64,000 nucleotides of DNA from an uncultured Planctomycetota bacterium (GTDB taxonomy: Bacteria > Planctomycetota > Planctomycetia > Isosphaerales > Isosphaeraceae): NCBI GenBank assembly GCA_963823665.1, contig CAWGMQ010000005.1, forward strand, positions 928,001 to 992,000, given 5' to 3'. A program made the translations under genes and the position numbers. Positions 1-64,000 of this stretch are shown one piece after another; the stretch's first letter is position 1, and every line of letters begins with the position of its first letter. The notes under the pieces were generated by a model. It ran no database searches, had not been told where the DNA came from, and was given only the letters and a program-made list of their open reading frames with translations.

Positions 1-1647
1 TGTGGCGGGAAATGCCTTGCCGTTTGAAGTGCCTCCCGTATCGCTGACGCTTACCGTTGGTGTGGCTTGGTTGACCGTCTGGCCGCCGGTCAACGTGCCT
101 GTGCTGCTCGTGAAGTTAGCAGTGGCCGCCGGGTTGTAGGTGGCAGACACTGCGTGCGGTGAGCCGCTGACGAGCAACACCGCATCGGTGATGCTGGCCA
201 TTCCGTTGCTCAACGTGACGGGATCGTTGAAGTTCGAGCCGTCGATAGCAAATTGTACCGAGCCGGTCGGCGTGGGGAGGCCAGAGGTAGCCGGAGATAC
301 CGTGGCCGTAAACGTGACCGACTGGCCATACGTCGAAGGGTTGGACGAAGACATAACGGTCGTAATCGTGGCGGCCTGGGTGACCGTTTGCATCGCGGAA
401 CCAGAACTGCTGCCAAAGTTGCTGTCGCCGGGATAGCTCGCCGTGATCGTGTCCGTGCCGACAGGCAGAAGTTGCGCTGCCGTCGTGGTGTACGTGGCGA
501 TGCCCGACGCGTTGAGCATGCCGTTGCCGAGATTGGTCGATCCGTCCATGAACGTGACGGTGCCGGTAGGTGTGGGCAGCCCTGAGGCTGCTGCCGAAAC
601 GGTAGCGGTGAACGCGACCGGCTGGCCATAGGTTGAGGGATTGGGAGCGGAGGCTACCGAGACATCAGGTGTAGGCGCGGGAGTCGAAGAGGTAAGATTG
701 GCGATCCAGGATTCTGCATTGTGTTGCGGGTCAATGCCGGTGCCGACGATCGTGTTTCCGTTAGGGGTGATGGCCGTCGCGTCGGTGAGCGTCCATCCGG
801 CGAGGGCGGTTCCCAAACCGTAATCGGTAGTCAGGACTTGCTTGAGGTTTTGTGTGCCGTTCGCCTGATCCCAAATGAATGCGGTCGAGTAGTTGAGATC
901 GCTGACTCCCATCGACCCGACAATGGCCGAACCGTTATTTGAGACGCCGTTGGCTACACTCGCTCCAAAACCTGCCGGAAGAGGTAACTCCGTTACACTT
1001 CCCTGCGTCCAGCTAAAGGCTTGCGGGTAGGCTGAGGAATAATTCAACTGCCCCACGACGACGGAACCATCCGCCGATATTGCCGCCGCCCTTGAGTTCA
1101 TCGTTGTGTCGGGAATCGTCGTGAACGTGCCGTTGGTCCACTGAAAGGCGTATTCAGACCCTGACGCCGCGCCGAAATACCATCCGGCGATCACCCCCCC
1201 GTTCGCCGACATCGTGGTTACTTCGGTCCCGTAGTCGGTGAAAGGCGTGGTTTGCGTAAAGATGTCGAGATTACTACCCGTCAGTTGATAACCATAGGTA
1301 TTGTTCACATCACCGGCGATGACCGAACCATCTTCCGATATCGCGATGCCGGTGCTGGACTTTTCCGACGACAAGGCAGGAGGCACGACCGCGCCGCCGC
1401 TGCTTGTCCAAGTAAATGCCTGAGAAGAAACTCCGTGCAATGTTCCCACAATGGCGGAACCATCGCCTGAAACACCATTTACGATGGCCGATGCAGGGGT
1501 ACCCACATGAAGAGGAACGACTCCGCTGGCTTGAGTCCAGTAAAATGCACCCAGCGGAGATCCTGCGTTTCCTATGACAGTGGAACCATCTGCCGATACT
1601 GCGTCAGCATTGAGAGCCGTTGCGCCCAGCCCTTGAAAGCTGGCCAT
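1..1647 (-). CDS. Extracellular protein with N-terminal HAF-type repeats followed by bacterial Ig-like (group 3) domains; runs off the left edge
   Basis: Manual translation from the ATG at 1647 gives MASFQGLGATALNADAVSADGSTVIG...AFYWTQASG with repeated SADGS-type motifs, then SNPSTYGQSVTFTATV...PTGSVQF Ig-like repeats. No stop inside the window, so it is absent from the ORF track. Confidence 0.75.
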   Translation of the reverse strand, partial: MASFQGLGATALNADAVSADGSTVIGNAGSPLGAFYWTQASGVVPLHVGTPASAIVNGVSGDGSAIVGTLHGVSSQAFTWTSSGGAVVPPALSSEKSSTGIAISEDGSVIAGDVNNTYGYQLTGSNLDIFTQTTPFTDYGTEVTTMSANGGVIAGWYFGAASGSEYAFQWTNGTFTTIPDTTMNSRAAAISADGSVVVGQLNYSSAYPQAFSWTQGSVTELPLPAGFGASVANGVSNNGSAIVGSMGVSDLNYSTAFIWDQANGTQNLKQVLTTDYGLGTALAGWTLTDATAITPNGNTIVGTGIDPQHNAESWIANLTSSTPAPTPDVSVASAPNPSTYGQPVAFTATVSAAASGLPTPTGTVTFMDGSTNLGNGMLNASGIATYTTTAAQLLPVGTDTITASYPGDSNFGSSSGSAMQTVTQAATITTVMSSSNPSTYGQSVTFTATVSPATSGLPTPTGSVQFAIDGSNFNDPVTLSNGMASITDAVLLVSGSPHAVSATYNPAATANFTSSTGTLTGGQTVNQATPTVSVSDTGGTSNGKAFPAT

Positions 1648-1914
1648 GAGTGAACGCGGTTCGAGCAGGTCGAGAGATGGACGCAATCGCACCTGGCGCC
1701 GCTTCGCGTTGGGTGTGCGGGTATGGCCAACGCGTGAATTCTCAATGCCCGGAACGGGGAGCATGGTGTCCCTTCGCCGTTGGAGGGGCGGGTGATCGGT
1801 AACAAATAAGTTTAACCGAAACAGGCTTGGAACTGCCAAATGCTTTGGAACATTTCAAAAGCTTATGGCAAAGCGTCACACAAAAGGCGCGTCGGGTTCC
1901 CTCGACCCTCGTCG

Positions 1915-4900
1915 CTAAAACAAACTGAGCTGCCGGTCATTCTGCCGCCGGCCACCGGCGACCTGCTGCCGGTAAACGGGGTCGCGCCGGGGGGCGGCGG
2001 GCAGTTCGGGAAAAGGATGGATCACCGGCGGCATCGGTTCCGCAGGGCGGGCCGGTGTCGCGACGGCGGCGATGGGCGCCTCCACCGGGGTTGCCGCCGG
2101 CTCGGGCTCGACCGGGGGCAGGGCAGCGGGCATCGCTTCGCTGCGGCGGCGGATGCGCGCCGTCACCGGCTCCTCGGCGGTGGCTGCGCTGCGAGGCGTC
2201 CGCCGCTCAGGCGCCGCCTCGATAGTGTGGCCGGCTCTCAGGGCCTTGATGCGGTCGGCCAGTTCGCTGACCGATATCTCCGCACCTGTTGCGGGGGGCG
2301 TCGCCTGAGACAGGCCGGCCTTGAGCTGGTCACGCAAATCCGTCAGTTCGGCCAGGTAGGCATCGTGGGCGAAGGGGCGGCCGATGCGGGCCTGGTAATC
2401 GCGGAGCTGGGTTCTGGCAATCTCCAGATCCTGCCGGGTCGCGTCGCTTTGGCCTTGATAGCCGTCGGCGAGCCGCTCGAGGGCGTTCATCACCGCCCGC
2501 GGGCCGCGATGGTCGCGGGAAAGCAGGCCGTGGCGTGTTACGGCTCCTTCGAGGAAAACCTCGGCGGCGCCGCTCTGGTGCAGCGCCAGGCCGAACCCGA
2601 GGCCGCGATAGCTGCCGATCGGAAACCGCGTAAAATCACGCGCCTTGTCAGGAAGGGCATCGAGCTTCGCCCCAAGTATGTCCAGACTATCGCTACCGTT
2701 GCAGGCGCGATTGCCAATGGTGACGGGATCGCGCTCGTGCGCGACGAGCGTCGCCCTATCAGCCGATAAATCGGCCTGGCGTTTATCCAGACGGGCGATG
2801 GTGTCAGGGAGCTCGCGCAGGGCGCGGCGGGCGAGGTACTGCTCGTCGGAGTGGTTCTTCGCCAGGATGGCCAGCCGCTGCAACTCGGCGTCGGCCTCGG
2901 CGAGGGTGAGCACCGCCGGGTTGCCCGAAGCGATGGCTTTCACCTCGGCGTAGGACAATTCCTGCCCGCCGATGTCCTCGGCCCGGCGGGCGGCATTGTC
3001 GCCGGTCATCACCTGAGAGATAAACCTGGCCTTGGTTTCGAGGGCCTGCCACATATAGGCATCGAACGAGCCTTCGGTGACGTAGCGGTAAATCGCAACG
3101 ATCGGGTTGTCGTTGCCTTGCCGGAGAATCCGGCCTTCGCGCTGCTCGACTTCGGCCGGTTTCCACGGCGCGTCGAGATGATGCAGCGCCACCAGCCGCT
3201 TCTGCACATTCGTCCCAGTACCCATCTTCTGGGTGCTGCCGATCAGCACGCGGACGCTGCCGCTGCGCACCCGGTCGAACAGGGACTGCTTCTTGGCGTC
3301 GGAATCCGCCTCGCCGACTGCGGCGATCTGCCCGGCCGGGATGCCGGCGGCGGTGAGTTTGCTAATGAAGTCATCATAGACGCAGTAACCCCAGGGCGTC
3401 GGGTTGACGCCCATGTCGCAAAACACCATCTGCGTGCCGCGCGTCGCGGCGGTCTTTTGCCAGATTTCGGCGACGTTTCTGGCCATGGCGTTGATTTTGG
3501 AGTCCGGGTGATCGATGGCGGTAGCCGACAGCAGCCGGGCGTCGAGCGCCAGCTTGCGGCCGTCGGTGGTGATGGCCAGGGCGTTATCCACCCTCGGATC
3601 GACTTTCTCCTTTCGCAGCCGCTCGTAGCGGGCGACCAGCCCGGTTTGAAGGGCGGCTTGTTCTTCCGACATCGGGCAGGCGACCACCTGCGGCTTGCCG
3701 CCTTCGAGCTTCGGGCGGGGCAGGTCAAGCATCTCCGGCGTCTGCACGTCGGCGAAGGCGCGGAACATCGTCCCGAGCTCGGGCAGGTTGACGAACTTCG
3801 CAAAGCGGCTGCGCGGCCGTAAGCTGGCGCCGTCGGGGGAGATTTCCATGGTGTCGACGACCTCGCCGAAGGTCGCCGCCCAGCCGTCGAAATGCTCGAT
3901 GCCCCGGCTCCTGAGTCCTTCCGGGTCGAGGAAGCGCTGCATCGTATACATCTCGACCATGGTGTTGGAAATCGGCGTGCCGGTGGCGAAGGTCACGCCG
4001 TGGCCTGCCTTCGCCGAAGCGTGGCTACGCGCAGGCAGGCCGGGATGCTGCTCACCCAGATAGCGGGCTTTCATATACAGGTCGAAGGCGCGCTCGCTGC
4101 CGCCGGTCTGGATGCCGGCGACGCGGTCCATCTTGGTCGGCGTCTCCAAATTCTTGAAGTAATGCGCCTCGTCGATGAAGACATGGTCGACGCCCAGCTC
4201 GTCGAACACCAGCCCGTCATCCTTCTTGCCTTCGGCCATCAGCTCCTTCAGCCGCTCCTCGCGGCGCGCTTTTTGCTTCTCGATGGATTTGATAATGTTC
4301 CTCGGGGTGCTGTTTCCGGCGTGGTCGCGCAGCAACTGGTCGTATTCCCCGATCTGCTCTTTCAGAAACTTCTCCTGGTAGTCGCGCGACATGCCGATGC
4401 GCTCGAAGCTCGAATGCGTCATCACGATGCCGTCCCACTCGCCGCCGGCGATCTTGGCGGTCAGCAATTTGCGGCGGTCTTTGGCCAGGTCGTCCTTGGT
4501 GGCGACCAGCAGCCTTGCGTTGGGATAAAGCTGCATGAACTCGCGGGCGAATTGCTCCAGCATATGGTTGGGCACGACATAGACCGGCTTCTTGAGCAGG
4601 CCGGCATGCTTCATCTTCATGCCGGTGGCGGCCATGGTGTAGGTCTTGCCCGCGCCAACGGCATGCGCCAGCAGCGTGTTGCCCGCACTCATCCCCCGCC
4701 AGACCGCGTCCTGCTGGTGCGGGTTGAGCCTTATCCCGCTGTTCATGCCGGGGAAGTCCAGATGCGAGCCGTCGAACAGGCGGGGACGCAGATTATTGTA
4801 GGTATCATTATACAAGCGAACCAGCCGCTCGGTACGCTCGGGTTCGGCGAACAGCCAGGATTTGAATCGCTCCTTGATGCGCTTCTGCTTCTCGCGGGCG

Positions 4901-7098
4901 GCCAGCGTGTCGTCCTGGTTCACCACCCTCTCCTCTCCGTTTGGACCCTGGATGGTGTCGTAAATCACCGGCGTCTTCATATTGAGGGCGAGGTCGAGCA
5001 GCCATGTTCCGTTAGCCCGCACCGTGCCGTAGTCGCTCGTCGCGGCGACTGACGCCTCGGCGGCGTGGCCGGCCTCGACGCTCCACACCGCATCCTTTTT
5101 CAGGTGACCGACCGTGATGTCGGACGCGGCGACGCCGAACAGTTCGGCGGCGAATGCCTGGATGTCGGAACCCGGTATCCACGGTGCGCCCAGATTAGCG
5201 TCGATATCGCCCGGCAGCACGTCTTCGGGCTGGACGTGGCGCAGCGCCTCGGCATTGCGGGCGTAAGCCGCGCCGGCCGCCTCGGCGAATTTGAGTTTGT
5301 CACGCACATTGCCGGACAAATATTGATCGGCGGTCTGCCACTGCCACGATTGCGGGTCGCGGTAAATCAGATCACCGAGCTCGGCGATGATGGCCTCCTC
5401 GGGCTTGCCATATAGTTGGCTGATATAGGCCAGGTCAACGCCGCCATTGCGGTCGAGGCTGACCAGCAGCCCATCCTCGGCGGATGTGACATGCGTGACC
5501 GGTGGGCTCTTGCCGACGACATCACGCATCAAGATGGGAGCTTTGGCGGCTTTGCCGGTGACCTCGTCGTAATCCTCCAACGCCATCACCAGCATTGCAT
5601 CGGGGTCTTCGCGGAACTTGACGATATTCGGCATGCGGCGGATGACCGTGCCGTCGGCGGTTTCGCTGAAGGTGGTTTTGTTGACCGGGCCGTAGGTGGC
5701 GGCTAAGCGGTCATAGGCGAAGTTCAGCTTGCGGCGCGCGTCGATGCGGTTAGCCTCCGGCCACCCCTCGTTCTGCGACCGCAGCACCTGGCGGGCGAGA
5801 TCCCGTAATCCCACCAGAGCGGCAAGCCGGCGGCCGGTCATCGTCCCATCGGACTTCAGCAGCGTGCCGCCGTACGTCACCGGGACGGCTCGGCCGTCTT
5901 CGATTTGACAGATGGTGCGGTCATCGGCGACGAAGAAGCTGCCCTCGGTGATGTGTTTCTCAGGCGGCGGCGCGATGAATGCCGGGGGAGGAGGATTGGG
6001 CATTTCGGCGGCGGACTGCGTCACCTCAAACTTCGGCAGCCGGTCGATGGCCTGCCTCAGTTGCTCCGCCAGGTCGCCGGTGCCGGTGACGCTGAATCCC
6101 TCGCCGCCATACAGCGTGTCCTTGCGGCTGAATTCACCGAGCACCATCTCCGGATGGCGCACGAAATAGCTGTTGATCGGGATGTCGGCCGCGGCCAGCT
6201 TCATGGTGACGGTGTGCAGCCACTGCGGATCAACGTGGTTGGGTTCCTGACCGGGGGCGCGTTTCTTCAGGAACAGGATGTCGGTGACGACGCGGGTGCC
6301 TTCATTCTTGAACGCATCGGACGGCAGGCGAATCGCTCCCAGGAAATCGGCCTGGCCGGCGAGCTGCTCGCGGACGCTGGCATTCTGCTTGTCGAGCGTG
6401 TAGTGGCTGGTGACCACGGCCAGCACCCCTCCAGGTTTCAGCGCATCGACAGATTTTGCTATGCAGAAATCATGCAGCGACAGTTTCCGGCCCTGGAATT
6501 CGAGCTTTACATCCGCGAAGGGGACGTTGCCGATCACGGCACCGATGGTGCCCTCCGGCAATTTTGTGTCACGGAATGACTCGATGCGGATATCGGCGGC
6601 CGGGTGCAGCGCGCGGGCGATGCGCCCGGAAGTCGCGTCGAGCTCGACGCCGATGAACCGCTGGCCAGCCGGTGCATTTGCCATAAAGTTCCCGGTGCCA
6701 CAACCGGGCTCGAGGATGGTCGTGTTGGCCGGGACGCCAAGCCGCGCCAATGCGTCGTGGATGGCGGCGATGACGGTGGGCGACGTGTAGAAAGCGGTGA
6801 AGGTGGTTCGCTTCGCTGAGTCATACTCCACAGGTGACAGCAGTGACTCGAGCTCCTTCCCGAGCGTCTCCCAACCGGCATCCTTGTAGCGGCCGGTAAC
6901 GGCATCGGGAAAGAGCGACAGGGCCACCGCCGCGAATCCACCGAAGCGGGCGAGCGTTTGCCGCTCGTCGGCGGTGGCGGGACGGTTCTCCCGCTCGATG
7001 GTTTGCAATGTGCGGATGGCGGAAATGACGACGCGCGCCTTGGCTTTGTCGCCGGAGGCGATGGTTGATGGTGCGGTTTGGGTGATGGTTTGTTCCAT
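1915..7098 (-). CDS. N6-adenine DNA methylase / SNF2-type helicase fusion (DarB-like), about 1727 aa
   Basis: LEPGCGTG and GNVPF methylase motifs; HAVGAGKT, DEAH, TGTP, GTGTNVQ and EQREGRILRQGN helicase motifs. Start placed at ATG 7098 behind an AGGAGAAGGA RBS rather than at 7845. Confidence 0.9.
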   Translation of the reverse strand: MEQTITQTAPSTIASGDKAKARVVISAIRTLQTIERENRPATADERQTLARFGGFAAVALSLFPDAVTGRYKDAGWETLGKELESLLSPVEYDSAKRTTFTAFYTSPTVIAAIHDALARLGVPANTTILEPGCGTGNFMANAPAGQRFIGVELDATSGRIARALHPAADIRIESFRDTKLPEGTIGAVIGNVPFADVKLEFQGRKLSLHDFCIAKSVDALKPGGVLAVVTSHYTLDKQNASVREQLAGQADFLGAIRLPSDAFKNEGTRVVTDILFLKKRAPGQEPNHVDPQWLHTVTMKLAAADIPINSYFVRHPEMVLGEFSRKDTLYGGEGFSVTGTGDLAEQLRQAIDRLPKFEVTQSAAEMPNPPPPAFIAPPPEKHITEGSFFVADDRTICQIEDGRAVPVTYGGTLLKSDGTMTGRRLAALVGLRDLARQVLRSQNEGWPEANRIDARRKLNFAYDRLAATYGPVNKTTFSETADGTVIRRMPNIVKFREDPDAMLVMALEDYDEVTGKAAKAPILMRDVVGKSPPVTHVTSAEDGLLVSLDRNGGVDLAYISQLYGKPEEAIIAELGDLIYRDPQSWQWQTADQYLSGNVRDKLKFAEAAGAAYARNAEALRHVQPEDVLPGDIDANLGAPWIPGSDIQAFAAELFGVAASDITVGHLKKDAVWSVEAGHAAEASVAATSDYGTVRANGTWLLDLALNMKTPVIYDTIQGPNGEERVVNQDDTLAAREKQKRIKERFKSWLFAEPERTERLVRLYNDTYNNLRPRLFDGSHLDFPGMNSGIRLNPHQQDAVWRGMSAGNTLLAHAVGAGKTYTMAATGMKMKHAGLLKKPVYVVPNHMLEQFAREFMQLYPNARLLVATKDDLAKDRRKLLTAKIAGGEWDGIVMTHSSFERIGMSRDYQEKFLKEQIGEYDQLLRDHAGNSTPRNIIKSIEKQKARREERLKELMAEGKKDDGLVFDELGVDHVFIDEAHYFKNLETPTKMDRVAGIQTGGSERAFDLYMKARYLGEQHPGLPARSHASAKAGHGVTFATGTPISNTMVEMYTMQRFLDPEGLRSRGIEHFDGWAATFGEVVDTMEISPDGASLRPRSRFAKFVNLPELGTMFRAFADVQTPEMLDLPRPKLEGGKPQVVACPMSEEQAALQTGLVARYERLRKEKVDPRVDNALAITTDGRKLALDARLLSATAIDHPDSKINAMARNVAEIWQKTAATRGTQMVFCDMGVNPTPWGYCVYDDFISKLTAAGIPAGQIAAVGEADSDAKKQSLFDRVRSGSVRVLIGSTQKMGTGTNVQKRLVALHHLDAPWKPAEVEQREGRILRQGNDNPIVAIYRYVTEGSFDAYMWQALETKARFISQVMTGDNAARRAEDIGGQELSYAEVKAIASGNPAVLTLAEADAELQRLAILAKNHSDEQYLARRALRELPDTIARLDKRQADLSADRATLVAHERDPVTIGNRACNGSDSLDILGAKLDALPDKARDFTRFPIGSYRGLGFGLALHQSGAAEVFLEGAVTRHGLLSRDHRGPRAVMNALERLADGYQGQSDATRQDLEIARTQLRDYQARIGRPFAHDAYLAELTDLRDQLKAGLSQATPPATGAEISVSELADRIKALRAGHTIEAAPERRTPRSAATAEEPVTARIRRRSEAMPAALPPVEPEPAATPVEAPIAAVATPARPAEPMPPVIHPFPELPAAPRRDPVYRQQVAGGRRQNDRQLSLF
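4002..4041. repeat. Palindromic mini-element inserted in frame in the helicase gene
   Basis: GGCCTGCCT...AGGCAGGCC inverted ends; encodes LPARSHASAKAG between HPG and HGVTFATGTP. Confidence 0.6.
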
Positions 7099-7400
7099 GA
7101 TGCGATGTCCTTCTCCTGACGATTGCGGCCCCGCGCATGGGGGCCTTACGCCGGAGCGATCAACCGCCGGTAAGCCGGAAGCGAGGCGGCCGTGCAAGCG
7201 GGCAATGGGGAGGGGGCCCCCGTTCCCGCTTGCAGGGTCCGGCGGCGGCGGTAGCGTAGCGGCGAAAGGCCCCAGCGGGGTTGGAGCGGTAGGAGAGACG
7301 GAATCGTCGGAGGAATCCGGCCGGGCGGTAGGGCTCTCCGCGGCGGCACGCCGCGGCGCCGTGCCGAAGATCGGGAGGATGGGTTGATTACGGGCAGGTC

Positions 7401-7718
7401 TTACGCGGGCTGCGAATCCCTGCGAATAAAGTTCATCGCCGCGTCGAGGGAGAACGGTTCGGCTTCGTTCACCGGAGAGCCGGAGGGTATATGTTCCATC
7501 AGCTCCTGCACCGCCAGCTCCATCGCCTCGCTGCTGATCGTGCTCGGGTCGCTGCCCGGATTCGCCCGGCTGAGTGACGCCTTCCACGCCTCGTGACTGT
7601 CCTTGAGCTCCATCGCGTAAGCGTCCATCGATGGAAGTAATCTCTTGCTGCTGCGGAGCCGCTCGTACAGTTCCTGGTTCTGCTCGATCAGGCCGAGGGC
7701 AATCGTTTTGTAATTCAT
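7401..7718 (-). CDS. Small hypothetical protein (105 aa) upstream of the methylase-helicase; weak TnpV-like resemblance
   Basis: AAGGAGGA RBS before ATG 7718; MNYKTIALGLIEQNQELYERL... Confidence 0.7.
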   Translation of the reverse strand: MNYKTIALGLIEQNQELYERLRSSKRLLPSMDAYAMELKDSHEAWKASLSRANPGSDPSTISSEAMELAVQELMEHIPSGSPVNEAEPFSLDAAMNFIRRDSQPA

Positions 7719-8226
7719 CGTGCAGTCCTCCTTGCTGAAGGGTTTGGGCATCGTCCTGGGGCGGAGCCGCATCGTTGGAGCCCTGTGAGGGCCCCAGCGG
7801 AAGGGGGAACCGCATCGTGCGTTGCGAAGACATGCCGGAAGCCATTACTTATGGCTAGTTTTGCCAGTGGTAATACGCATCCGTTGAACAGGCAAGTGAT
7901 TTCAGCCAAGCGGGAACCGTCCACTTTTGTTCATCTGGTCTGCACTCAACCTCCACACTAATGTGGCACAAGCACTCAAAATCCTCTCCTTTGTAAGTAT
8001 TAGAGACGTAAGTTGTTGAGGAAATCGAGAGCCACGGCCGGGGATTCAGACAGGTGGCAGGTAAGGGAAAACACTACGGTCCAATTCACGTGTTCTTCAC
8101 ACAATCTTCAGAGAATGCGTACACAAAACTTTCAGACTCTCACTCCATAGCAGCAAGTAGAAGCTGCGGGAGGAAATTGACACGAGTGGGCGACAAGTCA
8201 GATCAATTGTGACGCTTCAGGAGATA

Positions 8227-8637
8227 TCAGCGGCTTGTCCCGAGGTCATTCTCCAACTGACGAGCGAGCTCGCGGAGACGTGCATCCAGAATATCGGCGG
8301 TCGTCCTGCCGATGGGAGTATCGGGCAGTTGCCAAAGGCTCGCGGTGTTGCATCTGAGGCCAGTGTGGGTCATCCCCCCACCTCGCTCCGGGCTTCGATC
8401 GAGATGTTTCAGTTCCTTCAGAATCGCGTATACCGTGTCACCCACCTTGTGCTGTCCGGGAGGGAAATCAAACTTGAAATAAATTCGAGGTTTACCGTCA
8501 TAGCCCCGGTCGGAATAGCGGCAGTACTTCAAGGGCTGCTGATAACGTTCCGTCCAGGTGCGGCCCGGATGCCTCATAGCACGGCTTCCGGCTTCCGGCT
8601 GTTCCGGACCTTGCTTCGCCTCCTCGTCGCGATTCAT
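8227..8637 (-). CDS. Hypothetical protein (136 aa)
   Basis: ORF with protein-like composition, divergent from the HTH gene; ends ...NDLGTSR. Confidence 0.55.
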   Translation of the reverse strand: MNRDEEAKQGPEQPEAGSRAMRHPGRTWTERYQQPLKYCRYSDRGYDGKPRIYFKFDFPPGQHKVGDTVYAILKELKHLDRSPERGGGMTHTGLRCNTASLWQLPDTPIGRTTADILDARLRELARQLENDLGTSR

Positions 8638-8648
8638 TGCCTTGCCTG

Positions 8649-8672
8649 ATGCTTGGAATTCTATCCAAGCAT
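8649..8672. promoter_or_regulatory. Inverted repeat, candidate operator between divergent genes
   Basis: ATGCTTGGA-N6-TCCAAGCAT in an AT-rich spacer. Confidence 0.4.
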
Positions 8673-8776
8673 TAATGCATCTTCATCCGTTAGTCAATAT
8701 GTTTTCGATTAGGTGAGTGGTGCTTGTGCCGCTCGACCTTTCTGCGTCCGTACATTGGTTTTCAGCGAGGATCATC

Positions 8777-9118
8777 ATGCCTACCACCCGACTGCCTGAC
8801 TCCGCTCCCCCTCCATCAGACGACAACCATTCCATCCTTGGCCTGATCATGGCGATCCTGGCGGCGATGCCTGCGGCCCAGTGCAACGCCATTCTGACGC
8901 TGCTCGACTTCCTCAACGGATTACCGAGGGAAGAGCTTGCGTTGCTTGCAAAAGCGGTTCAGCCGCACCTTACTGATCCGGAAATTGCGACGTTGTGCGC
9001 GGTCAGCGACCGGCAGTTGTACCGCTACAAGCGATTTCAGGCGTTCAAGTCGTCCGCGGCTGATTACTGGCGTGACCATCGGGAAACATCTTATCGGCCG
9101 GACGAGCCTGCCGCCTGA
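8777..9118 (+). CDS. Hypothetical protein with a C-terminal helix-turn-helix-like segment
   Basis: LTDPEIATLCAVSDRQLYRY resembles an HTH; GAGGA precedes the ATG. Confidence 0.55.
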   Translation: MPTTRLPDSAPPPSDDNHSILGLIMAILAAMPAAQCNAILTLLDFLNGLPREELALLAKAVQPHLTDPEIATLCAVSDRQLYRYKRFQAFKSSAADYWRDHRETSYRPDEPAA

Positions 9119-9343
9119 TTGCACGGTGCAACTGTATCGTCATGTCAGAACCGGGAAATTCTAGCACTTGTTGCAAATGCCTGTGTGACAACGGTTTCAC
9201 GGGCAATGGCGGCAAGGAGTAACCGGCCGCCGATGTCTCCGATGTCACTCCGGTCTGTAATACGGACGGACGGATGGACCGGCTCCTCTGTCACCTCGGT
9301 GGAAATCTTGAGTCTCCGCGCGGTTTAGCAGAACGGGGGAATC

Positions 9344-9547
9344 ATGATCAGCGTCACGATCACCAGCAGTGTGCCAACTGAGGGCGACGCCGGCTGCCAG
9401 CCAAAGCCGGAACCGCGTGTGGCCAGCGATCCCGAAAGCAAGCCGGGCGAACGGTCGGCATCGTCGGACCCGGCCGAGCAACTTGAGGCCGCAGAGATCC
9501 AGGCGTTTCCCTACTTTGAGGTTTATAAATACGGATATCTTTATTGA
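9344..9547 (+). CDS. Small hypothetical protein
   Basis: 67-aa ORF with GGGGGA upstream; no recognisable motif. Confidence 0.3.
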   Translation: MISVTITSSVPTEGDAGCQPKPEPRVASDPESKPGERSASSDPAEQLEAAEIQAFPYFEVYKYGYLY

Positions 9548-9660
9548 AAGGGGGTGGCAACGGTCGCGGTGGGCTCGATGGCCTTGGCGGCCTCGAGCTC
9601 GAGGATGACAGCTAAATCGCAAGGTTACAAATCTTTCTTCCTGAACAAGGGGAAACACTC

Positions 9661-9999
9661 ATGAAGAAACTGCAACGACAAATCGTCAGGATACTTCTCC
9701 TGCTGCTGCTCATCCCGGCATTGGCCCTGGGGCCGTTCGGGTGCTGCGGTGGTGTTGAGGCGATTCCCGTGATCCTCGCCGTGACTGCGACGGCGGGAGC
9801 GGTCGCGCTGACGATTCACCAGTTCCAGCAGATCGAGTCGGCCGATCTTGACATCCAGATGAAGCGTCTGCGGCTTCGCGGCATGCAAGACGGCCGGTTG
9901 ACGACCGTCGAGCACCAGTTGAACGACGCAACCTTTCAGAAGATTGCCCGCGAGGGCAAGGTGAACGTCAACGGCGTCGTCATCCCCGTCAGCCGTTAA
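9661..9999 (+). CDS. Hypothetical exported/membrane protein (112 aa)
   Basis: Basic N-terminus, hydrophobic signal-like stretch and a second hydrophobic segment. Confidence 0.65.
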   Translation: MKKLQRQIVRILLLLLLIPALALGPFGCCGGVEAIPVILAVTATAGAVALTIHQFQQIESADLDIQMKRLRLRGMQDGRLTTVEHQLNDATFQKIAREGKVNVNGVVIPVSR

Positions 10000-10131
10000 G
10001 GCAACCGCGCCGCCATGCGGGCGGCGAGCATCGGATTGTGTCCGTTACCTCACGTCGCGCACGGCTGTGGCCGGGGCCGTACGCGCACGTTCTTCGACCG
10101 GCCGCGATTATCCTTTTGGAGACCTGCAACG

Positions 10132-11367
10132 ATGAGTCGCACGAAGATCAGTTTTCGCAATAGCGTCAGCCGAAACATGCTGACCCTCTGCGCCGGCCTG
10201 GCGCTCGCGATGTTCACCCCCCTCGCCCGGCACGCCGACGCCCAGGATGGCCGGGTGGCCGCGAGGCAAACAACCCGCACGAAACCGTCCACGCCCCAGG
10301 AGGTCTGGACGGCGGTGGTTCCGCGCATCGACGTTGCTTTGCGCGAATCGAACAACGCCATTGCCGCGCGTATCGCCACGCTCGACGAGTTCTTCGCCGA
10401 GCGGCAGCAAGGGGCGCGGCCCTTCGCCGAAGCGGTGCTCAGCCTGGAGGGCAAGGCGCGCGCCACCGCAGGCATCGGCGAGGAGTTGGTAGGTGGCCTG
10501 GGCCAACTGCTTGGCCAAAAGCGCCCGTCCGGACCCAACAGCTTCGTCGTCTATGTCAGGGACCGTTTCCGAACGAAAGTGCTGGATCCGGCGGAGCTCA
10601 AGACGGTGGTCGACGAAGCGGTCGCCGGCTATGTCGGCGACGCCACGGAGATTGAGGGCCGGCTGCTGGTCGATCTGAAGGCCGATATCGACGACCGGGC
10701 GCTCGATCTTCGTTTGCAACTGCCCGCGCTGCGCGTGGAAACGGCGGCCGGAGCGAGCTGCGATGCCGTGATCGGCGAAACGCTCGATGCCGCAGCGAAG
10801 GACCTCGGGGTCGCGCTCGGGATGTTCGTGGCGTCCAACTATATCGGCGATAAGGTCGCCCAGCGCGTCACCCCGAAGGACGCCTCCAAGGCCCGCAAGG
10901 CGCTGGTCAATATCCTCGTCGGCATCGGCGTGGATCAGGCGATGGACCGGGCGGCCAGGCAAGCCGGCTACGACCCGGAGAAGGAGCTGACCGCGAGGAC
11001 CTCGGCGGGCATCGATCGCATCCGCTCGCTGGTCGTCGAGGGCGACCCGCAAGCCGTCGGAACCTTCGTTTCGCTGTTCAAGTTCCGGGAGGCGCACCCC
11101 GACCCCGCCGCACGCGAAGCTTGCCGGGAAGCCATGGACGCACTAGAGCGCTCATCCAACCTGGGCCTTCGCGTCCGCCTCATCACCCTGCATAACGAAC
11201 GGCACCGCCAGCTCGCTACCGCCCTGGCCGGGCACGTCTTTGGGCGCGAGGCCGTCCGAACCCCGTTGCGGCTCCTGCCCGCCCTCGACGCGGGCAAGGC
11301 GCCGACGTCCGAATCCGTCGTCCGCTGGGCTAAGAGCATCACTAACGTATACGGAGGAACCCGCTGA
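10132..11367 (+). CDS. Hypothetical exported helical protein (about 411 aa)
   Basis: Signal-peptide-like LCAGLALAMFTPLARHADA; stop overlaps the start of the next gene. Confidence 0.7.
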   Translation: MSRTKISFRNSVSRNMLTLCAGLALAMFTPLARHADAQDGRVAARQTTRTKPSTPQEVWTAVVPRIDVALRESNNAIAARIATLDEFFAERQQGARPFAEAVLSLEGKARATAGIGEELVGGLGQLLGQKRPSGPNSFVVYVRDRFRTKVLDPAELKTVVDEAVAGYVGDATEIEGRLLVDLKADIDDRALDLRLQLPALRVETAAGASCDAVIGETLDAAAKDLGVALGMFVASNYIGDKVAQRVTPKDASKARKALVNILVGIGVDQAMDRAARQAGYDPEKELTARTSAGIDRIRSLVVEGDPQAVGTFVSLFKFREAHPDPAAREACREAMDALERSSNLGLRVRLITLHNERHRQLATALAGHVFGREAVRTPLRLLPALDAGKAPTSESVVRWAKSITNVYGGTR

Positions 11368-12326
11368 TGAGAACGTTTATCTTGGCCAGCCTCGCGCTGG
11401 CCACCTCACTCGCGTTGCCAACACCGGCCCAGGCCGGCCTGGGCAGCCGGGCTGCCCGGGAGCTGGTTGAATTCCTTGGGAAGAAATTCGGCAAAGAGGT
11501 TGTCGCTGAGGGAGCCGAGCGGCTGGCCGGCCGCCTGGTGAAAGCGGCGGCGCGGCACGGAGACGACGTGCTGACTGCCGTCCGCAAGGTCGGGCCCAAA
11601 GCGATCGGGCTGGCCGATGACGCGGGGGTGAATGCTCCCAGCGTTATCCGCCTGCTCACCCATTACGGGGACGACGCCGCCCGTGCCCTGAGCCGTCCCA
11701 GGGGGATGGCGCTTATCTGCCGCTACGGCGACGATGCGGCGAAGGCATTGATCAGGCACAAGGGCGTCGCCGAACCGTTGCTCGACAGCGTCGGGATGCC
11801 CGCCGTCAAGGCGATGAACGCGCTCGGGCCACAAGCCGGGCGCCGTCTTGCCATGATGGCCGGGGACGAGCTGGCTGCCATCGGGCGCACGCCCGAGCTG
11901 CTTGAGGTCATCGCCCGTCACGGCGACAAGGCGATGGAGTTCATCTGGAAACATAAGGGGGTACTGGCGGGAAGCGCCGCGCTGGCGGCCTTCCTGCGCG
12001 ACCCCGAACCGTTTCTGAGCGGAACGGCGGACATCACGCGCGTGGTGTCGGAAAACGTGGTCAAGCCGGCGGCCGCCACGGTTGCAGGCACGGTTAAACC
12101 CTTAGTTGCCGCGGCCCGTGAGGCGCTGCGGCCGATGATCATGGACGCCGCCGAGGCCACCAGGAAGTTCGTGCTCTGGCTCGGCGGCTGGTTGCTGATC
12201 GCCATCCTGAGCTTTTTTCTTGCCGTGAGGCTTATCTACAAGAGCGGCTTCCTCGGAAAGTTGATCGTCAAGACGGGGTTCAAGCTGGCCGGAGGCCAGA
12301 TCGTCGGGGCGATCAGGAAGAAATGA
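11367..12326 (+). CDS. Hypothetical exported protein with xGD[DK] repeats and a C-terminal transmembrane helix (319 aa)
   Basis: Signal peptide ending PAQA; RHGDD, HYGDD, RYGDD and RHGDK repeats; GGAGG RBS. Confidence 0.75.
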   Translation: MRTFILASLALATSLALPTPAQAGLGSRAARELVEFLGKKFGKEVVAEGAERLAGRLVKAAARHGDDVLTAVRKVGPKAIGLADDAGVNAPSVIRLLTHYGDDAARALSRPRGMALICRYGDDAAKALIRHKGVAEPLLDSVGMPAVKAMNALGPQAGRRLAMMAGDELAAIGRTPELLEVIARHGDKAMEFIWKHKGVLAGSAALAAFLRDPEPFLSGTADITRVVSENVVKPAAATVAGTVKPLVAAAREALRPMIMDAAEATRKFVLWLGGWLLIAILSFFLAVRLIYKSGFLGKLIVKTGFKLAGGQIVGAIRKK

Positions 12327-12530
12327 GGCTGGTGCGCCCGGCGGCAGCAGGGCGGAAGGGATTCCGCCTGCTGCCTCGACAGTTCAACGAGCAGCAAGTG
12401 CCCATGTTAGGGAAATTCGGTGCGTTGCCCGTCATCGCAATCGCCGCGCCCGGCTCGGGCGATGACCGCGTTTCTCCGCCGGTGACGGCAGGCCAGGCGT
12501 TCCCGGTGCATCCAATGTAAAGGAGCCATC

Positions 12531-13340
12531 ATGTCAGAGACCGAAAGACCGGTTCTCGCGTTCGATACCGCCTCGTGCCTGCCGCCCGACGACAACCGCC
12601 CTGGGGAACGGCCCGGCATCAATAGCCTGATCGAGGGGATTCGCGCTAACAGCCAACTCGTGCCGGGGCTGATCTGCCCGCACCCGGACATCCCGGACAA
12701 GTACCTGATACTCGACGGTGTCGGCCGTTGGTTCGCCTGCGGCAGGCTGGGCATCTTGTTTCGGGCGATGCTGCTGGCTGCCGCCGTGGGGGAAGCCGAG
12801 CGCATCAAGCTGCGGCTGCAGCACAACCTCATCCGCCGCAACATGACCCAGGATGAAATCGCCGACGATGCGGCCCGCTATATGAGCCTCACGCACTGCA
12901 CGCAGGAAGAAGCCGCCCGGGAGCTCACCCTGTCCACGGCTACCGTGTCACGGGCGCTGGCCGTCAAACGCCGCATTCCACCCGAGCTCAAGGCGATGGC
13001 GGAACTGGTCCGCCCGTCGATCACGTCCATGATCGCGACGTTGCCCGATGCCGGAGCCATGCGGCAGGGGTTCGAGCTTGCGACGACGCCCGGCAAGAAC
13101 GGCAAGCTGCCGACCCGCGACCAGATGGCGCTTTATCTCGAACCGCTCAGGAAAAAGAAGCCACGTGAACCGAGGGTTAAAACCCTCAAAGGCACGGTCG
13201 ATGGCCGCAAGGTGGAACTCGGGGTGCTGCCCGGCGAGTCGACCGATTCCGTTATCAAGTTCCTGCAGGCGCTGGCCGCGAAACTCAGCAAGTACCGTGA
13301 CCTGCCGCCCGATAACCTCGGGTTTCTGTTCAACGGCTGA
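12531..13340 (+). CDS. parB: ParB/RepB/Spo0J-family protein
   Basis: YLILDGVGRWFA (variant of the GxxRxxA box), HNLIRRNM, HTH TQEEAARELTLSTATVSRAL; AAGGAG RBS. Confidence 0.8.
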   Translation: MSETERPVLAFDTASCLPPDDNRPGERPGINSLIEGIRANSQLVPGLICPHPDIPDKYLILDGVGRWFACGRLGILFRAMLLAAAVGEAERIKLRLQHNLIRRNMTQDEIADDAARYMSLTHCTQEEAARELTLSTATVSRALAVKRRIPPELKAMAELVRPSITSMIATLPDAGAMRQGFELATTPGKNGKLPTRDQMALYLEPLRKKKPREPRVKTLKGTVDGRKVELGVLPGESTDSVIKFLQALAAKLSKYRDLPPDNLGFLFNG

Positions 13341-13658
13341 AACCAGTTGCCTGCGAGCGTCGTGAGCACCCCTCCCCTGCCCCGCCGGTTTCGACCGGCG
13401 GTCGTTGTGGAGGCCATGCCGGTCGCGCAACGGATGCTATCCAACCGAAGGGCTTGATCGATGGGATTCTTGACTGCCGCGCTGTTCTTTTCCGCGTTGA
13501 TATTCGCGTTCGGAGCAAAAAGCGGGACGCGCGTCTCGGTATGCGTAGTGATTTTTCTTGCCATCCTGTTCTCGCTCCTCGGGAAGTAGCGAGGCTGGAT
13601 CACACAGTATCCATCCATTCCGAAAGGGTGCCAATGCAAACGGAAATAAGGAGAATAT

Positions 13659-15140
13659 GTGAATCACTCACTTATGCGATTCCTGTTCGGGACGGCAGGC
13701 GCCAGGCGGTTGCAACGGCGCCCGCGCGATTCGCTCGATCAAGCGCTGCTGAACTGGAGCGAACACGATGTGCTGAACATGCGCACATTGCTGGACGGTG
13801 GTTGTCTCGTGTTGGGCCGGAGCGGCAGCGGCAAGACGTCGAGTTCGGGCAAGGCGCTCGGGCACGCCATCGTCAAATATCCCGGCAGCGGCGGGTTGAT
13901 CCTCGGGGCGTCGCCCACCGACCTGGAGATGTGGAAGGCGATCTTGGCGGCCGAGGGCAGGCTCGACGATCTCATCTGCTTCGGGCCGAAACACAAGCAC
14001 CAGTTCAATGTCATAGATTACCTGATGCGGCTGGGCTACGACTCCCGCGAGATCGCCAAAGCGATCATCACCATCGGGGAGTCGCTGGATAACGACGACT
14101 CCCGCACCGGCGGCGGCGACACCGATAAGTTCTGGCCGATTCAGAGCAAAATCACGATCGAGACGGGGGTTGAAATCCTGAAACAAACCGACAGACGCGT
14201 CCATCTGCCGTCGTTGCAAAAATTCATCATCACGGCGGCGCAATCATCGGCGGCGTTGAAGACCGAGGAATTCAAGACAAACTTTCACGGCCAGTGCTTC
14301 GCCAAGCTTTTCGACAAAGAGCGCACTCGCATCGAGGAGCACGAGTTCGAGCGGGCATGGAACCGCTGGATAGTGCAGTGGCCCGAGATGAATACGCGCA
14401 CGCGGACGTCGATAGAAGCCGGCGTCACCGGCATCCTCGACGTGTTCTCGCAAGGGATCGTGCGGTCGCTGATTTGCGAGGAAACGACGATTACGCCGGC
14501 GGCCATGGACGAAGGCAAATGGCTCTTCGGCGACATGAGCGTCGGTCAATACGGTTCGTCAGGGGCGTTCGTGCTGAACGCCCTCAAATATGCCACCCAG
14601 TGCCATGTCCGCAGCCGCATGCCGGGGCAGTGGAAGAATGTCATCGGCATCTGGGCCGACGAGGCCGCCAAGATTGTGAACTCTCAGGATTCTTTCTACC
14701 TCACTGAATCAAGGAAATACGGGGGATTTACCGTGTTCCTGGCGCAAAGCATGCAGTCGTTCCACGCCGCCCTGGCCGGTGAGAGGGGCAGGAGCCAGGC
14801 CGAGGTTTTGCTCGGCTCGTTTTCCACGAAGGTTGCGCACGCTATAGGGGACCCCGGGACTGCCGAGTGGCTGAGTTCCATCCTCGGTAATGAGGTGAAG
14901 CTCCGGTTGAACGTGACGGCGCCCGACGAAAAACCGATGGGAGAGGAGATTTTCAGCAGCGGCGGCGGCAACGCCGGCTGGGGGGAGCAGGTAGAACCCT
15001 GTCTCGAGCCCCGGCATTTCATGCACGGGCTGAAGACCGGCGGGAAACTGAACGGCAACATCGCCGAGGCCATCGTCCTGCGCTCGGGGCAGTTGTTCTC
15101 GAACGGCCAGAGTTATCTGCGGGTGGCGTTCCAACAGTAG
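13659..15140 (+). CDS. VirD4/TraD-like type IV coupling ATPase lacking an N-terminal membrane anchor
   Basis: Walker A GRSGSGKT, Walker B IWADEA, ESRKYGGFTVFLAQS and DPGTAEWLSSILG are typical of TraD/TraG C-terminal domains; AAGGAG RBS before the GTG. Confidence 0.85.
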   Translation: MNHSLMRFLFGTAGARRLQRRPRDSLDQALLNWSEHDVLNMRTLLDGGCLVLGRSGSGKTSSSGKALGHAIVKYPGSGGLILGASPTDLEMWKAILAAEGRLDDLICFGPKHKHQFNVIDYLMRLGYDSREIAKAIITIGESLDNDDSRTGGGDTDKFWPIQSKITIETGVEILKQTDRRVHLPSLQKFIITAAQSSAALKTEEFKTNFHGQCFAKLFDKERTRIEEHEFERAWNRWIVQWPEMNTRTRTSIEAGVTGILDVFSQGIVRSLICEETTITPAAMDEGKWLFGDMSVGQYGSSGAFVLNALKYATQCHVRSRMPGQWKNVIGIWADEAAKIVNSQDSFYLTESRKYGGFTVFLAQSMQSFHAALAGERGRSQAEVLLGSFSTKVAHAIGDPGTAEWLSSILGNEVKLRLNVTAPDEKPMGEEIFSSGGGNAGWGEQVEPCLEPRHFMHGLKTGGKLNGNIAEAIVLRSGQLFSNGQSYLRVAFQQ

Positions 15141-15264
15141 CGGATGGCCGGATTCAGTCTGGGAGTTTTTTCAGCGGTCGAGAGTGGTTCAGCTATGCCG
15201 CTTGCGCACGCGTGGATGCCAAGCTACATTCCCGAAACTTGTTCCAAGGAGAAAGGAACTCGCT

Positions 15265-15435
15265 GTGGTCGATGTGTATGACTTCGAGAAGTCGAAGAGA
15301 ACACTGTACAAAAAGGGCGAAATCAAGGAAGCGCCCAAGATGACGTGGAATCAATACGTTCTCTCAAGAATTGACGAGGAACTAAAGCGTCAGAGAGATA
15401 CCCCAATCCATCCGGATATCGACGTTACACGATAG
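15265..15435 (+). CDS. Small hypothetical protein (56 aa)
   Basis: AAGGAGAAAGGA RBS before GTG 15265; ends PDIDVTR. Confidence 0.45.
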   Translation: MVDVYDFEKSKRTLYKKGEIKEAPKMTWNQYVLSRIDEELKRQRDTPIHPDIDVTR

Positions 15436-15506
15436 TTGATTTTCGCTCATTCAATTACCGATAGCGGCCAATCGCCGCCCATTGGAGAGTGTGCGCACGG
15501 AATACG

Positions 15507-15524
15507 TATCCTCGCGCGAGGATA
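15507..15524. promoter_or_regulatory. Perfect 18-bp palindrome, candidate protein-binding site
   Basis: TATCCTCGCGCGAGGATA in an intergenic region. Confidence 0.4.
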
Positions 15525-15653
15525 TTCATGAACCAACGGAACTGCTGCGAGACGTCAAGAAGGCCCACACAAGAAATGTGGCGTTCGGACAGTAGCGGTT
15601 CGCCGAATTCTGTTCGCTGATACCGGCACTACGCCGCCTTGAGGAGAGTGCTC

Positions 15654-16115
15654 ATGACGACCGAAACGACCGACCCGATGGATACCATCCCGCATTACGT
15701 CTTCTGGCGGGAGGGCTGCGCCAAAATGACCAAATATGCGTGCTGCCTGATCGGGATGGCAGACGACCCCGTAACGCCGGCGGCGGTGCTGAGATTCGTC
15801 TCCAGCGCGCCGCGATGCCGGGATGATCTGCGAGACGAGTCGTGGCGGCGGGGCTATTGCAGCATGGTGATGGAGCGGGCTTACGCCGTCGCCGTCGCCA
15901 CGGCCGATCAGGAGCATTGGGAAGAGGCGTTTTGCCACATCGCACACTACCTCCCCGACCGGAAGTGGGACACGTCGGAAATGCTCATCGAAACCATCGC
16001 CGGGGTGATGAGCGGCCTCGATCTCGACCCGCCGGCCATGCCGGCTCACGCCGTCGCGCGCTCCCGATCGCTCCGGGAGCGCTGGTCACAGTTTGTCAAT
16101 TTTTTCCAACGGTGA
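15654..16115 (+). CDS. Stand-alone homolog of the all-alpha domain of the neighbouring coupling ATPase (153 aa)
   Basis: Ungapped manual alignment of about 105 aa to the ATPase segment encoded at 14124-14447; GAGGAG RBS. Confidence 0.7.
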   Translation: MTTETTDPMDTIPHYVFWREGCAKMTKYACCLIGMADDPVTPAAVLRFVSSAPRCRDDLRDESWRRGYCSMVMERAYAVAVATADQEHWEEAFCHIAHYLPDRKWDTSEMLIETIAGVMSGLDLDPPAMPAHAVARSRSLRERWSQFVNFFQR

Positions 16116-16118
16116 AAC

Positions 16119-16657
16119 ATGCCTCCCCAATCGCCTGAAATGAAGGAATCGCGGCCTGCCGATATGGTGAACGTGATGTTCACGCTCGCCGGCATCCACG
16201 TCGCTTGCATCACGCCGTTCCTACGCTCACGCTTCGGCTCGCACGCTTTCACGGCATACCCGCTGGCCGCAGTCTTGATGGTTTTCTATGCGGGCTTTGC
16301 GAAGTGCCCGCTGCTGGCGTGGTACATCCTGCCGTGGATGGTGATGGTGGCCTACAGGCGGCTCACCGCTTGGGCGTCCGTCCACTCCCGGTATCAAGGC
16401 TACCCCTATGTTTTTGGGTGGATGGCCAGCGAGTTCGTGGCGCGGCTGGCCGAGGTCTTCATCTGCTTCTTCGCGGCGGTATGGCTTTCGACGATCTCAA
16501 AGCCGCTGGCGAAGTTCGTCATGGCGGAGATCGTGTCGCTTCTGATTGTGCTGGCGACAGAATGCGCGACCCTTGCGGCGCGCAACGCGCCATGCGCGAT
16601 GCCCAATGGGAGGCGATGCAGATGCGCGAGCTGCACCGTGGCGGTTCGGGTTGGTGA
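16119..16657 (+). CDS. Multi-pass membrane protein with one apparent frameshift near 16583
   Basis: About four hydrophobic segments; the reading continues in another frame as RAMRDAQWEAMQMRELHRGGSGW-stop. Confidence 0.6.
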
Positions 16658-16706
16658 GTCATGTGTTTCGAGGTCAGTCAGTCATCCCACTGAGAGGAGT
16701 TTCGCA

Positions 16707-16901
16707 ATGGCAAAACTAGGTGAAAACGCCCTGGCCAACATGGCCAGGCTTGGACTGGAGGAATTGCGTTCCGCCAATGCGGGCGAGAAGGCAATGGATG
16801 CGCCGGTGGTTGTGAAGCCGAGCTATGCGGAAGCGCTCAGCCGGCAGGCGGCGATGTCGCAAGGTCGCGGGCAAGCCCCGGATCAGGGTATTTCGAGATA
16901 G
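16707..16901 (+). CDS. Small protein (64 aa) with shared C-terminal tag
   Basis: GAGAGGAG RBS; MAKLGENALANMARLGLEELRSA...SYAEALSRQAAMSQGRGQAPDQGISR. Confidence 0.7.
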   Translation: MAKLGENALANMARLGLEELRSANAGEKAMDAPVVVKPSYAEALSRQAAMSQGRGQAPDQGISR

Positions 16902-16909
16902 GGGGAGCC

Positions 16910-17296
16910 ATGTCAGACATCCAGAAATCGGTCATCAAGCATGCTCAGGATGACATGGCCGCCAATCCTGCGGCCTCACAGGACAAGAAAGAGCCGTCGC
17001 TACTGCGGCGGGCTATCGCAAAACGTAACGAATGGGCCGCGCAGCAGCCCTCATTCGCGGGTCAACTGGCCGCCATGTGGCGCGAGGGCATCAAGGACGT
17101 GCGCCAGACGGTGAATGAAACCTATTTCGGCAAACCCGAGCATATGGCTGAAGCGGGTACGCCGATGAACCCCACGCAGCAGCAGGTGACCGCCGAGCAA
17201 GGCAATTTCCACGGGTACAGCGAGATGCTCGACCAGCAGGCTGACAGCCGCGCGAGTGTCCGCGGCGACGATAAAGACAAGGGCATGGCCCGCTAA
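16910..17296 (+). CDS. Hypothetical protein (128 aa) with shared C-terminal tag
   Basis: GGGGAG RBS; ends GYSEMLDQQADSRASVRGDDKDKGMAR. Confidence 0.75.
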   Translation: MSDIQKSVIKHAQDDMAANPAASQDKKEPSLLRRAIAKRNEWAAQQPSFAGQLAAMWREGIKDVRQTVNETYFGKPEHMAEAGTPMNPTQQQVTAEQGNFHGYSEMLDQQADSRASVRGDDKDKGMAR

Positions 17297-17325
17297 TCGT
17301 GCTTCCAATCGGGGAGATAAGAACC

Positions 17326-18003
17326 ATGATCGAGAAACTAGCCACCGATGCGTTGAACTACATCCGCACGCTCGACCAGCGCACGGTCCTCATCGTGTTG
17401 GCGGTCGCCGGCGTGGCGATCGGCGTCTCTGTCAAGCTGGCGAAGCGGATCAGAATTGCGCCGGTGGGCGATTCCATCAAGCTGGTGAAACGCATCGGGG
17501 TTGTGCCGGTGATTCTGGTCCCGCTCGTCCTCGCCGGGGCGTGGCTGGCGGGAGCGTACAGCACGGCGGCGGTCGTCAGGACGGTTGAGAAACCGGTGTA
17601 CGTCGAGAAGATCGTCGAAAAGCCCATGTCGACCGGCGCCGCGGTGGCTGAGCTGTGGGACAGGCTGCGCGCCGAGCAGCGGGAAAAAGAGAGGATCGCG
17701 GCGGCGTTGACGGAAGCCGAGAAAAGAATCGCCGGGCTCCTGGCCGCAGAGCCCTGGCGGCTGAAGGGCACGACGGTCAGGCGGAACAGCTATCCCTTCA
17801 AGGAGCCGTCCAACGGCTACTGCTCCCATTGCGGCGCCGAGCTGATCATCGAGGGAGAAAAAGGGGATGACACGATTCGGTGTCCGGGCTGCGGTGCAAC
17901 CATGACCGCGCTTCAGGCGATCGAGCTTTTTACCCGCATCGAGAACACCACCACCTGGGAGACCATGCCCAGGAAATACCGCAGGTACAAGTGGATTCGA
18001 TGA
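17326..18003 (+). CDS. Membrane protein with coiled coil and C-terminal zinc ribbon
   Basis: Two hydrophobic helices; CSHC...CPGC. Confidence 0.7.
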   Translation: MIEKLATDALNYIRTLDQRTVLIVLAVAGVAIGVSVKLAKRIRIAPVGDSIKLVKRIGVVPVILVPLVLAGAWLAGAYSTAAVVRTVEKPVYVEKIVEKPMSTGAAVAELWDRLRAEQREKERIAAALTEAEKRIAGLLAAEPWRLKGTTVRRNSYPFKEPSNGYCSHCGAELIIEGEKGDDTIRCPGCGATMTALQAIELFTRIENTTTWETMPRKYRRYKWIR

Positions 18004-18257
18004 TGCGGCAAGACGACCGCAGCGACAGGGGGCTATCCGCCATGGGAGACCAATATCAACCCGGCCAGATGAACAGCGGTAACGGCCCGAGGTTCGATTA
18101 CAGCGCCGCTGCAGCGGCTGAGATTCTCAACTTGCATTTTGACCCGTCGCAGCCGAAGGAACTTCTCTACGAGCGAATCCTGGGCACGATCCTCAGGGCG
18201 ATGGATGCGGCGGCGGATGAGTTAAACCGAGGACGAACGGAGCCGAGCGACAACTGA
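18000..18257 (+). CDS. Small hypothetical protein, paralog of 18628-18816
   Basis: GPRFDYSAAAAAEILNLHFDPSQPKELL...PSDN; the start could instead be ATG 18042. Confidence 0.6.
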   Translation: MMRQDDRSDRGLSAMGDQYQPGQMNSGNGPRFDYSAAAAAEILNLHFDPSQPKELLYERILGTILRAMDAAADELNRGRTEPSDN

Positions 18258-18460
18258 GGAGATCGTACCGCTTCGGTGCAGGACGGGTGCTAGGGAACAC
18301 AGCGTGAGCGCGTAGACCCGTCTGATTCCGCGGCCAGCCCTCCGCTGTACCCGTGGCCGAGTGAGATGGCTGACCGCAACCGGCGCCAGCCGGGCAACGA
18401 GTAAGGCAACGGCCATGCAAATGATAACGAGCGTTCGAGGTAACCCAGGGAGCAATCGCT

Positions 18461-18631
18461 ATGGCAGAGCTTATGACGTTTCTGATCGCCCTCCCCTTCC
18501 TCTACGTCATCGGGGATTTCTACTACCGGCTCGGCGCGTGGCTGTGCGAGGTACTGAGATCGGCCGTGCGGACGGTCGCCGCATGGCGCCATAATGCCGC
18601 ACCGTGCCGGGCGGGGAGGAACTCCCGATGA
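18461..18631 (+). CDS. Small membrane peptide (56 aa, below the ORF-track cutoff)
   Basis: GGGAG RBS; MAELMTFLIALPFLYVIGDFYYRLGAWLCEVL...; ATGA overlap with the next gene. Confidence 0.45.
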   Translation: MAELMTFLIALPFLYVIGDFYYRLGAWLCEVLRSAVRTVAAWRHNAAPCRAGRNSR

Positions 18632-18816
18632 CCGAGGAAGGCCCGCGCTATCATCGCGCCTACGAGGCCACCGTTGAAATCCTGAATTTGCATATCTTCG
18701 ACCCGGAGAAGTCGCGGGTTGAATTGATAGGCAAAGTGTTATTCATCGTCCTCGCGGCCATGTACGAGGCCGAAGCGGAGTTGCGGGAACATCGGTATCA
18801 GCCGAGCGAGAACTGA
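18628..18816 (+). CDS. Small hypothetical protein, paralog of 18000-18257
   Basis: GGAGG RBS; GPRYHRAYEATVEILNLHIFDPEKSRVEL...PSEN. Confidence 0.65.
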   Translation: MTEEGPRYHRAYEATVEILNLHIFDPEKSRVELIGKVLFIVLAAMYEAEAELREHRYQPSEN

Positions 18817-18888
18817 CGCTGTCGCATCGGAATGTGAGAAAGCCCGGCGTAATTGGACGCCGGAAGCAAGCAAGGGGAGATCTGTCCA

Positions 18889-20160
18889 ATGGCTGGAGAA
18901 CGTTTGGCTCGGGAATCCGATGCCCAGCGCGAAGACAGATACTGGGAGATCGTCGGCTCCGGGGCGTACTTTCCGGAGGGATGGGAAATGCCGCATTTGA
19001 CTTCGCCGCCAGAGTCCAGCATGCCGGGTGCGGCGGACCGGGCGCGGATGCAGGTTGAGGCGTTGAAGTCCGCCGAGTTTGAGAGCACGCATCCGCCGGA
19101 GCGAACGGCTTGGAGCGAACTTTCGGAATGGTCGAGGTTCGATAATCTGCGCCACTGGGTCGATTGGGACGGCGTCAGCCGCGACGATCGGGCACGGCTC
19201 ATTGGCGGCCAGTTGAATGCTTACGAGCTGGCTGTCGCCCGCATACCCTCGCATGAATACTGCACGGCCATCGACATGCCGGAACTGATGGAGTTCTGGG
19301 AGCGACTCGACCCGGCCAATCAGAAACGCTTCGCGGAGATGCCCTCGCTCGCCGAGCTGAAGGCGTTCACGGAGGCTGTCGCGAACTTACGGACCAACGG
19401 CGCGCCCGATGAATTCGATCGAATCGTCGCTAATCTGCCACACGAGTGGCGCCACGACGGGCACGCCGACAGCGGGAAAACATGGGAGGATTTGAATGCG
19501 GTAGATAAGACCGGCTATCTGGCCGAGCACGGTGCGCGGCATAAGGTTTCGTTTGAGAGATTCGTTGACGCGACAAGTCGCACGCTCGGCCTGGCGTCCT
19601 GGGAGCAGTTCACGGCGGACGATATTGGGCAATTGCTGGAGCAATATCGTGACACGGTGGAGCGGCAGCGCTCCGAGGCAGCGCAACCGGCGGCGCGCAT
19701 GCCGGAGCTGGCGGAAGACAATTACGACCGCCATCTCGACCCCAACACACCAGGGCGCGACGACTGGATGTCCAAGCTCTCCATAGACGACCAATCCCGC
19801 AAGGAATTGGCGGCCGAGCTCGACCGCATCAAGCGTGATACCTATGTCGATGCAGAAGAGCAGGCTACCGGATCGATGTATACACGCGGTGAAGGAGGTT
19901 ATCCGTTCCATGAATTGCCAGTCGTCGAATGCGAATCGTTGATCGAAGATTATGTCGATTGGGGCAAATACATGGAACGCGGGCTAACCTTCGCGGACCA
20001 GGGCCGCGTCATGCATGAGGCGGCGAGAGACCCTCTCCCTCGTGAAACTCCGACAAGTCCCGAGGGGATCAACCCATCCGCCGACTACCAGAAGGCGCTC
20101 GGTGCTGCCGCTGATCGCGGCTCGAACAAGGGAAAGGAAGGGCTTGAACGTGACCGTTAA
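18889..20160 (+). CDS. Acidic hypothetical protein (about 423 aa) with internal repeats and shared C-terminal tag
   Basis: GGGGAG RBS; ends DYQKALGAAADRGSNKGKEGLERDR. Confidence 0.75.
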   Translation: MAGERLARESDAQREDRYWEIVGSGAYFPEGWEMPHLTSPPESSMPGAADRARMQVEALKSAEFESTHPPERTAWSELSEWSRFDNLRHWVDWDGVSRDDRARLIGGQLNAYELAVARIPSHEYCTAIDMPELMEFWERLDPANQKRFAEMPSLAELKAFTEAVANLRTNGAPDEFDRIVANLPHEWRHDGHADSGKTWEDLNAVDKTGYLAEHGARHKVSFERFVDATSRTLGLASWEQFTADDIGQLLEQYRDTVERQRSEAAQPAARMPELAEDNYDRHLDPNTPGRDDWMSKLSIDDQSRKELAAELDRIKRDTYVDAEEQATGSMYTRGEGGYPFHELPVVECESLIEDYVDWGKYMERGLTFADQGRVMHEAARDPLPRETPTSPEGINPSADYQKALGAAADRGSNKGKEGLERDR

Positions 20161-20338
20161 AGAGTTCGCTGAACGGGCTGAAATCAGCTTGTCGCTGGCC
20201 TATGCCCTGGTGGAGGAAGGACGCGTGCCCCATCGGCGTATCGGCCGCCGCGGCCGCCGCGGGAAAATCTCGATCCGCGTCGAAGATCTGGAGCTGTTCT
20301 TGGAAAGCGTCAAGGTGGAGGCGGAGGCCGGGACTTGA
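20150..20338 (+). CDS. xis: Excisionase-like HTH DNA-binding protein
   Basis: MTVKEFAERAEISLSLAYALVEEGRVPHRRIG...IRVEDLELFL fits the HTH_17 pattern; convergent with the integrase. Confidence 0.8.
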   Translation: MTVKEFAERAEISLSLAYALVEEGRVPHRRIGRRGRRGKISIRVEDLELFLESVKVEAEAGT

Positions 20339-20385
20339 CCCGGCCTTCTTTGTTGTTGTGCCGGAGAAAGGACGGCCCCGGCTCC

Positions 20386-21432
20386 TCAGCCGCCCTTCGC
20401 GACGCGCCTGCCCTTCTCCTTCCTGGAAATCTTGTCCACCGTCCGGCGCATGGCTTCCGGCGATTCATGCAGGTAATTCCTGAGCATCGTGTTCAGATTG
20501 CTGTGGCCGACCTGGCGGGCAACGAGGGCAACGTTGGCGTCCGTGTCATTGACCGCGCTCGAGATGTAGCCATGCCGTATCGAATAGGTCACGGCGTTGT
20601 CCGGCAAGCCCAGCTCGATCCTGATTCTTCGCACCGCCTGCCCGATGATGTCCGGCCGCCACGGGCGGCCTTTGGCGTTCAGGAACACATGCCCCTCCGT
20701 GCGTCCGCCGATGGCTGACCGGATCAATTTAGCCAGGGGTTTCGACATGTACACGTTCCGCTCTTTGTTGCCGGTCGTCTTCGCCGTCTTGTTGGGAACG
20801 GTCATCACGCGCTCTTTGAGAATCACCTTGTCGATGGTGACGGCGCACAGCTCGCCGGGGCGGCATCCCGATTCCCGCAGCGCCGCCAGGATGCGTTTCA
20901 GTTCGGGATGGGCGGCATCCTCCAGCTTTCTCTGCTGGGCGTCGGTCGGAATCGTCTCGCGCCGCGAGTATTTCGGTTTCTTGCCGCGCGCAAACTTGAC
21001 GTGGTGATCCGCGATGTGGCCTTCGGTGACGGCGTGGCTGAGGGCGGAGGTGATGCGGTTGATGGCCGTCGCCTTCGTGGAATCCGACCACGATGCTTTG
21101 GTCTTCAGGTATTCGTTGACGTGATGGACGCGGAGGTCGGACACCTTCCGGTTTCCGACGAAAGCCTTGAACCAGTCGAGATGCTCGCGGGCGGTCTGCT
21201 TTGTCTTTGGGTTGGTCAGGTACTCGATGTATTTGCCGGCCACCTCGGCAAACAGCATGTTCTCCGGCTTCGGATTGGTCTGCCGCTCGAGGGTGTGCCA
21301 GGCATCGACGATCTTTTTGGGCGGGTGTTTGCGCTTCGCGCCGTGCGGGTCCTTGCCAAGGGTCTTGAGCCTGCCCCCAGGCTGTTTAACCACCCAGGTG
21401 CCGGACTGCTCTCGCCAGTATGGCCGCCGCAT
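20386..21432 (-). CDS. int: Tyrosine recombinase/integrase
   Basis: Catalytic motifs SGCRPGEL, K in PNKT, YSIRHGY and VGHSN...NY. Confidence 0.92.
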   Translation of the reverse strand: MRRPYWREQSGTWVVKQPGGRLKTLGKDPHGAKRKHPPKKIVDAWHTLERQTNPKPENMLFAEVAGKYIEYLTNPKTKQTAREHLDWFKAFVGNRKVSDLRVHHVNEYLKTKASWSDSTKATAINRITSALSHAVTEGHIADHHVKFARGKKPKYSRRETIPTDAQQRKLEDAAHPELKRILAALRESGCRPGELCAVTIDKVILKERVMTVPNKTAKTTGNKERNVYMSKPLAKLIRSAIGGRTEGHVFLNAKGRPWRPDIIGQAVRRIRIELGLPDNAVTYSIRHGYISSAVNDTDANVALVARQVGHSNLNTMLRNYLHESPEAMRRTVDKISRKEKGRRVAKGG

Positions 21433-21472
21433 GGGTCGACTCCGAAAATGGATACTTTTTGGGTACTAGGCC

Positions 21473-21521
21473 AAAAGAAAAACCCCACAAGAGCCTATTT
21501 TACTAGGCATTCTGTGGGGTT
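21473..21521 (-). terminator. Hairpin plus U-tract between the truncated tRNA-Asp and the integrase
   Basis: Minus strand AACCCCACA...TGTGGGGTT followed by TTTTCTTTT. Confidence 0.6.
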
Positions 21522-21527
21522 GCAATG

Positions 21528-21572
21528 CCACCTTGACAGGGTGGCGAGCACTCCGGGCTGCTCCGCAAAGGC
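21528..21572 (-). pseudogene. trnD: 5' half of tRNA-Asp(GTC), truncated after the anticodon stem; att junction
   Basis: GCCTTTG CG GAGC AGCCCGGAGT GCTC G CCACC CTGTCAA GGTGG, then unrelated sequence with no T-arm. Confidence 0.85.
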
Positions 21573-21578
21573 GTTCAC

Positions 21579-21609
21579 ATTTTAGATTTTGGATTTTAGA
21601 TTTTGAATT
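21579..21609. repeat. Heptamer tandem repeat (ATTTT[A/G]G), about 4 copies
   Basis: attttagattttggattttagattttgaatt. Confidence 0.6.
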
Positions 21610-21643
21610 GCGGGGTAATCCGTTCGTGCGCTTCGCAATGTAA

Positions 21644-21717
21644 TGGCTCAGGAGGGATTCGAACCCTCAGCATCTCTCGTTCTGAGCGAGAGTGGTCTGC
21701 CGGTTGCCTACCGAGCC
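21644..21717 (-). tRNA. trnL: tRNA-Leu(CAG), short variable loop
   Basis: Anticodon arm TCTCG CTCAGAA CGAGA; T-loop GGTTCGAATCC. Confidence 0.88.
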
Positions 21718-21726
21718 AAGTGTCAG

Positions 21727-21801
21727 TTCCGGGGGCTGGAATCGAACCAGCGGCCTCCACGTTCAGAGCGTGGTGTTGCTACCAACAGCAACCGCCCCGG
21801 A
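21727..21801 (-). tRNA. trnQ: tRNA-Gln(CTG)
   Basis: CCACG CTCTGAA CGTGG; GGTTCGATTCC. Confidence 0.88.
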
Positions 21802-21824
21802 GTCGTGTCATTGCGTCGATCTAA

Positions 21825-21896
21825 TTCGGGAAGAAGGATTCGAACCTCCACCACCTGATTCAAAGTCAGGCAGCCTGCCAGTTAGCCGATTCCCGA
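21825..21896 (-). tRNA. trnQ: tRNA-Gln(TTG)
   Basis: CCTGA CTTTGAA TCAGG; GGTTCGAATCC. Confidence 0.9.
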
Positions 21897-21909
21897 GTGA
21901 AGAGTACAG

Positions 21910-21980
21910 AGCGCCTCGCGGGAGTCGAACCCGCCTGTCAGACTTGGGAAGCCCGTGCCTGGCCGCTCGGCCAGAGAAGC
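21910..21980 (-). tRNA. trnG: tRNA-Gly(CCC), one acceptor-stem mismatch
   Basis: CGGGC TTCCCAA GTCTG; acceptor GCTTCTC/GAGGCGC. Confidence 0.75.
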
Positions 21981-21984
21981 TTCT

Positions 21985-22017
21985 ATTGATTGATCGATTC
22001 TGGATCGATCAATCAAT
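21985..22017. repeat. Perfect 14-bp inverted repeat between two tRNA-Gly genes
   Basis: ATTGATTGATCGAT-TCTGG-ATCGATCAATCAAT. Confidence 0.8.
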
Positions 22018-22023
22018 TTCCTA

Positions 22024-22094
22024 AGCGGGATCGGGGAATCGAACCCCGGTCGCCTGGTTGGAAGCCAGGAGTCGTGCCGCTAGACCAATCCCGC
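22024..22094 (-). tRNA. trnG: tRNA-Gly(TCC)
   Basis: CCTGG CTTCCAA CCAGG; GGTTCGATTCC. Confidence 0.9.
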
Positions 22095-22115
22095 AGCGCT
22101 CTTGATCGCCTAGAG

Positions 22116-22199
22116 CGGAAGGAGAGGGAGTCGAACCCTCAAGGCTCATCGCTCGCCTGATTTCGAATCAGGTGCCGTCACCCATCGGCTTGCCCTTCC
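22116..22199 (-). tRNA. trnS: tRNA-Ser(CGA)
   Basis: CCTGA TTCGAAA TCAGG with a long variable arm. Confidence 0.9.
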
Positions 22200-22270
22200 T
22201 TCTTGCAGACCGAGTCATGCATTGCCGCTCGCGAACATTTCGTCGAACCTGACAGCACTGCGTTCTGAAG

Positions 22271-22342
22271 CACCGGCGGAAGGAGTCGAACCTCCAATCG
22301 TCGCCTTAACAGGGCGCCGCCTTACCGTTAGGCCACACCGGT
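22271..22342 (-). tRNA. trnN: tRNA-Asn(GTT)
   Basis: CGCC CTGTTAA GGCG; GGTTCGACTCC. Confidence 0.85.
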
Positions 22343-22347
22343 ATCAC

Positions 22348-22422
22348 TCGGGATGGCCGGATTTGAACCGGCGATCTCCTGCTCCCGAAGCAGGCGGATT
22401 ACCCAGGCTATCCTACATCCCG
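22348..22422 (-). tRNA. trnP: tRNA-Pro(CGG)
   Basis: CCTGC TTCGGGA GCAGG; GGTTCAAATCC. Confidence 0.9.
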
Positions 22423-22428
22423 CTCTCA

Positions 22429-22499
22429 AGTGCCCAGCGGGAGTCGAACCCGCGCTTCCGCCATGGCAAGGCAGTAGGCTACCACTACAACATGGGCAC
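22429..22499 (-). tRNA. trnG: tRNA-Gly(GCC)
   Basis: CTGCC TTGCCAT GGCGG; acceptor GTGCCCA/TGGGCAC. Confidence 0.82.
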
Positions 22500-22540
22500 A
22501 GTTGACCGAAGCCGAATTGTCAAGGAATCGAAACCGAGAG

Positions 22541-22612
22541 AGCACCGGGTGGGACTCGAACCCACGTCGCCGCATTACGGGTGCGGTGTCCTCGCCGCTG
22601 GACCACCAGTGC
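22541..22612 (-). tRNA. trnT: tRNA-Thr(CGT), C at position 33
   Basis: CCGCA CCCGTAA TGCGG; GGTTCGAGTCC. Confidence 0.82.
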
Positions 22613-22644
22613 ATCGATCAGATCAGACGGACTGAGTGACTGAA

Positions 22645-22717
22645 TGGGACCAGAGGGGCTCGAACCCTCACCCACCTGGTTAAGAGCCAGGCGCTCTGCC
22701 ACTAGAGCTTTGGTCCC
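22645..22717 (-). tRNA. trnK: tRNA-Lys(CTT)
   Basis: CCTGG CTCTTAA CCAGG. Confidence 0.9.
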
Positions 22718-22780
22718 GAGATTCGCAATGCTTGAATTGAATTGAGGTCGCACTTCGTCGCGGCGCGCCGCCGCCCCACC

Positions 22781-22817
22781 AAACAAAAAGGCCCGGTGCT
22801 TCGTGACACCGGGCCTT
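22781..22817 (-). terminator. Intrinsic terminator directly upstream of 12 tRNA genes (attenuator)
   Basis: AAGGCCCGGTG-TCACGAAG-CACCGGGCCTT followed by TTTGTTT. Confidence 0.8.
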
Positions 22818-22960
22818 GATCACAGCTTCGGGAAGTCGTGATGGGCCAAGTGTCAACAACGCAGCGTGTAATTCGGCTGGGGACTCGCCGAGCGACCGGC
22901 ATCATCCTTCGCCTCACTCGTTTGGGATAGCAAATTCAGTTCTGACAACATGCCGTTCAT
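22804..22960 (-). promoter_or_regulatory. Putative leader peptide (35 aa, 22853-22960) plus antiterminator hairpin (22804-22855)
   Basis: MNGMLSELNLLSQTSEAKDDAGRSASPQPNYTLRC-TGA; TGACACTTGGCC, which begins at the stop codon, pairs 11 of 12 with GGCCCGGTGTCA of the terminator 5' arm and loop. Confidence 0.6.
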
Positions 22961-23198
22961 TGAAGTCTCGTTGCCGCGATCGGCCTCAGGGTCTAATTGC
23001 CTTCTACCTCATGGACGCAGCAGCTCACCCGGATGTTCGCGCCGATTTTTGGTTTTTTCCTTCGTACCGATGAATTCGTCGGCGAGAGGCCTACGCGCGG
23101 GAAGAGGATCACTCCGCCGACGTCAAAAAGTTCCTCGATTCCTTCAAGATCACCGAGGGCGCCGCATCGAAGTAAGTTGGAGCCGAGCGGCGATCGAA

Positions 23199-23269
23199 TC
23201 GGCCCGGAAGGAGTTGAACCTACGTCTCCCGGTTATCAGCCGAGTGTTCTGCCGTTGAACTACGGGCCG
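23199..23269 (-). tRNA. trnI: tRNA-Ile(GAT)
   Basis: CTCGG CTGATAA CCGGG; GGTTCAACTCC. Confidence 0.85.
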
Positions 23270-23306
23270 AGAAACAATTCCCGCTCTGTCGCGGCCGTGC
23301 CGCAAC

Positions 23307-23378
23307 TGGGGCCGGAGGGATTTGAACCCCCACCTCCCGGCTTAAAAGGCCGATATGCTGCCTTTACACCACGACCCC
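23307..23378 (-). tRNA. trnK: tRNA-Lys(TTT)
   Basis: TCGGC CTTTTAA GCCGG; GGTTCAAATCC. Confidence 0.88.
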
Positions 23379-23539
23379 GAAACCCTGGATCGAGGTCGCG
23401 CGTTTCAGCCGATCCGACGTCATGATCACCTCCAATATTCTCAAGGCCTTCGGTCCGTTCGTCATCGCGTCCGTAATTGAAAGAGGCCGGAGCCGCGAGA
23501 GATGTTCGCGCCGGAATCACGAGATTTCTTGGAAGATGA

Positions 23540-23690
23540 GCCAGCTCAGGCATGTGCACGTCCAGAAGCAGCAGGTCGATATGCCCTTCTTCCGCCAGGG
23601 TGAGCGCCTCGCGCCGGTTGGTCGCCAACTGAACCGTGTGACCCGGCCGGGTGAGAACCCGCTCCAGGAATCGCGCGGCATCCGATCTGC
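23540..23690 (-). pseudogene. Response-regulator receiver domain fragment
   Basis: FLERVLTRPGHTVQLATNRREALTLAEEGHIDLLLLDVHMPEL, truncated on both sides. Confidence 0.65.
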
Positions 23691-23965
23691 ATGAAGGTCC
23701 AGGCAGCAGGTGATTGCTGTGTGCGCGCCGGACTCTCACGGTGAGTCAGGCATAGAAGTGGGAACCATCAGCATGGCAAGCACGACGGATCCTAGCTCAG
23801 AACAGTGGATAGAACGCAAACCGGCCGCTGGTAAGGCAGAGCAAGGGCCGGTGAAAGATGGTTCGGCTGGTGCGCCGGCGGATCAGGCTGCTCATCCGGA
23901 CCATGACGCCGTCGCGACGCCCGGTTCTCCTCCCGGCGCATCGCCGCCACATCCCTGGCGGAAGC

Positions 23966-26900
23966 TCATAGCGCCAGTCTCTTCTGATTGTTGACGGTGA
24001 CGACTTTCGAGGAGCTCAGGTTCGTCAGGATCTGGCTCAGGTTAGCCAGATCCAAGGGCGTTGTCTTATCGAACAAGTCGGTGGGGCTCAGGGGAGACAC
24101 GCCCTGGCTGAAGATGGCATCGATCTCGGCGGCGTCGAGCGCATCGTTCGCCTTGTAATACAGCGCCATGTTCGTCGTGCCGATCTGGCCGACGTCGATC
24201 GACTCTACCGCGGCCACGATACCATCGATGTTACCGACAAAGAGCGCGGTGCCGTTGGCCTTGCTGCCGATGGAGCCACCCGAGAGGAGGGTGCTCTGGC
24301 TGTCGATCGATCCGTCGATCGTCAGGTTGCCGTTGATCGAACCCAAGGCGGCGATGCGCCCGCTCGCGAGAGATCCCTTGATGGTGATGTTGCCGTTCAT
24401 GTTGCCCGCCGACAGGATCTGACCGCCCGAGAGCGGCCCACCGATCACCAGGGCGCCATTGATCGAGCCATTTGAGGCGATGACGCCGTTCTGTACGGGG
24501 CCGTTGATCGTGACATTCCCGTTGATGTTGACGATGGTCACGACCCGCCCACTCATCGTGCCGTTAACGGTGATGTTGCCGATAACCGAGCCGTAGGTGG
24601 TAATGGTTCCCGTCATTCCGCCGTTGGCGACGACCTGGCTGATCAGGTTGCCGCCGCAGATGATCTGGCCGGCGAGAACCGGTGCCGTTGGCCTCTATGA
24701 GGGTCGTCGTCTCGATGGGAACCCGCGACGAAGGCGACGTGGTGACGTAGACCCGGCCCAGGTCGGCGGGCACCTCCGACACGGCGCCGGTGATCGGGTC
24801 GGTCCGGAGGCCGGTCGTCCGGATGATCGTGGTGGCCGGGATCGGACCGCTGGGAAGGAGCGAGCCGAATATGCTCGGGGCCGTCACGTCGGGCAATGGT
24901 CCCTGAATGATCACGTCTCCCAGGGGGCCCGTGCTGGAAATGGACGGCGTGAAGGGCGCCTTGGTCTGTGTGTTGGCGGCCGAGCTGCCAATGGTCTGAA
25001 GGGTCTGGATCGAGCCGCCGTCACCGCGCAGGCTGATGGTCTCGATGACCGAATGATCGAGACTGCCTTTCGGACCGAAAGTCTCGGCGACCGTGATGAG
25101 CGCAATCACGGAGCCGCGGGCTGCGTTGCTCGGCGTGACGATGTTGGCCGTGCCGGAGCTGTCAGGCGTGCTCACTCCCTGAACTGTGAACGCGACGTTC
25201 TGGTTGTCGAAAGCGCCGCTTCCCGGAGTATCGTCCATGAAGAAGCCGACCTGGGAGGTGTCCGAGAACGGAACGCGGAAGGTCTCCGTCGTCGAACCAT
25301 TGACTGAGCCGGCCTGGACGATCAAGGTGCCCGGCGCCAGAAGTGCGGATGCATAGGATGCAGTGGCCTGGGCCCCGGTCATCATGGGGCCACTACCGAA
25401 GGGCCTCATCAAGCCGAAAGCCACCGCCTGGATGCTCCTCGCGGCGATGCTGTGAAGCGGCACATAACCCCGCACGCTCACGCCGGCCAGGTTGTCGTGC
25501 GGCAAGTAAACGCCCGCCGGGGACGAGTCTGCGCCGAAGAACGACGAGGCCGCCGGGGTGATCGTGCTCAAGATGTCGCCTTCCACGGCCACATTGCGGA
25601 TCCCCGAGACGCCCGAGTTGCCGGTGGCGTCGAGCCGCGCGAGGTTGAATTTGGCCGAGTCGTTGTAGGTAACCAAGCTCAGATCGAACTGATCCGGTGC
25701 GGTGCTCCCAGTCTGATTACTGACGCGGATTGTCAATTGAGGGTAGGCCTGGCTCACGGATGTGCTGCTTGTCCCTTCAATCAACGGGCTGATCTGGCCC
25801 TCATAGAAATACTGGAAGGTGACCCCCGCCGGTGACGGCGAAGGGGCCGGCTGCGGCATCGCGGCAGGGGTCGGGAACGGCGCGGAGGGAACCGTCGCAT
25901 CGATCAGACGCTGGACGCCGTATTCCTCGATCTGGCCAACCACCGGCCCGTAGCCAGCGTATACGCCGATCGTCCCGATCTGGCTTGCCGCCACTTTCCC
26001 TGGCGTCCCGCCATCGACTGTCATCGTTTTGAGCATCCCCAAGACATCGACCTCGCCGCCCATGTCGTTCCGGATCATCAGACTGTTGAGGTTGCCGGCG
26101 GTCATGACGCCCGTGTAAGAGATCGAACCCCCGACAGCGGCAGTTCCCAGCGTGCCGGGGACGGTCAGCGTACCGGCGAGGTCCTGACCGATCGTCAGGA
26201 TGTTGAGATTCGCGACCGCGGAAATCACTTTCGGAATAGGTGAAGTCGAAACTGCGACGATCCCGGTCCGGGTCAGTGACCCGCCGATGAAGAGACTGTT
26301 GCAAGTGAACTCCGTCTGGATCAGCCCCGAGACATTGCCGGAGACGCTCGCGGTTGAGAGCGAGCCGCCCACGATCACCTGGCCCGAGATGTCGTTCTTG
26401 CCGCTCGTGGTGGCCGTGTTGGCCGGCCCGACGTCCAGGGTGGTGATATCGCCCGAGACCTGGACCCGCCCGGCGATCGAGCCGCCGACGGTCATCGTGC
26501 CGATGTTGCCGAGCAGCCCCGTGGGTACGGGCGGGACCTGCTGGTCAGCCGCGTTCGACACTTCGAGCACGCCCGAGGCGGTCAGTGAGCCGCCGATCGT
26601 GATCGACTTGATTGAACCGGGGTTGCTCAAGAAAAGAGAGCCATTGAGGTTGCCGCCGACCGTGATCGTCGACGTCGCGAACCCAGAAAGGCGGAGACCG
26701 CCGTTGTAGTCCCCTGCCCACGAGGTGTTTATCATGTCGTGGCCGCCGGAGCCGGCGTTGATCGTCGTGTTGGCGGGCAGGTTCGTGCCGGCAGCGACGG
26801 CAATGTTGAACGTGTTGCCCATCGTGCCACCCGAGCCCAGCGAGATATTGAGGGTCGCCAGACCGGAGAAAGTGATTCCCGACGGCCCCATATTCATGCC

Positions 26901-29900
26901 GGTCAGGGTCGTGGCGGAGAGCGTGCCGGTCTTAGCCGTCGTGCTGCCGGTGTCATCGACGTTCATCGTATCGGCGCCATTTCCGGCGACAGTAAGGGCT
27001 CCCTCGATGTTGTCCACGATGCCGCGCGTCATGGGCTCCTTGCTGCCCACGTTGAAGGTGTTGTCCGCGCCGAGAGTCTGAATTTCGGTGGTGCTCCCCG
27101 CGAGCGTGCTCTGGACGTTAAACGTGCTCCCGCCCACGCCCGGCCCGATCAGCAGGATGCCGTCGTTGCCGCTCGGGTCGCTGAAGCGCCCGGTGGCAGA
27201 ATAGTCGATAACGCCAGGACCGAAGCCGGTGATGCTGTCATTGGTGACAACGACGTCAGAGTAGCTGGTGGTCATGTTGCCGGAGTCGTCGACGATCAGC
27301 CGGTTGCTGCCGCCGCCGCCGGCGTTCACGGTCAATGTGTTCTCAATGCCGGCCGGATTGACATTGATCGTGTCGTTGCCGGCGCCGCCCTGGACCGACA
27401 CTTCACCGTAGAACACACCTCCGAGGTCGAAGGTGTCGCCGTAGGGGCTGCCGTCGATGTCGGTCTGCAGCGCGCTCACGGTGCCGTCGAGCACCATTGT
27501 GAGCCCCGACGTGTCCCCATCGTTTTCCATGTAGTTGTCCTGGATGGTGACCGTGTTTGCCGCCAGGACGGTGGCGCCCGCGTCGATGATCACGCTGTCG
27601 CCGCCCTGCAGAAAGACGTTGCCGGTGCCGGGCTGTAGCACCCCGCTCACGTACGTGCCGGCCGATTGGACGGTCACTCCGGACTGGATGGTGACATCAT
27701 CTATTTCGTTGGCAACGTCGGTGGCGGTGAGGTAGATGTTTGCGTTAGTGATCACGTTTTGCATAACGGTCACGGGACTGTGCGCCGTGATCAGGACCTC
27801 GCCGCCCGCTTGCACGGCGTCTCCGGAGACGTTCCCGCCCATGAACCCGCCAACGAAAGCCGCCCCGGCGTTGCTGACGATGAACGTTCCGGTCGTGGCG
27901 TTTCCCTCGAGGTAACTGACTTGCGTGTCGACCGGTAACGAGGTCGTGCCGACGTTCTGGCTCGCCGAGAGGTAGGCATTGACGGCGACGACGTTCGGAC
28001 CTCCGCTGTTGCCGTTGATAATGCTCCCCGAGGGCACCGTCAGAAACACCGTGCCGAACAAGGCATTGACCTGGTAGAGCGTCAGATTACCCAGCGTCTC
28101 GACGAGGTAGGCGTTCTGGTTCGTCGTGGCCGTTAGCTTGCTCCGCGAATTGATATACAAGGGGGCCGCGGGGGAGGAGCCGATATCGCCCGTCGTCCCT
28201 CCCGTGGTCAGCTTGATGTTGTTGCCCGTAATATCGGCGGTCTGGTCACCGCTCGAGCGGTCGATGCCGTCCAGGATTGAAAGTGCCGACTCGAGAGTGA
28301 CGTCGCCCGAGCGGGAATTCAGTCCCTCCATCGTGACGCGGTCGATGGCAGTCGGCCCGCCCACCGTGAGCGAGCCCTGAGTGCTGTTGATGTCGATGCT
28401 GTCGCCTGCCTGGCCGACGATGGTTGCCGGCGAGCTGAGCTGGATCTCGAGCGGAACAACCATTCCAGTAGACGGATCGAATCCGTTGACCCCGTTCGTG
28501 ACGTTGAACGTGAGCGAGCTGGCGACCAGAGGCAGATCGGTGATCCGCTGATAGAGACCGCCGTTCAAGTCCGTGAGCTGCACCGTGCCGTTCGCCACGA
28601 TGCGGTCAAAATTCAGATCTCCACCATTCTGCTGGAGATAAATGTCCTGCCCCGCGTTGGCCGACTCAATCAGCCCGCCATACTTAACGACCAGCGGAGT
28701 ACTCGCGTTGGTTCCCAGGTCGCCCGTGCCGGCAAGAAGGGTCACGTTGCCCGGCGTGAAGATCTGTGGGCTCGAAGTTCCTGCGCTTTGGATACTTTGT
28801 GGCGCCGTGATATTGACGTCTCCGCCGGCTTTCACCTGGCCAATGGCAAGGTCCTGGCCTGTGCTCCCGGGGCTCTGCAGGTAGACGCTGCTCCCGGCCG
28901 TGGCATTGAAGGTGCCGGTGGCGGCGACAAACAGCGGCGCGGTTTGCGTGAGGCTGAGACCCGTGAGCGTGTCCCCCGCCGGCTGCTGGCCGAGCTCGAA
29001 GGTCACGGGGTTGCCCATGCTATTCGTGCCTTGCGCCACCACATCGCCCGGGGCCGTCGCCAGCGCCAGGGCTGCTTTTTGCGCCTCGTTAAGTGTGCCG
29101 TTCTGCAGATCCATCAGGCTGACGGGGACGGGCGCGGCGAGCTCGCCGACGCCGTCGCTGGCAACGAGCGTCACGCTGTGCCCGGAGACGTTCGGGGTGG
29201 TCGTGCCCACAGGCGTGCTGGTGGCCCCGGATGACAGGCCAGTCGCACTGACCGTATATGTCAGCTCGGCATAGGTCCAGCCCGAGTTCTGGGTGAGGGC
29301 GGTTACCTGGGCGGGGGTCGCGGTGTACTGGTAGTTGGGGTTAAATGTCTGGAAGTCCGGCAGATTCATCCAATTGGCGGGAAGGTTGTTATTGAGGAAA
29401 GTCACCGTCTGCTGGTAAAGGCCGAGGGCGTAGGCTTCGATCTGGGCATCGGTTGGGTCGGCATCGGCCGGGTTGCTGTCGTTATCCGCGGCCTCGAGCG
29501 AAGCGACCGTCCTCGGCCGGAACAGTTGCAGGGCCATCTGGCCGGCTGGTGTGTCCGTGGAATTCAAGCTGTAAACGCCGTTTTGCACCGTGCCGTTATC
29601 GAGTAGCTGCCAGTACTGGAGGTAATTGACGTCGACCTGGTTCTCGAAGACGGCGATGGTTTGATCATCGTTCAGGGCGGCGCTCGACGGCGTGTTCGGG
29701 GTGCCGTCGTCGTTCCTCAACTGCAAGTTTGACCAGACCTGCTCGATCTGGGCGTCGGAAAGCACCTGGGCCGGCGTCTGGCTGCGGGCGTCAAGTATCC
29801 CACCGTTCGTGACATCCACGACGACGTCGCCGGCGGTTGAGGAGATCGTGTTGACAATGAGATCGCCAGTGTCTTGCTCCACGCTGATATTATTCAGGGC

Positions 29901-32900
29901 GCTGGCGGTGAGCGCTCCCCCCATTGTGCCGCCGTCCGCCAGCAGCGTGCCGTTGGCGCTCAAGTCCAGCGGCGCGGTCACACCGACGCCGCCTTGAGTG
30001 CTCGTGAGCGTGAGATTGTCGCCGGTGACGTTGATCGTGCCGGCCGACAGACCGGGCGCCGGATCCAGATCGCCGGTGCTGCTCAAGACCACGTCGCCGT
30101 AGCTGCTGGCCGCCGTTCCGGCGGTGACCTGGTCGATGAGCGCCCCCGAGCTCAGGTTCAGGTACACGCCCTGGTTTCCCGCCTGAGCGTTCAGGACGCC
30201 CAAGGCTGTTGTTTGCAGGTTCAGCGGCGCGGCGGCGCTGCCGATGACCCCGCCAGCCAGGCCGGAGTCGTCCGTCGTCAAAGCCGAGTCGAGTCCGCTG
30301 ATGACCCAGGGATCAGTGGCGGTGCCCCCGCCGGTCACGCCGACCGGCCCGCCGGTCAGCTCGCTCAGCGCTGCGGCAAGAATCGTGGCGCAGGCGTTAT
30401 ACGGAATCGCGCCGGTTGTCTCAGGCTGGAATTCAACATACAGCGTCGCCGTGAACGTCCCGCCGGTGGCGGTGTTCCAGAGGAGCTGGGAATTGGCGGG
30501 CACGGCGCGTAGCGTGCTGCTGCCGCCAGTCAGGCCGAATGGGACGACCGTGAGCGCCGACACGCCGGAACCGCTGATCAGCCAGGGGTCGCCGGCAGTG
30601 CCCCGGCCGGTCACCTGCGCGGCGATGCTGGGGTCCATTCCGTCAAGGGCAGCCTCGACCGTCGCGGCGCTGGCATCGTAGGCGAAGGTGGCCGTCCGCA
30701 CCTGGTTGTCGACGGTCATCTGAATCGTCAAGTCGCCGCCGGAAGCCGTGGTCCACAACTGTTGCGGCCCGGGCGGAACGGGCTGGATCGTGCTCTTCTC
30801 GCCGACCGGGAACGAGTCGGTGGTCTCCAGTGACGCGAAGCCGGTGCCGACGATGAGCCAGGGGTCGGCTGCCTTGCCAGTGCCGCTCACCGTGACCTGC
30901 ACGCCAGGCAGCTTGTTCAGGGCGTTTTCCACACTCGTGGCGGAAGCGTTGTAATCGATGGCGCCGGTCGTCTCGGTCGAGCCGTTGACCGCCGCCGAGA
31001 TCGTGAAGGTGTCGCTGCTGGCATCATTCGAAAGCTCCTCCTGGACGAAAGGCACGAACTGAATCGTGCTGCTGCCCGAGAGGCCAGAGTCATCGGTAGT
31101 GATCTGAGACAATCCGGTGCCGGAAAAGAGCCAGGGATCAGCGGCGGTGCCGAGGCCGGTCACGGTCACGCCGGGCAGGGCCGCCTCGAGCGCGGCAGCG
31201 GTGGCATTGAAGGGGACGGTGGCGCTCTCGGGCGTGCCGCTCACTGTCGCGGTGATCTCGAACGTGCCGTCGGTCGCGCTGTTCCAGAGCTGGAGTGCTC
31301 CCGCAGGCGTTGGCTCGAGCGTGCTGCTGCCCCCGGACACGCCGAACGGGACCGCGGTAATCGTCGAAACCCCGGAGCCGCTGATTAACCACGGGTCGGC
31401 GGTCGTGCCCAGCCCGGTCACCGTCGCCGAAACGCTCGAGTCCATCCCGTCCAGGGCAGCCTGCAATCCCGCGGCGGTGACGTCCGCGGGAAGGTTTGCC
31501 TGCCGTGGCACGCTGTTCACAGTCATCTGGATCGTGAACGCGCCGGTGTTGCTGCTGTTCGACAACTGCTGTGCCCCCGAGGGCACGGCCGTAAGCGTGC
31601 TCGTGGCCCCGGTGCCCATCAACGAGTCGGTAACGGACAATGCGGCGAAGCCGGTGCCGCTGATGATCCAGGGATCGGCGGCGGTGCCCGAGCCGGTCAC
31701 CGAAGTCGTCACACCCTTGAGTTTATTGAGCGCCGTCTGGACGTCCGCGGCCGTGGCGCTGTAGTTGACGCTGGCGGTAGTCTCAGTGCCGCCGCTCGTG
31801 GTGGCTGAGATCGTGAAGGTACCGCCGGTCGCATTGCTGATGAACAGTTCGCTCGCTCCGGCGGGCGCAGCCTGGATCGTCGTGGTCACGCTCGAATCGT
31901 TGACCGAAAGATACGAGAACCCGGTGCCGGTGATGATCCACGGGTCGCCGCCGGAACCCCCGCCGGTCACGGTGGCCTGCACGCCGGCGAGCGAGTCGAG
32001 CGCCGCTTGCACCGAATCGGCGCTGGTGTTGAAGTCGAGCGGATACGTGACCTCGGTCGTGCCGCTCGCGACGGCGGAGATCGTGAACGTTCCCGCGGTG
32101 GCGTCGTTGAATAACTCCAAGGCCCCGGCGGGCTCGGCTTGCTGCGTGCTCTGGTAGGACAAACCGGCGTCGTTGGTGGCGAGGTTGGAAACGCCGGTGC
32201 CGATGATGACCCAGGGGTTCACCGCGGTGCCCGCGCCGGTCACCGTGACCTGGACGCCGGCCAGCGTGTTGAGGGCCGTCTGCACGGCGCCCGAATCGGC
32301 ATTGTAAGCCAGGGTGCCGGTGGTCTCGGCCGTCCCATTGACGGTCGCGGTGATCGTGAACATGCCGCCACTGGCCGTATTCCACAGCCGCTGCTCTCCG
32401 TCTGCGACGGTTCCCACGGTGCCGCTGCCCCCCTCGAGTCCCTGATCGTTGGCGGTAAGCCCCGACACGCCGCTGATCAGCCAGGGGTCAGTCGCCGTGC
32501 CCACGCCGGTCACAGTGGCCTGCACGCCCGGGAGGGCATCGAGAGCAGCTTGGAGCTCGGGCGCGGTGGCGTTATAGGCCAGCGGGCCAGCCGTCTCGAT
32601 CTGGCCATTCACGGTTACCAAGAGCGTGAAGGTGCCGCCGGTCGCGCGATTCCAGAGCTGCTGCGCGCCGGCCGGCACAGCTTGAACTGTGCTGCTGCCC
32701 CCCGTCGCCTTGAGCGTCAGGTCGTTCGAAACCAGGGAAGCGCCCGCAAGATTCGTGATGCTCCCCTGCGCGGTGATCGTCGTCGTGCCGTTGGGGTTGA
32801 CGATCGCGCCGGACAAGATGACCGGAGCGTTCGAGTTGATCGTGACGTTGCCGCTGGTCAATCCGGAGAAATTAATGCCGATGGGATTGTCGGCCTTGAC

Positions 32901-35900
32901 CGAGTTGGTGAGGGTGATCGACGCGCTGTCGAAGTAACTGTAGTACCAGGGATCGACAACCCCACCACTGTCGGAGAACGACGGGTTGTATGGTGCAAAT
33001 CCATAGTCCCCGTCGTGGTAGTAGACGAGTTGGGTGTACGAGGCCGACGCCGACCCGGATATCGTTTCGTAGAAGTCGTCGGACTCCAGGGAAGGGTCGT
33101 TGGAGTCGTTGACGATGCTGCCGGTCGGGGTGCTCACGCCACTGATAACGGCGGTGGGGTTGCCATTCGCATCGAGGTACGCCCACGGGTCGTTCGCATT
33201 CAGCTCGCCTGCAGGGGTCGAGAACACCCAGTTGCCGGGCGAGATGCCGTCGATCTCGCTTTTTGAATTGTAGCTAATTCCGAGGTCGCGCGTGAGATTG
33301 GCCTCGAGCGTCCACTGAAAGCGGTAGCCGCTCGCGGGAGAGTAGCTCGCCGTCGTCCCGGGCGTAGGCACGACGGAAGAGCCCGCCATCAGATCGGCCT
33401 CGGTCTCTCCCGCCGTGCCTCGGTATGTGGAAATGCCCACCCCGGGTTGGTAGACGTAAAGGCTCTGCTGGGTGGCATACGGTTGGTTGGTGTCGATGAT
33501 ATCGACCTTACTCGATACGATTGAGCTCAGGGAGTTGGTGCCGGCCGACACGTTCTGCACCACCACCGGGATGCCCGTTTCATTGTCGATCGTCACCGCG
33601 CCCAAGCCGCCGTTGACGTGAATATTGCCCAGAGTATTGGTGCTGATCACGGCGCCGTCCATGGCGAACGACCCGCCTCCGGACGAGGCGCTCACGTTAT
33701 TGAGGACGATCTGGTTCGTGGCCGCGTTGTATTGCGCGGTGATCGTGGAGTCGGAGGCGACCACCGGCGCCACCGGCAGGCCGAACAGCGGATTGCCGCC
33801 GACTTCGTCGTAGTATGTCCGTATTGCTGCAATGTAGGCCGTGAGCACCGCGGGCAGATCGACCGACCAGGCGTTGGGCTGGCCGACGGTGATCGCGCTG
33901 TCGAGGTCGATGATATTGGCGTTGATCAGAATCTGCGCCGCGTGGAGGGCGCTCGCACTGCCGCCCATCAGGTTGGCCTGACTGTACGACGCCGTCTCGG
34001 TGAGCGACTCGGCGGGGACATCGGGAAAATAGCCCTCGTTGCCGCCGGCCGAGCCCGAGATCGCGTGGGCCTGGCCGATCGGGCTGTCCTGATCGGCCGT
34101 TCCCAAGCTGCCATTGTGCGTGATACTTCCGACCCAGGGCATGTCGCCGCCGTAGAAGACCTCGCTCGTCGTGTAGGCCGCATCGCCGGCATCGCCGATG
34201 AGGGCCACGGTGAAGTCGGAGGTTGTGTACTGGCCGCTTGAGTTAAATGCCGCGTTGGCCGCGTAGGCGACGGCGTCGTTCCCGTTGGGCGCGGGGTTAG
34301 TGGACGTGGCCGAGGTGGGGTTCCCGCCCGGCCACAGGATCACGTTAGCCCACTCGTCGTAGGGCGCCGAGCCGGTGATTTCGACGCCGTTGGAGGGGCT
34401 GATGACGTAGATGCCGTTCGGGGAGGTGATGCTCGCTTGCTCGGCGTTGATCGCGCCCAGTTGCGCAATCGACCCGTCGACGTTGGTGATGGCAACGCCT
34501 CCGCCCAGGTTGTTGATATCGCCGTTCAAGTACACCGCCGGGCCTGGGCCGGGCGTGGTCGCGGAAGTGCCCACCGAGTTCGGGTAGTTTTCGTTGATCG
34601 TGACGACCGCGCCCGAGCCTTGCCCGTTCGGCGTGACTGTGATTCCGGCCTTTTTAGCTGCCGTCTGGCCCGCCGCCCCCGTGAAGAGCACTTCCCCGCC
34701 CGGCAAGAACGGGATGGTGATCACGTCAAAGACGAGATAGTCGGGGCTTGCATTCGTAACGGAGATGGTGGGCCCGCCAAAGGCGGTGATCGACCCGCCG
34801 CCCGTAAGGGTGTCCGCGTTGACCGTCACGATGCCTCCCGCGGCGTAGAGCGGGCTGAAGATAAGCGCGCCGACCGGCGAGGTCGACGTGTCTGCGTCAA
34901 ACGCGGTGGCGTCGTCTTGCGAGCTGAAATAGGGGTCCTCGCTCGATGGGCTGAAGCTCGAGTCGAACATCACCGTGAAGGGCGCGTACAGGATTCCGTC
35001 GCTGGCATTCACCTCGATCGGGCTGCCATTCACCTCGATCGGCGTGGTGTCGGTGTAAATGCCCGCGTCCTTGTCATCGGGGATGACGATATCCAGCTCG
35101 TGGTAGATGCCGGCGGTGATGGTGCCGTTCTGGGTCACGCTCGACGACGTCGATTCGGTGGGTGTGCTCGAGCTGGCCGAGGTGGATAAGGCAGACGTGT
35201 CGTAATACGCGGTGCCGTTGGCCGAGGGACTGCGCGCGCCCGGGAAGGCGCCGATGGAGACGTTCTGCCCGCTGCTCACCACAGCGCCAGAGTCGATGGT
35301 CAGAGAAGCGTTCGAAGCCAAGGTGGTCACGGCCGTGGCCTGGGGAACGGCGATGAGGCCGATGAAGTAACTCTGGGCGTTCGAGAGCCCGGTCATGGTG
35401 GTGTTGAACAACCCCGTGGGCTCGTTCCCGGCTGTGAGATTGACATTGCCGAAGGCGGAGATGGTGGTGTTCGTGCCCACAGTGACCGACTGGTTCGTGG
35501 TCACGCCGGTGGTCGCGTAGGCGATGCCCACGGCGGCCAGCCCGTAGGTGTTCACCTCCGAATTGGTCTGGGCATCCACCGTGGTATAGGTGCCCAGGCC
35601 GATATTGCCGCTAGAGGTCAAGTTGTCGTCGGTGCCGGTGGTAACCGAGTTGGTGAGCGTGGCGTCAAGATTCGAATTGGTGCCGGCGCCCTCGATGGCA
35701 CCGCCGGCGGTAAGCGTGACTGTGTCGTCGGTATTGAGGGTGCTCGAAGCGGCGATATCGATGCCGCCGGGGTTGGTGTTGGGATCGGTCCCCGAGGTGA
35801 TGCTGACAAGGTTCCCCAGGTTCACACTCGAAGTGCCCACGAGGGTGTCTTTGGAAAGAACGGCCGAGCCGTTGGCCACCCCGCCCGCCCCGCCGGCGGC

Positions 35901-38900
35901 GCCGCTGCCCGAAGGTTCGACGAACTGGTTTTGCGCCGTTGCCGTCACCGTGCCCGAGGCGATGATGGCGGTGCTGTCCCCGGTGGTGTCGCCGATATTC
36001 ACGGTCGCACTCACAGGCGACGGCGATCCGGACTGCGTGGTGTCCGTGGCGGTTGCCTTGGCGCCGCTGCCGCCCAAGGCGGCGGCGAGGGTCGAGTTGG
36101 CGCTGGGGGCGTAATTGTCGGCGTTCGTGGCACTCACCGTGACGGTGCCGGCGTAGATGATACTGCCGCCGCCGATGCCCGCGCAGGCGGTCGAGGTGTC
36201 GTTGCTGTTGGCGGTTGCCGCATCGCCGGCCAGAACGCCGCCGCTGCCGGCCGTGCTCGAGGCGGTGTTCGTGTCCGAGCCCGACGCCGTGACGGAAAGC
36301 GCCCCGGTCCGGCCTGCGTTGGTATTGTTGTTGGTTCCCAGGTTGGCCGTGGTCGTGACGCCGGAACTGGCCGTGGCCGTGCTCGAGCCCACGCCGACCA
36401 AGCCCGCCGCGCCGGCGGTGGCATTGGCCGATTGGGCGGTCTGGTTCGTGGCCTCGATCGTCACATCCCCATCGGGAAGCGTGACGCCAGGGCCGGTGTA
36501 GGCCTTGATCGAACCCTGATTGGACGCGGTGGCGACCGTGGCTTCCACGCCCAGAAGGATGCCGCCGGCACCCCCCACCGAGGAGGCATAAGCCGTCGGA
36601 TCGGTGTTGCCCTCTTGGCCCTGGCCGGCCATCACGGTCAGACTTCCGGCGGTGATAGTGGCGGCGCTTGGGCTGTTGGCGCTGTCGGACGGGTTGGCCA
36701 CTCCCACAAAGGCAGAAACACTGGGTGCAACCACGGCACTCGTGACCGACGCGCCGATGCCCGCGCCTTCCGCGACGGCCACGCCGAATGCCTTGGCCGT
36801 GGCCGTGGGGGTCACCGTCGCCTGCACCATCATGGCGTTCGTGACCGTGAGTGGATTCGTGCCCGTCGAAGCCTGCACGTTGGGCGACGTCGTGGCGCTC
36901 GCGCCGGCGCCTTCGCCGGAGACGACGCCGCCGGCGAAGGCAGTGGCTTCGGCATCCGACGAATCGGTCGCCGTGGTCTGGACCGTCAGATTTTCGCAGC
37001 CGGTGATCACGCCATCCATGTACGAATTCGCCGAGCCATTGGCCAAGGCGGTCGTGGTGCTCGAGCCGATAGCGAGGGAGCCGCCGGCAATGCCATAGGT
37101 CATGGTCGTGGCGCCGTTGGTCGTCGTGGCGGTGATGGAGATATTGCCGGCGGCGTGCACGGTGGCCCCGCTACCCGCATAGGCTGTCACGCTGGGGCTG
37201 ACGTCGGCGATGGCATTGCCGCCGGCGAGGGCGCCGCCCGATGTGGCCGCTATCGACGTGGCCACCGACAGCGTGATCACCGAATCGTTCGAGCTGGCGC
37301 CGATCGAAATCTGGCCTCCGGAGGAGGTGATCTTCGCGTTATCGACGTAAGCGGTGATGCTGCTCTCCACGGTGTTATCGGCCGTGGAGACGCCGATCGA
37401 GCCGCCAATGTCGGCGCCTGCCCCGGCCCCGGCCCCGACTTCCGAGGTAATAGGGGCATTTTCCGCGGCGTCGAGCGTGATGTCGCCCTTCGCCGTGATC
37501 TTGCTCGGGGCGCTGGCGGAAGCGCCTTCGATATAGCTGGCGATCGTGTTTTTCACCATGTTGGTGGAGCTAGCGCCCGCGCCGGAGAAGGCCGCGCCCA
37601 GCGGCGAAGCGGCGACCGCGACGGTGGCCGCGACGGAGGTGGCCTGGATATCGGCCGTCGTGGGCACGATGGCGCTGAGCATGATCTGGCCCGCCGAGTT
37701 GATGGTCGAGGCGTCACTGTAGGCCTCGACCGTGTCGTCGACGCTGTTATCGGCGATGGCCGCGCCGATGGCAAAAGTCGCGGCCACCGCACCGGCGGCG
37801 AACGACACGCTTGCGGCGACGGTTTTGGCTGTGAGGTTGGGCGAATCCGTCGCCGTCAGGGTGACATCCCCGCTCGTTGTGGTGGTCACGGAAGCGCCGT
37901 CGGCGAGGTAGGCCTCGACGGTATTCTGGAGACTGTTGGTGGAATTACCACCGGCACCGGCGGCAGCACCGGCGGAGTCGCCGGCGCCGATGGCCACCGC
38001 GCCGCCGACGGTCACCGCAAAGATGGTCGTGTTCTCGGCCGCGGCCAGAGTCACACTGTATCCCGATGCGCTACAGGTGGAGTCGTCGACGTAGGCCAGG
38101 ACCGAATTGTCAATGTTGTTGGTGGCGACGGCAAAGCCAACGGCGGCCGCGAGGCCGGCACCGATGCCACCGACACCCACGGCCAGGCCGCCGCCGCCGG
38201 CGGTGATCGAGGAAGTGTCGGTCGCATCGATCGAGAGGCTGCCTCCACTCGCGGTCACCGTGCTCTTGCCCGAGACATAGGCATCAACATTGTTCTCGAT
38301 GGTGTTGCTCGAATCCGAACCGGCCACGGCCAACCCGGTGCCCTCAAAGCCGCCGACGCCCGCCGCGACGGCCCCACCGACCGTCACCGTCATGATGGTC
38401 GCGTTTTCGGTCGCGCTCAATTCCACGGCGCCCGCCGACTTCACGACCGCGTCATTTATATACGCCTTGACTGTGTTCTCGATGTCGTTGTTGGCCGCGG
38501 CCGCTCCCAGCGAGGCGCCGGTCCCGTCGCCGGCACCGACGCCGACGCCGATGCCCAGCCCGCCGGCGATCGCCTCGATGGAAGAGGTATCGAGGGCCGT
38601 CACGATCACGTCTCCGCCGCCGAAGGTCATGACCTCGCTGTTGCCCTGGATGTCGGCATCCACGTTGTTCATGACCGTGTTGCCGGACCCGGCGCCCGCG
38701 CCGCCCAAGCCGACGCCGTCGGCGCCGCCGCTTTGTCCGACACCCACGGCACCGCCGATCGTCCAGGCATCGATCGTTGCCGTCTCGGCCGCGATCACGA
38801 CCACGTCCCCGCCGGTCGTGTTCACCGTGGAGTTGTTGATATAAGCCTGGACCGTGTCCTGGACGTCGTTGATGGCCACCGAGATGCCGACGGAAGCACC

Positions 38901-41900
38901 GACACCACCGATCAAACCGCTGCCCACCCCCACACTCAGGGACCCGGCGACGGTCTCGATGGTGGGCTCATCCCCGGCGCCGATGCTGATCACGCCCGAG
39001 TCGGAAGTAACGCTGCTGTTGTTGATATAGGAAAGAACCCGATTCTCCACCGTGTCGCCGGAGCCGGCGCCGGCCCCGGAGCCGCCGATGCCGCCGAGTC
39101 CGCCCGTAGTCGTGGCGACGGAGACACCGATTGAGAGAGCCTTGATCGTCGGCTGCGACGTGGCGAGCAGGAGGACGTTGCCCGCGGAAACAACGTGGGA
39201 GCTGTTCACGTAGGCTTCGGTGGTGTTCTCGATCTCGTTGGAGGCCACCGACACCCCGGCGGCCAGCCCAAGGCCGGTCGTGGCAATGGCGACGCCGACG
39301 CCGCCGGCCAGCGCCTCGATGGTTGAGGTGTCCTGCGCGGTCACGGCTAGACTGCCCGAGCCGGAGGCCGTGGTGGAGACCTCAGGCGAGCCGGAGATAT
39401 GGGCGTCGGTGGTGTTGCGGATGATGTTTATCGAGACCGCCCCGCCGAGCGAGGCTTTGAGGAGACCTTTGCCCACCGCGGCCGAACCCGCGACGGTGAT
39501 GTTAAAGATCTGGCCGGTGTACGTGGCGCTCACGTCGATCTGACTGGCTTTCAAGCTGCCGGCGACGTTCTCGATGGCGGCGCGGACGACGTTGTTTTTG
39601 GTCGAAGTCGGATCGCTGGGATCGCCGCCCAGGTAGTTGAACGAGACCGAGGCGCCAACGGCGCCGAGGCCCCCTTGCGCCAACGCCGGCAATCGCTATC
39701 GCGCCGGCCAAGGACTCGATCGTCGAGGCGTCGCTCGCGGTCACGCTGAGTATGCCGCCGGCATGAATGGACTGGGAGGTGGCGATGTTCGACACCGCGG
39801 CTTCGACCGTGTTGTCGACCCAGTTGAGCGACAACGAGCCGGCAAAGGCGCCCGCGGCGGCGCCCGAACCGCTGACGGACATGGCGGCGATCTGCGCGTC
39901 AAGGCCCGGCGGCAACGTCGTGGACCTGGCGAACGTGGCACTTACCGTCATGGCGCCGCCTGATGAAGCGGCCGAGTCGTCGATCGTTGCGGTGTCGGTG
40001 TCCGCGATGTCGTTGACGGCCACGGCAGCGGCCCCGGCGCCGCTGCCGCCCAAGCTGGCGCCGATGTTGCCCGCCAGGGTGGCGATCGACGCCGTATCGG
40101 TAGCCATTACCGACAGCGCGCCGGCAGCGGTCACCAGCGACGGCGTGCCGCCGTTGCCGACACCCCCGCTCGCGGCGATAAAGGCGTCCACCGTGTTGGT
40201 GATAAAGTTGATGGCGAAAGAACCGCCGAAGGCGCTGCCGGTACTGGAACCGGCGCCGCCGACCACGACGTTGATGTCCTGCGCCGTCTCGGCGGCGGTG
40301 ATGTTGACGGCACCGCCGGACGCGACGGTTGATCCCTCCACATAGGCTTTCACACTGTTCGAGATATCGTTCACGCCGACGGAGGCGTTGACGGCGAAAC
40401 CTCCGCCGACCGAGATTGCCACAGAGACGGTGCCGGAGCCGATCTCCGAGGTGTCGCTCGACTCGACGTCCACATCGCCCCCGGCCTGGACGTCCGAGTC
40501 GTTGGAGATGTGAGCATCAACATTCATGCGGACGAAGTTCAGATTCACCGCGCCGGCGCCGGCTTTGTTCGTGCCTCCCGCCCCGGCGGCCGTGACGCTG
40601 ACCAACTGGCCGCTGATGGGAACGGGCAATGGCACCGTCACGTCCCCCAGGTCGAACTGAGTGGGTTTGACCACCAGGCTCTGGTTCGACCCGGTCCCGG
40701 GCGAGGTCAGAAACACCGGCTCGTTGTTGACGGCGTTATTGAACGTCGCCGCCAGCTTGATATGCGTGGGGTCAACCACGATGACGTAATAGGTTTGGCC
40801 GTCGGTCAGGCCGCCGATGCTCGTGCCTCCGCCGTTGTCATAAAAGACGGCATCGCCGGTGGCCAGGTCGGGGCTGCTGGCGAAGCTGATCTCGTCGGCC
40901 GCGGGGTTCGTGGTCGTCACGTCCGAGGCGGCGAAGGGCAGCGCCGAGCCGGGCAGGACCGGAGTGAAGCTTTGCCCATCGCCGCTGCCTGAGGAAGTGA
41001 GCGTGATCGGGGTCGGATCCGCGGCTGTGGCGTTGGCCAGGGACGATGCCAACTGGATGGTAAAGTCATTGACCCTGATGACGTAATACGCCATGCCGCT
41101 CGTCAGGCCGCCGATGCTGGTGCCGCCGCCGTTGTCGTAGACCACCTCCTGACCGGTCGAGAAGCCGGGGGCGGCGGAGAACGTGATCGCGCTCGTGACG
41201 GACCCAATGGCGGCGCGGATCTCCTTCTGGACTTCCGCGGCCAGCGAGTCGGCCGTGTATGTCGCGGGGGCCAGCGTGACCGTGATCGGCGTGCCGTTCG
41301 CCGTCAGGTCCAGAGTGTCGTTGCTGCCGGTCGTGATGGTGAGGTTGGCGGCCGCGGACCCCGTGATCGAGTCGCCGTTCGTGGTGGGAGCAGCGCCGAG
41401 CAAGCCAAATTCCGCGTCGCCCCCGGTCACGATGAAGTTCGCGTCGTTCGAGCTGATGGTCAGCACGCCCAGGTTCTGGGTAACGTCGACTGTGACGATC
41501 GGGACCGTGCTGCCCGGCAGTGTGACGCTCTGGGCGGATGGACTGAAGAATGCGGTCTCGGCGGTGTCGAGCGGAGCGATGGTTTGGCTCGAGCTCGTGC
41601 CGGAGGAGCTCAAGGGGATCGCTGTATACGATGTGGGCACCGTGAAGGAGCCGGTGCCGGCCGAGGTCAAGGTGATGGCGGTGCCGTTATTGGCGTCGTT
41701 GAGCGAGTCGGCCAGCATGATGTCCGTCGCGTCAACGCTGATCACGTAGTAGGTCGTGCCGTCGGTGAGCCCGCCGATGGGGGTGCCATTGCCGACGTTA
41801 TAAAGAACGGCCTCTCCGGTGTACAAGGCGGGACTGCCCGAGGGGAGCGAGATCTCGTTGGTCGAAGTGTTCACTCCGGCCACGTTGACCTGGATGGGGG

Positions 41901-44900
41901 TTCCAGAAACCGCGTCATCGTAGGTCGCGGCCAGCTTGATCGTGTAGGGATCAAGCACGATGACGTAATACGACTGACCGTTGGTCAGCCCGCCGATGCT
42001 CGAGCCGCCGCCGTTGTTGTAGACGACCTCCTGCCCCGTCGTCAGGCCATCGGGGGTGGCGAAGTGAATGGCGTCGCCGCTGACCGTGACATTCGAGCTG
42101 GGGTTGATATCCAGGGTGGTCGAGTCGGGGAGTGTGGTCGGGCTATTGAAGCCGGAGAGGACGAGGACCCGGCCGCCGGCGGTCACGCTTGAACTGTCGA
42201 TATAGGCCGTGACGTTGCTCGTTGGCTCGGGCACCGTGAAGGTTCCCGTGCCGGTCGAGGAGGTCAGGGGGATGATCTCGGTGGGGCTCGAGCTCGTGGC
42301 GTCACTGAGAGAGGGGTCGAGCTCAATGTCGGTCGAATCGACGGAAACGACGTAATAGGTGGTCCCGTCCTTGAGGCCACCGATGTCGGTGCCGCCGTTG
42401 CTGTGGTAGGTAACCGGCGCGCCCGTGTAGAAGCCGGGATCGCTGGCGAAGCTGAGCTCGTCGCCGTCGGTGATGACGGCGTTCACATCGGAGGGGCCGA
42501 ACGTGGCAGCCGGCGAGGCCATTAACGGGGTGAAAGTGTGCCCCGTGCCGCTGCCCAAATTAGGGCCGAGGGTGACGGGGATGGTGGGCGTGGAGAGGGC
42601 GTTTGCCTGGCTGGCGGCGAGCTCAATCCCGTTGTCGGGGGCCAGGATAATGTAGGAGCTGGCCCCCTCGGTCAGGCCATCGATGCTGGTGCCGCCGGCG
42701 TTGTCGTAGACCAGCTCTTCGCCGCTCGAGAGGCCGTCCGCGGCGAAGATGGCGCCGTTCAGTTCCTTTTGTAGCTCGGCGGCCAGGCCGGCGATGGTAT
42801 ACGTCCCCGGAGCCAGCGTGATCTCGAGCGCCGTGCCGTCCACGTTCACCACGAGGGTGTCGTTGCTGCTGGAAATCGTGGTGGAATTGGCGGCGGCGCT
42901 CGAGCCGGTGATCGAGGTGCTCGTGGTTGAAGGCGAGCTGCCGAAGAGCGCGGTCAAAGCGGATCCGCTCACCTCGATGTCGGGGGCCGAGCCAGGCAGT
43001 GGGACATTGTAATTCACAAGCAGCGTGCCGCTGCTCTGCGTGACGCTGAAGAGGTAAATCTCGTTCCCGGAGATCGAGGAATTCGTGGGATTGAACGTCA
43101 CGGCCGGCGTGGATTGCAGATTCGTAAGCGTGAAGGTTTGGCCCGAGCTCGTGCTGCCGGTCGAGGACAGGGCGATCGCCGTGCCGGCCGCGGCGTTCGC
43201 GCTGCTCGAGGCGAGCTGGATGTGGTTGGGAACAATGACGATGACGTAATACGTCTGGCCATCGACCAGGCCGGCAATGGGGCTACCGCCGCCGGCATGA
43301 TAGACGACCGCGTCCCCGGTCGAAAAACCATGGTTGGGTAAATCGATTTCGGTATCGACGGGAACCGGGTTATCCGCGGTCACGCTGACGGTCGTGCTGC
43401 CCGGGAGGATGCCGTCGCTGTACGACAGAACGTTGGGATCAAGCGGCGACAAGCCGCCCAGGTAGTTGTACGCGATCGAGGCGCCGATCGCGCTGCCGGC
43501 GGCGGTCCCGGCGATGCCCAGGGCGACCACGTACTCCGAGGCCGCCTCGCTCGAGTTCACCGTCACATCGCCGCCAGGAGCCGTCACGGTCGAGTCAATC
43601 ACGTGCGCGTCTACTGTATTGGCGATGGAGTTGATGGTCAGCGTGCCGGCGCCGGCAATGCTCGTGCTGCTGCCGGCCCCTTCGGCGCCCACCGCCACCA
43701 GGAGCGGGCTCGACGTAGCCGACAAGCTGACGGAACCACCGGACTCAACTGTGGAATCGGCGATGTAGGCGGTGATGGCGTTGCTGATTCGGTTGTAGCT
43801 GATTGAGACGCCGCCGGCCTTGCCGCTCAAGGAGACCGCCACCCCGCCGGCGATGGCGACGATGAGCGAATCGTCGCTGGCGCTTGAAGACAGCGCCGCC
43901 AGCCGTGACCTGCGAGCCGTCGTCGATCAGAGCACCGATCGCATCGACGATCTGGTTGACGCTGATGGAGCCCGCCGCCGCCCAGCCTGAGCCGAGACCG
44001 GCGGCGATGCCGACGTTCACGCCGCCGATCTGCGCGGTGGACTGAGACTTGACCGTCACCGCCCCGCCGACGTTCACTTTGACGTCATCGAGATAGGACT
44101 CGATGGTGGACTGGATGTCGTTGTACCCGATCGCTGCACCCAGGTTTTTGCCCGTACCGTTGCCGCCCGCGACTGCAAAGCCGATGGCCACGATGCCGGA
44201 GGTGTCGTTGGTCTCGAGGTCCAGGCTCACCGGGCCGGTGGAGGTCATTCCGGCGGGAGGCGCCACCTCGGTGACGGTCGAGTCCTGGATGTAGGCTTCG
44301 GTTTCGTTCTTGATCACGTTGACCGAGACCATGCCGGCGCCGGCCGTCGGCCCGTTGCCGAGCCCGACGAACCCGGTGATGGTGATGATCCGCGGGTCGG
44401 AGGTGCTGTTCTCATTCTGCGCCGAGACCTTGAGCGTGCCGCCGGTCATGTTGACCGTCGAGCCGGTGATGTACGCATCGGTCGTGGCGGGCTGGTTGGG
44501 GATGATCTGGACCTGGTTCGAGAAGCCGATCAGGTTCACGGCGATCGCGGCCCCGTAGCCCCCCGCTCCGCCGTAGGTGCCCGCGCCGGCCACGGACCAG
44601 ATCAGCGACGAGTCGGCGGCGGAGACGTGCGAGTCGTCCGCGAGATCGAGGGTTGAGTTCGTGACGTAGGCGTCGGTATTCGGCAGCAGGATGTTGATCG
44701 ACACCGAGCCGGCGATCGCCGTCCCGGTTGCTTTGGGTGCGCCGGAGCCTCCTGCGGTGATCGCGCCGATGAAACCGCCGCGGTCCGAATCCATGGCGAG
44801 TTGGTCGGCCTGGATGAATCCGCCCGAGATATAGGCCTTGGTGGTGCTGATCACGGCGTTGACGCCGAGCGAGCCGGCGAAGCCCGTGGATTTGACGGTC

Positions 44901-47900
44901 TGGGTATCGGAGGCCGCGGAGCCCGTCACCGACACGTCCTGGGAGTCGTTGGTGGCCTTGACGGTCAGGTGGTCGGCGCTGGTAATGGTCGGCGTGGTGC
45001 TGGCCGGCTCGTTGATCGCGGCGATCGTCGTGTCGCTTACGTAGTCGACCACGACGTCGCCGGCCACCGAGATGCTGGTCGTGGGCGGTGTCGGCGTGGG
45101 CGATGGTGTCGGTGTATTGGCGGCCGGGGGCTCCACGGATTGCCCGTCCGGCAGATCGATGCCCTCGACGTCGTCCCCCGCGAAGGCATCCTCATCCGGG
45201 TCCTCGCCGAGGAAATCCGAGAGTGACTGGACGACCTCGCTCGGGTCCTCCGATTGTGACTGCGCCTGGCTCTGTCCTCCGCCGCCGCCGGCCGGCGGCG
45301 CGCCCGAGGCCGGCTGCGGGCCCGGGTTGACGATGGAGCCCGCCAGGGCCAGGCCGATATTGAGACCCGAGTTCTGGGCTTCCACGGTGACGTCGCCGGC
45401 GGCGTCGATCACGGCGGGTGCGCCGGTGGGCGTGGTGCCGTCGGGCGCGCCGATGTAGGCGCTGGTGTCTCGCTCGATGACGTTGACACCGACCGAGACG
45501 CCGATGCCGTCGTTGCTCCCCGAGAGGGCGCTGCCCGCCACGGTGACGTTCACCAGGCTGTCGGCGGCGCTGACGCTTACATCGCCCCCCGCGTCGACCG
45601 TTGCCCCATCGGCGATGTCGCCGGTCGTGGTGTTCTCGACGACCACGACCGTCGCCGAGCCGTCGATCGCCGTCCGTCCAGCCTTCCCCGAGGCGGCGCC
45701 GATGGCGACGTCGAGGATATTCGTCGTGGCATCCACGCTGACGTTATGACCCCGGACTAGGGCGTCGCCGGCGATCGACGCCTCGGTCGTGTCCAGATAG
45801 GCGAGGCCGAGCAAGGCGCCGCCGACTCCGGTCCCGCTCCCAGTTGCGCCGTTGGGGGAAGCTGGGATTGAACCTCGTGACGTTCTGGAAGAGCACCGGG
45901 AGGACCCCGGAAACATTCAGGGTCTCAACATCCGTCTCGGCCTTTACGCTCACGTTTTGCGCAGCGGAGCTCTGGGCCTCGTCCTGGTTGATCTCGGCCC
46001 CCGAGCCGATGGTGGCTTCCGTCGTGTTGCTGAGGACGTAAACGTCCACCGAGAACGCGACCCCGTTGTTCGTCCAGTTGGCGGCCGACTGCGACCAGGT
46101 CGTGAAGTACGACTCAACGCCGAGATCGTTAGTCAAAAGGGTCGCCACACTCTCTTTGGCGAAAGCCTCGAAATTGGCGAGACTGGAGAACGCGTTCTGA
46201 GCCTGCTCCACCTGCGGAGAGATCGGGATCGTGGTCGTCGCATCGATCATCACGCACCCCGCTGCGTTGATGACGGCCATCGGATCGACGGTGGCCTCCG
46301 AGTCGTTGGTGAGGTAGGAGAACTGAATCGCGACGGCGCCGGCATTCTTCTTGCTCAACGACTGGGAAGCCTGGTAATCCCCCCAGCTTGGACTGGTAAA
46401 GGCGCCCACGTTGGCTAGATTGAGAACCTCGCCGGCCGCACTGGCGGTCAGGGCATCGGTGACCGACGACTTGACGGAGACGTTCCCGCCCGCATCGATC
46501 ACGGCGGTCCCCTCGATCGTGGCGAGCGCCGTGTTGGTGTCGATCGCCACGGCCACGGCGCCGGAAAACCCGCTCTTGGCCTTGTTCGTGGCTCCCGCCG
46601 CGGCCTGCTGCTCCTGCTTGGTGGCCCTCGCCTGGGCCGACTTGCCTATCTTTTGATAAAGTTCGCTCGACGACTGGGAGTACTCGGCCGCCGCGCTCGT
46701 GAGCGCGTTGTATGACCGGATCTGGTTGGCAGCGAGCGTGGGGGTGCCGACGAACCCGTCGCCGATGATGGAGGCGGCGGAGGTCGCATCCCCCGGTGTC
46801 GTCCCAGAGGCTGTCGGATTCGCGGTCGCCGAGACCGTGATGCCCTGGGCGGCGTCGATGGTCCCGGCGACGTCGGTTTCGGCGTCGGTGGACGAGACCG
46901 TCAGCGCGAGCACCAGGTCGAACGTGTCGAACCCGCCCCCTCCGAACGACGAGTTGTTGATGTCCCGGCTCGCCGTAGAGGTTACCGACACGCTGCCGTC
47001 CAGTGAATCGATCGTGGCGCCCTGATCCACGCTCGTATGCGCGGTCGCGCTCGAGACGACGACGACGACGACGAAATCCAGCCCTAATACCACCTGTGCC
47101 GCTGAGGAGATCGAGAGGTTGGTCGTATCGACCGTCATCGTGTTGGTGGCCGCGCTGCTGATGGTGACGTTGCCGCCCGCCTCGATGGTCACCCCCGAGC
47201 CGATGTCGACGGTGGAGCCCGACGTGGCCTGCGCGACCGACAGGGCGATTAACGCGGGGCTGAAAGTGTGGATGGCGACCCCCGAAACCGATTGACCCTG
47301 GATCGTCACCGTCCCCGACGCGATGATGGTCGTGTTCCCATCGATGTTGATGTTGGTGGTCTGCGTGGTATTCGCCTCTCCGCCGACGATCGAGATCGAG
47401 TTCAGGAATTCCAACACGGACTGGCCGAAAGGCGATGCTTTCGAGAGAGAATTATTGCTCCCGGTATTGGCGTTGTTGGCTGTGGCCTGGATCGTGACGT
47501 TGTCGCCCTCCAGGACCGTCGGATCCGCGGCCGTGCCGCTGATGTCGATCGAGGCGCTCTGGCTCTGAGGTTGGATCCCCGTGAAATAAAAGTCAGGTGT
47601 GAACGCCTCGACGTCGGCAGTGAGACTGATGTCGCCCGTCGTGTAGACGCTATGGGATAAGTTGATATTCTGCTCGTCGAGAGAGAACGTCGAACTGCCG
47701 AGGTTGACGCTCTGACTGATCGTGAAGTCACCCCCCTCGAACGAGAGAGCGGCCCTGAGCGAGGGGTCGACGGAAACGAGGGTCAGGTCGTCCGAGTCGA
47801 TCGTCAGCGACGTGGCGGGGTCCGGGACCGTGATGGTGTTGCCATCCTGGGCCATGATCTGCATGGTCCCCGACACGGATCCCGCCTGGAGTGACACGTT

Positions 47901-50900
47901 CCCCGACACGACGATCGTGGGCGTGGCGTCGGCGGCACCGCCGGTCGTGCCCTCGATCGTGTCGTTGCCGAAGTCGGCGGGGAAGACATAGGTGTCGTTG
48001 CCGCCGCCGCCGACCAGTGAATCGTTGCCCTTACCGGCGATGAGGATGTTGTCCTCGGTGTTGCCGGTCAGCGTGTCGTTGCCGCCGCCGCCGACAACGT
48101 TCTCGATCGTGTTGCTGGGCTCGAGCGTCAGCGTGATTCCTGTGGCGATGGTCTGCGGCGTCGTGAGCGCGAGGCTCACGTCGATGCTTGTTGTCTGCGT
48201 GGTCGAGAAGTCCAGGGTGGCCGGCCCTTCGCCACTAACGCCGTAGATCACTTCAGTGCCGTGATCGTCGTCGGCATTAAAAGCGAATGTATCCAGGCCC
48301 GCTCCGCCCGTGATCGTATTGTTGCCGGTGCCGGCGGTGATCGCGTTGTTGAGGTTATTGTTGGCGATGATCGTATTATCGCCGCCGCCGCCCTTCACGT
48401 TCGAGATCAGGCTCGCCGAGGCCAGCGTCAGCGTCAGGTTGGAGTCGACGACCTGCGCAGTCGCCAGCCCGATATTGATGGAGACCGGCTCGGTTTGCGT
48501 GCCCGAGAAGTCCAGGGTGTCGACGCCGTCCCCCTGGTTGTCGGTGATCGTGACGCTACCCAGCGGATTGTCGGCATCGAAGGCGAAGGAATTGTTGCCA
48601 CCGCCGCCGTCGATCGTGTCGCCGCCGGGGCCCGCGGTGATCGTGTCGTTGGCCGCGCCGCCGATGAAGCTGTTGACCGCGGTGCCCAGCGTCAGCGACA
48701 GCCCCGAGGCGATCGTCTGCTGGGAGGTCAGACCGAGGTTGACATCCAGGTTGGCCTTCTGCGCCGCCGAGAAGTTGGGCGTCACTGCCCCGCCGGATCC
48801 AGCCTCGACCACGTCGCTCCCCTGGTCGGTGTCGGCGTCGATGAGAAACGTCACGGCGCCGCTGCCGGGGATCAGGGTATTGTTGCTGGTCCCGGCGGTG
48901 AACGTGTCGGCCTGCCCGTTGCCCGTGACCGTGCTCGCGCCTCCGCCGCCAATCACGCCGTTCACATCGTTGCCGGCCGCCAGGGTCAGCGACAGGTTCG
49001 GCGTGACCTGCTGCGCCGCGGTCGACGCCAGGCTGACCGTGACGGCCGAGTTCTTCGAGGACGAGAAGTCGAGGGTCGTGGTCCCACCGGAGGCGGTCGG
49101 GGCATTGATGAGGTCCGTGCCGTCGGCCATGTCGGCGTCGATGGCAAAGGTGTCGTTGCCCGATCCGGGCGTGAATGTATTGTTGCCCGGTCCGGCGGTG
49201 AAGACGTCGTTCTGCCCGTTGCCCGTGACCGTGTTGGGGCCTCCGCCGCCAATCACGCCGACCACATTGTTGCCGGCCGCCAGGGTCAGCGACAGGTTCG
49301 GCGTGACCTGTTGCGCCGCGGTCGACGCCAGACTGACCGTGACGGCCGAATTCTTCGTGGACGAGAAGTCAAGGGTCGTGGTTCCACCGGAGGCGGTCGG
49401 GGCATTGATGAGGTCCGTGCCGCTGGCCGTGTCGGCGTTGATGGCGACGGTGTCGTTGCCCGTTCCGGGGGTGAACGTGTTCTGACCCGGGCCGGTGGTG
49501 AAGACGTTATTGAGCGAATCGCCCGTGACGGTGTTGGCCGCCTGGCCGCCGATCACGTCGGTGATTCCACCGGCCGGCTTAAGGTAGAGGCTGAAGTTGG
49601 AGGTGATGGTCTGGGGATTCACCTGCGAGAGGTCAACGGTCACCGGCGTATTCTCTGTAGGCGCGAAATCGAGCGTGTCGACTGCCCCTTCCGTGGTCTC
49701 GATCGTGACGTCGCCGAGCGAATTGTCAGCATCCAGGACGTAGGTGTTGGTCCCAGTCCCTCCCTGGAGCACGTCATTCGCGTCGTTGGGCGTGAACGTA
49801 TTGGCACCCCCGCCGCCGATCACCTGGTCGACCGTGTTGCCGGGCTCGAGCGTCAGTTTGAGCTTCGGGGTGACGTCCTGGACCCCCGTGTTCGAGAGGT
49901 CGACGGTGACCGCCGTGCTCTGGGTGGGCGAAAAGTCGAGGGTCGCCATCTGGGCGTTCGCGTTGCCGTAGATCTGGGTGCTGCCGTTGTCGTCGTCGGC
50001 GTCGAAGGCGAACGTGTCCAGTCCGGTGCCCTCGTACAGCACGTTGTCGCCGGTCCCGGCCGTGATGTCGTCGTCGGCGGAGTTGGCCGTGATCTTATTG
50101 GTGGCCGCGCCCCCGATGACGTCGTTGACCGTACTGCCGGACTCGAGCGTGATCGAGAGGTTCGGCGTGACTTGCTGGGCCGCCGTGCTCGAGAGATCGA
50201 CGGTGACCGGCGTCTGCTGGGTGGGCGAGAAGTCGAGCGTAGCCGTTGAGGCATTGGCCCCGGCGTAGATCTGGGTGCTGCCGTTGTCGAGGTCGGCGTT
50301 GAAGACGAAGTCATCCAGCCCCGAGCCGGCCGTGAGGACGTTATCGCCGGGCCCGGCGGTGATGGTGTTGTTCTCGGAGTCGCCGGTGATCGTGTTGAGC
50401 CCTGCGCCGCCGATGACGTTGATGATGCCGGGCACCGAGGCGAGGTCGGTGGCCGTCGCCGCGGAGAGGTCGACGGTCACGGGAGCGGTGTACGCGCTGT
50501 AGTCGAGCGTGGCGTTGTCGCCCAGCCCGGAGCTGATATTCATGTCGCTGCCGGAGCCTTGCATCCCGGCACCCATGACGAAGTTGTCCGTCCCATAGCC
50601 ACCGTTCAAGTTCGTGACCCCCGCGAAGCTGACCTGACCGTCGAGTGTGCCGGCCCCGGCGCTGGTGAGGTCCCAGGTTTGGGTGGGGTCCGCGGCGCTC
50701 GAGAGCGACGCCAGCGTGTTCTGACTCGTGCCGCCGGCGTCCTGAACCGTGATGTTGTCCGTCGATAGGACATCGCTGAGCGTGGGTGCGATGTTCAGCG
50801 TGTCGTTGCCGGTGCCCAGGTGCACGACAATCGCGCTTAAGTCGGTCAACGACGCATACTGGGTGTAACTCACTCCGTCGCTGCTGTACTCGATGTCGCC

Positions 50901-51116
50901 CGAGCTCACCGCCAACGTCAAGTTGTCGTTGAGATTGGCCGAGTCGGTGAAAGTGAGCGTCCGCGTCGTGGGGTTGAATGAGGGCGTGATCGAGAGGAGC
51001 CGCCGCGGCTCGAGCGACTCGACGCCGAGTTCGGCCCACCAGCCCCTCCGGCCGGGGCGCCGAGTCTTCCGGTTGGACCGCGGGCCCTTTCCCCACTTCC
51101 CAAGATGCTGATTCAT
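23966..51116 (-). CDS. Giant (about 9,000 codon) repetitive adhesin/filamentous surface protein, split into five ORFs by four frameshifts (near 45855, 43888, 39675 and 24678)
   Basis: N-terminal basic stretch plus ESLEPRRLLS export motif; RTX-like GGxGND and DFS repeats; long Gly/Ala/Ser/Thr/Val-rich tracts; the sequence reads coherently across the overlapping ORF junctions. Confidence 0.8.
30240..32700 (-). repeat. Nine repeats of about 90 aa (GGTFTI...YNA.A..VQ.AL..L.GV...V.G.GT..DPW.I.G)
   Basis: Nine DPW/NPW motifs counted in the 5042-aa ORF. Confidence 0.8.
40700..43345 (-). repeat. Seven repeats of G[FL].TG..V.Y..GGG..IGGL..G..YYVI...I.LA
   Basis: Seven copies counted in the 1446-aa ORF. 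Confidence 0.8.
48895..49495 (-). repeat. Near-identical 300-bp tandem duplication in the giant gene
   Basis: TDLINAPTASGGTTTLDFSS.KNSAVTVSLASTAAQQVTPNLSLTLAAGN occurs twice, 300 nt apart. Confidence 0.8.
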
Positions 51117-51149
51117 CGGTGGACTCCACGCGTCGAGGACATGAGAGGT

Positions 51150-51311
51150 TCAATATGGGTGCGGGCTCAAAGTGAACGCGAGCAGCGTGCGGTCTTCGAG
51201 CGCTTCCGGGAGCGGCCCGGTCCACCTCGTGAGCTTCGGCTTTTGGCCAAGAGCGCGCCGGGAGTGCTTCACCCGGCTTTCGGCCGGGGATCTGCGCCAG
51301 AACCTCGCCAT
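51150..51311 (-). pseudogene. 53-aa ORF consisting almost only of a planctomycete-type export leader
   Basis: MARFWRRSPAESRVKHSRRALGQKPKLTRWTGPLPEALEDRTLLAFTLSPHPY-stop. Confidence 0.55.
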
Positions 51312-51350
51312 GGTTGTGACCTCAACAAGTTCGAGATGTCAGCCGGTCGT

Positions 51351-51490
51351 CTAAGCGACGACCAACAAGGTGCGGAGCATCGCCAGATCGCCGGCCTGGT
51401 AGGGCGTCACCAGCACGGCGATGCCGAGTTCCTGCAGGACCGCGGAGAAGTTGCTAGTATGGACGCTGTGCCAGGGCGGCGAGTCTACAT
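51351..51490 (-). pseudogene. N-terminal remnant of a TIGR03032/DUF4915-like protein
   Basis: PWHSVHTSNFSAVLQELGIAVLVTPYQAGDLAMLR matches the family N-terminus as I recall it; stops immediately afterwards. Confidence 0.6.
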
Positions 51491-51760
51491 TCGTCGGGGA
51501 GCGAGGCTCCGGAGCATGGCAGGCGATCGCCCCAGGCATGTTAGAGACATCTTCGCGACCCTTTGGCTTGGTCGCTTCCGTCGTCGAGCAGGCGGAGGTA
51601 CCCGGCACGGCCGTCTTCTTCGAGTGCGCCCCAAGGGCGCCGAAGCAGGTCGGACCGGTTTCATCCCCACGATTACAGAAAACGGTGGCCAGGAGAAAAC
51701 CTTACATCGGTCGCAGCAAAAAGCTCTCAGCGTCCAGTCCGAGGAGGGTAAAATGGCGCA

Positions 51761-52343
51761 ATGAACGAGACCCGGCAAAGCCTGCTGCTCCGTGCCCAGA
51801 CCGGCGAAACAGATGCCTGGAAGGACCTGACGGACCTCTATCGTCCTCTGGTCCTAGGTTGGCTCAATCGCCAGGGCGTGCCGGCGGGCGATCTCGAGGA
51901 CCTGAGCCAGGACGTCCTGCTCAGCGTGGTCACGCACCTGCCCGGCTTTCGGCACTCAGGCCAGCGCGGGGCCTTCCGCGCCTGGCTGCGCACCATCGTC
52001 TGTAGCCGCACAGCCGACTACTGGCGGGCGATTGACGCGGGCACCCAGGCCAGCGGCGGCAGCGGCGCCACCGCCGCCCTCCAGCAGATTGCCGACCCCG
52101 ACAGCGAACTGAATCGCCAATGGGATGAGGAACACGATCGCTACGTGCTGCACTGCCTGCTGGACCTGATCGAAGAGGCGTTCGAGCCAATCACGCTGCG
52201 AGCCTTCCGGCGCCTGGCCCTCGACGGCGCCAGCGGCGCGGAGGTGGCCCAGGAAGCTGGGGCTGTCCGTGGCGGCCGTCTACGTGGCGAAGTCGCGCGT
52301 GCTTGCGCGCATCCGTCAGGAGGCGGAAGGACTAATCGATTGA
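51761..52343 (+). CDS. ECF sigma-70 factor with one frameshift near 52256
   Basis: ETRQSLLLRAQ...AWKDLTDLYRP, EDLSQDVL, GAFRAWLRTI; the C-terminus LGLSVAAVYVAKSRVLARIRQEAEGLID lies in a shifted frame. Confidence 0.85.
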
Positions 52344-52410
52344 CGGCTGTAAGGTTTTCCGTCCGGTTGCGTTTCTTTTCTGCATCGTGGCGTTGTCGTT
52401 TGGCCATCCG

Positions 52411-55400
52411 ATGAACCCAGACAGGCTTGTCATAACCGAGGCCGCATTGAACCATCCGGATGACGACGCGCTGCGTGCGCTGTCCTCAGGCGAGCTCACC
52501 GAGGCGGAGCTGGCCCACGTCTCCGAGCACCTCGGGGACTGTCCGGCGTGTTGCCACCGCATCGATCAACTGGCTAGCGACGATCGGCTGCTGGCGCGGC
52601 TCCAGCAAACCGCTGCCAGCCGGGCAGAGGTGCTTGTCACCCCGGCCCAGCGCCGCTCGGCGGTTCGCGCCTTGCGCCAGTCGCGCGAACCCAGGTCTGA
52701 CACAGGTACAAAAGACCCGGAAGCCGCGCCGGTGATTCTCCCCGCCCCCAGGCAGGTCGGAGACTACGACATCCTGGCCGAGGTCGGGCGCGGGGGCATG
52801 GGGGTGGTGTACAAGGCGCGGCACCGGGGCCTGCACCGGCTGGCGGCCCTGAAGATGGTGCTGGCGGGCGAGTTCGCGTCCCCATCCCAGGAGCTCCGGT
52901 TCCGGCTCGAGGCGGAGCTGGCGGCGCGGGTGCAGCACCCCAACATCGTACAGGTCTATGAGATCGGCAGCTACGAAGGCCGGCCATTCCTCGCGATGGA
53001 GTGGGTCGAGGGCGACAGTCTGGCGAGCCGGCTCGACGGTAAGCCCTGGCCGCCGGGCGAGGCCGCCGCGCTCATCGAAACCCTGGCCCGTGCCGTCGAC
53101 GTGGCGCACGGCGAAGGAGTCGTCCACCGGGACCTGAAACCAGCGAATATCTTGCTGTCCGTTGCCCGTGGTCCGCTGTCCGTTGTCGAAGAAGAGAAGC
53201 CAGCCTCGCCGGGCCTGGCAACCGACAACGGACAATTGACAACGATGCCCAAAATCGTTGATTTTGGCCTCGCCCAGCCGATCGAAGGCGGCCAGACGCT
53301 GACGCAGAACGGTTTCCTGGTCGGCACGCCGGGCTACATGTCCCCAGAGCAAGCCAGCGGGAAGCGCGCCCTCGTGGGGCCGGCGACGGACATCCACGCC
53401 TTGGGCGTGATGCTTTATCAGCTTCTTACGGGGCAACTGCCGTTCCAGCACGACAGCACCCTGGAGCTGCTGCGGGCGGTGACGTTCGACGAGCCGGCCC
53501 GGCCGCGCCGCCTGCAGCCCCGCACGCCGCGCGACCTGGAGGCCATCACCCTCCAGTGCCTGGAGAAGGAGCCCGGCGGTCGCTACCCCAGCGCCCTGGC
53601 GCTGGCCGAAGACCTGAGGCGGTTCCTGGCCGACGAGCCGATTCGGGCCCGCCGGGCGAGCGCCGTCGAGCGAAACTGGCGATCGCCGTGCTCGGAGGTA
53701 TTCTCGTCGGGGTGCTGGTTCTTGCCACGGCGTTCTCGCTGTGGCTTGCCGGCACGCGTGAGACAGCACGGAAGGGGGCTGAGCTCGCACGGTCGCAGGA
53801 GGCCGCGGCCCGCCGCAAGACCGACCAAGCCAACGTCGCCCTCCGCGCCAGGGACGAGCAACTGCGCCGGAACGTGTACGCCGCCCGCACCAGCCTCGCC
53901 CTGGCCGCCTGGGACAATAACGAGGTCGGGCGGCTTCGCAGTCTCCTCGACCTCCTGCGGCCGGATCCGGGCGAGCCCGACCTCCGGGGCTGGGAGTGGC
54001 GATATCTCTGGCAGCTCGACCGCGAGGATCGGCTCACACTCCGGGCCGGCGAGAGCCGGTTCAGCGACGTGGTGTTCAATCCCGACGGGCAGACCAGCAG
54101 CTCCAACTCCGGCCTCAGCTATGGGTTCAGCGACGTGGTGTTCAGTCCCAGCGGGCAGACCCTCGCCGGCCTCGAGCGGAACGGCCGCGTACACTTTTGG
54201 GACCGCCGCACCGGGCAATCACGGCGGACAACAGAGGTCACGACCAGAGACGAACATCCGGATCTGAGCCCGACGAGCGGCGCACACGCCCTCGCCTTCA
54301 GCCACGACGGCCGCCGTCTCGCAGGACCCGGGCCGGACGCGAGCCTCGTGCTCTACGCCGTCGAAACCGCCCGACCCATCCTCCGCTTCGAGGGTCCACC
54401 GGAAGCGATTCTCAGCCTGGCCTGGAGCCCCGATGGCCGGACCCTCGTCGCCGCCGTCTCGAGGCATGTCATGCGGGTCTGGGACGCCAGCGACGGCCAT
54501 CTGATCCACAGGAATTTCGGCACACACAAAGGCCCGGTTGCCTCCGTCGCCTTCAGCCCCGACGGCCGCACCATCGCATCGGCCAGCTATGATCGCACGG
54601 TCAAGCTCTGGAGCCTGGAGGAGCCACGGCGCCCGCGGGCCGTCCTCGAGGGGCACACCGACGAAGTCAGCGCCGTGGCCTTCAGCCCCGACGGTCGTTG
54701 GATCGCCTCCGCCAGCATGGACCGGACGCTCCGCATCTGGGATGCCAGGTCGGGGCGCAGGTCGCGGTGATCCGCGGGCACACCAGTTCGGTGACGTCGC
54801 TGGCCTACTTACCCGGCAGCGAGCAGGTCGTCACGGGCTCCGCCGATGAGACGGTCCGCGTCTGGGACACGGCCACGGGGCAGGAGCTTCGCTGTTTCAA
54901 GGCGCACACCGACACCGTCGCTCAAGTCGCCGTGAGCCCGGACGGCCGCGACATTGCCTCGGCGAGCCGCGACCGGACGGTGCGGGTCTGGGACGTCGGC
55001 AGCCAGCCCCGCCCCCGCACGCTCCGGAGTCCCTCGGTCCTTACTTACGGCGGGGCCGTGGAATGTCTCGCATTCAGCCCCGACGGCCGCCGGCTGATCT
55101 CGGGCCACGACGACCAGGCCGTGCGCGTTTGGGATCTTCTGTCAGACCGGCCGCCCCAGGTGCTCAAGGGGCACACAGAGTCCATCCGGAGCGTCGCCTT
55201 GAGCCCCGATGGCCGCACCATCGCCTCTGGCGGCGACGACAGCACGGCGCGGCTCTGGGACGCCGCCAGCGGCGAGCTCCGACTCACATTCACCGGTCAC
55301 AGCGACGTGGTCCGCGGGCTGGGCTTCACTCCCGATGGCCGAACTGTGCTTTCGGGCGGCCGTGACCGCACGATCCAGGCCTGGGACCCCGCAACCGGGG

Positions 55401-55962
55401 CCGTCCGGTACGTCCTGCGAGGCTACTCCGACTGGGTACACGACCTGGCACTCAGCCCCGATGGCCGGACCCTCGCTTCCGCGAGCTACGACAAGACGTG
55501 CATCCTCTGGGACCTGACCGCCAGGCAGCCCCGCGTGACGCTCCGGGGACATACCAACCGGCTTAACACTGTCGTTTTCAGCCCGGACGGCCGGATCGTC
55601 GCGACGGCGTCCGACGACAACACGGTACGGCTGTGGGACGCCGCCGCCGGCTCGCCTGGAGGTGTCCTCGTCGGGCACATCGAGCGGGTCGAAGGCCTCG
55701 CATTCTGCCCCGACGGCCGGCTGGCCTCATCCGCTGGGAACGGACCATCCGGCTCTGGGATCCAGCCAGCGGGCAGACTCTGCTGATCCTCAAAGGACAC
55801 GCGGGGCTGATCCGGTGCATTAAGTTCAGCCCCGACGGCCGGACCCTCGCCTCGGCCAGCTACGACCGAACCGTGAAGCTCTGGGAAGCCGCCCCCGCGG
55901 CCGCCGGCAACGAGGCTGCGCCGGACAGCAATACCGAGGCGGCCAGCGCATCCATCCCTTAG
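52411..55962 (+). CDS. Zinc-finger / Ser-Thr kinase / TM / WD40-repeat protein 1, frameshifted near 53670, 54760 and 55735
   Basis: HLGDCPAC; GRGGMGVVY, ALK, HRDLKPAN, DFG, GTPGYMSPE; many GH...FSPDG...WD repeats. Confidence 0.85.
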
Positions 55963-56004
55963 GCGATTCTTTTTTGGGACGCGGCGGCGGCGTACGGCCG
56001 CCCG

Positions 56005-59000
56005 ATGAACCGAGACAGGCTTGTCATAACCGAGGCCCCATTGAACCATCTCGATGATAAAGCGTTGCGTGCGCTCTCCTCAGGCCAACTCACCGAGGCG
56101 GAGCTGGCTCATGTCTCCGCCCACCTGGGAGAGTGTCCGGATTGCTGTAGCTGCATCGACCAGATATCCACCGACGATCGGCTGCTGGCGCGGCTCCAGC
56201 AAACCGCTGCCAGCCGGGCAGAGGTGCTTGTCACCCCGGCCCAGCGCCGCTCGGCGGTTCGCGCCTTGCGCCAGGCGAGCGAATCCGCGTCTGCCACACG
56301 TCTAAAAGACCGGGAGGCCGCGCCGGTGATTCTCGCCGCCCCCACGCAGGTCGGGGACTACGACATCCTGGCCGAAGTCGGGCGCGGGGGCATGGGGGTG
56401 GTGTACAAGGCGCGACACCGGGGCCTCCACCGGCTGGCCGCCCTGAAAATGGTGCTGGCGGGCGAGTTCGCCTCCCCCACCCAGGAGCTGCGGTTCCGGC
56501 TCGAGGCCGAGCTGGCGGCGCGGGTGCAGCACCCCAACATCGTGCAGGTCTACGAGATCGGCAGCTACGCTGGCCGGACTTTCCTGGCCCTGGAGTGGGT
56601 CGAAGGCGACAGTCTGGCGAACCGGCTGGATGGTAAGCCCTGGCCGCCGGGCGAGGCGGCCGCACTCATCGAGACCCTGGCCCGTGCCGTTAACGTGGCG
56701 CACGGCGAAGGAGTCGTCCACCGGGACCTGAAACCGGCGAACATCTTGTTGTCCACTGTCCGTGATCCGTTGTCCGTTGTCCAAGACGAAAAGGCAGCCT
56801 CCTCCGGTCTGTTCACTGAAAACGGACAACTCGCATCGATTCCCAAGCTCACCGACTTTGGCCTTGCCCAGCCGATTGAAGGCGGCCAGACGCTGACGCA
56901 GAGTGGTTTTCTGGTCGGCACGCCGGGGTACATGGCCCCCGAGCAGGCCAGCGGCAAGCGCGCCCTCGTGGGGCCGGCGACGGACATCTACGCCCTGGGC
57001 GTGATGCTCTATCAGCTCCTCACTGGGCAACTGCCGTTTCAGCGCGACAGCACCCTCGAGCTGCTGCGGGCGGTGACGTTTGACGAGCCGACCCGGCCGC
57101 GCCACCTCGAGCCCGGCTTACCGCGCGACCTGAAAGCGATCACGCTGCACTGTCTCGAGAAGGAGCCCAGCCGCCGTTACCCCAGCGCCCTGGCGCTGGC
57201 CGAAGACCTGGAGCGCTTCCGGGAGGGGAAGCAAGTCTTGGCGCGGCCGGTGGGGGCGGTCGCGCGGCTGGCCCGTGCGTGCCGGCGCCGGCCGCTCGTC
57301 GCGCTGTTGCTCGCCCTTCTCGCCGTCTCCCTTTCGGGAGGACTCGCTGGGGTTACCTGGAAATGGCTGGATGCGAACGAACAACGGGACCTGGCGAACA
57401 AACAACGGGACCTGGCGAACGAACAACGGGACCTGGCAAGCGACCACGCGCGGCGAGCGGACGCCGAGAAACAGGCGGCCCAGTACCAGGCCTACCGGGC
57501 CTCCCTGGCCGCCGCCAGCGCGGCGCTGGAGAACCACGACGTGGCCGACGCTGGCCGACACCTCACAGGAGCGCCGGAGGCTCTGCAGGGTTGGGAATGG
57601 CGGCATCTGCGCAGCCGGCTCGATGACAGCTCTGCGGTGGTGCCGTTGCCCGCCGGGGGGAATGCCTTCCTGATCGCCACCCCGGATCAGCTCCGGATCG
57701 GGGTCTTGACCAGCGCCGGCTTGCGCATCACCGACCTGGGGGCGCGAGCAGAGGACAGTGCCGATAGGCCCCGAACGCAGGCGTGGTGTAAGCGTCGCCC
57801 AGACCCGCCGCGGCCTTCGGGTCGCCGCCTGGGTCGATGACGCGACCTTTGACTTGCTCGACGAGGCCGGGCAGGTCCTTTGTCGCGTGGTCAGGCCGGA
57901 CGCCGACGGAGGGCCGGTTGGCGTCGTCGTGAGCCCAGACGGCACCCGGCTGGCGTGTTTGACTGGGGAGGGAGGGACGCAGCTCTCAGTGTTTGACGCG
58001 ACCTCGGGGAAGCTAACGGCCATTTGCAAGCGCCGCCTCGCCGGTGTCTGGACTTACGCCTTCAGCCCGGACGGCACGCGGCTTACCTCGGGCAGCGAAG
58101 ATGGAACAGCGTGTGTGTGGGAAGCGGCCACCGGCAACCTGCTGGCCACCTGCCGGGGCCACACCAGCACGGTCCAGAGCGCCACTTTCAGCCCCGATGG
58201 CACACGCCTGTTGACGGCTTCGGCAGACGGGACGGTGCGGCAGTGGGACGCCCGGACGGGCCAGTTGCTCGAGCCGCCTTACGACCGCCATGGCGTCAAT
58301 CTCTACTCAGCCGTCTACAGCCCGGACGGGCAGTGGATTGCCTCCTCGGGTGAGGACCGTACCATCCGGGTGTGGCGGTCGCGGGACCGGCAGGACGTGG
58401 CGGTCCTGCACGGCCACACGGGGACCGTTTGCGAGGTAGCGTTCGCCCCGGGCGGGCGCCGGCTCGCCTCCCGTAGCATCCGGTTCGGGCCTATCACTCG
58501 GTGGGACGACTCAGTGCGGGTCTGGGACGTGGACCCCGACGCGACCCTGCCAGTGCTTCGCGGCCACACCAAAGCACGTCTACCCGGTGGCCTAGAGCCC
58601 GGACGGCCGCTGGCTGGCCTCGGGGAGCTGGGACAGAACTGTGCGCTTGTGGGACGCGGCGACCGGCGAGCGCTGCGCGATCTTGTCCCACCCTTCCTCC
58701 GTATCCGGGTTGGGCTTCGGGCCCGATGGAACCTGGCTGGCGACGGCCTGCCGGTCGGATGACCGGCTGCGAATCTGGGACGTGGCGACCGCTCGGCGTC
58801 GCAAAGAAATCCCCGTCCACGGCGGGAACGTCCGCTTCCACTCGCTGAGGGTCAGTCCGGACGGAACAAGAGTGGCTGCGACGGCGGAGGACGGAGGGTA
58901 CGAAAATCTTCGCCTGACCGTGTGCGACATCGCGACCGACAAGCCGCTCTTCTCGAGCAAAGGCCTGGCTCTGGCGTACAGCCCGGACGGCCGTTGGCTG

Positions 59001-59654
59001 GCCGTCTGGGCGCCGGATGAGAAGACGGTGCTGCTCCTGGACGCGCGGACGCACGCGACGGTCGCTCGATTCAGCGGTCACGAGAACCTGGTCCTTCAGG
59101 CCGCTTTCAGTCCCGACAGCCGGCTTCTCGCCTCGTGCAGCGAAGATCGTACTGTCCGCTTATGGCAGATCGACAGCGGCGAGTGCCGCGTGCTGCACGG
59201 TCACACCGACGTTGTCTACGCGGTTGCTTTCCACCCCGACGGCACGCGCCTGGCCACCTCCGCCCGTGACGGGGCGGTCTGGCTGTGGGACCTGGCGCAG
59301 GCCGAGGAGGTGGTGCGGCTGCGCGGGCACATGAGCTTCGTCTGGTCGCTGGCCTTCAGCCCTGATGGCGCGACGCTGGCGTCCGGCTCCGGGGACGAAA
59401 CGATCCGCCTGTGGGATACAGCGCCCTTGAAGACGCGCTACCAGGCCCGGCTCGAGGCCGCCGCCTTGCGAGGGGAGGCCGAACGCCTGGTCGAGCAGTT
59501 GTGGCGCGAGAAGAACGACCCGGCCGAGGTCGTGAAAGCAATCCGGGGCGACCGAGTTCCGAGCGAGGCGCTGCGCCACGCGGCCTTGCGCGCCGTGCTG
59601 CGGCGGGCGCAATCGCCGGAAGCCGCCCCGGGTCATGCCCATGATCCGCCCTGA
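56005..59654 (+). CDS. Zinc-finger / Ser-Thr kinase / TM / WD40-repeat protein 2, frameshifted near 57742 and 58575, with an in-frame TAG at 58593
   Basis: Same kinase motifs and an N-terminal half closely similar to protein 1; WD40 repeats across three frames. Confidence 0.85.
57373..57438 (+). repeat. 21-bp tandem repeat x3 encoding AN[EK]QRDL heptads
   Basis: gcgaacgaacaacgggacctg repeated three times. Confidence 0.85.
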
Positions 59655-59839
59655 CTTCCCTGGACAGGCGGGTAAGAAGCACAATGCCCTGGCCGGACGT
59701 GCCGATGAGCTGATTCATTCGCTCCGCGCGGCATGCTGTTTTTCCCACGCTCGCTGTAACGCCAAAGCAATAACTATAATATGCTGGCCTCACGCCCGCG
59801 TCACGCATCACAAACGGGGAAAGGCCTCTTATGCCTCGG

Positions 59840-59982
59840 AGCGGCTGCGTGGCCACACCGACTACGTCCACGCCGTCGACTGGAGCCCGGACGGCACCCG
59901 GCTGGTGTCCGGATCGGGCGACTTCACGGTGCGCATCCGGGACTCGCTGTCGCCGGCCGACCGGGCCAAAGAAAGTAAGTGA
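59840..59982 (+). pseudogene. Isolated terminal WD40 repeat remnant
   Basis: LRGHTDYVHAVDWSPDGTRLVSGSGDFTVRIRDSLSPADRA. Confidence 0.65.
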
Positions 59983-60039
59983 TAGTGTCTACATTCATTA
60001 CATCCCCTGCTCTGTCCCTGGCCGTCTCGCGGCCAAGAA

Positions 60040-60113
60040 TCGGGACGGCCGGATTCGAACCGGCGATCTCCTGCTCCCAAGGCAGGCGGATTACCAGACT
60101 TTCCTACATCCCG
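60040..60113 (-). tRNA. trnP: tRNA-Pro(TGG)
   Basis: CCTGC CTTGGGA GCAGG; body very similar to tRNA-Pro(CGG) at 22348. Confidence 0.9.
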
Positions 60114-60148
60114 ATCGACTCGGATCAAATCAAATCAACTCAACTCAG

Positions 60149-60222
60149 CAGCCCGTGAGGGAGTCGAACCCTCCTCCTCGCCTTGAAAGGGCGGAATCCT
60201 CAAACCGATAGACGAACGGGCC
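60149..60222 (-). tRNA. trnE: tRNA-Glu(TTC)
   Basis: CGCC CTTTCAA GGCG; GGTTCGACTCC. Confidence 0.85.
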
Positions 60223-60231
60223 GAATGGTAG

Positions 60232-60303
60232 TGGGCCGGGTGGCGCTCGAATCCACGTCTGCGGTATTTCAAACCGCTGCTAGACCATCTCAGCTACCGA
60301 CCC
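60232..60303 (-). tRNA. trnF: tRNA-Phe(GAA), atypical T-arm
   Basis: GCGGT TTGAAAT ACCGC; T-arm GTGGATTCGAGCGCCAC. Confidence 0.72.
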
Positions 60304-60408
60304 ATCGAGTGGTCGCGTCCTGCATTCTCACAGACGCACGGACACGGCATCGTGTTCGCGCGCTTTGCATTTTCTTGGAATCGCACTGCCCATTAGCACC
60401 TGGGCCGC

Positions 60409-61689
60409 TCAGGGCTGCGCCGGGCGGTCCAGCATGCGCGCTTCGCCGCCGACGCGAAGCCACGCCACCTTGAGATAGGCGCCCTCCAGAGCATCGATCG
60501 CCACCGGATGGTCGGGCGCTGCTCCTGTGAGCGCCAGAAGCTGCACTTCGCGCTCGGCATTGCGCGCGGCGGCGCCCAGGAGAGGCAGGAACTCTTCCAG
60601 GCCGAGCAGGCCCGAGCACGAGCAGCTTACGAGCAAGCCACCTTTCTCAACGAGCTTCATCGCCAGCACGTTGAGGTCGAAGTACTTTCGCTTGCCCGCG
60701 GAAATCTCCTCACGAGAGAGAATCAGCTTGGGAGGATCGAGCACCACAACGCCGTAGCTCTTGCCATTTTGCCCCATCTGGCGAGCATATCCGAATGCGT
60801 CAGCGTGAACGACGTCGAGACGCACGTTGTTGGCGTTGCCGTTCTCGCGGGCCAGAGCCACGGCTTTTTCGTCGAGGTCGACGCATGTGACTTCGCGGGC
60901 CGCCCCGCGGATCAATGCGTTCAAGCCGAATCCGCCGGTGTAACAGCACAGGTCGAGCACCGAGGCTCCGGCGCAGAAGTGGGCGATCTCCTTCCGGCTG
61001 TCGCGCTGGTCGCAGAAGAAGCCCGTCTTGTGGCCGCCGTCAAAATGAATGCGATAGCGGATTCCGTGCTCCTGCACCGTCACGCGGGGCGGCAGCCGCG
61101 GGCTGGCCAGCGGACGGCCTGAAAAGTCCTCTTGCTGCGCGACCCGTTCGTCGACGCCGACGCGGTAGTGCTTCGTGCCAAGCGCATCGGCACACAAGGC
61201 AAGGATCGGGCCGATCCGCTGATAGATCCCCAGGCTGAACACCTCGACTGAAAGGACGTCGTCAAAGCGGTCGACGATCAAGCCGGAGAGTCGATCCCCT
61301 TCGGCGTGGACGACACGGTAGGCGTTGGTTTCGCGCTCGAGATCGAGGACCTTCGTTCGCAGCGCGACAGCGTCGGCTATGCGGCCGCTCCAGAATTCCG
61401 GTCCGGGAGGCGTGGCCTGCCGCGACAAGAACCTGAGACTGATCTGCGAACGGCCGTTCCAGAGAGCGTAACCGAGCGGCACTCCGTGCCGGTCGACGAC
61501 GCGCACGATATCGCCGTGACTGGGAGCGGCGGCTCCGAGGGGGCCATCGAGCATCTTGCGATAAACGAATTGATGGGTTCCCGCCGCGCGGATCGCCATC
61601 GTTGGGGGCGGGTCGTCCGCCGCCAGACTCCGGTCAGGCACCGATTGGGGCGAGTCGACCGCCGAGCGGCGATACTTCGGGCGCGCCAT
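60409..61689 (-). CDS. rlmI: PUA-domain class I SAM-dependent rRNA methyltransferase (RlmI-like)
   Basis: YRVVHAEGDRLSGLIVDRF, GHKTGFFCDQR, VLDLCCYTGGF, VVLDPP, SCSCSG. Confidence 0.88.
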   Translation of the reverse strand: MARPKYRRSAVDSPQSVPDRSLAADDPPPTMAIRAAGTHQFVYRKMLDGPLGAAAPSHGDIVRVVDRHGVPLGYALWNGRSQISLRFLSRQATPPGPEFWSGRIADAVALRTKVLDLERETNAYRVVHAEGDRLSGLIVDRFDDVLSVEVFSLGIYQRIGPILALCADALGTKHYRVGVDERVAQQEDFSGRPLASPRLPPRVTVQEHGIRYRIHFDGGHKTGFFCDQRDSRKEIAHFCAGASVLDLCCYTGGFGLNALIRGAAREVTCVDLDEKAVALARENGNANNVRLDVVHADAFGYARQMGQNGKSYGVVVLDPPKLILSREEISAGKRKYFDLNVLAMKLVEKGGLLVSCSCSGLLGLEEFLPLLGAAARNAEREVQLLALTGAAPDHPVAIDALEGAYLKVAWLRVGGEARMLDRPAQP

Positions 61690-61695
61690 GCCGGG

Positions 61696-62043
61696 TCAAT
61701 CCTCGCTGTCGTCGCCGCCAAGATCGTCGTCGTCATCAATGTCGACGGAATCGGTCGTTCCTTGCCGCTTGAGCCGGCGCAGGCGGACGAGCAAAGCGGT
61801 CGCGTAACGGCCCACGGCGAGCTGCTTGGTGAGAACGTTGTCATCGAGCGCGCCCTGTGGAATCGCCGCCATCAACCGGTAGGCTCCGGTCAAACTTTCC
61901 CAACCGAAGGCGAACGCTCGATCGAGAGATTGCTGGTTGCCTCTGGTCTCTTTCAGAAGCCCGCGAGCTTTCTTCATGACGGCCTGAGCCTTCTGAAGGT
62001 CTCGGAGCGCCGCACCTGGGCTCATCTCGGCCATCGTTTCCAC
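61696..62043 (-). CDS. Hypothetical helical protein with acidic tail
   Basis: 115-aa ORF directly upstream of and co-oriented with rlmI. Confidence 0.7.
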   Translation of the reverse strand: METMAEMSPGAALRDLQKAQAVMKKARGLLKETRGNQQSLDRAFAFGWESLTGAYRLMAAIPQGALDDNVLTKQLAVGRYATALLVRLRRLKRQGTTDSVDIDDDDDLGGDDSED

Positions 62044-62156
62044 CTGTCCGGCCTCGTCAAGAGAAAGGTTCGGAATTCACTTTGTGTTCCGCAAGTCAAG
62101 GATATAGATTAGAAGGAAGTGGGAATTCGTACAATCACCTCCGGGAGCTGCGCGAG

Positions 62157-62501
62157 ATGGCCGGTGAGCAATATGCAACCGCGACTGTGGTCGAGCCCGA
62201 GGTTACGACCGAACAGAAAACCCGCCGTTTGCCGCCGTACAACGTGATCATCCTGGACGACCAGGATCACACGTTTCCCTACGTGATCGAGATGCTGATC
62301 AAACTCTTCCGGCACGACCATGCCAAGGCCGAAGAGCTGACCTGGCGTATTCACAACACCGGCAGGGCCGTCGTGTACACCACGCACAAAGAACTCGCGG
62401 AGATGAAGCGCGATCAGGTTATCGCTTTCGGCGCCGATCCGCTCAGCGCGACGTCGAAGGGCCCGATGCGGTGCTACGTTGAGCCGGCACCCCAGGAATG
62501 A
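62157..62501 (+). CDS. clpS: ATP-dependent Clp protease adaptor ClpS
   Basis: PPYNVIILDDQDHTFPYVIEML...IHNTGRAVV...ELAE. Confidence 0.9.
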   Translation: MAGEQYATATVVEPEVTTEQKTRRLPPYNVIILDDQDHTFPYVIEMLIKLFRHDHAKAEELTWRIHNTGRAVVYTTHKELAEMKRDQVIAFGADPLSATSKGPMRCYVEPAPQE

Positions 62502-62535
62502 TCGAAAGCGGCGCCGAAACACCCGGCGCGCCATC

Positions 62536-63402
62536 TCAACTGATTGACGCGGGCAGGCCGGTTGTGATGTCCGGGTAAATCAGCGTGACTCCAAGCCCGG
62601 CCTTCATTCGATGATTGGCGACGCGCTTGCTGGTTGCGTCCCGGCCATCGTCGAGGCTGCCGGCTCCGGGCGGCGCGAACGTGGGAGCCTGCGCATTGAG
62701 AAGGGTCGCCAGGAGTGAATAATACTCGAGCCGCGTAACGGGCCGGTCGTCACTGACGAGATAGACAGGGTCGGGCGAGGCAACCGAGAGCCCCTTGAGT
62801 GCCGCCGCCGCGGCATCTTCGATGTGGATTAGATTGAACATCTTGAGCGGGTCACCGGGAATAGGCTCGCCCCGTTCGATGAGCGCGCGTCTCACAACCC
62901 GCCCCGGACCATACAGGCCGGCGAAGCGCAGGGTCACGGCGGTGATGGTGCCGCCACGATTGAAGGTCCAGTCGCGCAGCCGTTCCTCCGCATCCAGACA
63001 AATCCTGCCGGATTCGGTGCGGGGAGAGGGTAGCGTGCGCTCGTCGACCCACTCGCCCTCCGATTGTCCGTAGACTCCCGTCGAGCTTGCGTAGACCAGT
63101 CGCGTGACCTGGCGTGGCAGGTGATCAAGTACGCTCAAGAGTCCGTCGACATAGACGGCCCGCATCAAAGGCCCCGCGGAGCGGTCGTATCCCACGCAGT
63201 AGAACACGCGATCGACGGCGGGCAGATTGCCCAGGGAGCCCGGGTTGAGCACGTCCACGATCAACGGCTCGACTCCCTGCGCCCGAAGCTCGGCGGCTCG
63301 GGCTTGCGAACGCACGGTGCCGTACACGGGCTCGCCGGCGTGTCGGAGCAACGCGCCCAGGCGTCCGCCGAGATAGCCACAGCCGATGATGAGCGTGGTC
63401 AC
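62536..63402 (-). CDS. NAD-dependent epimerase/dehydratase (atypical SDR)
   Basis: IIGCGYLG, YASSTGVYG, LRFAGLYGPGR, NLIHIEDAA. Confidence 0.88.
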   Translation of the reverse strand: MTTLIIGCGYLGGRLGALLRHAGEPVYGTVRSQARAAELRAQGVEPLIVDVLNPGSLGNLPAVDRVFYCVGYDRSAGPLMRAVYVDGLLSVLDHLPRQVTRLVYASSTGVYGQSEGEWVDERTLPSPRTESGRICLDAEERLRDWTFNRGGTITAVTLRFAGLYGPGRVVRRALIERGEPIPGDPLKMFNLIHIEDAAAAALKGLSVASPDPVYLVSDDRPVTRLEYYSLLATLLNAQAPTFAPPGAGSLDDGRDATSKRVANHRMKAGLGVTLIYPDITTGLPASIS

Positions 63403-63866
63403 GATGGGTTCTCATCCTGATCGGCCAGCGGTGCCGGCGCGGTCTCTTTCACGGGGCAGCCGGCATCCAGGAAGCCTTGAAGCATGATCTGTGCGGCGAG
63501 CTTATCGAGTCGCGCTTTCCGTTTCTTTTTGGTCAGCCCTGTGCCCAGCAGAGCGTGCTCGGCTTCGACCGACGAGTAACGCTCGTCGAAAAAGAACACA
63601 GGCCGGCCGGTGGTCGCGGCCAGCCACTCGCCGAACTCGCGGGCGCGAATGGCGATCGCACTTTCGCGTCCGCTCGTGTGCAATGGAAGACCGACCACAA
63701 TTCGCTCGACCTCGTTTTCGCGAACGAGCTCGCGATAGTAGCGCGCGTCGGCCACGGTACCGCGAGGCTCGTGGACTTCAACCGGGAACGCCATGGTCCG
63801 GCCGGGGTCCGAAAGGGCGATTCCAATTCGCCGCGTGCCGAAGTCGACGCCGAGGATTCGTGTCAT
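63399..63866 (-). CDS. ruvX: YqgF/RuvX family nuclease
   Basis: ILGVDFGTRRIGIALSD, VVGLP, DERYSS, DKLAAQIMLQ. Confidence 0.92.
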   Translation of the reverse strand: MTRILGVDFGTRRIGIALSDPGRTMAFPVEVHEPRGTVADARYYRELVRENEVERIVVGLPLHTSGRESAIAIRAREFGEWLAATTGRPVFFFDERYSSVEAEHALLGTGLTKKKRKARLDKLAAQIMLQGFLDAGCPVKETAPAPLADQDENPS

Positions 63867-64000
63867 GGACGCGTGAGCGATGAGTGCCACCGGCAGGTTG
63901 ATTTTCCTTGAAAGGCTATCGCCACCGGGCGATCAACCACATCATAGCGTTGCCACGCCCATTTCGCTGAAAGTTTCCGCAAGCCGCAAATCGTGCGCAG

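Follow-up and report, generated by a model that had tools for sequence, protein, structure and literature searches.

The window analysed here, a stretch of 64,000 nucleotides from an uncultured Planctomycetota bacterium, carries a gene for a VirD4/TraD-type coupling protein followed by three ORFs, A, B and G, whose products share a C-terminal ending that we refer to as the tail. The features relevant to this tail are given below, with their occurrence in a comparison set of 114 related loci; the tail scores derive from a profile built from 54 non-redundant tails of the B family, all from other genomes, and were compared with those of 627 background genes.

1915..7098, minus strand: DarB-like methylase-SNF2 helicase inside the element, without tail
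12531..13340, plus strand: ParB-like gene of the element-family backbone (87 of 114 loci), without tail
13659..15140, plus strand: clade-1 coupling protein of the VirD4/TraD type (493 aa) with intact Walker A and B motifs
16119..16657, plus strand: membrane partner of the coupling protein, helical and conserved (family of ~190 aa), with a frame break near 16583 in the assembly
16707..16901, plus strand: ORF A, short B paralogue of 64 aa with its own GAGAGGAG ribosome site
16821..16898, plus strand: tail of A, 26 residues ending in GISR, 26.4 bits, above all 627 background genes
16910..17296, plus strand: ORF B, conserved small companion of the coupling gene, 128 aa (78 of 114 loci)
17213..17293, plus strand: tail of B, 27 residues ending in GMAR, 28.4 bits, the top genome-wide match of the tail profile
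18889..20160, plus strand: ORF G, acidic mosaic cargo protein of shuffled modules, 423 aa
20083..20157, plus strand: tail of G, 25 residues ending in GLERDR, 22.2 bits, overlapping the start of xis
20150..20338, plus strand: excisionase-like HTH_17 gene (xis), followed by a terminator-like hairpin at 20323-20348
20386..21432, minus strand: tyrosine integrase (Pfam Phage_integrase, E=7e-18)
21528..21575, no strand assigned: right attachment site, 5' half of tRNA-Asp(GTC), identical in 47 of 48 bases to G000:C5:875503-875550, 74 kb leftward
G000:C5:914345-917092, same genome, 13.7 kb left of the window: MOBF relaxase (MobF 128.7 bits, cut-off 100)

Judged from its sequence, the locus is the right end of an integrative mobilizable element of ~74 kb inserted in tRNA-Asp, with an integrase, an excisionase and direct repeats at the tRNA all present. 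A tRNA-Leu was rejected as the attachment site, since its 3'-end repeat was not found; the site lies in tRNA-Asp. The relaxase possesses the catalytic tyrosine and the HUH motif of MOBF enzymes. Our search for an oriT or nic site revealed a hairpin common to both elements of this genome; no family-wide nic motif was found by a k-mer search upstream of 30 relaxases. The preliminary description of this DNA had recognised the virD4 context, and had overlooked the relaxase, the element borders and a second type of tail discussed below.

The assignment of 13659-15140 to a VirD4-type coupling protein, upstream of the tailed ORFs, is supported by Pfam, by alignments and by a sequence match in the PDB. 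The protein scores above the cut-off for both TraG-D_C and TrwB_AAD_bind and has the P-loop ATPase of a type IV coupling protein, and its sole PDB sequence match, DotL, spans the N-terminal P-loop region (E=2.8e-9). According to hydropathy, this copy contains no transmembrane segment or N-terminal membrane anchor; a hydrophobic segment, mostly N-terminal, is present in 29 of 84 full-length relatives. The family of the membrane partner occurs in 99 of the 114 loci. A homologue was modelled with a pLDDT of 90, fold searches with this model gave no significant match (best Z 4.2), and no Pfam or fold match related the partner to DotM or TrbA. In the assembly of the window, A and this membrane gene upstream of it seem to form one fused ORF (16119-16901). 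This is probably an artefact of assembly, because the C-terminus of the membrane-partner family falls in another frame than the fused ORF, and because one extra base is located behind 16583 in a single short-read contig of depth 3.7.

The three endings quoted in the preliminary description are present in the sequence, and each of them matches Y-x2-[AM]-L-x3-A followed by G-[IML]-x-R. These shared endings are real and beyond chance: none of the 627 background genes scores as high as A, B or G, the background maximum being 16.9 bits. In B, a core (AMxRxG...GxxxNPT) precedes the tail; a profile search places 989 clusters in its family at E<=0.001, and B has no match to any Pfam, NCBIfam or PHROG family. 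ORF G is acidic (D+E 20% versus K+R 12%) and different homologues align to separate portions of it, none of its modules matching a Pfam or PHROG family. The motif LA.M.R.G...R does occur in both A and B, as had been pointed out; it does not, however, count as independent support, because the N-terminus of A matches the tail-less B-core profile (E=0.003). A and B are therefore not independent of each other, and G is the independent case. Two weaker endings that had been added to the series did not hold up. PDIDVTR (15265-15435) reaches 8.9 bits, a value equalled by 10 of the 627 background genes, and when the last five residues are compared it is matched by 32 of them; NDLGTSR (8227-8637), for which only the last five residues were scored, is at chance level, with 26 of 627 genes equal. 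It should be noted that a genome-wide scan of the own genome with the tail profile recovered B and missed A and G, so that such scans undercount.

The tail is enriched where the preliminary description had proposed to look for it, at C-termini encoded near virD4. At a cut-off of at least 15 bits, 22 of the 333 genes that lie 2-6 kb downstream of the coupling gene and on its strand carry the tail, versus 3 of 1161 genes elsewhere in these loci and 2 of 627 background genes. Leaving out 11 B-like genes, the numbers are 11 of 322 versus 2 of 627 (Fisher P=2e-4, with kin that are not independent). In a six-frame scan of 101 genomes, 24 of the 25 matches lay inside coupling-protein elements, five of these 24 being outside the model. 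Several observations indicate that the tail is conserved at the protein level: among genes without overlap with the following gene, the terminal arginine is retained in 19 of 19 tailed genes and in 33 of 41 B genes, with all six arginine codons in use, and the tails within one element show little DNA similarity. In B and the cargo, the tail is made up of a short helix motif, a linker with charged residues and, at the end, [G/E/D]-hydrophobic-[E/D]-R-COOH. Some B proteins carry the motif in tandem repeat. Among ten weak matches of the tail search, one, in genome G401, is an internal repeat.

The relaxases of these elements share only the final residues with the tail. Thirty-three of 36 end in arginine, versus 80 of 627 background genes, and 32 of 38 overlap the start of the next gene, in most cases through an 11-base overlap with a CGA codon, which makes their ending dual-coded. 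The four short relaxases of genome G452, on the other hand, lack an out-of-frame ATG in the last codons, and yet end in GIER, GLER, GYSR and GRGR. In the MOBF relaxases TraI and TrwC, the signals that have been mapped lie inside the protein, according to the excerpted text of PMC10025392.

The type of tail follows, in large part, the coupling protein. A second tail, PSPSEIA...GR, which has no profile similarity to the first, is found on another coupling-protein clade: of 21 loci whose coupling protein is membrane-anchored and belongs to PF02534, 6 contain this tail, on 12 genes in total; among the genes of clade-1 loci it is present in 1 of 2017, and in the background set in 2 of 627. It is restricted to one tree branch (94/96 support). 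One further match to this tail was seen in genome G421. The two elements of the genome studied here bear different tail types; the coupling protein of the second one is encoded at G000:C4:537533-539395. The helix motif varies with the coupling-protein clade, while cargo bodies cross between clades: bodies 61-79% identical occur with either tail type, including a pentapeptide cargo (72%), another module (68-70%) and the last module of G (79%). Furthermore, 22 of 26 cargo tails are nearer to the B tail of their own element than to the median B tail, 15 of them in the top tenth; these 26 genes were chosen by tail score or by eye, from elements that are related. The relation between tail and clade is not one to one, because the cargo of three loci with an unrelated membrane-anchored coupling protein (L340, L341 and L343) bears the window's tail type; in two of these loci the cargo tails rank poorly against their own B tail.

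Taken together, we consider it reasonably probable that the tail would serve as a C-terminal recruitment signal, or address, on the cargo of helper-dependent elements, read by their own coupling complex. Like type IV translocation signals, it is terminal on unrelated proteins that are linked to a coupling protein, and coupling complexes that read C-terminal signals are established, as documented in excerpts of PMC10025392, PMC5802825 and PMC8740702. The gene set comprises a MOBF relaxase, a coupling ATPase, a membrane partner, B and variable cargo, and lacks a mating channel. Once the element has been excised and nicked, the coupling protein or the membrane partner would bind the tail; B, the cargo and the relaxase-DNA might then be passed to a borrowed type IV channel, that of a helper element, and the cargo, mostly acidic proteins and pentapeptide repeats, may act early in the recipient or tune the borrowed machine. 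The coupling protein and the downstream enrichment stand as parts of the original interpretation; two other parts are not supported, and a third is unproven. R-X7-R-X-R-X-R is the consensus of the positive C-terminal signal of the Agrobacterium type. The tails are not arginine-containing in that sense: the last 20 residues of the B tails have a median net charge of -2, 0 of 54 fit this consensus, and neither do A, B and G. The tail is also not strictly planctomycete-specific, as similar endings occur on mobilizable plasmids from proteobacteria that encode a coupling protein of the same family. Finally, an effector cassette is unproven, since A, B and G contain no toxin or enzyme domain and no channel is detectable in the element or the host.

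One point against export is that obvious early-acting genes, namely the DarB-like helicase and leading-region genes, carry no tail. The tail could instead be a docking motif used inside the donor only, where B and the cargo, unexported, would bind the coupling complex, the relaxosome or the product of a conserved post-relaxase gene as adaptors, gates or competitors (fertility inhibition or exclusion). We regard this as rather unlikely, even though B is backbone and not variable cargo, follows two unrelated coupling proteins and carries the motif in tandem in some cases, as expected of multivalent binders, and no channel is present. The same tail is found on unrelated, shuffled cargo, whose C-terminal arginine stays free; a substrate signal accounts for this better than an adaptor does. 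The relaxases, which are certain substrates, also end alike.

The other explanations fare worse. It is very unlikely that the common ending arose from gene duplication and from overlaps with ribosome sites and start codons, without function in the protein. A and B are paralogues, and the end of G and the relaxase ends do overlap a following start; yet the terminal arginine persists without overlap and with all six codons, the helix motif precedes any overlap by 15-25 residues, the tail DNA within an element is only weakly alike, and the G452 relaxases keep their endings with no out-of-frame ATG. A role in degradation or stability, with the tail as a tag controlling the half-life of transfer-operon proteins, might be suggested by a short motif in a fixed terminal position on unrelated products of one operon, but is highly unlikely: a tag for a host protease should mark chromosomal proteins too, of which only 2 of 627 score at least 15 bits, and should not vary with the coupling-protein clade, as it does between the two elements of one genome. 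Moreover, known C-terminal degrons are mostly non-polar. It is extremely unlikely that the proteins with this tail act as antibacterial toxins in a type IV system used for killing, like the Xanthomonas X-Tfes. Variable cargo behind virD4 with a common C-terminal tag would agree with it, but there is no toxin domain in the cargo scanned, no virB cluster and no XVIPCD of ~120 residues (A has only 64 aa), and the relaxase and integrase define a DNA-transfer element.

No secretion channel was detected in the element, the host or 100 relatives. VirB4 was not found in the own genome (92% complete), nor were MPF families among the element genes scanned, VirB4 and mating-pair genes being the marks of a self-transmissible ICE. 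VirB4 was found in none of 101 related genomes, versus a relaxase in 36, and in a phylum sample of 331 genomes the 14 with a relaxase and the 8 with a VirB4-like protein do not overlap. Two candidates for VirB4 were not counted: AAA_10 (96 of 101 genomes) gave short P-loop matches in a mostly single-copy ORF of ~800 aa, and TIGR00929 matched in 39 of 101 genomes with no score above 43 bits, the cut-off being 643. Because of this disjunction in both samples, it is conceivable, if improbable, that the MOBF elements of Planctomycetia use no VirB4 channel, that ATPase, partner and B form a minimal transfer unit or a plug-in for a host channel of a different class, and that the clade-specific tails are an address code by which co-resident elements sort their own cargo. 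MOBF relaxases and T4CPs without a complete MPF have already been noted in planctomycete chromosomes, and native conjugation is unreported in this phylum, according to the excerpted text of 10.1101/2024.01.22.576637.

Several known systems share properties with this one. In the excerpts of PMC10025392, the VirB/VirD4 substrates (VirF, VirE2 and VirE3 of Agrobacterium, and RSF1010 MobA in its last 48 residues) bear short, portable C-terminal signals on unrelated proteins, and a VirD4-type gene adjoins here as well. Whereas those signals are arginine-rich and positive, the tails described here are neutral to acidic with a single terminal arginine, are clade-specific in type and reside on an element without virB genes. 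As in Legionella DotL-DotM, a membrane partner gene adjoins the ATPase; acidic, Glu-rich (E-block) C-terminal tails are read there by the partner DotM (excerpt of PMC5802825). For the partner of ~190 aa found here, no Pfam or fold match to DotM or TrbA was obtained, and the context is conjugative, without a Dot/Icm channel. The XVIPCD has a similarly bipartite C-terminus, with a conserved motif and a polar tail, and is bound by the all-alpha domain of VirD4 (excerpt of PMC8740702), but it is a folded domain of ~120 residues on toxins, while the tails comprise ~25-35 residues and no toxin domains accompany them. CloDF13 and IMEs with a relaxase and a T4CP likewise have their own coupling protein and relaxase without mating-pair genes; a membrane partner, a B family, tailed cargo and tail types are absent from the excerpted descriptions of them (PMC11389934). 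Mosaic proteins thought to accompany the DNA are also known as polyvalent proteins of conjugative elements (excerpt of PMC5512222), and DUF4316 proteins of Bacillota are weak language-model look-alikes of B (0.78-0.81, below the atlas reliability bar); the G modules differ from both in matching no Pfam or PHROG family. Our literature search found no description of these tails, subscription journals being outside its scope, as was Table S7 of the bioRxiv plasmidome paper, which may list these loci.

The choice of substrates by coupling proteins is understood in few systems, and the signals are usually too loose to predict. The natural swaps offer matched pairs, in which similar cargo bodies carry two unrelated tails on two coupling-protein clades, both present in one genome; specificity is therefore testable with peptides of 30 residues. 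In addition, the analysis defines the backbone of a common, previously undescribed element family, with Planctomicrobium sp. SH527 and Limnoglobus roseus PX52 among its cultured carriers, and draws attention to the choice of transfer channel by these elements. The findings could also supply delivery tags and vectors for planctomycetes.

The three ORFs downstream of the coupling gene end exactly as the preliminary description quoted them, in a Y-x2-[AM]-L-x3-A motif, a polar or charged linker and a terminal R (the first tail).

13659-15140, coupling protein (VirD4/TraD type)
16707-16901 (+), ORF A, 64 aa
16910-17296 (+), ORF B, 128 aa
18889-20160 (+), ORF G, 423 aa

To keep the test from being circular, genes on related loci were called by a codon-model script, and each called gene was scored over its final 32 residues with a profile trained on 54 non-redundant B-family tails, all from other genomes. 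A, B and G scored 26.4, 28.4 and 22.2 bits, respectively; the background maximum (627 genes, taken from 38 stretches of chromosome and the remainder of the window) was 16.9 bits. Since A matches the tail-less B core (E=0.003) and is a short B paralogue, the independent comparison within the window is B versus G. The apparent fusion of A with the upstream membrane gene is due to a frame break near 16583. Two weaker endings also put forward did no better than chance, and the likeness drawn to Arg-containing tails is not supported, as the first tail is not Arg-rich; its final five residues follow the pattern x-[E/G/D]-[M/L/I/P]-[E/D]-R. The tail is conserved at the protein level: among genes that no other gene overlaps, its terminal R, encoded by all six codons, is retained in 19/19 tailed genes and in 33/41 B genes.

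The tail was also found on unrelated proteins. With the genes for B, relaxase and coupling protein left out, the threshold of ≥15 bits was reached by 22 of 333 genes that follow the coupling gene on the same strand at a distance of 2-6 kb, versus 3/1161 elsewhere in the same loci and 2/627 in the background. After 11 of the 22 had been set aside as B-like (by a weak profile match, or position only), 11/322 remained (P=2e-4, a significance inflated by kinship of the elements), among them a pentapeptide-repeat protein and G-type mosaics. The expected enrichment of the motif at C-termini close to the coupling gene was thus borne out with B-like genes excluded. Scanning 101 genomes in six frames yielded 25 tail matches, of which 24 lay within coupling-protein elements (19 already in the model, five new to it).

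The window locus is the right end of an integrated element of about 74 kb, because two copies of the 5' half of tRNA-Asp (47/48 bases alike) lie 74 kb apart, the right-hand one at 21528-21575, adjoining an integrase and an excisionase. A MOBF relaxase-helicase ending in DHGYER lies 13.7 kb left of the window (G000:C5:914345-917092, on the same host contig). No mating-pair families were found among the scanned genes of the element. The coupling protein is present in 26/101 related genomes and in 11/401 phylum-wide. The 114 loci compared after duplicate removal share a backbone of a ParB-like gene (87 loci), the coupling gene, a membrane partner (99), B (78), an excisionase and an integrase or recombinase (tyrosine integrase in 49, serine recombinase in 38); a relaxase lay inside the fetched flanks at 34. 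The gene after the membrane partner was tailed in 86 of 96 partner-bearing loci, 74 of these genes being B-family members and mostly part of the profile training set. B matched no named family, and its family comprises 989 clusters in a representative library. We conclude that this C-terminal motif is real and under selection, and that it belongs to the transfer operon in a common family of planctomycete mobilizable elements.

A second MOBF element of the host genome (contig C4) has the same backbone, but its coupling protein is unrelated (membrane-anchored, PF02534). Its B homologue matches the B core (E=2e-11), yet ends in PSPSEIA...GR, a second tail without profile similarity to the first. 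This ending occurs in 12 genes from 6 of the 21 loci with a membrane-anchored PF02534 coupling protein, in 1/2017 genes of loci from the coupling-protein clade of the window and in 2/627 background genes. In the coupling-protein tree it maps to a single branch with six members (94/96 support), the sixth of which has the motif as tandem internal copies. Genome-wide, 13 of 14 matches at E<0.001 lie beside a PF02534 coupling gene, and one was left unplaced. The two tail types have been exchanged on shared protein bodies. Pentapeptide proteins of loci L102 (first tail) and L330 (second tail) are 72% identical, whereas the latter shares 64% and 68% with two others bearing its own tail type. Another cargo module shows 68-70% identity across tail types (L092 versus L203/L328), and the last module of G is 79% identical to P0016, a homologue with the second tail whose genomic context was unavailable. 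Among 26 cargo genes, picked by tail score or by eye, 22 have tails nearer to the B tail of their own element than to the median B tail. However, the code from tail to coupling protein is not strict, since cargo of L340, L341 and L343, from a further membrane-anchored branch, carries first-type tails.

With respect to the channel, a profile search found no VirB4 above the cut-off in the host and 100 relatives, many of which are incomplete, and VirB10 gave one match, on a short contig; TrwC was present in 36 of these 101 genomes. In a phylum sample (n=331, many genomes incomplete), 14 genomes had TrwC and eight others, none from the host's class, had VirB4-like ATPases. The accessible part of a preprint (10.1101/2024.01.22.576637) describes planctomycete chromosomes with MOBF relaxases and coupling proteins, without complete MPF, and one MPF-T plasmid. 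Small plasmids from Nitrosospira, Skermanella and Runella carry the same coupling-protein family alongside relaxases of the MOBP, MOBQ or MOBF type; none has annotated mating-pair genes, despite which PLSDB types the Nitrosospira plasmid as conjugative. On two of these plasmids, the relaxase and one small protein end in a similar way. The missing channel and the plasmid relatives are consistent with helper-dependent elements that supply their own coupling protein, as does CloDF13, according to the available text of PMC11389934.

We favour, with some reservation, a coupling-complex address as the most likely reading of the tail. The coupling complex would recognise the tail, the tailed proteins would be exported through a channel borrowed from a helper, and the cargo, whose bodies are acidic, may act early; that these bodies are DNA mimics is a guess. 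The relaxase endings support the address reading but are confounded: 33/36 relaxases end in R, versus 80/627 background genes, the likeness to the tail is limited to the last residues, and in 32/38 the end of the relaxase gene runs into the start of the one that follows. Four short relaxases of one relative (G452), free of that overlap constraint, still end in GIER, GLER, GYSR and GRGR. In TraI and TrwC the mapped signals are internal, as far as the accessible part of PMC10025392 describes them. The nearest precedents, as the accessible sources present them, are DotL-DotM, which reads acidic tails, and VirB/VirD4 C-terminal signals and XVIPCD, whose defining features the tail lacks; DotL was the sole PDB match of the coupling protein. 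The word 'planctomycete' is absent from the accessible text of PMC12857230 and PMC5512222. The address reading merits a test because tails have been swapped in nature and because no channel was found.

Several other features were observed. The G452 relaxases are of MOBF type, only 331-345 aa long and without a helicase domain (L275:16496-17515, L277:6693-7724, L278:2367-3404, L281:8377-9372). In almost all such elements and plasmids, the relaxase stop is overlapped by a conserved gene of 130-170 aa that has no Pfam family (here L199:9076-9574 = G000:C5:917076-917574); its product is a candidate relaxosome accessory protein. Both host relaxase genes are preceded by a hairpin (L199:6230-6330, L203:18140-18240) that shows a compensatory change and is a candidate oriT or operator. 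Stand-alone PF02534-like coupling-protein homologues of ~460 aa occur in about 14 relatives (L311-L322), in apparently ordinary chromosomal surroundings.

The element has inserted into a tRNA-Asp amid a tRNA array, with 10 tRNAs to the left and 13 to the right (window 21528-23378; L201:6341-7547 = G000:C5:874341-875547); the part of the tRNA that it duplicates is the 5' half, not the 3' end, and the downstream tRNAs are cut off from the array start. Within the element lie ParA, an RPA replication initiator of plasmid type and a further tyrosine recombinase (L201:9723-14339), as well as PIN toxin-antitoxin pairs, a gene with a TIR domain (L200:9962-11197) and several IS/Tn3 pieces. A DarB-like methylase-helicase ends in QLSLF (window 1915-1932), as does a paralogue fragment in L205; this ending fits the sliding-clamp binding motif. 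Two unnamed genes at 10132-12326, of which the second has a hydrophobic segment at its C-terminus, recur jointly in about 9/114 elements, on either side of the coupling gene. A pair of ~60-aa paralogues (18042-18257 and 18628-18816) ends in PS[DE]N, and their family occurs between B and xis in at least eight elements. Finally, 23966-51116 encodes a very large repetitive secreted-type protein over consecutive ORFs of 1790, 723, 1446, 5042 and 216 aa, probably split by assembly frameshifts.
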